IMG/VR virus record: IMGVR_UViG_2695420514_000009
DNA from: a virus
Lineage: Duplodnaviria > Heunggongvirae > Uroviricota > Caudoviricetes
Reading direction: 5' to 3' (one strand)
Length of the DNA: 14,161 nucleotides
A program made the translations under genes and the position numbers. The notes below the pieces were generated by a model. The model saw only the letters and a list, made by a program, of their open reading frames with translations. It searched no databases and had not been told where the DNA came from. This document shows positions 1-14,161 of the stretch, piece after piece; the first letter of the stretch is position 1; each line of letters begins with the position of its first letter.

Positions 1-237
1 ATGGTACAGCTAAGTGATGACCAGAAAAGAAAAGTGGCGGCACAGAAACGAGCAGAGTGTTTGCGTAAGGCGCGCCGGACTCCGGTTTCACCGGTGAACC
101 TGACAGAAATAAAACAAGCGGTCAACAGACTACATTCTGAGTTGGGAATGGGATTTGAAGAGCGGCGGGTATTCCGACGATATAAAGGGACAGGAGAACA
201 GAATACGTCCGGAAACGCGCGGTCAAAAAAATGCTAA
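1..237 (+). CDS. hypothetical small basic protein; ORF begins exactly at the window edge, so the true start is uncertain
   Basis: 78-aa ORF from the six-frame track, lysine/arginine-rich, no family recognised. It is convergent with the minus-strand ORF 318-542 and followed by a hairpin at 275-299. Lower GC than the structural genes. Confidence 0.25.
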   Translation: MVQLSDDQKRKVAAQKRAECLRKARRTPVSPVNLTEIKQAVNRLHSELGMGFEERRVFRRYKGTGEQNTSGNARSKKC

Positions 238-274
238 AAAATATCTGAGAGAGTTATTGCCTGTTACCATAATA

Positions 275-299
275 AAAAGCGACTTTAGTGGTCGCTTTT
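275..299. terminator. bidirectional rho-independent terminator-like hairpin between convergent ORFs
   Basis: AAAAGCGAC (275-283), loop TTTAGTG (284-290), GTCGCTTTT (291-299). The 5-bp GC core is extended by an A-run/T-run that can pair and also supplies a U-tract on either strand. Confidence 0.45.
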
Positions 300-317
300 G
301 TGTCATATATAAGTCGT

Positions 318-542
318 TTAAGTAAACCTGTCTGAACAGGTGCTCTGGTCGTGTTTGTCTTTGTTGGGTAAAAATTGAGAATATTTTTCATTAATTAATC
401 TTCTTCTGCAGGCTTCAATAACCCACGCTGAAAAATTTTCTGAACCTTTCAGATCAAGAGCGATGTTAATTTGTTCAATCATCTGGTTTGGAAATCGGAT
501 GTTGCGGGTTGTTGTTCTGCGGGTTCTGTTCTTTGATGACAT
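318..542 (-). CDS. putative small ribbon-helix-helix (Arc/MetJ/CopG-like) DNA-binding protein
   Basis: 74-aa ORF with ATG at 540-542 (complement). Basic N-terminal tail (KNRTRRTTTR) followed by a predicted strand-helix-helix pattern, IRFPNQMIEQINIALDLKG-SENFSAWVIEACRRRL, which resembles the Arc repressor architecture. The RBS is weak. The DNA closely resembles what I recall of the lambda right end next to cos. Confidence 0.45.
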   Translation of the reverse strand: MSSKNRTRRTTTRNIRFPNQMIEQINIALDLKGSENFSAWVIEACRRRLINEKYSQFLPNKDKHDQSTCSDRFT

Positions 543-707
543 AATGTTGCCCCATATTCAGTGTTGCTGATTTGTATTATCTGAAGTTGCTTTTACGTTA
601 ATTTGATGCAGATCAATTAATACGATACCTGCGTCATAATTGATTATTTGACGTGGTTTGATGGCGTACACGCACGTTGTGACATGTAGATGATAATTAT
701 TATTTTG

Positions 708-722
708 TGGGTCCTTTCCGGC
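708..722 (+). promoter_or_regulatory. cosQ-like element (packaging termination signal) upstream of cosN
   Basis: GGGTCCTTTCCGGCG, about 17 bp upstream of the cosN nick, followed by ATCCGACAGGTTACG. This matches the lambda right-end terminal sequence as I recall it, with one or two substitutions. Confidence 0.5.
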
Positions 723-732
723 GATCCGACAG

Positions 733-755
733 GTTACGGGGCGGCGACCTCGCGG
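733..755. other. cosN cohesive-end site; predicted 12-nt 5' overhang GGGCGGCGACCT at 739-750
   Basis: TTACG|GGGCGGCGACCT|CGCGG matches the lambda cohesive end and its immediate flanks. It sits about 185 bp upstream of the terminase small-subunit gene, as in lambda. Confidence 0.8.
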
Positions 756-786
756 TTTTTCGCTATTTATGAAAATTTTCCGGGAT

Positions 787-893
787 CCATGTCCGGTTTC
801 TCTGCAAGTTAACTATATGAAAAATATAAAAACAGGCTGTCCGTGAACCGGACATGTGCAAAAAACGGACATGTAAACCGGACATGACCGGTT
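787..893. promoter_or_regulatory. cosB-like region: repeated terminase small-subunit binding (R-site-like) motifs flanking an AT-rich putative IHF-bending segment
   Basis: Motif AACCGGACATG occurs at 846-857, 864-874 (one base shorter) and 876-887 in direct orientation, and inverted at 787-798 (CCATGTCCGGTT). The AT-rich stretch 811-835 lies between the inverted copy and the direct copies. Similarity to lambda ends right after TTTTCCGG (about 782). Confidence 0.55.
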
Positions 894-933
894 TTGTGCT
901 GATTGTGAGGTAAGAGTTTTTGCGAGGTGAGGA

Positions 934-1443
934 GTGGCTACGCAGACTGAAGTTGCCAGGCATTTGAGTCTGACCGATCGCCAGCTTCGCAGATTGCAGA
1001 AATTACCGGGTGCCCCGGTCTCGAATAAGCGAGGGCAACTGGATCTGGATGCCTGGCGCGATTTTTACATATCGTATCTGAGGAGAAGTAAAAACGATGT
1101 GCCTGATGGCGATAGCGAAGACGACTATGAGGAAAAATTGCTTATTGCCAGATGGGAACTGACAGCAGAACAGGCTGTTACACAGCAGTTAAAAAATGAG
1201 GTGTCAAAAGGAAAACTTATTGACACCGGGTTCTGTATTTTTGCCCTCAGTAAGCTGGCAATGGCGTTATCCAGTACGCTTGATTCCATCCCTTTATCCA
1301 TGCAACGACAGTTTCCTGATTTAACACCGCGCCATCTTGACCATCTGAAAACCCTTATTGCGAAGGGGGCAAATCAGTGTGCGCGGGCGGGGGATAAATT
1401 ACCGGATTTACTCGATGAATATATCAGAGCAACAACTGAATAA
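934..1443 (+). CDS. nu1: terminase small subunit (gpNu1-like)
   Basis: 169 aa with GTG start at 934, the first start after an in-frame TGA, preceded by GAGGTG. It aligns along its length with recalled lambda gpNu1, for example FCIFALSKLA against FCTFVLSRIA, and a C-terminal LPDLLDEYI against LIPGLLSEYI. The N-terminal DNA-binding region is more divergent. The 3' end overlaps the next gene by 29 nt. Confidence 0.85.
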   Translation: MATQTEVARHLSLTDRQLRRLQKLPGAPVSNKRGQLDLDAWRDFYISYLRRSKNDVPDGDSEDDYEEKLLIARWELTAEQAVTQQLKNEVSKGKLIDTGFCIFALSKLAMALSSTLDSIPLSMQRQFPDLTPRHLDHLKTLIAKGANQCARAGDKLPDLLDEYIRATTE

Positions 1444-3343
1444 TATGATGAGTGCTGTCACAACAGCATTACAGCCCCTGATAAGGGCATTGCCGGTGAC
1501 GCCAGTTGAATGGGCTGATCAAAATTATTATCTGCCGAAAGAATCTTCATATGGTGAGGGAGAATGGAAAACGCTGCCATTCCAGATCGCCATTATGAAC
1601 TGTATGGGTAACGACCAGGTTCGCACGGTTAACCTGATTAAATCTGCCCGTGTTGGCTATACAAAGATGTTGCTGGGGGTGGTCGGGTATTTTATTGAGC
1701 ATAAATCCCGAAACAGTCTGCTTTTTCAGCCCACGGATTCTGCCGCTGAAGATTTTATGAAGTCTCACGTGGAGGCGACGATTAGGGACGTGCCATGCCT
1801 GAAAGACCTTTCCCCATGGCTGGGTCGTAAACATCGTGATAATACCCTCACGCTGAAACGCTTTTCATCGGGTGTGGGCTTCTGGTGCCTGGGCGGCGCT
1901 GCCGCCAAAAACTACCGTGAAAAATCCGTGGACGTGGTCTGCTATGACGAGCTTTCCTCGTTCGAACCGGATGTTGAAAAAGAGGGCTCGCCAACCCTGC
2001 TGGGGGATAAGCGTATTGAGGGCTCTGTATGGCCAAAATCCATTCGCGGCTCGACGCCTAAAATCAAAGGCACCTGTCAGATCGAAAAAGCGGCTAACGA
2101 GTCGGCGCATTTCATGCGTTTTTATGTGCCCTGCCCGCACTGTGGGGAGGCGCAGTATCTGAAATTTGGCGATGAGTCCACGCCTTTTGGGCTTAAATGG
2201 GAGAAGGACAGTCCCGAAAGCGTTTTCTACCTCTGTGAACATCATGGCTGCGTGATCCATCAGTCTGAACTGGACCAGAGCAACGGGCGGTGGATCTGTG
2301 AAAACACGGGCATGTGGACCCGTGACGGTCTGACGTTTTTCAGCGCTGCGGGTAATGAAATTCCGCCGCCGCGCTCCATCACTTTCCATATCTGGACGGC
2401 GTACAGTCCGTTCACCACCTGGGTACAGATTGTCTATGACTGGCTGGATGCACTGAAAGATCCCAACGGCCTGAAAACTTTTGTGAACACCACGCTGGGC
2501 GAGACCTGGGAAGAGGCCGTGGGCGAAAAACTCGATCACCAGGTTCTGATGGATAAGGTTGTTCATTACACGGCGGCGGTGCCTGCCCGGGTGGTTTATC
2601 TGACGGCGGGCATTGACTCGCAGCGAAACCGTTTTGAGATGTATGTCTGGGGATGGGCTCCGGGAGAGGAGGCCTTTCTGGTGGATAAAATTATCATTAT
2701 GGGGCGTCCCGATGAGGAAGAGACGCTATTACGTGTGGATGCGGCGATCAACAAAAAATACCGCCATGCAGACGGAACCGAAATGACCATTTCCCGTGTC
2801 TGCTGGGACATCGGGGGGATCGATGGCGAAATCGTTTATCAGAGGTCAAAAAAACACGGTGTTTTCCGGGTGCTGCCGGTAAAAGGCGCATCTGTCTATG
2901 GCAAGCCGGTGATCACCATGCCAAAAAACCGCAATCAGCGGGGCGTGTATCTGTGTGAAGTGGGGACGGACACCGCAAAAGAAATTCTCTATGCCCGTAT
3001 GAAAGCCGATCCCACGCCTGCGGATGAAGCCACGTCGTATGCCATCCGTTTTCCTGATGATCCGGAGATTTTTTCGCAGACAGAAGCGCAGCAACTGGTG
3101 GCGGAAGAGCTTGTGGAGAAGTGGGAAAAAGGAAAGATGCGTCTGCTGTGGGATAACAAAAAGCGGCGTAACGAAGCACTGGATTGCCTGGTGTATGCCT
3201 ACGCGGCATTACGTGTGTCCGTGCAACGCTGGCAGCTTGATCTGGCTGTACTGGCAAAATCCCGGGAAGAAGAGACGACCCGGCCAACCCTTAAAGAACT
3301 GGCAGCGAAGCTGTCCGGAGGAGTGAATGGTTACAGTCGCTGA
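1415..3343 (+). CDS. A: terminase large subunit (gpA-like; ATPase/nuclease)
   Basis: 642 aa from ATG 1415 (MNISEQQL...). Strong collinear similarity to lambda gpA, for example VEWADQNYYLPKESSYGEGEWKTLPFQ, DNTLTLKRF and KSVDVVCYDEL. The track ORF from 1358 is an upstream extension in the same frame; homology supports 1415. Confidence 0.93.
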   Translation: MNISEQQLNNMMSAVTTALQPLIRALPVTPVEWADQNYYLPKESSYGEGEWKTLPFQIAIMNCMGNDQVRTVNLIKSARVGYTKMLLGVVGYFIEHKSRNSLLFQPTDSAAEDFMKSHVEATIRDVPCLKDLSPWLGRKHRDNTLTLKRFSSGVGFWCLGGAAAKNYREKSVDVVCYDELSSFEPDVEKEGSPTLLGDKRIEGSVWPKSIRGSTPKIKGTCQIEKAANESAHFMRFYVPCPHCGEAQYLKFGDESTPFGLKWEKDSPESVFYLCEHHGCVIHQSELDQSNGRWICENTGMWTRDGLTFFSAAGNEIPPPRSITFHIWTAYSPFTTWVQIVYDWLDALKDPNGLKTFVNTTLGETWEEAVGEKLDHQVLMDKVVHYTAAVPARVVYLTAGIDSQRNRFEMYVWGWAPGEEAFLVDKIIIMGRPDEEETLLRVDAAINKKYRHADGTEMTISRVCWDIGGIDGEIVYQRSKKHGVFRVLPVKGASVYGKPVITMPKNRNQRGVYLCEVGTDTAKEILYARMKADPTPADEATSYAIRFPDDPEIFSQTEAQQLVAEELVEKWEKGKMRLLWDNKKRRNEALDCLVYAYAALRVSVQRWQLDLAVLAKSREEETTRPTLKELAAKLSGGVNGYSR

Positions 3344-3533
3344 ACTGCAGGCGCTGCGTCAGGCGCGCCTTGATTTATTAACCGGTAAACGGGTGGTGTC
3401 TGTCCAGAAAGACGGTCGCAGAATTGAATATACGGCGGCTTCTCTGGATGAGCTTAACCGGGCGATCAATGATGCGGAGTCGGTACTGGGGACAACCCGC
3501 CGTCGCCGTCGTCCGCTGGGAGTGAGGTTATGA
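3327..3533 (+). CDS. W: head-tail joining/head completion protein (gpW-like)
   Basis: 68 aa, same length as lambda gpW, with a conserved LLTGKRVVSVQKDGRRIEYTAAS core. It overlaps the terminase 3' end and its stop overlaps the portal start (ATGA at 3530-3533). Confidence 0.9.
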   Translation: MVTVAELQALRQARLDLLTGKRVVSVQKDGRRIEYTAASLDELNRAINDAESVLGTTRRRRRPLGVRL

Positions 3534-5122
3534 AACGAACGCCTGTCCTGATTGATGTGAACGGCGTTCCGCTTCGGGAGAGCCTCAGCTACAACGGGGG
3601 CGGCGCAGGATTTGGCGGGCAAATGGCGGAGTGGTTGCCACCGGCGCAGAGTGCCGATGCAGCTCTGTTGCCCGCGTTGCGTCTGGGGAATGCCCGTGCA
3701 GATGATCTGGTACGCAATAACGGGATAGCGGCCAATGCGGTGGCACTGCATAAGGATCACATTGTCGGGCATATGTTTCTTATCAGCTACCGTCCGAACT
3801 GGCGCTGGCTGGGGATGCGGGAGACCGCGGCAAAAAGTTTTGTCGATGAGGTGGAGGCGGCCTGGTCGGAATACGCAGAAGGGATGTCTGGCGAGATCGA
3901 CGTGGAAGGGAAACGCACGTTTACGGAATTTATCCGTGAAGGTGTGGGCGTTCATGCGTTTAACGGCGAAATCTTTGTGCAGCCGGTCTGGGATGCGGAG
4001 ACCACGCAGTTATTCCGTACGCGTTTTAAAGCCGTGAGTCCGAAACGGGTGGACACGCCAGGACACGGTATGGGGAACCGCTTTCTGCGGGCCGGTGTGG
4101 AGGTCGATCGATATGGCCGTGCCGTTGCGTACCATATCTGTGAGGATGATTTTCCGTTCTCTGGTAGTGGACGATGGGAACGGATCCCGCGTGAACTTCC
4201 CACCGGGCGTCCGGCCATGCTGCATATTTTCGAGCCGGTGGAGGACGGGCAGACCCGTGGGGCTAATCAGTTTTACAGCGTCATGGAGCGGCTGAAGATG
4301 CTGGATTCCCTGCAGGCAACACAGCTTCAGTCAGCCATAGTGAAGGCAATGTATGCAGCGACAATTGAAAGTGAACTTGATACCGAAAAGGCCTTTGAAT
4401 ATATCGCCGGTGCACCGCAGGGGCAGAAGGATAATCCGCTTATTAATATTCTGGAGAAGTTCTCCAGTTGGTATGACACGAATAACGTGACGCTGGGCGG
4501 CGTCAAAATTCCGCACCTTTTCCCCGGGGATGATCTGAAACTGCAGACTGTGCAGGATTCAGACAATGGATTTTCGGCACTTGAACAGGCGCTGCTGCGG
4601 TATATCGCCGCCGGTCTTGGCGTTTCCTACGAACAGTTGTCCCGTGATTACTCGAAGGTCAGTTATTCAAGTGCCCGTGCATCCGCCAATGAGTCGTGGC
4701 GCTATTTTATGGGGCGGCGAAAATTTATTGCGGCCCGGCTGGCCACGCAGATGTTTTCCTGCTGGCTGGAAGAGGCTCTTCTTCGGGGGATTATTCGTCC
4801 GCCACGGGCGCGTTTTGATTTTTATCAGGCGCGATCAGCCTGGTCACGGGCAGAGTGGATTGGTGCCGGAAGAATGGCCATTGACGGGCTCAAGGAGGTT
4901 CAGGAATCAGTGATGCGCATTGAGGCCGGACTGAGCACGTATGAGAAAGAGCTGGCGTTGATGGGCGAGGATTATCAGGACATTTTCCGCCAGCAGGTCA
5001 GGGAATCTGCAGAGCGGCAAAAAGCCGGACTCTCACGTCCGGTGTGGATAGCGCAGGCGTATCAGCAGCAGATAGCGGAGAGTCGCAGGCCGGAAGAGGA
5101 GACAACACCACGTGAGACGTAA
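3530..5122 (+). CDS. B: portal protein (gpB-like)
   Basis: 530 aa with RBS GGAGTGAGG. Long conserved blocks match lambda gpB, for example ARADDLVRNNG, FEPVEDGQTRGAN, LQSAIVKAMYAATIESELDT and LLRYIAAGLGVSYEQLSR. Confidence 0.93.
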   Translation: MKRTPVLIDVNGVPLRESLSYNGGGAGFGGQMAEWLPPAQSADAALLPALRLGNARADDLVRNNGIAANAVALHKDHIVGHMFLISYRPNWRWLGMRETAAKSFVDEVEAAWSEYAEGMSGEIDVEGKRTFTEFIREGVGVHAFNGEIFVQPVWDAETTQLFRTRFKAVSPKRVDTPGHGMGNRFLRAGVEVDRYGRAVAYHICEDDFPFSGSGRWERIPRELPTGRPAMLHIFEPVEDGQTRGANQFYSVMERLKMLDSLQATQLQSAIVKAMYAATIESELDTEKAFEYIAGAPQGQKDNPLINILEKFSSWYDTNNVTLGGVKIPHLFPGDDLKLQTVQDSDNGFSALEQALLRYIAAGLGVSYEQLSRDYSKVSYSSARASANESWRYFMGRRKFIAARLATQMFSCWLEEALLRGIIRPPRARFDFYQARSAWSRAEWIGAGRMAIDGLKEVQESVMRIEAGLSTYEKELALMGEDYQDIFRQQVRESAERQKAGLSRPVWIAQAYQQQIAESRRPEEETTPRET

Positions 5123-6617
5123 TCTTTCACACATTATTGCCGCAGCATTCAATGAACCGCTGCTTCTGGAGCCCGCCTATGCGCGGGTTTTCTTTTGCGC
5201 GCTCGGGCGCGAGATGGGGGCAGCAAGTCTTTCGGTACCACAGCAGCAGGTACAGCTTGATGCTTCCGGAATGCTGGCTGAAACGGACGAGTACATGGCC
5301 GGAGGTAAACGACCGGCCCGTGTTTACAGGGTGGTGAACGGTATTGCTGTACTGCCGGTGACCGGCACGCTGGTGCACCGGCTGGGGGGTATGCGGCCAT
5401 TTTCCGGAATGACAGGCTATGACGGTATTGTCGCCTGTCTTCAGCAGGCAATGGCGGATAGCCAGGTGCGGGGCGTACTGCTGGACATTGACAGTCCGGG
5501 CGGGCAGGCCGCCGGCGCGTTTGACTGCGCTGACATGATTTACCGCCTCCGTCAGCAGAAACCGGTCTGGGCACTGTGCAATGACACGGCCTGTTCTGCA
5601 GCCATGCTGCTGGCGTCGGCCTGCTCCCGACGGCTGGTTACCCAGACATCCCGTATCGGCTCCATTGGCGTGATGATGAGCCATGTCAGCTATGCCGGTC
5701 ATCTGGCGCAGGCCGGTGTGGATATCACGCTGATTTACTCAGGGACGCACAAGGTGGATGGCAATCAGTTTGAAGCGTTGCCGGCAGAGGTTCGCCAGGA
5801 TATGCAGCAGCGGATTGATGCGGCGCGCCGGATGTTTGCTGAAAAAGTGGCGATGTATACCGGTCTGTCTGTTGATGCCGTCACGGGAACAGAGGCCGCC
5901 GTTTTTGAAGGTCAGTCCGGCATTGAGGCCGGGCTGGCGGATGAATTAGTCAATGCGTCGGATGCCATCAGTGTGATGGCCACGGCGCTGAACAGTAATG
6001 TCAGAGGAGGCACTATGCCGCAATTAACTGCAACGGAAGCCGCCGCGCAGGAGAACCAGCGAGTGATGGGGATCCTGACATGCCAGGAAGCGAAAGGACG
6101 TGAACAGCTTGCCACGATGCTGGCAGGACAACAGGGCATGAGCGTTGAACAGGCCCGGGCGATTCTGGCCGCGGCGGCACCACAGCAGCCGGTGGCATCC
6201 GCGCAGAGTGAAGCCGATCGCATTATGGCGTGTGAAGAAGCGAACGGTCGTGAACAACTGGCGGCAACGCTGGCGGCGATGCCGGAGATGACGGTGGAAA
6301 AAGCCCGCCCGATCCTGGCTGCTTCACCGCAGGCGGATGCCGGACCCTCACTCCGTGATCAGATCATGGCACTGGATGAGGCAAAAGGGGCTGAGGCGCA
6401 GGCAGAACAGCTGGCTGCCTGCCCGGGAATGACTGTGGAGAGCGCCCGGGCTGTGCTGGCTGCGGGATCAGGTAAGGCAGAACCGGTCTCTGCATCCACA
6501 ACCGCCATGTTTGAACGCATCATGGCGAACCATTCACCGGCAGCGGTACAGGGTGGCGTGCCACAGACGTCAGCAGACGGTGATGCGGACGTGAAAATGC
6601 TCATGGCCATGCCATGA
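5112..6617 (+). CDS. C: prohead protease (gpC-like, S49/ClpP-type serine peptidase) with C-terminal scaffold domain
   Basis: 501 aa with GTG start at 5112, overlapping the portal 3' end. The N-terminal two-thirds match lambda gpC (AFNEPLLLEPAYARVFFCAL, NGIAVLPVTGTLV, SIGVMMSHVSYAGHLAQAGVDITLIYSGTHKVDGN). The C-terminal third is Ala/Gln/Glu-rich and internally repeated. Confidence 0.9.
   Translation: MRRNLSHIIAAAFNEPLLLEPAYARVFFCALGREMGAASLSVPQQQVQLDASGMLAETDEYMAGGKRPARVYRVVNGIAVLPVTGTLVHRLGGMRPFSGMTGYDGIVACLQQAMADSQVRGVLLDIDSPGGQAAGAFDCADMIYRLRQQKPVWALCNDTACSAAMLLASACSRRLVTQTSRIGSIGVMMSHVSYAGHLAQAGVDITLIYSGTHKVDGNQFEALPAEVRQDMQQRIDAARRMFAEKVAMYTGLSVDAVTGTEAAVFEGQSGIEAGLADELVNASDAISVMATALNSNVRGGTMPQLTATEAAAQENQRVMGILTCQEAKGREQLATMLAGQQGMSVEQARAILAAAAPQQPVASAQSEADRIMACEEANGREQLAATLAAMPEMTVEKARPILAASPQADAGPSLRDQIMALDEAKGAEAQAEQLAACPGMTVESARAVLAAGSGKAEPVSASTTAMFERIMANHSPAAVQGGVPQTSADGDADVKMLMAMP
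6015..6617 (+). CDS. nu3: scaffolding protein (gpNu3-like), nested in-frame within the 3' third of the protease gene
   Basis: Internal ATG at 6015 in the C frame, preceded by GAGGAGG (6005-6011). It yields 200 aa, the size expected from lambda Nu3, which is likewise translated in-frame within C. It contains three tandem ~46-53 aa repeats. Confidence 0.6.
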   Translation: MPQLTATEAAAQENQRVMGILTCQEAKGREQLATMLAGQQGMSVEQARAILAAAAPQQPVASAQSEADRIMACEEANGREQLAATLAAMPEMTVEKARPILAASPQADAGPSLRDQIMALDEAKGAEAQAEQLAACPGMTVESARAVLAAGSGKAEPVSASTTAMFERIMANHSPAAVQGGVPQTSADGDADVKMLMAMP

Positions 6618-6653
6618 AGCCAGTGCTGACCATCAACAGGAGGTTTTTACAAT

Positions 6654-7001
6654 ATGGTGACGAAAACCATCACTGAACAGCGTGCGGAAGTACGTATTTT
6701 TGCCGGTAATGATCCGGCTCATACCGCCACAGGCAGCAGCGGGATTTCCTCGCCAACACCGGCACTGACGCCCCTGATGCTGGATGAAGCCACCGGGAAA
6801 CTGGTGGTCTGGGACGGACAGAAAGCCGGTAGTGCGGTTGGCATACTGGTACTGCCGCTTGAAGGCACAGAGACGGCGCTGACGTATTACAAGTCGGGAA
6901 CCTTTGCGACGGAGGCAATCCACTGGCCTGAAAGTGTGGATGAACACAAAAAGGCCAACGCTTTTGCCGGCAGTGCCCTGAGTCACGCGGCGCTGCCGTA
7001 A
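6654..7001 (+). CDS. D: head decoration protein (gpD-like)
   Basis: 115 aa with RBS AGGAGG at 6639-6644. Matches lambda gpD: DPAHTAT, PLMLD, KLVVWDG, AVGIL, YYKSGTF and AFAG. Confidence 0.92.
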   Translation: MVTKTITEQRAEVRIFAGNDPAHTATGSSGISSPTPALTPLMLDEATGKLVVWDGQKAGSAVGILVLPLEGTETALTYYKSGTFATEAIHWPESVDEHKKANAFAGSALSHAALP

Positions 7002-7010
7002 CACGTTATC

Positions 7011-7028
7011 AGGCCACCGCGGTGGCCT
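7011..7028. other. perfect palindrome/hairpin in the D-E intergenic spacer
   Basis: AGGCCAC-CGCG-GTGGCCT, a 7-bp stem with 4-nt loop. The following sequence is only moderately T-rich (GACTGATTTCTG). Confidence 0.3.
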
Positions 7029-7058
7029 GACTGATTTCTGAATGAAAGGAACTGATTT

Positions 7059-8087
7059 ATGGGATTGTTTACGACCCGCCAGTTACTCGGTTATACCGAA
7101 CAAAAAGTTAAATTTCGTGCGCTGTTTCTGGAGCTGTTTTTCCGCCGTACAGTGAATTTCCATACCGAAGAGGTGATGCTGGACAAAATTACCGGAAAAA
7201 CGCCGGTGGCGGCCTATGTCTCCCCGGTTGTTGAAGGAAAAGTGCTGCGTCATCGTGGTGGTGAAACCCGCGTGTTGCGTCCGGGCTACGTCAAGCCGAA
7301 ACACGAATTTAATTACCAGCAGGCGGTTGAGCGCCTTCCTGGTGAAGATCCATCTCAACTGAATGATCCGGCTTACCGCCGTCTGCGTATCATTACCGAT
7401 AACCTCAAACAGGAAGAGCACGCGATTGTCCAGGTGGAAGAAATGCAGGCGGTAAATGCTGTGTTGTATGGCAAATACACTATGGAAGGAGACCAGTTCG
7501 AGAAAATTGAGGTCGATTTTGGCAGGTCGACGAAGAATAACATCACTCAGGGTAGTGGTAAGGAGTGGTCAAAACAGGATCGTGACACGTTCGATCCTAC
7601 ACATGATATTGACCTCTACTGCGACCAGGCCAGCGGTCTTGTGAATATTGCCATTATGGACGGTACCGTCTGGCGTCTGCTGAATGGCTTTAAATTGTTC
7701 CGCGAAAAACTGGATACCCGTCGCGGCTCTAATTCGCAACTCGAAACAGCGGTGAAAGACCTGGGCGCGGTGGTGTCCTTCAAAGGGTATTACGGCGATC
7801 TGGCCATTGTGGTGGCAAAAACGTCTTATGTGGCAGAGGACGGTACCGAAAAACGTTATCTGCCTGAGGGCTCGCTGGTCCTGGGGAATACGGCAGCAGA
7901 GGGCATTCGTTGCTATGGTGCCATTCAGGATGCGCAGGCGTTGTCCGAAGGTGTGGTGGCCTCTTCCCGTTATCCGAAACACTGGCTGACGGTAGGGGAT
8001 CCCGCCCGTGAATTTACCATGACGCAGTCCGCGCCGCTGATGGTGTTGCCGGACCCGGATGAGTTTGTGGTGGTACAGGTGAAATAA
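7059..8087 (+). CDS. E: major capsid protein (gpE-like)
   Basis: 342 aa, against 341 in lambda gpE. Extensive identity, for example GYVKPKHE, VEEMQAVNAVLYGKYTMEGD, KLDTRRGSNSQLETAVKDLG and GDPAREFTMTQSAPLMVLPDPDEF. Confidence 0.95.
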   Translation: MGLFTTRQLLGYTEQKVKFRALFLELFFRRTVNFHTEEVMLDKITGKTPVAAYVSPVVEGKVLRHRGGETRVLRPGYVKPKHEFNYQQAVERLPGEDPSQLNDPAYRRLRIITDNLKQEEHAIVQVEEMQAVNAVLYGKYTMEGDQFEKIEVDFGRSTKNNITQGSGKEWSKQDRDTFDPTHDIDLYCDQASGLVNIAIMDGTVWRLLNGFKLFREKLDTRRGSNSQLETAVKDLGAVVSFKGYYGDLAIVVAKTSYVAEDGTEKRYLPEGSLVLGNTAAEGIRCYGAIQDAQALSEGVVASSRYPKHWLTVGDPAREFTMTQSAPLMVLPDPDEFVVVQVK

Positions 8088-8094
8088 TCCGTGA

Positions 8095-8124
8095 GCGGGG
8101 GCGGAATGCCCCCGTGTCTTTTTT
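8095..8124 (+). terminator. rho-independent terminator-like hairpin immediately downstream of the major capsid gene
   Basis: CGGGGGC (8096-8102), loop GGAAT, GCCCCCG (8108-8114): a 7-bp all-GC stem, followed by a T6 run at 8119-8124. It lies 8 nt after the E stop codon. Confidence 0.55.
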
Positions 8125-8138
8125 CACAGGGGGATGAT

Positions 8139-8513
8139 ATGGCAACGAAAGAGCAAAATCTGAAACGGCTTGATGAACTGGCCCTGATTCTGGGGCGTGA
8201 GCCGGATATATCCGGGAGTGCCGCAGAGATAGCGCAGCGGGTGGCAGAATGGGAAGAGGAAATGCAGTCATCCGGCGATGATGTACAGGTTATGAATATG
8301 GATATCCGGGAGAGGGAAACCGCGGCTCATGATGTTCGTGAGGAAACATCCGGCGCGTTAACGCGCATCAGAGTTCTGACCTGCCTCCATCTCTGTGGCG
8401 TTGATGGTGAAACGGGGGAATCCGTTGAGCTTGCGGATGTTGGTCGGGTGATTCTGATTATGTCCTCAGATGCAAAAACACACGTTGATGGCGGAATGGC
8501 TGTTTATGCGTGA
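8139..8513 (+). CDS. FI: DNA packaging / head assembly accessory protein (gpFI-like)
   Basis: ATG at 8139 (MATKEQNLKRL...) preceded by AGGGGG, giving 124 aa. Acidic, gpFI-like composition and position between E and FII. The track ORF from GTG 8091 starts inside the terminator hairpin and is judged an over-extension. Confidence 0.75.
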   Translation: MATKEQNLKRLDELALILGREPDISGSAAEIAQRVAEWEEEMQSSGDDVQVMNMDIRERETAAHDVREETSGALTRIRVLTCLHLCGVDGETGESVELADVGRVILIMSSDAKTHVDGGMAVYA

Positions 8514-8859
8514 TTTTCAGAATGCCTTTGATGCCGCCCTTGCCGGGGTGGACAGTACGATTGTTGAAGTGATGGGCATCAGTGCGCAGTTCACCTCCGG
8601 TGCACAGCGTGGCGGCGAGGTTCATGGCGTTTTTGACGATCCGGAGTCGCTGGGTTTTGCCAGTAGTGGGATCCGTATTGAAGGAAGCAACCCGTCATTA
8701 TTTGTGCGGACGGATACGGTTCGTGCCGTGCGGCGTGGTGACACGCTGACCATTAATGGTGAGACGTTCTGGGTGGATCGTGTTTCTCCGGATGACGGGG
8801 GCAGTTGTTATCTCTGGCTGAACCGTGGGCAACCACCCGCAGTTAACCGGCGACGATAA
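8506..8859 (+). CDS. FII: head-tail connector / head completion protein (gpFII-like)
   Basis: 117 aa from ATG 8506 (MRDFQNAFDAAL...), matching lambda gpFII length and start region. Strong identity: RGDTLTI, FWVDRVSPDDGGSC, LWL and PPAVNRRR. Overlaps the FI stop. The start is ambiguous with the in-frame ATGs at 8470 and 8488. Confidence 0.85.
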   Translation: MRDFQNAFDAALAGVDSTIVEVMGISAQFTSGAQRGGEVHGVFDDPESLGFASSGIRIEGSNPSLFVRTDTVRAVRRGDTLTINGETFWVDRVSPDDGGSCYLWLNRGQPPAVNRRR

Positions 8860-8873
8860 ATGCAGGGTGAATT

Positions 8874-9449
8874 ATGGCGATAAAAGGGCTTGATCAGGCG
8901 ATTGAAAATCTGAGCCGGGTTCGTAAAAACGCCATTCCGTCGGCTTCAGCAATGGCTATTAACCGCGTGGCTACAACGGCGATTAATCAGTCTTCATCAC
9001 AGGTTGCCCGGGAGACCAGGGTGAGCCGGAAACTGGTAAAGGAACGGTCCAGACTGAAACGGGCGACGGTCAGAAATCCGAATGCCAAAATTATCGTTAA
9101 CCGCGGTGATCTCCCTGCTATTAAGCTGGGGATCAGGATGCTTGGTCATCGTCCGAACAGCATACTTAAAGCCGGTCAGCATCGTTATCAGCGGGCATTC
9201 ATCCAGCGATTAAATAATGGGCGCTGGCATGTTATGCAACGTTTGCCAGAAGCCCGGTATGCGAAGGGCAATGACGATAAAGGAAGGAAAAAGCGTAATC
9301 GTCTTCCCATTCAGGTGGTTAAAATTCCGATGGCGGCCCCACTGAAGCAGGCTTTTGATGAGAACGTTAACCGTATCCGGCGAGAACGTCTGCCAAAAGA
9401 ACTGGGCTATGCGTTGAAACAACAACTAAGGATTGTGATAAAGCGATGA
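8874..9449 (+). CDS. Z: tail completion protein (gpZ-like)
   Basis: 191 aa. N-terminus MAIKGL.QA.ENLSR, AMAINRVA and C-terminus RIRRERLPKELGYAL..QLR.VIKR match lambda gpZ. Confidence 0.92.
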   Translation: MAIKGLDQAIENLSRVRKNAIPSASAMAINRVATTAINQSSSQVARETRVSRKLVKERSRLKRATVRNPNAKIIVNRGDLPAIKLGIRMLGHRPNSILKAGQHRYQRAFIQRLNNGRWHVMQRLPEARYAKGNDDKGRKKRNRLPIQVVKIPMAAPLKQAFDENVNRIRRERLPKELGYALKQQLRIVIKR

Positions 9450-9841
9450 AACATACTGATATCCGTGCTGCAGTGCTGGATGCACTCGAGCAGCATGAAC
9501 ACGGGGCGACGCTGTTTGATGGTCGCCCCGCTGTTTTTGATGAGGCGGATTTTCCGGCAATTGCTGTTTATCTCACCGGCGCTGAATACACGGGCGAAGC
9601 GCTGGACAGCGATACCTGGCAGGCGGAGCTGCATATTGAAGTTTTCCTGCCTGCTCAGGTGCCGGATTCAGAGCTGGATTCGTGGATGGAAAGCCGGATT
9701 TATCCGGCGATGAGTGCGATCCCGGCACTGTCAGGCCTGATTACCACGATGGTTACGCAGGGCTATGAGTATCGTCGTGATGACGATATGGCGTTATGGA
9801 GTTCTGCTGATTTGACTTATTCCATTACATACGAGATGTGA
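9446..9841 (+). CDS. U: tail terminator protein (gpU-like)
   Basis: 131 aa, same length as lambda gpU and near-identical over long stretches ([53 protein letters not shown]). ATGA overlap with Z. Confidence 0.95.
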
Positions 9842-9848
9842 GGATGAT

Positions 9849-10601
9849 ATGCCAACACCAAATCCTCTGGCACCGGTAAAAGGTGCCGGTACCACCCTGT
9901 GGGTTTATAACGGTCAGGGTGATGCCTATGCAAACCCGTTGTCAGACGATAACTGGCAGCGACTGGCACATGTAAAGGATCTGACGCCGGGCGAGATGAC
10001 GGCAGAACCCTACGATGATAACTACCTGGATGATGAAGACGCGGACTGGACTGCGACCGGGCAGGGGCAGAAGTCTGCAGGAGATACCAGTTTTACGCTG
10101 GCCTGGAAACCGGGAGAAGAAGGTCAGAAAGGGCTTATAGGCTGGTTTGAAAGCGGGGATGTGCGGGCCTATAAAATCCGTTTCCCGAACGGCACGGTGG
10201 ATGTGTTCCGTGGCTGGGTCAGCAGTATCGGTAAGGCCGTAACGGCGAAGGAAGTGATCACCCGTACGGTGAAAGTGACCAACGTGGGTAAACCTTCTGT
10301 GGCGGAAGAACGCAGCGAAATTACGCCGGTCACTGCGATTAAGGTGACGCCGACATCCGGTACGGTGGCAAAAGGGAAAACAACAACCCTGACGGTTTCT
10401 TTTGAGCCGGAAAGTGCAACCGACAAAACGTTCAGAGCGGTTTCCGCCGATCCGTCAACGGGAACCATTGCTGTGAAAGATATGGCGATCACTGTGACGG
10501 GGGTTAAGGCTGGAAAAGTGAGTATCCCCGTGATTTCCGGTAATGGTCAGTTTGCCACGGTAGCTGAAGTCACCGTTACTGAAGCGGGCGCTGCAGGGTA
10601 A
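9849..10601 (+). CDS. V: major tail tube protein (gpV-like) with C-terminal Ig-like (Big_2-type) domain
   Basis: 250 aa. N-terminal tube domain matches lambda gpV (GAGTTLWVY and following). The C-terminal ~90 aa are Thr/Val-rich with an alternating beta-strand pattern typical of bacterial Ig-like domains. Confidence 0.92.
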
Positions 10602-10614
10602 ACGGAGGTAATAC

Positions 10615-11046
10615 ATGTTTCTGAAAACCGAACAATTTGAATATAACGGTGTGTCCGTCACGCTTTCCGAGCTGTCTGCGCTGCAGCGTATCGAGCATCT
10701 TGCCCTGCTGAAACGACGGGCAGAACAGGCTGAAGCCAGCGGTAACCTGCAGGTGAGCGTGGAAGACCTTGTCAGAACCGGCGCGTTTCTGGTGGCGATG
10801 TCCCTGTGGCATAACCATCCACAGAAAACGGAGTCACCATCAATGAATGAGGCTGTGATGCAGATCGAACAGGAGGTGCTCACCACCTGGCCTGCTGATG
10901 CCATTGCCCGGGCGGAAGACGTGGTGTTGCGTCTGTCCGGGATGAGCGGGGCTGTTCATGTGGATACGGATATCACCGAAGTGGCGAAAAATAACGCGCT
11001 TACTGATGATGATTTTTCTGCGGGAAAGTCTTCGACGGCGAGCTGA
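10615..11046 (+). CDS. G: tail assembly chaperone (gpG-like)
   Basis: 143 aa with RBS GGAGG at 10605-10609. Near-identical to lambda gpG at the N-terminus (MFLKTE.FE.NGV.VTLSELSALQRIEHLAL) and at GAFLVAMSLWHNHPQKT. Slippery heptamer G GGA AAG at 11022-11028, 6 codons before the stop. Confidence 0.93.
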   Translation: MFLKTEQFEYNGVSVTLSELSALQRIEHLALLKRRAEQAEASGNLQVSVEDLVRTGAFLVAMSLWHNHPQKTESPSMNEAVMQIEQEVLTTWPADAIARAEDVVLRLSGMSGAVHVDTDITEVAKNNALTDDDFSAGKSSTAS

Positions 11047-11486
11047 ATTTTGCCCTCAGACTGGCGCGAGAGATGGGGCGACCCGACTGGCGCGCCATGC
11101 TTGCCGGGATGACATCCACCGAATATGCCGACTGGCGACATTTTTACCGCACGCATTATTTTCAGGATACCCAACTGGATATGCATTTTTCCGGGCTGAT
11201 GTACGCTGTACTCAGCCTGTTTTTTTGCGATCCGGATATGCATCCCTCTGATTTCAGTCTGCTTGTCCCCCGGCATGAGGAAGAGCAGGTGGAGAGGCTG
11301 GATGAGGACAAAATGCTGATGCAGAAAGCGGCAGGACTTGCCGGAGGCGTCCGGTTCGGTGGGGACGGAGGGGGCGATATTTTATCGTCTGCGGATGTGG
11401 CGGATGTCATGGTGGATGATGCTGCATTAATGATGGCTTCAGCGGGGATTCCAGGAGGTGTGAGATATGTCCCAGCCGGTTGGTGA
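10615..11486 (+). CDS. GT: tail assembly chaperone G-T fusion produced by programmed -1 ribosomal frameshift (G frame 10615-11027, then T frame from 11027/11028 to 11486)
   Basis: The slippery site GGGAAAG at 11022-11028 is the same heptamer used by lambda G/T. The -1 frame after the slip is open to 11486 and encodes gpT-like sequence (MGRPDWRAMLAGMTSTEYADW, HFSGLMYAVLSLFF, VLMQKAAGLAGGVRFG) with no independent RBS. Confidence 0.85.
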
Positions 11487-14101
11487 TCTTATTATTGACC
11501 TGAGTCTGGATGCGGTCCGTTTCGATGAGCAGATGAGCCGGGTAAGGCGTCATTTTTCAGGACTGGATACTGACGCCAGAAAAACCGCCACTGCTGTTGA
11601 ACAGGGGCTGAGCCGTCAGGCGCTGGCTGCGCAAAAAGCCGGGATTTCCGTCGGACAGTATAAAGCGGCCATGCGCACCCTGCCCGCACAGTTTACGGAT
11701 ATCGCCACGCAGCTTGCCGGTGGTCAGAATCCCTGGCTGATCCTGCTGCAACAGGGCGGTCAGGTGAAGGACTCCTTCGGCGGGATGATCCCCATGCTCA
11801 GGGGGCTTGCCGGTGCGATCACCCTGCCGATGGTCGGGGTCACCTCGCTGGCGGTGGCGACAGGTGCGCTGGCGTACGCCTGGTACCAGGGGGATTCCAC
11901 GCTTTCAGCGTTTAATAAAACCCTGGTTCTTTCCGGTAATCAGTCCGGACTGACTGCCGATCGCATGTTGACGCTCTCCAGAGTCGGACAGGCCGCAGGG
12001 CTGACGTTTAACCAGGCGAGTGAGTCACTGGCAGCCCTGGTGAATGCCGGTGTGCGTGGTGGTGAACAGTTTGATGCGATCAACCAGAGTGTTGCGCGTT
12101 TTGCGTCTGCATCCGGTGTGGAGGTGGATAAAGTCGCTGAAGCCTTCGGGAAGCTGACCACTGATCCGACGTCGGGACTGATGGCGATGGCGCGCCAGTT
12201 CCGTAACGTGACGGCAGAGCAGATTGCGTATGTTGCACAGCTGCAGCGTTCCGGTGATGAGGCCGGAGCCTTACAGGCGGCGAACGATATCGCCACGAAA
12301 GGCTTTGATGAGCAGACCCGCCGTCTGAAAGAAAACATGGGGACGCTGGAGACCTGGGCGGATAAAACAGGGAAGGCGTTCAAATCGATGTGGGATGCCA
12401 TTCTGGATATCGGTCGTCCGGAATCCTCAGCGGATATGCTCGCCAGTGCGCAGAAGGCATTCGATGAGGCGGATAAAAAATGGCAGTGGTACCAGAGCCG
12501 GAGCCAGCGTCGGGGAAAGACCGCCTCTTTCCGTGCCAACCTTCAGGGCGCATGGGATGACCGTGAAAATGCCCGTCTGGGGCTGGCGGCGGCAACACTG
12601 CAGTCGGATATGGAAAAAGCCGGTGAACTGGCGGCAAGGGATAAGGCTGAGCGTGACGCGTCACAGCTGAAATATACCGAAGAGGCACAGAAGGCGTATG
12701 AACGGATGCTGTCGCCGCTGGAGAAATATACCACCCGTCAGGAAGAACTGAATAAGGCCCTGAAAGACGGAAAAATCCTGCAGGCGGATTACAACACGCT
12801 GATGGCGTCGGCAAAAAAGGATTATGAGTCGACGCTGAAAAAGCCGTCCGGTGTGAAGGTTTCAGTCGGTGAGCGCCAGGAAGACCGGGCACATGCAGCT
12901 ATGCTGGCGCTTGAAACCGAGCTCAGGACGCTGGAAAAACACAGCGGTGTGAATGAGAAAATCAGCCAGCAGCGCCGGGATTTATGGAAAGCGGAAAATC
13001 AGTATGCGGTCCTTAAAGAGGCTGCCACGAAACGGCAGTTATCTGAGCAGGAAAAATCCCTGCTGGCCCATGAGAAAGAGACGCTGGAGTACAAACGCCA
13101 GCTGGCTGAGCTGGGCGACAAGGTGGAACACCAGAAACGGCTGAATGAGCTGGCGCAGCAGGCGGCGCGGTTTGAACAGCAGCAAAGCGCGAAGCAGGCG
13201 GCAATCAGCGCAAAAGCCCGCAGTCTCACCGACCGTCAGGCGCAGCGCGAGTCGGAAGAGCAGCGGCTTCGTGACGTGTACGGTGATAATCCGGCTGTGC
13301 TGGCGAAGGCCACATCTGCACTGAAGAACACCTGGTCTGCGGAGGAGCAGCTTCGTGGAAGCTGGATGGCTGGCCTGAAGTCCGGCTGGAGCGAGTGGAA
13401 AGAGAGTGCCACGGACAGTATGTCGCAGGTTAAAAGTGCTGCCACGCAGACCTTTGATGGTATTGCGCAGAATGTGGCGGCGATGCTGACCGGCAGTGAG
13501 CAGAACTGGCGCAGCTTCACCCGTTCCGTGCTGTCCATGATGACAGAAATTCTGCTAAAGCAGGCAATGGTGGGGATTGTCGGGAGTATCGGCAGCAATG
13601 ATGACAGAAATTCTGCTTAAGCAGGCAATGGTGGGGATTGTCGGGAGTATCGGCAGCGCCATTGGCGGAGTTGTTGGTGGCGGCGCATCAGCGTCAGGCG
13701 GTACAGCCATTCAGGCTGCGGCGGCGAACTTCCATTTCGCGACCGGGGGATTTACGGGAACCGGTGGCAAATATGAGCCAGCGGGGATTGTCCACCGCGG
13801 GGAGTTTGTCTTCACGAAGGAGGCAACCAGCCGGATTGGTGTCAGCAACCTGTACCGCCTGATGCGGGGCTATGCGGAAGGTGGTTATGTGGGCGGTGCC
13901 GGAAGTCCGGCGCAGAGGCGGCGGGCGGAAGGCATTAATTTTAATCAGAACAATCACGTGGTGATTCAGAACGACGGCACGAACGGGCAGATAGGTCCGG
14001 CTGCTCTGAAGGCGGTGTATGACATGGCCCGCAAGGGTGCCCGTGATGAAATTCAGACACAGATGCGTGATGGTGGCCTGTTCTCCGGAGGTGGACGATG
14101 A
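11467..14101 (+). pseudogene. H: tail tape measure protein gene (gpH-like), frame disrupted by a 61-bp tandem duplication; present as a 717-aa N-terminal ORF (11467-13620) plus a C-terminal ORF in the +1 frame (13598-14101)
   Basis: RBS AGGAGG before ATG 11467. The N-terminal part is coiled-coil-rich with a hydrophobic segment, typical of tape measure proteins. The C-terminal ORF encodes a Gly-rich conserved gpH C-terminus (GGFTGTGGKYEPAGIVHRGEFVFTKEATSRIG). Removing one repeat copy restores a single ~857-codon ORF, against ~853 aa for lambda gpH. Confidence 0.8.
13536..13657 (+). repeat. 61-bp direct tandem duplication (2 copies, 59/61 identical) inside the tape measure gene
   Basis: Copy 1 is 13536-13596 and copy 2 is 13597-13657. 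They differ at the first base (C vs A) and at 13557 vs 13618 (A vs T). The second difference creates the in-frame TAA (13618-13620) and a CTTAAG hexamer (13616-13621). Confidence 0.9.
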
Positions 14102-14161
14102 AAACCTTCCGCTGGAAAGTAAAACCCGGCATGGATGTGGCTTCGGCTCCTTCCGTAAGAA
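14098..14161 (+). CDS. M: tail tip assembly protein (gpM-like), 5' fragment; continues beyond the window
   Basis: ATG at 14098 overlaps the H stop (ATGA). The encoded MKTFRWKVKPGMDVASAPSVR matches the lambda gpM N-terminus. Confidence 0.85.
   Translation, partial: MKTFRWKVKPGMDVASAPSVR

What the first reader, a model, noticed from the sequence alone, without database searches (positions are those of the whole stretch)
238..735. Leftward ribbon-helix-helix-like small gene at the extreme right end of the genome, next to cos
A 74-aa ORF (318-542, minus strand) has the basic-tail/strand/helix/helix signature of Arc/MetJ-type repressors. It is transcribed away from cos from an AT-rich ~190-bp region (543-735) and ends at a bidirectional terminator shared with a convergent small ORF. 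If lambda-like, the right end is the first DNA to enter the cell, so this could be a very early-expressed regulator or a moron. The region is much more AT-rich than the structural genes, suggesting separate acquisition or regulatory constraint.
Basis: partly seen in the sequence, partly recalled or inferred. Interest (0 to 1): 0.5.

Follow-up and report, generated by a model that had tools for sequence, protein, structure and literature searches.

The report
Small Arc-like repressor gene beside cos
The 74-codon gene next to the phage's cohesive end is real and belongs to the widespread but uncharacterised YlcI/YnfO family, which phage lambda also carries; it most likely encodes a small Arc-type DNA-binding repressor, so it is an ordinary kind of gene whose role in the phage is still unknown.

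Summary
The ORF at 318-542 (minus strand) is real. It scores 64.5 bits against Pfam DUF3950 and matches NCBIfam YlcI/YnfO and PHROG 949. Lambda, DLP12 (ylcI) and Qin (ynfO) carry homologues, and 4172 of 5426 complete E. coli genomes match the region.

It lies 196 bp left of a lambda-type cosN (739-750), in DNA of 37% G+C against 55% in the structural genes. It ends at a hairpin (275-299) that could terminate transcription on both strands.

Codons 1-49 are under strong purifying selection (dN/dS 0.07). Homology to lambda breaks inside the gene, and the C-terminal tail differs between phages.

Evidence on the ribbon-helix-helix (RHH) reading:
- Family members hit three "Arc-like repressor" PHROGs.
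- hhalign against the Arc family gives P=8e-4 in the expected register.
- In distant relatives, which lie in integrase/primase islands, three upstream palindromic operators vary together with N-terminal residues. The strongest is residue 12, which aligns with Arc Gln9.
- The monomer AlphaFold model and all three fold searches showed no RHH fold. A dimer model could not be run.

No convincing promoter or operator was found in this window. The "convergent small ORF" is a PerC-family gene cut by the window edge.

Verdict: a known family and a known kind of protein. Its function in lambdoid phages is untested.

The parts
318..542 (-). 74-aa YlcI/YnfO-family (DUF3950) gene
   Evidence: ORF. Pfam PF13132 7.9e-18 (64.5 bits, cutoff 25), NCBIfam NF041551 (34.5 bits, cutoff 30), PHROG 949 1.3e-31. 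Annotated as 'YlcI/YnfO family protein' in a genome 98% identical over the region. A 100% identical protein is encoded in IMG/VR locus L081.
393..542 (-). Conserved N-terminal domain (residues 1-50): basic arm, IRFP segment and two helices. This is the proposed Arc-like DNA-binding domain.
   Evidence: Residues 1-49 are nearly invariant across lambdoid copies. dN/dS is 0.07. AlphaFold helices at 19-32 and 39-55 with pLDDT about 80. Arc-like PHROG hits. hhalign against Arc, P=8e-4.
318..392 (-). Variable C-terminal tail (residues 51-74), left of the mosaic break point
   Evidence: DNA homology to lambda ends at window 408. At least eight unrelated tails follow the conserved ...ACRRRL in different prophages. 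pLDDT is below 50 from residue 58 on.
275..299 (.). Hairpin that could terminate transcription on both strands, lying between the YlcI-family gene and the PerC-family gene
   Evidence: Inverted repeat I11. Folding energies -13.1 and -10.9 kcal/mol, z -3.3 and -3.5, with a U-run after the stem on both strands.
543..738 (-). 196-bp upstream region between the start codon and cosN. The promoter and operators are expected here but were not identified.
   Evidence: Mean pairwise distance is 0.04-0.09 among 40 unique copies, similar to third codon positions of codons 1-25 (0.10). No good -35/-10 pair on the gene strand. The best -10-like hexamer is GATAAT at 576-581 (GACAAT in lambda).
574..643 (-). 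Three related AT-rich sites that are candidate operators: 633-643 TCAATTATGAC, 613-623 (inverted) and 574-584 TCAGATAATAC. They lie about -100, -80 and -42 from the ATG.
   Evidence: Repeats I7 and I13 and a repeat search. They are not above chance: 56 of 300 and 89 of 300 dinucleotide shuffles do as well. Their spacing resembles the -105/-82/-38 operators of distant relatives.
739..750 (+). cosN cohesive-end sequence GGGCGGCGACCT
   Evidence: Read directly. It lies in the block that is 91-92% identical to the lambda right and left ends.
1..237 (+). 3' part of a PerC/Pch-family regulator gene, convergent with the YlcI-family gene and cut by the window edge
   Evidence: PF06069 1.1e-25, matching profile positions 27-89 of 90. 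The full gene is annotated 'PerC family transcriptional regulator' in L001.

Best explanation
The gene encodes a small sequence-specific DNA-binding protein of the ribbon-helix-helix (Arc/Mnt/CopG) kind.

Proposed mechanism:
- Two copies of the conserved 50-residue N-terminal domain pair up.
- The segment ...T12-R13-N14-I15-R16-F17-P18 forms a two-stranded ribbon that reads bases in the major groove.
- The basic N-terminal arm adds contacts, and the two helices form the dimer core.
- The protein most likely represses its own promoter, and possibly a divergent one, by binding short palindromic sites upstream of its start codon.
- In lambdoid phages it forms a separate AT-rich gene unit with its own terminator, running antisense to the late transcript beside cos.

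Shown here: it is a real gene under strong purifying selection, it belongs to the YlcI/YnfO family, and in distant relatives the upstream operators vary together with the N-terminal residues.

Inferred: the RHH fold, dimerisation, self-repression in this phage, and the time of expression. Its biological role in the phage is unknown.
For: Coding and family membership:
- It scores above the curated cutoffs of Pfam DUF3950 and NCBIfam YlcI/YnfO.
- dN/dS is 0.07, and variable sites fall 4/6/17 by codon position.
- Homologues of 33-55% identity across Enterobacterales keep I15, R16, F17, N36, F37, S38, W40, V41 and C45 invariant.

Arc-like relationship:
- Of 43 members, 23 hit the HicB-like PHROG 497 (best E 2.2e-5). 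Twelve, 11 and 10 hit the Arc-like repressor PHROGs 228, 6506 and 582 over residues about 6-58.
- hhalign of the family against an Arc-family alignment (Pfam PF03869 members) gives P=8e-4. It aligns residues 9-36 with Arc 6-34: T12 with Gln9, N14 with Asn11, R16 with Arg13, P18 with Pro15 and G33 with Gly30.
- AlphaFold places helices at 19-32 and 39-55 with pLDDT about 80.

DNA recognition in relatives:
- Relatives in 24-25 integrase/primase island loci carry three 12-13-bp pseudo-palindromes (GTG-N6-CAC type) at about -105, -82 and -35 from the start codon. In the six loci tested, these repeats were matched by at most 3 of 100 shuffles.
- The variable operator core tracks the four residues before IRFP (Mantel r 0.63) much better than the rest of the domain (r 0.29).
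- Proteins with the same four residues but 8-17 differences elsewhere have operators 0-3 mismatches apart. Proteins with different residues there but 5 or fewer differences elsewhere have operators 3-7 apart.
- The best single column is residue 12 (r 0.58), followed by 5, 14, 6, 9 and 11. All helix columns score 0.16 or less.

Gene unit: low G+C and a hairpin that could terminate on both strands. ylcI of DLP12 is listed as part of a convergent overlapping transcript pair in K-12 RNA-seq data (PMC12288877).
Against: - The monomer AlphaFold model is of low confidence (pLDDT 65.7). It shows a short N-terminal helix instead of a strand.
- A profile search of PDB sequences found nothing significant.
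- Pfam RHH families are not hit.
- hhalign probability is only 24%.
- The covariation comes from distant relatives in a different genomic context. It does not control for relatedness, and operator and reading residues lie within 150 bp of each other, so they are inherited together.
- In this window no promoter was found, and the repeated sites upstream are no better than chance.
- No paper on the function of YlcI, YnfO or DUF3950 was found.
Confidence: 0.6

Rival explanations
1. The protein is not ribbon-helix-helix. It is a small three-helix (HTH- or Myb-like) protein, or mainly a protein-binding adaptor.
Against: - An HTH would read DNA with its last helix. That helix (NFSAWVxxAC) is nearly invariant across relatives with different operators, while the N-terminal residues track the operator.
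- The Arc-like PHROG hits and the hhalign register point to RHH.
Confidence: 0.12
2. The protein works at cos. It binds the conserved DNA beside cosQ/cosN to modulate terminase cutting or packaging termination, or to act on the first-injected DNA end. In that case gene and target site are kept together as one module.
For: - In lambdoid phages the gene always sits about 196 bp from cosN.
- The block from cosN to codon 45-50 (408-783) stays 91-92% identical to lambda, while cosB and the Nu1 N-terminus on one side and the tail and PerC gene on the other are replaced.
- Two relatives fuse the domain to the N-terminal DNA-binding part of a small terminase subunit (Pfam Terminase_2). One of them is a complete 129-aa gene.
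Against: - Distant relatives are not next to terminase genes or cos-like sequences.
- Conservation of the intergenic DNA is no stronger than at third positions of the adjacent codons.
- From general knowledge, a cos fragment of about 200 bp (cosQ-cosN-cosB) is enough for lambda packaging.
- No binding site was identified here.
Confidence: 0.1
3. It is an orphan antitoxin-like protein, or the neutralising partner of a toxin or defence protein encoded elsewhere.
For: The most frequent non-family hit is the HicB-like antitoxin PHROG 497: 23 of 43 members, best E 2.2e-5. Many type II antitoxins are RHH proteins (general knowledge).
Against: No toxin-like gene is adjacent. The neighbours are a PerC-family gene across a terminator, and cos. 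There are no significant PADLOC hits. The PHROG match covers only the RHH-like stretch (profile positions 99-152 of 342).
Confidence: 0.05
4. The ORF is not a functional gene. It stays open only because the DNA beside cos is constrained, or it is the mirror image of a gene on the other strand.
For: Codons 1-25 are almost as conserved at third positions (0.10) as the non-coding DNA next to them. One antisense frame is open across codons 1-48. Long antisense ORFs overlap the homologues in the island loci.
Against: - dN/dS is 0.07, with 17 of 27 variable sites at third positions.
- Protein-level conservation persists at 33-55% identity where the DNA is no longer alignable.
- On the + strand of this window, ORFs across the gene are interrupted and reach at most 35 aa.
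- The antisense ORFs in the islands resolve into a real divergent Icd-like gene plus read-through.
Confidence: 0.03

Closest known systems
YlcI (DLP12 prophage) and YnfO (Qin prophage) of E. coli K-12, and the unnamed 64-aa homologue in phage lambda (about lambda 48110-48304, minus strand)
   Same: Same family (Pfam DUF3950, NCBIfam YlcI_YnfO_N). Same position and orientation next to cos. The first 49 residues are nearly identical, and the upstream DNA is 91-92% identical.
   Different: The C-terminal tail (residues 50-74) and the left-hand neighbours differ: a PerC-family gene here, ybcW/ybcV/bor in lambda and DLP12. None of these proteins has a described function.
Arc and Mnt repressors of phage P22 (immI region), ribbon-helix-helix family PF03869
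   Same: Similar size. A shared N-[IL]-R-[FWM]-P segment followed by helix, Gly-containing loop and helix. They are phage-encoded small repressors acting on short symmetric operators at divergent promoters. The relatives in islands show the same layout.
   Different: Similarity is weak (hhalign P=8e-4, probability 24%). No structure-based match was found. The YlcI family has a longer basic N-terminal arm and an invariant NFSAWVxxAC second helix. The genomic position differs: beside cos, not in an immunity region.
Phage 'morons' such as lambda bor and lom: separate gene units inserted between conserved phage genes
   Same: Lower G+C than the flanks, its own terminator, opposite orientation to the late operon, and location between the lysis genes and cos.
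   Different: No promoter could be identified. Expression from the prophage was not tested here. Part of the gene belongs to a block that is conserved together with cos and does not behave as a freely exchangeable insert.
DUF3950 proteins of integrase / AlpA / primase-helicase islands in Serratia, Klebsiella, Enterobacter, Proteus, Morganella, Xenorhabdus and Pectobacterium
   Same: Same domain at 33-45% identity with the same invariant residues. Each is a small gene preceded by three repeated sites at similar distances from the start codon.
   Different: These genes face a divergent Icd-like / primase operon and not cos. Their operators are GC-containing GTG-N6-CAC palindromes that vary by locus. 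The residues before IRFP vary (TTKG, AKKN, xYKG and others), whereas the lambdoid type is fixed as TTTRN.

Membership tests
YlcI/YnfO family (Pfam DUF3950, NCBIfam NF041551) | Score above the curated family cutoffs | tested here: met
   PF13132 64.5 bits against cutoff 25. NF041551 34.5 bits against cutoff 30.
YlcI/YnfO family (Pfam DUF3950, NCBIfam NF041551) | Conserved IRFP ... NFSAWVxxAC core | tested here: met
   I15, R16, F17, N36, F37, S38, W40, V41 and C45 are invariant in a 43-sequence alignment that includes the window protein.
Ribbon-helix-helix superfamily (Arc/MetJ/CopG) | Strand-helix-helix domain of about 45 residues | tested here: inconclusive
Ribbon-helix-helix superfamily (Arc/MetJ/CopG) | Obligate dimer with an intersubunit antiparallel beta-ribbon | not testable with these tools
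No multimer prediction is available.
Ribbon-helix-helix superfamily (Arc/MetJ/CopG) | Sequence-profile similarity to established RHH families | tested here: inconclusive
   For: the Arc-like PHROGs 228, 6506 and 582 are hit by 10-12 of 43 members (best E 1.3e-4 to 2.6e-4) over the whole domain, and hhalign against the Arc family gives P=8e-4 in the expected register. Against: no Pfam RHH family and no PDB sequence reaches significance.
Ribbon-helix-helix superfamily (Arc/MetJ/CopG) | DNA specificity set by residues of the N-terminal strand or arm, on short symmetric repeated operators | tested here: met
   Tested in relatives only. Three pseudo-palindromic sites per locus. The operator core varies with residues 5-14 (best: residue 12, r 0.58) and not with the helices (r 0.16 or less). 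In this window the candidate sites are not above chance.
Phage moron (separate prophage-expressed gene unit) | Own terminator and atypical base composition | tested here: met
   Hairpin at 275-299. G+C 37% against 55%.
Phage moron (separate prophage-expressed gene unit) | Own promoter and expression from the repressed prophage | tested here: inconclusive
   No consensus promoter on the gene strand. The only transcript evidence is indirect: ybcW-ylcI is listed as a convergent overlapping transcript pair in K-12 (PMC12288877).
Type II antitoxin (HicB-like or RHH antitoxins) | Adjacent, co-transcribed toxin gene | tested here: not met
   The neighbours are a convergent PerC-family gene, and cos followed by the terminase genes. 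No PADLOC hit.

The most novel reading that the evidence does not exclude
The lambdoid protein could take part in cross-talk between helper phages and satellite-like islands, or could act on cos-proximal DNA of incoming phages.

The lambdoid and island subfamilies share an almost invariant two-helix core, which would be the dimer interface. They differ in the DNA-reading N-terminal residues. Mixed dimers could therefore inactivate an island's repressor when a lambdoid phage is induced or infects. That would de-repress the island's Icd-like/primase operon.

Alternatively, the prophage-made protein could bind the conserved site beside cos on superinfecting relatives.
Probability: 0.08. Interest if true: 0.7.

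Novelty: new member of a known kind. Interest (0 to 1): 0.35.

Why it matters
Phage lambda carries this conserved gene, which at least one recent record annotates only as a hypothetical protein. Sequences matching the region occur in about 77% of complete E. coli genomes. No paper on its function was found.

Placing the family among Arc-like repressors gives a concrete, cheap set of experiments: gel shifts on the 196-bp cos-proximal fragment, and swaps at residues 12 and 14. The reading-residue/operator correspondence in the relatives supports that design.

It also raises the question of why a repressor domain is kept together with cosN and cosQ. For annotation of this window, the finding is ordinary: a known family of a known kind.

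Tried and rejected
- **PDB sequence searches.** The single protein and the family profile found nothing significant.
- **Pfam scan at E up to 10 on 43 members.** No RHH family appeared, only weak HicB_lk_antitox hits.
- **Promoter search on the gene strand.** Only weak candidates.
- **Operator search in 543-738.** The repeats TCA(A/G)(A/T)TAAT and the inverted repeat at 612-644 are no better than dinucleotide shuffles.
- **Conserved link to cos or terminase in distant relatives.** Rejected: no lambda-like Nu1 or A genes and no cosN-like or P2-cos-like sequences nearby.
- **C4/CI-type RNA next to the Icd-like gene in the islands, or any Rfam family in the window.** None found at gathering score.
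- **The in-frame 37-aa ORF upstream (558-671, minus strand).** It is annotated as a CDS in one lambda record. It has no coding signature (variable sites 8/9/8) and its start codon is not conserved.
- **Long antisense ORFs over the island homologues.** These are a mirror-frame effect plus a real divergent Icd-like gene.
- **Defence-system models (PADLOC).** No hit.
- **Literature.** Nothing on the function of ylcI, ynfO or DUF3950. The lambda ribosome-profiling paper could not be fetched under the PMC id I recalled.

Full report
**1. The observation**

The minus-strand ORF at 318-542 (ATG start, 74 aa) exists as described. It lies 196 bp to the left of GGGCGGCGACCT (739-750), the lambda cohesive-end sequence. 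Window 408-783 is 91-92% identical to the right end plus cosN of lambda and many lambdoid phages. GGGTCCT at 709-715 is at the position of lambda cosQ (from my own knowledge of lambda, not tested here).

G+C is 37.3% for the reported region and 55.1% for the terminase and head genes. AAAAGCGAC-N7-GTCGCTTTT at 275-299 folds well on both strands (-13.1 and -10.9 kcal/mol; z -3.3 and -3.5). A U-run follows it on each strand.

The "convergent small ORF" needs correcting. Window 1-237 is the 3' part of a PerC/Pch-family regulator gene (PF06069, 1e-25) cut by the window edge. In the closest genome the gene encodes 104 aa.

**2. What the gene is**

The protein matches Pfam DUF3950 (7.9e-18), NCBIfam YlcI/YnfO and PHROG 949, which has no assigned function. 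RefSeq annotates the same gene as "YlcI/YnfO family protein" in a genome 98% identical over the region. An identical protein is encoded on an IMG/VR contig.

DNA matching the region occurs in 4172 of 5426 complete E. coli genomes, at up to 12 places per genome. Lambda has a 64-aa homologue at the same place, annotated only as a hypothetical protein in a recent record. So do DLP12 (ylcI) and Qin (ynfO). No paper on its function was found, and ynfO is listed among the uncharacterised genes of K-12.

**3. Is it coding?**

Among lambdoid copies, codons 1-49 have dN/dS of 0.07 and variable sites fall 4/6/17 by codon position. Homologues of 33-55% identity in Serratia, Klebsiella, Enterobacter, Proteus, Morganella, Xenorhabdus, Pectobacterium, Dickeya and Rouxiella keep I15, R16, F17, N36, F37, S38, W40, V41 and C45 invariant.

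The gene is mosaic. Residues 1-49 are almost invariant, and after ...ACRRRL the tails are unrelated between prophages. DNA homology to lambda stops at window 408, inside the ORF. The functional unit is therefore the N-terminal domain of about 50 residues.

The in-frame 37-codon ORF just upstream (558-671) is not coding (variable sites 8/9/8). Many apparent homologues from unrelated taxa and from ENA contigs of about 3.5 kb appear to be lambda control DNA with sequencing errors.

**4. The ribbon-helix-helix question**

The structure route did not settle it:
- The AlphaFold monomer model is of low confidence (pLDDT 65.7). It has helices at 19-32 and 39-55 where RHH helices A and B would lie, but no strand.
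- The RHH strand forms only in a dimer, and a dimer model could not be run.

Sequence evidence is weak but consistent:
- Twenty-three of 43 members hit the HicB-like PHROG 497.
- Twelve, 11 and 10 of 43 members hit three "Arc-like repressor" PHROGs over the whole domain.
- I built an Arc-family alignment from database proteins named Arc and carrying PF03869. hhalign against it gives P=8e-4. The register is RTTTRNIRFPNQMIEQINIALDLKG-SEN against KMPQFNLRWPREVLDLVRKVAEENGMSVN.
- In the Arc-operator complex, Gln9, Asn11 and Arg13 contact the bases (established knowledge, from memory: Raumann et al. 1994). They align with T12, N14 and the invariant R16.

**5. Evidence from distant relatives**

These relatives are not next to cos or terminase genes. 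They lie in islands with an integrase, an AlpA-like gene, an AntA-domain gene and a D5-type primase-helicase, or with a MobC-family gene. They are divergent from an Icd-like gene.

Upstream of each lie three 12-13-bp pseudo-palindromes of the type GTG-N6-CAC, at about -105, -82 and -35 from the start codon. In the six loci tested they were matched by at most 3 of 100 shuffles.

The variable core of these sites differs between loci and follows the four residues before IRFP:
- AKKN goes with TGTGCGCACA (Klebsiella, Rahnella).
- TTKG goes with GTGCACA(T/A)ACAC (Pectobacterium, Serratia, Xenorhabdus).
- xYKG goes with GTGTTTAAACAC (Xenorhabdus, Morganella, Pectobacterium).
- AKKH goes with GTGTGAACCCAC (Pantoea, Xenorhabdus).

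The Mantel correlation of operator distance is 0.63 with these residues and 0.29 with the rest of the domain. Proteins with the same four residues but 8-17 differences elsewhere have operators 0-3 mismatches apart. Proteins with 5 or fewer differences elsewhere but different residues there have operators 3-7 apart.

Column by column, the strongest association is residue 12 (r 0.58), then 5, 14, 6, 9 and 11. No helix column exceeds 0.16. This is the pattern expected if the N-terminal arm and strand read the DNA, as in RHH proteins. It is not the pattern expected for a helix-turn-helix.

Caveats: relatedness is not controlled, and reading residues and operators lie within 150 bp of each other. 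The contrast with the helices of the same proteins serves as the internal control.

**6. What this means for the window**

The lambdoid subfamily has a fixed reading segment (TTTRN) and a nearly fixed upstream region, so covariation cannot locate its sites.

Three related AT-rich sites lie at about -100, -80 and -42 from the ATG (633-643, 613-623 and 574-584), a spacing like that of the island operators. They are no better than chance. A small palindrome lies next to cosQ (690-703).

No acceptable sigma-70 promoter was found on the gene strand. The best -10-like hexamer is GATAAT at 576-581, which is GACAAT in lambda. The intergenic DNA is conserved (distance 0.04-0.09), but not more than third positions of the adjacent codons (0.10).

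The only expression evidence is an RNA-seq survey that lists ybcW-ylcI of DLP12 as a convergent overlapping transcript pair (PMC12288877).

**7. Mechanism and rivals**

The best-supported reading is a small dimeric Arc-like repressor that binds short symmetric sites upstream of its own gene, encoded in an AT-rich gene unit with its own terminator, antisense to the late transcript beside cos (confidence 0.6).

A role at cos is possible but weakly supported. In its favour, the block from cosN to codon 45-50 is kept together while both flanks are exchanged. Two relatives also fuse the domain to the N-terminal part of a small terminase subunit, and one of them is a complete gene. Against it, distant relatives have no link to cos.

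An antitoxin role lacks a partner gene. A non-coding relic is excluded by dN/dS and by the distant homologues.

**8. Novelty and score**

The gene belongs to an already annotated family and to a well-known kind of protein. What this analysis adds is the assignment of that family to Arc-like repressors and the reading-residue/operator correspondence in its relatives. Interest is modest (0.35): a conserved, unstudied gene in lambda, with a cheap experimental path.

Noticed in passing
window 1-237 (+): The window begins inside a PerC/Pch-family transcriptional regulator gene (PF06069, 1e-25, profile positions 27-89 of 90). The full gene encodes 104 aa in the closest E. coli genome. From memory, PerC homologues on lambdoid prophages regulate the LEE virulence island in EHEC.
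   Followed up: partly
window 783-940: Homology to lambda stops at 783, just right of cosN. The cosB-like region carries its own repeats: CATGTCCGGTTT at 788-799, and AACCGGACATG-type copies at 846-857, 863-874 and 876-887. The Nu1 N-terminus differs: Pfam Phage_Nu1 matches only residues 49-150. This suggests the lambda cosN/cosQ combined with a different terminase-binding specificity.
   Followed up: partly
window 155-325 (+): A 56-aa ORF in another frame crosses the terminator hairpin and matches positions 78-126 of PHROG 33603 (1.3e-27). The PerC part matches positions 27-65 of the same PHROG. In some phages the two are therefore joined, by a frameshift or a miscalled gene.
   Followed up: no
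window 558-671 (-): A 37-codon ORF lies in frame with the YlcI-family gene, separated from it by a TGA and five codons. One lambda record (PV340536.1) annotates it as a CDS. It shows no coding signature (variable sites 8/9/8), its start codon is not conserved, and one copy has an internal stop.
   Followed up: yes
window 679-706 (+): A promoter-like site, GTGACA-16 nt-TATTTT, points rightward across cosQ/cosN toward Nu1. It is divergent from the YlcI-family gene and resembles the divergent-promoter layout of the island relatives. It is only a consensus match.
   Followed up: no
L044-L077, about 130-200 nt upstream of the DUF3950 start (e.g. L058 about 3800-3860): A conserved hairpin, GAAGCCCGG-N17-CCGGGCTTC, lies between the DUF3950 gene and the divergent Icd-like gene. 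Stem changes between genera are compensatory (GCCCGG/CCGGGC, GCCTCG/CGAGGC, AGCTCA/TGGGCT). No Rfam family matched at gathering score. It may be a structured RNA or a terminator.
   Followed up: partly
L161 4001-4390 (protein P0193); also P0209: A complete 129-aa gene in an integrase/primase island fuses the DUF3950 domain to about 50 residues matching the N-terminal part of the small terminase subunit (Pfam Terminase_2). Its upstream operators are of the GTGCACAAACAC type, as expected for its TTKG residues.
   Followed up: partly
L008-L040 and many ENA proteins: Apparent homologues in Streptomyces, Pseudomonas, Flavobacterium, Bacillus-group and MAG assemblies are about 89% identical and often sit on contigs of about 3.5 kb or 48 kb. 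These look like lambda control DNA left in assemblies, with frameshifted tails from sequencing errors.
   Followed up: partly
L058, L060, L072, L074, L075 (minus strand over the DUF3950 gene): ORFs of 204-418 codons run antisense across the DUF3950 gene in the islands. They resolve into the mirror frame of DUF3950, the conserved hairpin, and a real Icd-like gene of about 60 codons (NF033153, 8e-17). They could be miscalled as genes.
   Followed up: yes
lambda genes next to the homologue (literature): The convergent neighbour lambdap79 (ybcW-like) scored as essential in a CRISPRi screen although earlier work reported it as non-essential (PMC10695390). A 2026 preprint reports lambdap79 as the trigger of the Vulcan defence system, with escape phages losing it by recombination with Qin (10.64898/2026.09.04.749371). 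The lambda YlcI homologue does not appear among the genes in the CRISPRi table rows I read.
   Followed up: no

What the first reader, a model, noticed from the sequence alone, without database searches (positions are those of the whole stretch)
708..933. Lambda-type cosQ/cosN joined to a non-lambda cosB built from ACCGGACATG repeats
The 12-nt cohesive end and its flanks are lambda-like, but similarity stops right after TTTTCCGG (about 782). Downstream are four copies of an AACCGGACATG-like motif, one inverted and three direct, bracketing an AT-rich segment placed like the IHF site I1. The adjacent Nu1 homolog has a divergent N-terminal DNA-binding region while the rest of the terminase is lambda-like. 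This is the pattern expected for a distinct packaging specificity, where the Nu1 DNA-binding domain and cosB co-vary in mosaic fashion.
Basis: partly seen in the sequence, partly recalled or inferred. Interest (0 to 1): 0.55.

Follow-up and report, generated by a model that had tools for sequence, protein, structure and literature searches.

The report
Lambda-like cos with distinct cosB
This is the DNA-packaging start site (cos) of a very common lambda-like E. coli prophage: its cutting site is lambda's, but the terminase-binding repeats and the DNA-binding head of the small terminase subunit are a different matched pair, so it probably packages only its own kind of DNA.

Summary
The window holds a complete lambda-type cos. 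It has cosQ GGGTCCT (709-715), the cohesive-end 12-mer GGGCGGCGACCT (739-750, not 738) and a cosB built from CATGTCCGGTTT repeats. DNA similarity to lambda (94%) ends at 783.

The repeats sit where lambda and phage 21 have their terminase sites: R3 at 788-799, an IHF-like AT-rich site near 810-822, and an inverted R2 at 845-856. A composite R1 follows at 875-894. A fifth copy (863-874) is not conserved.

The small terminase subunit (TerS, 934-1443) has a MerR-like winged helix-turn-helix head, as lambda Nu1 does. BLAST and Pfam cannot align this head to Nu1.

Three results support a matched TerS/cosB module.
- Across 37 cos variants, R3, R2 and R1 are conserved and the spacers are not.
- Across 33 helix variants, Arg20 goes with GTCCGGTT, while Asp, Asn, Ser, Thr or Lys goes with TTCCGGTT.
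- Natural chimeras join the same TerS C-terminal half to an N15/Monarch-type head and cosB.

The element is ordinary in distribution: 21% of complete E. coli genomes carry it, including O157 Sakai prophages Sp4 and Sp14. No paper in the searched library describes this repeat type. In passing, the unexplained cos2 of the chromosomal island EcCICFT073 has this cosB. Binding and packaging specificity remain untested.

The parts
600..783 (+). Segment nearly identical to the right end and left end of lambda DNA; the mosaic junction lies at 783/784
   Evidence: blastn 93.6-95.7% identity to lambda, HK629/630, DE3 and others over window 600-783 only. A 'cos site' feature is annotated under the match in phage DE3.
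709..715 (+). cosQ (GGGTCCT), the packaging-termination element
   Evidence: Lies 30 bp upstream of the cohesive end, as in lambda. One variable column (minor-allele frequency 0.004) across 37 cos variants. Present even in distant metagenome relatives. PMC4669245 states that cosQ is 7 bp and highly conserved.
739..750 (+). cosN cohesive-end sequence GGGCGGCGACCT; nicks are inferred at 738/739 on the top strand and 750/751 on the bottom strand
   Evidence: Identical to the 12-mer of lambda, 21 and phi80. Positions 737-752 are invariant in 37 variants. The nick positions are inferred from lambda, not measured.
751..787 (+). Conserved cosN-to-R3 spacer (...TTTCGCTATTTATGAAAATTTTCCGG...), equivalent to the lambda I2 region
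   Evidence: Aligned with lambda, 21 and phi80. 4 of 35 columns vary among variants.
788..799 (+). R3: CATGTCCGGTTT, the proposed critical TerS-binding site (bp 50-61 from the cohesive end)
   Evidence: Invariant in 37 variants. Same place as lambda and 21 R3, which are at bp 53-64. Its sequence covaries with TerS residue 20.
810..822 (-). I1-like IHF site: TTTCATATAGTTA on the minus strand, followed by an A-tract; 2 mismatches to WATCAANNNNTTR
   Evidence: At the same bp 72-84, relatives L095, L096 and L101 match the IHF consensus perfectly, and L097, L099 and L100 with 1 mismatch. L094 could not be placed by that scan but shows TAACCAATTGATT by eye. Region 800-844 is 33% G+C. IHF binding was not tested.
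845..856 (-). R2: inverted copy (GAACCGGACATG on the plus strand), bp 107-118
   Evidence: Same place and orientation as lambda R2 (bp 109-120) and 21 R2 (108-119). 2 of 12 columns vary, minor-allele frequency 0.009.
863..874 (-). Degenerate extra copy (AAACGGACATGT), probably not functional
   Evidence: 7 of 12 columns vary among close variants, for example AAATAGACACTA in PhiR12_2.
875..894 (.). R1 composite: inverted copy AAACCGGACATG (875-886) overlapping a direct 1-mismatch copy CATGACCGGTTT (883-894)
   Evidence: Minor-allele frequency 0.022. Relatives L094 and L098 keep only the inverted copy here.
934..1443 (+). Terminase small subunit (TerS, 169 aa, GTG start). The DNA-binding domain is aa 1-55 (934-1098). 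The predicted recognition helix is aa 15-22 (976-999). The Arg20 codon is 991-993.
1415..3343 (+). Terminase large subunit (TerL), overlapping the end of TerS as in lambda
   Evidence: tblastn with lambda gpA residues 1-638 gives 66% identity at 1415-3319.

Best explanation
Positions 709-933 are the cos site of a lambda-like prophage of the same type as E. coli O157 Sakai Sp4 and Sp14. It most likely works as lambda cos does.

1. A dimer of the TerS winged helix-turn-helix domain binds R3 (788-799) and the inverted R2 (845-856). The two sites are brought together by a host-IHF bend at the AT-rich I1-like site (about 810-822). The R1 composite (875-894) adds stability.
2. TerS bound at R3, at a fixed distance from cosN, positions TerL to make nicks staggered by 12 nt at cosN (739-750).
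3. cosQ (709-715) serves termination at the next cos.

The cutting and termination elements are lambda's. The repeats (CATGTCCGGTT) and the TerS recognition helix (DRQLRRLQ) form a different matched pair. This terminase should therefore select DNA carrying this cosB and ignore lambda, 21 and N15-type cosB.

Within the family, helix residue 20 appears to read the fourth base of the repeat. Arg goes with G. Asp, Asn, Ser, Thr or Lys goes with T.

Shown here: the sequence anatomy, its conservation, the covariation, the predicted fold and the modular exchange. Inferred: TerS and IHF binding, the nick positions, and the packaging specificity.
For: Anatomy and spacing:
- R3 lies at bp 50-61, the IHF-like site at 72-84 and R2 at 107-118 in the nine enterobacterial loci of this TerS family that the script could anchor. 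Lambda, phi80, 21 and Gifsy-1 have R3 at 53-64 and R2 at 108-120.
- All five matches to the motif in 14 kb lie in 789-893. Shuffles give a mean of 0.9.

Footprint:
- In 37 distinct cos variants flanking TerS genes that are 99% identical, cosQ, cosN and R3 are invariant or nearly so.
- R2 and R1 are near-invariant. The spacers and the middle copy vary.

Covariation:
- The table covers 206 TerS starts, 86 distinct sequences and 33 helix variants.
- Every helix with Arg at position 20 has (A/G)TGTCCGGTT. This includes the distant LDMTDRHLRRLIQQ of L233. L233 shares a near-identical cosQ-cosN segment with L212, whose helix has Asn20 and whose repeat is CTTCCGGTT.
- Helices with Asp, Asn, Ser, Thr or Lys at position 20 have TTCCGGTT.

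Link to lambda and 21:
- hhalign puts window Arg20 opposite lambda Asn21, where phage 21 has Arg21.
- Lambda repeats have T and 21 repeats have G at the equivalent base, bp 56. Published genetics identify that base as discriminating lambda from 21 (PMC4669245).

Fold:
- The AlphaFold N-terminal model (pLDDT 76) has the order helix, helix, wing, helix.

Modularity:
- L227 TerS is 82% identical to P0022 over residues 50-169. It has an N15/Monarch-type head and a GGTTGTTGTTT / AACAACAACC cosB.

Function in living phages:
- The same cos and TerS occur in phage records PhiR12_1 to _5, whose listed hosts are K-12 and E. coli C.
- Sakai Sp4 DNA was reported to be packaged, presumably by Sp14 terminase, because their cos sites are identical (PMC2669165).
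- The record of Aeromonas phage phiARM81ld starts at a 12-nt end. CATTTCCGGTTCCGGTT follows at bp 52, and its TerS belongs to this family with Asn20.
Against: - No binding, footprint or packaging data exist for this repeat type. Nothing here measures them.
- The IHF-like site in this window has 2 mismatches to the consensus.
- The repeat shares CATGTC..GG with phage 21 repeats (9 of 12 positions at a 3-bp offset), and both proteins have Arg at the aligned helix position. Partial cross-recognition with 21 is therefore not excluded. N15 terminase is known to package lambda DNA despite dissimilar sites (PMC4669245).
- The covariation rests on few independent events, roughly three, because most loci are related.
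- The R1-like copies are in the R2 orientation, unlike lambda, so the lambda model may not transfer in detail.
- Foldseek matches with the full-length model were not significant.
- This particular prophage may be defective: its tape-measure gene is frameshifted.
Confidence: 0.8

Rival explanations
1. The site has the same packaging specificity as phage 21 and is not a separate one. The repeats are drifted 21-type R sites, and this TerS and 21 gp1 are interchangeable.
For: CATGTCCGGTTT matches 21 R1 (CATGTCGGGCCT) at 9 of 12 positions, with the 5' half CATGTC identical. Arg at the aligned helix position is shared by 21 gp1 (Arg21) and this TerS (Arg20). cosQ and cosN are identical.
Against: - The 3' half differs (CCGGTTT against GGnCCTT).
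- The repeat is offset 3 bp toward cosN in every member. In lambda, changes of more than 1-2 bp in cosN-R3 spacing are deleterious (PMC4669245 and PMC9026076).
- BLAST does not align the two DNA-binding domains.
- Within the family, a single base change tracks a single residue change, which argues for tight reading of the site.
- CFT073 carries a 21-type prophage and, on its island, a separate cos of this type.
Confidence: 0.1
2. The repeats are not terminase sites. They would be a transcriptional element of the late operon: an operator for another regulator such as the neighbouring PerC-family protein, or a terminator or attenuator.
For: The region is intergenic, just upstream of the first late structural gene. 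The terminator-like scan finds short hairpins at 780-796 and 838-854, formed by the repeats. It found 4 sites against 1.0 +/- 0.9 in shuffles.
Against: - The hairpins have only 5-6 pairs and poor T-runs, and they are by-products of CCGG-containing repeats.
- Repeat positions are fixed relative to cosN in the nine anchored enterobacterial loci.
- The sequence covaries with the TerS helix, not with upstream genes, which differ among loci.
- The repeats are exchanged together with the TerS head in natural chimeras.
- The island EcCICFT073 keeps cosQ, cosN and this cosB without any late operon.
Confidence: 0.03
3. This cos is a relic. The prophage is defective and the repeats are conserved only because the copies diverged recently.
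For: The tape-measure gene in the window is split by a 61-nt tandem duplication. Most loci compared are very close relatives.
Against: - Variation among the same loci is concentrated in the spacers and in the middle copy, not in R3, R2 or R1.
- The architecture holds at 60-80% TerS identity in Klebsiella, Salmonella, Citrobacter and Enterobacter.
- Phage records PhiR12_1 to _5 carry it.
Confidence: 0.05

Closest known systems
Bacteriophage lambda cos (cosQ-cosN-cosB with R3-I1-R2-R1) and gpNu1
   Same: - Identical cosQ and 12-nt cohesive end, and 94% DNA identity up to bp 45.
- R3, the IHF-like site and the inverted R2 lie at almost the same distances from cosN.
- TerS has an N-terminal MerR-like winged helix-turn-helix domain and a homologous C-terminal half.
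- TerL is 66% identical.
   Different: - The repeat is CATGTCCGGTTT rather than CGTTTCCtTTCT (8 of 12 matches to lambda R3 at a 3-bp offset).
- The TerS head is not alignable to Nu1 by BLAST or Pfam.
- The R1-like copy is mainly in the R2 orientation.
- There is an extra degenerate copy.
Bacteriophage 21 cosB and gp1 (the classical second lambda-like packaging specificity)
   Same: Same architecture and identical cosQ and cosN. The 5' half of the repeat, CATGTC, is shared. G occupies the base equivalent to bp 56. Arg occupies the aligned recognition-helix position.
   Different: The 3' half of the repeat differs, there is a 3-bp offset, and the TerS heads are not alignable by BLAST.
N15 / Monarch-type cosB (GGTTGTTGTTT) and TerS
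   Same: It is another lambda-like cos with its own repeat and head pair. Natural chimeras show that it exchanges with this one on the same TerS C-terminal backbone. Simple cosB forms (R3 only) exist in both families: N15, and phiARM81ld or the metagenome relatives.
   Different: The repeat sequence and the recognition helix are unrelated.
cos and Nu1 of E. coli O157:H7 Sakai prophages Sp4 and Sp14 (Asadulghani et al. 2009, PMC2669165, Fig. S8)
   Same: It is the same element. Their Nu1 begins MATQTEVARHLSLTDRQLRRLQKLPGAPISNKRG, and their cos reads ...TTTTCCGGGATCCATGT.... Packaging of Sp4 DNA was reported.
   Different: That paper aligned the sequences with lambda. In the text and supplement I could read, it did not analyse the cosB repeats or the specificity.
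cos2 of the phage-inducible chromosomal island EcCICFT073
   Same: cosQ, cosN, R3, the I1-like site, R2 and the inverted R1 copy are nearly identical to the window.
   Different: No TerS gene is adjacent. Similarity ends inside R1. The published work tested only lambda and phi80 helpers and found cos2 dispensable (PMC6739421 and PMC6092414).

Membership tests
Lambda-type cos site | 12-nt cohesive-end sequence related to lambda's, flanked by symmetric CG dinucleotides | tested here: met
   CG|GGGCGGCGACCT|CG at 737-752, identical to lambda, 21 and phi80. Actual nicking was not tested.
Lambda-type cos site | cosQ (GGGTCCT) about 30 bp upstream of the cohesive end | tested here: met
   Found at 709-715. 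Conserved in all relatives, including distant ones.
Lambda-type cos site | R3 site about 50-65 bp from the left cohesive end, with a second inverted copy (R2) about 55 bp further on | tested here: met
   R3 at bp 50-61 and R2 at bp 107-118, against 53-64 and 109-120 in lambda.
Lambda-type cos site | IHF site I1 between R3 and R2 | tested here: inconclusive
   The window has TTTCATATAGTTA, 2 mismatches to WATCAANNNNTTR, followed by an A-tract. At the same position relatives match with 0 mismatches (L095, L096, L101) or 1 mismatch (L097, L099, L100). Binding was not tested.
Lambda-type cos site | R1 in the same orientation as R3 | tested here: inconclusive
   A direct copy at 883-894 has 1 mismatch and overlaps an exact inverted copy at 875-886. 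Relatives keep the inverted one or have no R1.
Lambda-type cos site | TerS binds the R sites and virion DNA ends lie at cosN | not testable with these tools
   Needs EMSA or footprinting and end mapping. The indirect support is covariation and the phiARM81ld record starting at a 12-nt end.
Lambda packaging specificity (R = CGTTTCCtTTCT, Nu1 helix SIRTIQNWQE) | Repeat sequence and recognition helix of the lambda type | tested here: not met
   The repeat is CATGTCCGGTTT and the helix is TDRQLRRLQK. BLAST does not align the N-terminal 48 residues to Nu1.
Phage 21 packaging specificity (R = CATGTCGGnCCT) | Repeat sequence, register and gp1 helix of the 21 type | tested here: not met
   9 of 12 matches only at a 3-bp offset. 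The heads are not alignable by BLAST. Functional cross-packaging was not tested.
N15 / Monarch specificity (R = GGTTGTTGTTT) | Repeat sequence and helix ISVQAFDKW | tested here: not met
   Neither is present in the window. They are present in chimeric relatives L187-L211 and L227.
Pfam PF07471 Phage_Nu1 | Match above the gathering score | tested here: met
   67.9 bits against a cut-off of 30, but only for residues 49-150 (profile positions 62-163). The DNA-binding part of the profile is not matched.
MerR-like winged helix-turn-helix TerS DNA-binding domain (as in gpNu1 1-68 and Rpp) | Helix, turn, helix, beta-wing, long helix fold | tested here: met

The most novel reading that the evidence does not exclude
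This cosB and TerS head define a broad and old 'CCGGTT-type' branch of lambda-like packaging systems. It runs from enterobacterial prophages to Pseudomonas and Aeromonas phages and to environmental proteobacterial genomes.

The branch has a simple readable code: helix residue 20 reads the fourth base of the repeat. The same code would explain the lambda versus 21 difference at bp 56.

The unexplained second cos site (cos2) of the chromosomal island EcCICFT073 would be a plain copy of this cosB. The island could then be packaged directly, without its Rpp protein, by Sp14- or PhiR12-type helper phages. It would use Rpp and cos1 only to hijack lambda-, phi80- and 21-type helpers.
Probability: 0.45. 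Interest if true: 0.65.

Novelty: new variant of a known kind. Interest (0 to 1): 0.5.

Why it matters
Packaging specificity decides which DNA a terminase puts into capsids. It therefore decides which defective prophages, cosmids and chromosomal islands a given helper phage can spread.

This cos/TerS type is present in about one in five complete E. coli genomes, often several times per genome in Shiga-toxin-producing strains. Identical cos sites there are thought to let one prophage package another.

A defined repeat, a predicted reading residue and natural head-swap chimeras give a tractable system alongside the lambda, 21 and N15 specificities for studying how TerS reads DNA. The match to EcCICFT073 cos2 offers a concrete, testable reason why that island carries two cos sites.

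Tried and rejected
- A sequence search of the full TerS against all PDB chains found nothing meaningful; the best E-value was 0.7.
- NCBIfam has no model matching this TerS.
- The genome-contig scan returned only 6 distant loci.
- The first viral-contig scan returned 80 near-identical loci. Diversity had to be collected protein by protein.
- Literature:
  - A search for 'cosB' alone was swamped by cobalt antimonide papers.
  - 'PhiR12' found no relevant paper, so I could not learn whether the virion ends of those phages were mapped.
  - No paper in the searchable library describes the CATGTCCGGTT repeat. Subscription papers from the Feiss laboratory are not covered, so prior description cannot be excluded.
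- The promoter scan was at chance level, with 2 sites against 1.6 expected. The terminator-like hairpins are short by-products of the repeats and of cosN symmetry. I rejected a transcriptional role.
- The 66-aa minus-strand ORF at 763-963 and the small 'hypothetical protein' annotated over cosB in PhiR12_2 were considered and judged spurious, because they overlap the conserved non-coding repeats. This was not tested further.
- In the 1.84-billion-protein search, the 2,465-aa hit P0105 is a translated tandem repeat with summed weak matches. It is not a relative.
Full report
**What is in the sequence**

Window 600-783 is 93.6-95.7% identical to the joined right and left ends of lambda and its close relatives. 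The similarity stops at 783, just after TTTTCCGG.

Inside this segment lie GGGTCCT at 709-715 and CG|GGGCGGCGACCT|CG at 737-752. The cohesive-end 12-mer is at 739-750, one base to the right of a first count by eye. These are the lambda cosQ and cosN sequences at the lambda spacing.

Downstream, the 10-mer ATGTCCGGTT occurs with at most one mismatch at five places:
- 789-798 (+)
- 846-855 (-)
- 863-872 (-)
- 876-885 (-)
- 884-893 (+)

It occurs nowhere else in the 14,161 bases. In 200 dinucleotide-preserving shuffles the mean total was 0.9, and there were never more than 2 matches within 120 bp.

The segment between the first and second copy is 33% G+C, against 54% for the whole window.

A 169-codon ORF with a GTG start follows at 934-1443. 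It overlaps a 66%-identical homolog of lambda gpA, which starts at 1415. The rest of the window runs in lambda order through W, B, C, D, E, FII, Z, U, V, G, T and H to the start of M, at 52-95% amino-acid identity. FI has no detectable homolog.

**Placement relative to known cos sites**

| Phage or family | R3 | IHF-like site | R2 (inverted) | R1 |
|---|---|---|---|---|
| Lambda, phi80, 21, Gifsy-1 | bp 53-64 | bp 74-91 (none at ≤1 mismatch in Gifsy-1) | bp 108-120 | bp 153-166 |
| Window | bp 50-61 | not found at ≤1 mismatch | bp 107-118 | copies at 124-135, 137-148 (inverted), 145-156 (direct) |

The phage 21 record annotates its sites as putative gp1-binding R boxes.

Eight further enterobacterial loci with homologous TerS genes could be anchored in the same way. 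They come from E. coli phage PhiR12_2, E. coli, Salmonella, Citrobacter, Enterobacter and one unassigned sequencing-run contig. All have R3 at bp 50-61 and an inverted R2 at bp 107-118. A Klebsiella locus, L094, lacked the anchor but shows the same layout by eye.

At bp 72-84, three of these loci match the IHF consensus WATCAANNNNTTR perfectly and three with one mismatch. The window has TTTCATATAGTTA, with 2 mismatches, followed by an A-tract. The layout is therefore the 'complex cosB' of lambda-like phages described in PMC4669245 and PMC9026076, moved 2-3 bp toward cosN.

**The repeats are a relative of the lambda and 21 R sites, not a foreign element**

At the 3-bp offset, CATGTCCGGTTT matches:
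- 21 R1 (CATGTCGGGCCT) at 9 of 12 positions
- lambda R3 (CGTTTCCGTTCT) at 8 of 12 positions

It does not match the N15/Monarch repeat GGTTGTTGTTT or the Gifsy-1 repeat CAGATCCtTTC.

**The TerS head**

- Pfam Phage_Nu1 covers only residues 49-150.
- BLAST aligns only residues 49-164 to lambda Nu1 (40%) and 49-166 to 21 gp1 (36%).
- The PDB sequence search finds nothing.
- Profile methods do connect the heads. phrog_57 covers residues 1-58 of this protein and 1-61 of lambda Nu1. hhalign aligns the family profile to Nu1 over its whole length, with probability 99.7.
- AlphaFold models (pLDDT 72 for the full length, 76 for residues 1-62) give helix 4-10, helix 15-22, a wing, and helix 38-55.

The head is therefore a strongly diverged MerR-like winged helix-turn-helix domain of the gpNu1 kind.

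**Evidence that the repeats are the sites this head reads**

*(a) Footprint.* 76 IMG/VR loci whose TerS is 99% identical give 39 distinct cos variants, and 37 rows were analysed.
- R3 and cosN are invariant. cosQ has one rare variant.
- R2 has a minor-allele frequency of 0.009, the R1 composite 0.022 and the I1-like site 0.018.
- The spacers reach 0.11-0.15 and the middle copy 0.12.
- One variant has lost exactly the 30 nt between R2 and R1. That is the product expected of unequal crossing-over between repeats.

*(b) Covariation.* From 206 TerS starts I obtained 86 distinct sequences and 33 helix variants.
- All helices with Arg at position 20 (LRRLQK in E. coli, Citrobacter, Enterobacter and Salmonella; HLRRLIQQ in a distant viral contig) have (A/G)TGTCCGGTT.
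- Helices with Asp, Asn, Ser, Thr or Lys have ATTTCCGGTT, ACTTCCGGTT, GCTTCCGGTT or GGTTCCGGTT.
- The distant Arg20 locus L233 shares a near-identical cosQ-cosN segment with L212, which has Asn20. The two differ from the repeat onward: GTGTCCGTGTCCGGTT against GCTTCCGGTTCCGG. This counts as a separate event.
- A third Arg20 case, L225, has GTGTCGTGTC.
- hhalign places Arg20 opposite lambda Asn21, where 21 gp1 has Arg21. Lambda repeats have T and 21 repeats have G at the equivalent base, bp 56. Published genetics single out that base pair for lambda/21 discrimination (PMC4669245). That work attributes the discrimination to residues 20 and 24, so assigning it to residue 20/21 is my inference.

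*(c) Modular exchange.* Several viral contigs encode a TerS whose C-terminal half belongs to this lineage.
- L227 is 82% identical to Salmonella P0022 over residues 50-169.
- L208 is 60% identical to Enterobacter P0036 over residues 26-169.
- Their heads are of the N15/Monarch type (MAVLLNKSDMASSIGISVQAF...).
- Their cosB is GGTTGTTGTTT, then an IHF-like site, then AACAACAACC, then GGTTGTTGTAT.

**Distribution and prior knowledge**

- The cos plus TerS segment (700-1450) is found at 80% or more coverage in 1,141 of 5,426 complete E. coli genomes. The median is two matching places per genome that has any, and the maximum is ten.
- It is present in phage records PhiR12_1 to _5.
- Figure S8 of PMC2669165 shows the same Nu1 (MATQTEVARHLSLTDRQLRRLQKLPGAPISNKRG...) and cos for Sakai prophages Sp4 and Sp14. 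That paper reports that Sp4 DNA is packaged, presumably by Sp14 terminase.
- I found no description of the repeats or of the specificity in the searchable library. That library lacks most subscription papers.
- The head family reaches beyond enterobacteria.
  - Pseudomonas phage LPPA33 has a TerS 43% identical over its full length.
  - Aeromonas phage phiARM81ld starts its record at a 12-nt end. It has CATTTCCGGTTCCGGTT at bp 52 and TerS at bp 79, which is a simple cosB like that of N15.
  - Metagenome-assembled genomes and viral contigs keep GGGTCCT, a cosN-like segment and tandem CCGGTT just before TerS.
- A single-sequence search of the 62-residue head against 1.84 billion representatives found 40 clusters. 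All are short TerS-like proteins except one spurious repeat protein.

**Most likely mechanism**

The mechanism is the lambda one. A TerS head dimer docks on R3 and R2 across an IHF bend, and R1 assists. TerS at R3 positions TerL to nick cosN. cosQ serves termination.

The anatomy, conservation, covariation, predicted fold and modularity are shown here. TerS and IHF binding, the nick positions and the exclusion of lambda, 21 and N15 DNA are inferred. I put 0.8 on the repeats being the cognate TerS sites of a separate recognition type. I put about 0.1 on functional equivalence with phage 21.

**A side finding**

In E. coli CFT073, the island EcCICFT073 has two cos sites flanking its rpp gene.
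- The site next to rpp has its own cosB (GGTGACACCACCACCAC).
- The other, on the opposite strand, matches the window base for base through cosN, R3, the I1-like site, R2 and the inverted R1 copy. It then diverges and has no TerS gene.
- 63 complete genomes carry this full arrangement.

The published work found cos2 dispensable for transfer by lambda and phi80. It also could not identify a phage cosB in the island. The natural reading is that cos2 lets the island be packaged directly by helpers of the present specificity. That reading is untested.

**Verdict**

This is a real, well-observed and correctly interpreted feature. It is an ordinary and very common prophage cos site. It represents a packaging-recognition variant that, as far as I could search, has not been formally described. 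It comes with a simple apparent reading rule and a link to an open question about island packaging.

Noticed in passing
L247 (E. coli CFT073 NC_004431.1 1380000-1429999): minus strand about 8140-8345; rpp-like gene 7660-8094; other cos at 7529-7660: The island EcCICFT073 carries a second cos whose cosB is the window type (R3, I1-like site, R2 and inverted R1 nearly identical), with no TerS gene beside it. 63 complete E. coli genomes have the full arrangement. Published work found this cos2 dispensable for lambda and phi80 helpers and left its cosB unexplained.
   Followed up: partly
window 13537-13657: A 61-nt tandem duplication (98% identical copies) lies inside the tape-measure gene H. It shifts the frame and splits the gene into ORFs 11467-13620 and 13577-14101. 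The prophage may be tail-defective, or this may be an assembly artefact.
   Followed up: partly
window 1-237 (+) and 318-542 (-): Two small genes lie upstream of cos. One is cut by the window start; its closest E. coli counterpart is annotated as a PerC-family transcriptional regulator (Pch-like, as in EHEC prophages). The other, on the opposite strand, corresponds to a YlcI/YnfO family protein. EcCICFT073 also has PerC-family and YlcI/YnfO genes.
   Followed up: no
IMG/VR variant u38 (equivalent to window 846-875): One otherwise identical cos variant lacks exactly the 30 nt between R2 and the R1 copy. That is the product expected of unequal crossing-over between repeats, the route proposed in the literature for how N15 lost R2 and R1.
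   Followed up: no
L008, L009, L010-L013, L212-L243 (upstream of TerS): Distant relatives in environmental Proteobacteria keep GGGTCCT (cosQ), a cosN-like segment and a ...CTAT.TATGA...TTTT block. These are followed by tandem direct CCGGTT repeats and then TerS directly. This looks like a simple cosB form, and it suggests that lambda-type cos is far older and wider than the enterobacterial phages.
   Followed up: partly
L233 versus L212 (IMG/VR contigs): The two contigs share a near-identical cosQ-cosN segment. Their TerS proteins are only 51% identical and their repeats differ, so the mosaic junction again falls at the cosN/cosB border, as in the window at 783.
   Followed up: partly
window 11022-11028: GGGAAAG, the lambda G/GT -1 frameshift slippery heptamer, is present near the end of the G homolog (10615-11046). 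The T homolog continues in the -1 frame.
   Followed up: no
window 8091-8513: The ORF in the position of lambda FI has no detectable similarity to lambda FI by tblastn, whereas all neighbouring head and tail genes do.
   Followed up: no
lambda bp 41-48 (L002) and window 779-783: Lambda itself has TCCGGTTT immediately before its R3, and the window has TTTTCCGG at the same place. This is the core of the present family's repeat. I could not tell whether it is chance or a vestige.
   Followed up: no

Follow-up and report, generated by a model that had tools for sequence, protein, structure and literature searches.

A putative nested scaffold gene with a triplicated, predicted helical unit in a phage 21-type version of the lambda C/Nu3 pair

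The C gene of phage lambda (4418-5737) encodes an S49 protease and contains, in the same reading frame, a second gene for the scaffolding protein Nu3, the two products having a common C-terminus. N-terminal sequencing of lambda Nu3 reportedly placed its start at Met-309, giving a protein of 131 aa and about 13 kDa. Two-hybrid and curated data record interactions of Nu3 with C, with the capsid protein E and between Nu3 molecules; Nu3 is a scaffold required for portal incorporation and is probably degraded by C (PMC3224144). A comparable pair, genes 5 and 6, has been annotated in phage 21. The record M81255.1 ('Bacteriophage 21 head gene operon') assigns gene 5 to an entire open reading frame (ORF), places gene 6 within it with a marked putative ribosome-binding site (RBS), and lists within gene 6 three features of the type repeat_region, the 'Tri1 box', 'Tri box' and 'Tri3 box', described as 'function unknown; putative'. 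The complete phage 21 genome of 2021 (OL657228.1) names the products 'capsid protease/scaffolding protein' and 'scaffolding protein' and likewise annotates an RBS. That the triplication was known before is taken here from this GenBank feature table and not from the text of the phage 21 head-gene paper, reportedly that of Smith & Feiss 1993.

Here, we describe a computational analysis of the corresponding locus in a 14,161-nucleotide stretch of DNA (the window) from the Caudoviricetes record IMGVR_UViG_2695420514_000009. The locus is very probably a phage 21-type version of lambda C/Nu3, in which one frame encodes two proteins and the region common to both carries a triplicated, predicted helical unit. 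According to the ORF map and the phage 21 annotation, the window covers the morphogenesis region in the left arm of a lambdoid phage or prophage; it runs from a cos site through the small and large terminase, a W-like gene, the portal gene, a 501-codon ORF, and decoration, capsid and head-completion genes into the tail genes. The lambdoid order (terminase, W, portal, C/Nu3, D, E, FI, FII, tail) is kept, co-linear with phage 21, and the 501-codon ORF, the gene 5 homologue, stands where C stands in lambda, after the portal gene and before the decoration and major capsid genes. Over its full length (5112-6617), the DNA of this ORF is 98.4-98.6% identical to that of phages ev017, PhiR57_1, 21, 4A7 and others.

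Comparison with genes 5 and 6 of phage 21 gave 98.5% nucleotide and 97.5% amino acid identity, with the nested coding sequence, the RBS, the three repeat boxes and the neighbouring genes all alike; five amino acids differ in gp6, and the tail region is partly different. The window probably represents a prophage or a related isolate, with ev017 and PhiR57_1 as its best matches. Gene 6 of M81255.1 begins exactly at window position 6015, and the Tri boxes, at 6082-6185, 6222-6332 and 6363-6476 in window coordinates, overlap the repeat units that we delimited independently (Table 1). The nested gene and its triplication are thus not new, having been public in the phage 21 GenBank record since the 1990s, and since that record holds gene 6, its RBS and the Tri boxes, everything that a first-pass annotation of the window had described was already in a public feature table. 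The protease domain of gp5 is recognized by Pfam PF01343 (aa 146-293, E=1e-35; 123 bits, cutoff 24.9) and by PDB sequence search, in which the SppA structures 3rst and 4kwb match aa 77-290 (E about 1e-15). An Rfam scan of the whole window gave no match.

Table 1. Features of the gene 5/6 homologue and its neighbours (window coordinates)
Feature	Position	Strand	Remarks
Portal gene	3530-5122		Upstream neighbour of gene 5 homologue
Gene 5 homologue of the lambda C type; prohead protease whose C-terminal part is the scaffold region	5112..6617	+	501 aa, GTG start
S49 (SppA-like) serine protease domain	5340..5990	+	Pfam PF01343 and SppA structures
Shine-Dalgarno (SD) GAGGAGG of putative internal start	6004..6010	+	Within Arg-Gly-Gly codons AGA GGA GGC
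Putative nested in-frame gene 6 homologue (Nu3-type scaffolding protein)	6015..6617	+	200 aa; frame and stop common with gene 5; phage 21 gene 6 coordinates
Unit 1 core (RVMGILTCQEAKGREQLATMLAGQQGMSVEQARAILAA)	6060..6173	+	gp6 aa 16-53; overlaps 'Tri1 box'; orthologue of lambda's single unit
Unit 2 core (RIMACEEANGREQLAATLAAMPEMTVEKARPILAA)	6219..6323	+	gp6 aa 69-103; overlaps 'Tri box'
Unit 3 core (QIMALDEAKGAEAQAEQLAACPGMTVESARAVLAA)	6360..6464	+	gp6 aa 116-150; overlaps 'Tri3 box'; HMM 64 bits
C-terminal tail	6465..6614	+	Low-confidence linker, conserved F-[ED]-x-[FI]-M helix, terminal ..MLMAMP
F-[ED]-x-[FI]-M helix of tail	6510-6524	+	gp6 aa 166-170
Decoration gene	6654-7001		Downstream of gene 5 homologue
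Major capsid gene	7059-8087		After decoration gene

The first-pass annotation had proposed that an internal ATG at 6015, preceded by a strong RBS, opens a Nu3-like gene nested in the protease frame. An ORF check confirmed that this ATG is in frame with the protease ORF and that its product has the same stop and C-terminus. The GAGGAGG sequence, separated from the ATG by 4 nt, has a predicted anti-SD pairing of -12.0 kcal/mol, the lowest value along the gene 5 homologue and one equalled at 0.8% of positions; none of the other in-frame ATGs of the gene has a pairing below -8.9 kcal/mol. The same arrangement, GGAGG-N4-5-ATG, is found at the homologous codon of six phages, which is codon 309 of C in lambda and 2B8 (nt 5342), 311 in N15 and phi80, and 302 in Gifsy-1 and phage 21. 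In every one of these, the Gly-Gly pair is encoded as GGA GG within a linker of varying sequence. Phage phiARM81ld has the homologous ATG with a weak SD, and the internal Met is invariant across a 20-sequence alignment of homologues. Additionally, the N15 record places a 137-aa gene 6 at the homologous ATG ('assigned by similarity with lambda'), and the profiles phrog_8399 ('head scaffolding protein') and phrog_8940 (scaffolding / capsid assembly) each match gp6 three times. These comparisons support the proposed nested gene as a putative Nu3 homologue with a conserved start signal, from which we infer translation at 6015.

The same comparisons bear on the start of nu3 in lambda itself. The RefSeq nu3 begins at codon 239 of C (201 aa), and the residue aligned with this codon is Ile in both the window and phage 21. 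The alignment favours Met-309 as the conserved lambda start; from the homologous Met, the lambda product would be 131 aa long against 200 aa for gp6, and the 131 positions of the phrog_8399 profile are consistent with this shorter Nu3. The close match in length between gp6 and the RefSeq nu3 product is, judged by this alignment, a coincidence, because the homologous lambda start is Met-309 of gpC.

Within gp6, three units follow one another with start-to-start periods of 53 and 47 aa. Pairwise local alignments of the units score 87-101, and composition-preserving shuffles (2000 per unit pair) score 25-27 +/- 5 (z = 11.8-15.6), with none of the 2000 reaching the observed score. The units are 54-63% identical to one another in amino acid sequence, sharing 16 invariant columns, and a unit HMM finds each of them at 64-75 bits. 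These results confirm the three tandem protein-level repeats that had been noticed at about 6060-6465. In codon-aware alignment, nucleotide identity between the units is 56-68%, and different codons lie behind about half of the residues that are identical between them. The repeat is visible in the protein and not in the DNA: TRF reported no tandem repeat, and an exact-seed repeat finder found nothing in the DNA beyond a 12-nt trace at a spacing of 150-153. The earlier claim that the repeats have diverged at the nucleotide level therefore holds. A degenerate fourth unit after unit 3 ('FERIMANH...') was considered and rejected, its z in the shuffle test being about 0. In the tail that follows the units, F166 and M170 are nearly invariant in the homologue alignment.

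The C-type proteins of lambda (NC_001416), 2B8, N15, phi80, Aeromonas phage phiARM81ld and Gifsy-1 were scanned with the unit HMM. Single matches were obtained in lambda, 2B8, N15, phi80 and phiARM81ld, and three matches each in the window, phage 21 and Gifsy-1. The lambda unit lies at aa 359-401 of gpC (69 bits), is 57-66% identical to each gp6 unit, and pairs with unit 1 in the alignment of gp5 with gpC. The first-pass annotation had credited lambda with one unit and had said beforehand that three there would make the triplication unremarkable; the count in gpC is indeed one, and the annotation's reading of the locus as a scaffold repeat expansion relative to lambda is borne out by the five phages with a single unit. 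The distance from the internal Met to the first unit also differs, being about 50 residues in lambda and 14 in gp6, so that lambda has about 36 extra. The lambda counterpart of the tail reads 'LDRLM ... DLLNTPV', and phages from lambda to Gifsy-1 have kept a tail motif F-[ED]-x-F-M ... LLMSMP.

Three units, orthologous one by one to those of gp6 and arranged in its order, are also found in the Gifsy-1 protein STM2605 and in 'S49 family peptidases' from prophages of Salmonella, Providencia and E. coli. Proteins of the STM2605 type have the internal Met, the SD and the tail as in gp6; amino acid identity is 56-65%, and some of these proteins carry an additional terminal 'PGTxAAxxxxK' extension. 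In the homologue alignment, first units all contain 'QENQRVMGIL.C', second units 'SEADRI[ML]A' and third units 'SL.D.I[ML]ALDEAKG'. A neighbour-joining tree of the unit cores, noisy because these comprise 36 residues, places every phage's first unit in one group with the single unit of lambda and that of N15; it also groups unit 2 of the window with those of Gifsy-1 and a Salmonella protein (P0028), and unit 3 of Gifsy-1 with those of P0028 and P0093. This positional orthology indicates that the expansion is old, and supports a triplication older than the divergence of the E. coli, Salmonella and Providencia versions, in agreement with the earlier suggestion that it is not recent.

The number of units is not constant. 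A four-unit protein, whose three downstream units hardly differ from one another, occurs in one E. coli cluster of 48 sequences (P0031); tblastn of the phage collection found no isolate encoding it, and it was seen in E. coli assemblies alone. Close relatives with two units (P0016, P0020 and P0021) have sequences consistent with deletion or unit fusion. Two units are also found in P0145, a 469-aa 'ClpP class serine protease', and in P0130, P0194 and P0123, of which P0145, P0130 and P0194 represent distant lineages; in the tree the two units of such a protein group with each other, which we read as independent unit duplications.

A word-indexed search with gp6 returned 91 proteins, mainly fragments labelled 'S49 family peptidase, partial' from E. 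coli and Salmonella. A wider census with a 26-unit profile against 1.84 billion representative proteins (E <= 1e-3) found 1257 module-bearing protein clusters. The best 150 of these comprise 136 clusters with one unit, 11 with two (several of them fragments of triples) and 3 with three; multi-unit proteins rank first in such a search because the scores of repeated units add up. Over the 1257 clusters, the multi-unit state amounts to about 1%. The 603-nt gene 6 homologue itself is present at >=90% identity in 1870 of 5426 complete E. coli genomes, in up to five copies per genome, and the label is always 'S49 family peptidase' only. The multi-unit state is thus rare by cluster count and common by prevalence, and a feature known since the 1990s and carried by about one in three complete E. 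coli genomes is an ordinary one.

Searches of Pfam and NCBIfam returned no family covering the unit, and PDB sequence search returned no chain matching it, the match of SppA to the protease domain being the sole one. Modelled alone from a 26-sequence alignment, the unit is confidently predicted to be a three-helix mini-domain of about 40 residues (pLDDT 91.8, pTM 0.70; helices 2-11, 19-26 and 33-42), in which the two inter-helix turns coincide with, or adjoin, the invariant 'EAKGRE' and 'PGMT' segments. An AlphaFold2 model of gp6 from the 20-sequence alignment contains three similar helix triplets (pLDDT 72-81) joined by low-confidence linkers, and a tail with helices at 160-172 and 190-196 of low pLDDT. 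The overall pTM of 0.28 points to units that behave as independent beads. A Foldseek search with the entire gp6 model returned nothing below E=1, as expected from a beads-on-a-string model of this pTM. Purified lambda gpNu3 is reportedly 'intrinsically disordered', in the words of the title of Medina et al. 2011. Such a description sits uneasily with the modelled fold of the unit, which may be marginally stable alone or may fold only upon binding.

We propose that the single frame yields a full-length S49 prohead protease, gp5 (501 aa), and, by internal initiation at 6015, an abundant scaffold, gp6, that would be identical to the C-terminal 200 residues of gp5. The region common to both would consist of three independently folding three-helix mini-domains connected by flexible linkers rich in Pro, Ala and Gln and followed by the conserved tail; units 2 and 3 would have arisen by old tandem duplications downstream of the ancestral unit. 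Each unit may act as a protein-protein binding module for the inner face of the capsid shell, for other scaffold chains, or for both. Since gp5 and gp6 carry the same modules, the low-copy protease would enter the procapsid together with the scaffold and be co-packaged inside it. We infer that three units per chain confer a higher valency, while lambda may rely instead on its longer disordered N-terminal segment.

Several other readings of the locus were weighed against this proposal. In one, the architecture is unchanged but the roles are exchanged: the units would serve self-association or portal recruitment, and the tail would bind the major capsid protein. Preservation of the tail motif from lambda to Gifsy-1 agrees with it, as does the analogy of the herpesvirus scaffold, whose extreme C-terminus binds capsid protein, and the conserved tail, rather than the units, could by that analogy be the capsid-binding element. 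Curated and two-hybrid data also record relations of Nu3 with itself and with the portal besides that with E (PMC3224144). The units, however, are the most conserved part of the common region and occur in 1257 clusters, in which the tails are often divergent, and we hold this exchange of roles to be possible but rather doubtful. That the units instead contact DNA, as motifs of the helix-hairpin-helix (HhH) type in a scaffold/protease tail, is suggested by the resemblance of 'LAxxPGMTxxxAxxIL' in the unit to the HhH pattern 'hxxhPGIGxxxAxxI', by RuvA chains among the weak fold matches, and by a weak match of unit 3 to Pfam HHH (PF00633; E=0.018). This match, in one unit only, scores 15.4 bits and stays below the gathering threshold of 24, and a DNA-binding role seems highly improbable.

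The two remaining readings dispute the nested gene or the repeats themselves. If internal initiation did not occur, full-length gp5 alone would be both protease and scaffold, as has been reported for gpO of phage P2, and GGAGG would be an accident of coding for Gly-Gly; in line with this, PGAP annotates just an 'S49 family peptidase' in E. coli genomes. Against such an accident stand the strength of the SD, which has no better in the gene, the recurrence of GGA GG and ATG at one codon of six phages amid an otherwise variable linker, and a Met that none of the 20 aligned homologues has lost, and we consider it very unlikely. The repeats, finally, might be a chance product of low-complexity sequence rich in Ala, Gln and Glu rather than of duplication, for the region is Ala-rich and DNA-level repeat tools see almost nothing in it. 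Composition-preserving shuffles never match the observed scores (z 12-16), though, and the unit profile recovers not only the three units with their 16 invariant columns but also the lambda unit; a low-complexity origin is already refuted by these results and can be set aside with near certainty.

For genome annotation these findings are of little consequence, the gene pair and the triplication having been deposited decades ago; what the present analysis adds is the copy-number census (1-4, mostly 1), the positional orthology of the units, support for a Met-309-type start and the three-helix model. In practical terms, automated annotation (PGAP) misses the nested scaffold gene, the RefSeq lambda nu3 start at codon 239 differs from the conserved Met-309, and a unit of roughly 40 residues that defines more than 1200 protein clusters is without a Pfam family. 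Known copy numbers form a series, with one unit in lambda-like phages, two in close relatives, three in phage 21, Gifsy-1 and Providencia prophages, and four in one E. coli lineage. The independent duplications in distant lineages add to this variation. We suggest, tentatively, that the scaffold and protease of the lambda family have an evolvable valency, set by the number of modules (1 to 4). Should copy number trade off with linker length or oligomerisation and thereby tune procapsid assembly or protease loading, the natural variants would offer a ready-made set for studying how the valency of the scaffold governs capsid assembly.

Beyond the lambdoid phages, the gene 5/6 arrangement resembles the nested protease-scaffold pair UL26/UL26.5 of herpesviruses, whose products also have a common C-terminus. 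No relation in sequence or fold was detectable between the gp6 units and the coat-binding domain of P22-type scaffolds, the 80alpha scaffold or the herpesvirus scaffold. The tandem three-helix-bundle domains of staphylococcal protein A offer an analogy only, with 12-19% identity, a generic fold and unrelated biology. In the scaffolds of P22 and 80alpha, helix-turn-helix segments bind the N-arm of the capsid protein (PMC11922011), and the likeness of the gp6 units to these segments would be functional only. The P22 and 80alpha scaffolds and gp6 may follow one plan, a small helical capsid-binding element on a flexible chain, a role that in gp6 would fall to the units. In the P22, 80alpha and herpesvirus scaffolds, however, each chain bears a single binding element and coiled coils mediate oligomerisation, whereas gp6 has three predicted modules.

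The number of units varies naturally among the relatives of the window protein (P0031, P0016, P0020 and P0021 in our protein searches). An E. coli homologue, P0031, carries four units, of which units 2-4 are near-identical to each other, the result of an expansion that is recent. Two units each are found in P0016, P0020 and P0021, all close relatives of the window protein, and a clean fusion of unit 1 to unit 2 ('MSVEQARPILAASPQ') is present in one of them; these two-unit proteins could be either real recombinants or assembly artefacts. Duplication has also occurred independently in distant lineages, represented by P0145, P0130, P0194 and P0123; in a tree of the units, the two units of each of these proteins are the closest relatives of one another. 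One of these distant proteins, annotated 'ClpP class serine protease' and 469 aa long, comes from a JGI metagenome.

Among 5426 complete E. coli genomes, 1870 carry the three-unit scaffold gene, with a maximum of five copies in a single genome. PGAP labels the gene there solely as 'S49 family peptidase' and never makes a separate call for the nested scaffold gene. In the lambda record, RefSeq nu3 starts at codon 239 of C, yielding 201 aa. This start is unconserved, the equivalent codon encoding Ile in both the window and phage 21, whereas a comparison of homologous starts revealed that Met-309, with its GGAGG, is kept in six phages. The RefSeq nu3 CDS probably carries some 70 surplus codons at the 5' end. 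In the phage 21 record, two putative CII sites within gene 6 appear to be annotated from pattern alone.

P0045, a predicted protein of 270 aa, joins a three-unit scaffold region to an unrelated, methyltransferase-like N-terminal segment ('...DPPYGSMKG...'); it is a probable chimera produced by gene calling or assembly. Additionally, there is a weak match between the unit and positions 894-932 of phrog_21, a 'portal protein' PHROG of 1362 columns, suggesting that this family includes portal-protease-scaffold fusions or wrongly merged gene calls.

Coordinates of features in the window and their counterparts in reference records
Feature	Window position	Strand	Reference locus	Basis or remark
cos region	700-900
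cosN-like gggcggcgacct	~739-750
ccggacatg repeats	~785-890			3' of cosN-like sequence
Codon equivalent to RefSeq nu3 start	5826		2333 (in a segment of lambda NC_001416)
Met-309-type start	6015		about 2543 (in a segment of lambda NC_001416)
'CII binding site'	6020-6033	minus	2409-2422 (in a segment of the phage 21 genome record)	pattern match, ttgynnnnnnttgy
'CII binding site'	6254-6267	minus	2643-2656 (in a segment of the phage 21 genome record)	pattern match, ttgynnnnnnttgy
Tape-measure gene, homologous to H of lambda and of phage 21 (853 aa)	11467-14101			alignment to H

The tape-measure gene is divided between two reading frames: H residues 1-706 align in one, as far as ~13596, and residues 677-853 in the other, from ~13568 onwards. 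This break suggests a frameshift at around 13570-13600, be it due to a pseudogene, a sequencing error or another cause. The record of a related phage lists 'tape-measure protein H (x2)'. At the opposite end, window positions 1 to ~690 are not covered by the records of phage 21-like phages. The ccggacatg repeats look like candidate counterparts of the terminase-binding R sites of phage 21 cosB.

What the first reader, a model, noticed from the sequence alone, without database searches (positions are those of the whole stretch)
13536..13657. 61-bp tandem duplication splits the tape measure gene by a +1 frameshift
Two adjacent 61-bp copies (59/61 identical) lie in the 3' quarter of gene H. Because 61 = 3n+1, the H frame hits TAA at 13618-13620, and the conserved gpH C-terminus continues in the +1 frame, which has an ATG at 13598 in the second copy. 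One of the two mismatches both creates the stop and makes a CTTAAG hexamer. Collapsing the duplication gives an intact ORF of about 857 codons. Possible readings are a recent inactivating mutation in a decaying prophage, a slipped-strand or assembly artefact, an engineered insertion, or a genuine two-polypeptide tape measure. The split lies in the C-terminal region where lambda gpH is processed to H*, though I cannot place the cleavage site from memory.
Basis: seen in the sequence. Interest (0 to 1): 0.8.

Follow-up and report, generated by a model that had tools for sequence, protein, structure and literature searches.

The report
Scaffold-gap artefact, not a gene duplication
The apparent 61-bp duplication that splits the phage tail tape-measure gene is almost certainly an assembly artefact: two contigs whose 60-bp overlapping ends were joined with a one-letter gap (N) that the window shows as an A. 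The real gene is most likely intact and ordinary.

Summary
The repeat is in the window as described, but it is not what it seems. The window is the whole of scaffold BBVF01000045.1 (14,161 bp) from the Platanus short-read draft of Escherichia albertii strain 24. Over the 10,564 nt that could be compared, the deposited record differs from the window at one position: window 13597 'A' is 'N' in the record. That N sits exactly between the two copies. So the structure is 60 nt, then a 1-N scaffold gap, then the same 60 nt, which is the signature of two contigs whose overlapping ends were not merged. One internal mismatch (A13557 versus T13618) probably blocked the merge.

Removing one copy and the N gives gap-free alignment at 99.6-99.9% to sibling E. 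albertii prophages and an 857-aa gpH-type tape measure, the same length as in 8 of 10 complete sibling genomes. No tandem junction with any 0-3-nt filler exists in 5,426 E. coli genomes, 100,044 species-representative genomes, IMG/VR or JGI metagenomes. CTTAAG is the native sequence (T in 86 of 130 loci); the private base is the A in copy 1. An independent E. albertii assembly breaks a contig exactly at 13659, 61 nt after copy 2 starts, which marks a graph branch point.

Verdict: not a real feature; low interest.

The parts
11467..14101 (+). Tape measure gene H (lambda gpH type). With the artefact removed it is a single 857-codon ORF.
   Evidence: Collapsing 13537-13597 gives 857 aa ending ...GGLFSGGGR*. 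Pfam TMP_2 covers aa 54-256 (E 4.5e-68) and Tape_meas_lam_C covers aa 631-705 (E 6.2e-21). Siblings have 857-aa H.
11467..13620 (+). Apparent 717-aa 'N-terminal H' ORF, created by reading through the scaffold join.
   Evidence: The same coordinates are called as a 717-residue gene on the record. The last 7 residues (NDDRNSA) are out-of-frame read-through of copy 2.
13537..13596 (+). Copy 1: the last 60 nt of the left contig (H codons 691-710, MMTEILLKQAMVGIVGSIGS).
13557..13557 (+). Private A (CTA, synonymous Leu) in copy 1. It is the only true mismatch between the copies and probably the reason the overlap was not merged.
   Evidence: All siblings have T. Across 130 loci the counts are T 86, G 44, A 0. 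The 41-mer with A is absent from 5,426 E. coli genomes.
13597..13597 (.). Scaffold gap: 'N' in the deposited record BBVF01000045.1, shown as 'A' in the window.
   Evidence: It is the only difference between window 3598-14161 and the record. The deposited units are Platanus scaffolds, and in Platanus output N denotes gaps.
13598..13657 (+). Copy 2: the first 60 nt of the right contig, identical to the native sequence of relatives.
   Evidence: The native 41-mer occurs in 3,528 E. coli genomes.
13616..13621 (+). CTTAAG hexamer. This is native H sequence (CTG CTT AAG = L L K), not a new or engineered site.
13618..13620 (+). Apparent TAA stop. It exists only in the frame shifted by the extra 61 positions.
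13598..14101 (+). Apparent 167-aa 'C-terminal H' ORF. In reality it is H codons 691-857.
   Evidence: This exact product is on record from a single 14,161-bp contig.
13659..13659 (+). First polymorphic site after the repeat (C here, T in 9 of 10 siblings) and a likely de Bruijn branch point. Copy 2 starts exactly 61 nt upstream of it.
   Evidence: C 119, T 11; positions r55-r61 are invariant. An independent 348-nt E. albertii contig (L014) begins exactly at this base.

Best explanation
The '61-bp tandem duplication' is a scaffolding artefact in a short-read draft assembly. The window is a Platanus scaffold made of two contigs. The left one ends at 13596 and the right one starts at 13598. Their ends overlap by 60 nt in the real genome, the overlap was not merged, and the scaffolder or gap-closer left a minimal 1-N gap between them. 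The window shows that N as A, which makes the join look like a 61-nt (3n+1) duplication with a frameshift. The real prophage most likely has one copy and an intact 857-aa tape measure gene.

Shown: the N at the junction, the scaffold origin, gap-free colinearity after collapse, absence of the arrangement elsewhere, and a contig break at 13659 in another assembly.

Inferred: the contigs broke here because paralogous lambdoid H alleles in the genome diverge at 13659 (a graph branch; adjacent unitigs then share k-1 = 61 nt at k = 62), and the single A/T mismatch at repeat position 21 prevented the overlap from being recognised.
For: (1) The deposited record has N exactly between the copies, and it is the only window/record difference in 10,564 nt. 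The chance of a lone N landing on that one position is about 1e-4.
(2) The record is one of 137 '>500 bp scaffolds' of E. albertii strain 24, sequenced on MiSeq at 224x and assembled with Platanus 1.1.4. Platanus runs contig assembly, scaffolding and gap-close, and N marks its gaps.
(3) Removing one copy plus the N gives gapless alignments of 14,100 nt (99.64%, L013) and 13,392 nt (99.91%, L011) to complete sibling genomes. Positions 900-11466 are 100.000% identical to L011.
(4) All 10 complete sibling genomes have one copy, and 8 have an intact 857-aa H.
(5) No junction with 0-3 filler bases occurs in IMG/VR, 100,044 species genomes, JGI metagenomes or 5,426 E. coli genomes. Positive controls found the native sequence in at least 120 IMG/VR contigs and 3,528 E. 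coli genomes.
(6) Copy 2 starts exactly 61 nt upstream of 13659, the first polymorphic site after an invariant stretch. An independent assembly has a contig beginning at exactly that base.
(7) The H 3' end is a habitual break point: many 'partial' tape-measure fragments lie on small contigs.
(8) Gaps inserted between overlapping contigs are a documented scaffolder behaviour.
(9) A real duplication carrying the A/T difference would leave exact repeats of only 20 and 39 nt. Any k of about 42 or more would assemble straight through these without a gap (inference; mean read length is about 106 nt).
Against: Reads could not be examined, so single-copy status in strain 24 is inferred and not observed. 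The origin of the private A at 13557 is unexplained; at 224x a plain sequencing error inside a contig is unusual. If the two contigs were adjacent unitigs of one graph, their shared k-1-mer should be identical. The k = 62 reading requires the N to occupy the place of the last base (G) of the left contig, and I could not verify how Platanus 1.1.4 writes such joins or what maximum k it used. Real inactivation of H does occur in this prophage lineage (nonsense codons in 2 of 10 siblings), so a genuine lesion is not implausible a priori. The exact collapsed 857-aa protein is not found in any other assembly.
Confidence: 0.93

Rival explanations
1. A genuine tandem duplication of about 60-61 nt exists in gene H of strain 24, and the assembler could not bridge its junction, leaving an N. 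Depending on the true junction (1 or 0 bases) the gene would be either frameshifted (a pseudogene in a decaying prophage) or carry an in-frame 20-aa duplication.
For: The string as deposited does contain two copies. Tandem repeats can themselves cause assembly gaps. H is truly inactivated by nonsense mutations in 2 of 10 sibling prophages, so this prophage tolerates loss of H.
Against: An N sits exactly at the junction of a scaffold. With the A/T difference, the longest exact repeats are 20 and 39 nt, which a de Bruijn graph at k of about 42 or more resolves without a gap (inference). The repeat's right edge falling 1 nt before a known contig-break and polymorphic site would be coincidence. 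A copy-to-copy mismatch is unexpected for a recent event when the flanking 10.5 kb is identical to a sibling: 0.03-0.05 differences are expected in 60 nt. No such junction exists in any collection.
Confidence: 0.04
2. A mis-join variant of the artefact. The right-hand contig (13598-14161) does not belong to this prophage. It is the H 3' end of another lambdoid prophage in the same genome, or a collapsed consensus of several, and was scaffolded onto the left contig.
For: Mismatch density to the closest sibling jumps from 0 in 10,566 nt and 3 in 2,070 nt left of the join to 4 in 564 nt right of it. At 13659 the window has the allele common in E. coli-type H genes (C, 119 of 130) rather than the T of 9 of 10 sibling prophages. 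Platanus deliberately merges near-identical 'haplotypes' into mosaic sequence. The scaffold ends only 60 nt into the next gene.
Against: The right part is still 99.3% identical to the same siblings (L011-L013) and far closer to them than to other H alleles in hand. So it may simply be this prophage's own slightly recombinant 3' end. No second prophage of strain 24 was available to compare.
Confidence: 0.2
3. A functional split or recoded tape measure: two polypeptides, or a programmed frameshift across the duplication.
For: An ATG (13598) opens the downstream frame and overlaps the upstream stop. Lambdoid tail operons do use programmed frameshifting elsewhere; the G-T heptamer GGGAAAG is at 11022.
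Against: Nothing is conserved. There are 0 occurrences in thousands of homologous genes. The ATG is simply native Met691-Met692 of H, and the junction base does not exist in the record.
Confidence: 0.005
4. An engineered insertion marked by a new AflII (CTTAAG) site.
For: CTTAAG is unique in the window and lies in the repeat.
Against: CTTAAG is the native sequence in all 10 siblings and in L001, and T is the majority state in 130 loci. The source is a clinical isolate draft genome.
Confidence: 0.002

Closest known systems
Unmerged contig overlap at a scaffold gap ('negative gap' artefact) in short-read assemblies
   Same: A gap character lies between two contigs whose ends repeat the same sequence, and deleting one copy restores colinearity with references. 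[quoted passage not shown]
   Different: I found no published description of Platanus 1.1.4 doing this specifically. The gap here is a single N, short enough that the record looks like an ungapped contig, and downstream processing turned it into a base.
False duplications caused by genome mis-assembly (Kelley and Salzberg 2010, PMC2864568, seen)
   Same: An apparent duplication that exists only in the assembly and is triggered by slight sequence differences between overlapping pieces.
   Different: That work concerns large segmental duplications from haplotype differences in vertebrate WGS assemblies. Here the scale is 60 nt in a bacterial prophage, and paralogous prophage alleles are the likely trigger.
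Bacteriophage lambda gpH tail tape measure protein (Pfam TMP_2 PF06791 + Tape_meas_lam_C PF09718)
   Same: The underlying gene is an ordinary member. It has both domains, sits after G and T and before M, is 857 aa, and is embedded in a complete lambda-like head-tail module.
   Different: Nothing unusual once the artefact is removed. It belongs to an E. albertii prophage about 90% identical to lambda/phage 21-type modules at the DNA level.
Genuine H pseudogenes in sibling E. albertii prophages (L011/CP099871.1, L008/CP030781.2)
   Same: The same gene in the same prophage lineage, truncated.
   Different: Those are simple CAG to TAG nonsense substitutions in closed genomes, with no duplication and no N.

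Membership tests
Scaffold-gap artefact (unmerged overlapping contig ends) | A gap symbol (N) lies exactly at the junction in the deposited sequence. | tested here: met
   Record BBVF01000045.1 reads GGCAGCNATGATG. It is the only N in 10,564 nt and the only difference from the window.
Scaffold-gap artefact (unmerged overlapping contig ends) | The record is the product of a scaffolding/gap-closing assembler, so N means a join of two contigs. | tested here: met
   Ooka et al. 2015 Table S1 lists BBVF01000001-137 as '>500 bp scaffolds', assembled with Platanus 1.1.4.
Scaffold-gap artefact (unmerged overlapping contig ends) | The sequences abutting the gap on both sides are the same, and removing one copy restores colinearity with relatives. 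| tested here: met
   59 of 60 positions are identical and the copies abut the N. The collapsed window aligns without gaps to L011, L012 and L013.
Scaffold-gap artefact (unmerged overlapping contig ends) | No sequencing read spans the two-copy junction, and depth is consistent with one copy. | not testable with these tools
Scaffold-gap artefact (unmerged overlapping contig ends) | There is a reason for a contig break at this spot (a repeat or branch boundary). | tested here: met
   An independent E. albertii assembly has a contig starting exactly at 13659. 13659 is the first polymorphic site after invariant r55-r61. Many partial H fragments lie on small contigs. The exact k-mer geometry (k = 62) is inferred only.
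Genuine tandem duplication (replication slippage or unequal exchange) | A continuous, fully determined junction sequence. | tested here: not met
   The junction base is undetermined (N) in the record.
Genuine tandem duplication (replication slippage or unequal exchange) | Seen in an independent assembly or in relatives. | tested here: not met
   0 hits with any 0-3-nt filler in four collections. There is one copy in 10 siblings and in 129 of 130 other loci; the exception is not tandem.
Lambda gpH-type tape measure protein | TMP_2 and Tape_meas_lam_C domains above Pfam gathering scores. | tested here: met
   229.5 bits against a cut-off of 30.2, and 74.7 bits against a cut-off of 23.
Lambda gpH-type tape measure protein | Position in the tail operon after the G/T chaperones and before M. 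| tested here: met
   ORF order in the window and annotated siblings.
Engineered construct (introduced restriction site) | The CTTAAG site is absent from natural relatives. | tested here: not met
   It is present in all 10 siblings and L001, and T at that position occurs in 86 of 130 loci.

The most novel reading that the evidence does not exclude
Strain 24 really carries a tandem duplication of about 60 nt in its tape measure gene that the assembler failed to bridge. If the true junction has no extra base, it would be an in-frame 20-aa duplication at the end of the Tape_meas_lam_C domain (877 aa). Because lambda tail length scales with gpH length (established knowledge from Katsura and Hendrix, not tested here), that could give a slightly longer tail. 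If the junction has one base, it is a frameshifted pseudogene.
Probability: 0.04. Interest if true: 0.25.

Novelty: not a real feature. Interest (0 to 1): 0.03.

Why it matters
It does not matter biologically: the tape measure gene is most likely intact and ordinary. It matters for method. (1) A single N in a draft scaffold was presented to the first-stage reader as a real base (A), which turned a gap into an apparent 3n+1 duplication with a frameshift. Windows should keep or flag ambiguous bases. (2) Direct repeats that abut an N in scaffolded short-read assemblies should be treated as unmerged contig overlaps before any biological reading. (3) The public record itself yields two spurious gene calls (717 aa and 167 aa) for one gene, and the 167-aa product is already in protein collections.

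Tried and rejected
(a) My first junction probes used the window's 'A' at 13597. Once that turned out to be N they were too specific, so I repeated them with any 0-3 filler bases; the result was still zero.

(b) Exact look-up of the 717-aa product, of a version with X at residue 711, and of the collapsed 857-aa protein found none on record. I had hoped the X version would confirm the N independently and that the 857-aa version would reveal an independent (for example Logan) assembly of the same allele. The result is uninformative.

(c) The homologue search with the 167-aa fragment returned mainly short partial fragments. It did not yield an intact H gene carrying this window's right-hand allele, though it did show that this region is a frequent contig end.

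(d) Slippage microhomology: CCAT occurs at both 13535 and 13659, but slippage there would give a 63-nt in-frame unit with junction GCGCCATGATG, which is not what is seen. Rejected.

(e) The k-mer geometry (k = 62 = 32 + 3 x 10; maximum k of about 0.5 x read length, with mean read length about 106 nt) fits the coordinates if the N replaces the last base of the left contig. The default step size and the maximum-k rule come from my memory of the Platanus manual, not from a tool result, so this is only suggestive.

(f) I could not compare window 1-3597 with the record, so other N-to-A substitutions there cannot be excluded. TRF shows no other long repeat.
Full report
**1. The observation.** Tandem Repeats Finder reports one array at 13537-13657 with period 61, 2.0 copies, 98% matches and score 235. 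The two 61-mers match at 59 of 61 positions. The H frame that opens at ATG 11467 runs to TAA 13618-13620, giving 717 aa that end ...GSIGSNDDRNSA*. The +1 frame carries the conserved gpH C-terminus from ATG 13598 to the stop at 14099-14101, giving 167 aa. Deleting either copy gives an 857-aa ORF. CTTAAG occurs once in the window, at 13616. A 59/61 tandem match is far beyond chance.

**2. Where the window comes from.** The 167-aa downstream product is on record from exactly one contig, of length 14,161 bp, the length of the window. That contig is BBVF01000045.1 of assembly GCA_001514575.1. Other proteins of the window are identical to Escherichia albertii proteins seen on about 110 contigs. Table S1 of Ooka et al. 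2015 (PMC4700944) lists BBVF01000001-BBVF01000137 as the draft genome of E. albertii strain 24: human isolate, Japan, 2000, 10,309,770 reads, 224x, and 137 '>500 bp scaffolds'. The 26 drafts of that study were made from MiSeq reads assembled with Platanus 1.1.4. Platanus works in three stages, contig assembly (de Bruijn graphs from k0 = 32, increased stepwise), scaffolding and gap-close, and the letter N marks gaps in its scaffolds. It also deliberately merges near-identical 'haplotypes' into mosaic sequence (PMC4120091).

**3. The decisive detail.** I fetched the same record independently as locus L003 (record positions 3598-14161). It differs from the window at exactly one of 10,564 positions: window 13597 is 'A' and the record has 'N'. 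The window contains no N at all, so the N was replaced by A when the window was prepared.

That N lies exactly between the two copies. The deposited structure is therefore [left contig ... 60 nt] N [the same 60 nt ... right contig]. The period of 61, and hence the '3n+1 frameshift', is 60 repeated bases plus one gap character. The chance that the only N in 10.5 kb falls on this one position by accident is about 1e-4.

**4. Comparison with relatives.** Ten complete E. albertii chromosomes carry the same prophage (L004-L013). With one copy and the N removed, the window aligns to them without any gap:
- 14,100 nt at 99.64% to L013
- 13,392 nt at 99.91% to L011
- 13,392 nt at 99.89% to L012

Positions 900-11466 are 100.000% identical to L011. 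All ten siblings have a single copy reading CTGCTTAAGCAG, and eight have an intact 857-aa H, exactly the collapsed length.

The T that forms TAA and CTTAAG is therefore the native base. Across 130 homologous loci (siblings, E. coli and IMG/VR contigs), repeat position 21 is T in 86, G in 44 and A in none, and the unit is single-copy in 129. The one exception has two copies 4.2 kb apart, which is not tandem. The private base is the synonymous A in copy 1, and the stop appears only because native GCT TAA G is read out of frame.

**5. Is the two-copy arrangement seen anywhere else?** It is not. In the phage collection and in complete E. coli genomes, every listed hit to the 721-nt region spans about 660 nt, which is one copy. 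Allele-specific 41-nt probes found the copy-1 A variant in 0 genomes and the junction in 0 genomes. The control probe from copy 2 hit 3,528 of 5,426 genomes at 5,009 places.

My first junction probes contained the spurious A, so I repeated them allowing any 0-3 bases at the junction. There were 0 hits in IMG/VR, 0 in 100,044 species-representative genomes and 0 in JGI metagenomes. A 61-nt G-junction query also found 0 in E. coli genomes. The native single-copy sequence across the same spot is present in at least 120 IMG/VR contigs.

**6. Why a contig boundary here?** The 3' part of H is conserved among co-resident lambdoid prophages; the median is 2 places per E. coli genome that has any, and the maximum is 8. 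It is also a habitual contig end in draft assemblies: the homologue search with the 167-aa fragment returned mostly 'partial' tape-measure fragments on small contigs, in clusters of up to thousands of members.

After an invariant stretch (repeat positions 55-61), the first polymorphic site is 13659, with C in 119 loci and T in 11. The window has C there and nine of ten sibling prophages have T. An independent E. albertii draft (GCA_027565315.1) has a 348-nt contig that begins at exactly this base, so the site acts as a graph branch point. Copy 2, the start of the right contig, begins exactly 61 nt upstream of it. That is where an allele-specific unitig starts at k = 62, and adjacent unitigs share k-1 = 61 nt.

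The numbers in Table S1 imply a mean read length of about 106 nt. As I recall the Platanus defaults (step 10, maximum k about half the read length; not verified here), a final k near 62 is plausible. This geometric fit is suggestive and not proven, because it requires the N to stand in the place of the left contig's last base.

Mismatch density to the closest sibling rises from 0 in 10,566 nt and 3 in 2,070 nt left of the join to 4 in 564 nt right of it. That fits a right contig that is a slightly different paralogous or mosaic allele.

**7. Mechanism proposed.** Two contigs that overlap by 60-61 nt in the genome were linked by read pairs. The overlap was not recognised because of the single A/T mismatch, and a minimal 1-N gap was written between them. 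That overlapping contigs give 'negative gaps', and that scaffolders insert gap characters between overlapping contigs, is documented for other assemblers (PMC3158087; PMC5368935).
- Shown: the N, the scaffold origin, colinearity after collapse, the uniqueness of the arrangement, and the independent break at 13659.
- Inferred: the graph branch in strain 24, the value of k, and the role of the mismatch.
- Unexplained: where the private A at 13557 comes from.

**8. The main rival** is a real duplication of about 60 nt that the assembler could not bridge. In its favour, H is truly inactivated in two sibling prophages. Those lesions, however, are plain CAG to TAG nonsense substitutions in closed genomes: codon 471 in L011 and codon 141 in L008.

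Against the rival:
- With the A/T difference, the longest exact repeats would be 20 and 39 nt. A de Bruijn graph at k of about 42 or more passes through these without a gap.
- The repeat's edge coinciding with a known break site would be chance.
- A copy-to-copy difference is unexpected for an event younger than the split from a sibling that is identical over 10.5 kb; 0.03-0.05 differences are expected.

I put this rival at about 4%. Engineered insertion and a functional split or recoded tape measure are effectively excluded.

**9. What the gene is.** Once collapsed, it is an ordinary lambda gpH-type tape measure. TMP_2 covers aa 54-256 and Tape_meas_lam_C covers aa 631-705, both well above Pfam thresholds. 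It sits between G/T and M in a complete lambda-like head-tail module. The repeated 60 nt encode residues 691-710.

**10. Verdict.** This is not a real feature. Confidence is about 0.93 that the duplication and the split of H are products of scaffolding plus an N-to-A substitution in the window. Interest is very low biologically. The useful outcomes are methodological: keep or flag ambiguous bases in windows, and treat direct repeats abutting an N in scaffolded drafts as unmerged overlaps. Read mapping or a 240-versus-300-bp PCR would settle it.

Noticed in passing
window 13597: The window shows 'A' where the deposited record BBVF01000045.1 has 'N', and the window contains no N at all. Ambiguous bases appear to be replaced by A when windows are prepared. 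Window 1-3597 could not be compared with the record.
   Followed up: yes
L011 (CP099871.1) at the position matching window 12877; L008 (CP030781.2) at the position matching window 11887: Two of ten sibling E. albertii prophages in closed genomes carry genuine CAG to TAG nonsense mutations in H (codons 471 and 141). L008 also has a fragmented terminase large-subunit gene. This prophage lineage is decaying in some strains.
   Followed up: partly
L014:1-348 (GCA_027565315.1, JAQAOU010000197.1), matching window 13659-14006: A 348-nt contig of an independent E. albertii draft begins exactly at the polymorphic site 13659. It matches the window's right-hand allele at 13917 but the sibling allele at 13659, 13669 and 13671.
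   Followed up: yes
window 11022-11028: The canonical lambda G-T -1 frameshift heptamer GGGAAAG lies near the end of gene G (G stop at 11044-11046, T ORF 11073-11486). This is the expected tail-chaperone recoding site.
   Followed up: partly
window 1-237 and 14098-14161: The scaffold starts inside a PerC-family gene and ends 64 nt into gene M. Both ends lie in sequence shared among lambdoid prophages, as expected for repeat-bounded short-read scaffolds.
   Followed up: partly
window 7679-7994 (gene E) and 709-756: There is a patch of about 34 clustered mismatches to L013 inside the major capsid gene, while L011 is identical there. At the left, similarity to L011/L012 begins at about 709, with 5 mismatches at 722-756. 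These are typical mosaic recombination patches.
   Followed up: partly
L004-L013, about 16547-17068 (minus strand): A Cu/Zn superoxide dismutase gene (sodC, Pfam Sod_Cu) sits on the opposite strand between tail genes I and J in all ten sibling prophages. It looks like a cargo (moron) gene just beyond the window's right end.
   Followed up: no
L108 (IMG/VR contig), minus strand at about 4786 and 9034: One viral contig holds two copies of the 60-nt H unit 4.2 kb apart on the same strand. Possible causes are two H-like genes, tandem prophages or another assembly problem.
   Followed up: no
window 503-532 and 862-886: There are two short tandem repeats (15 nt x 2.1 and 13 nt x 1.9). The second lies upstream of the terminase small-subunit gene (934-1443), in the region where cos/terminase-binding repeats would be expected.
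   Followed up: no
one search hit list (P0049-P0160): The C-terminal part of H is represented in public protein sets by very many 'partial' fragments from small contigs, in clusters of up to about 4,000 members. This is a systematic footprint of prophage repeat collapse in short-read assemblies.
   Followed up: partly
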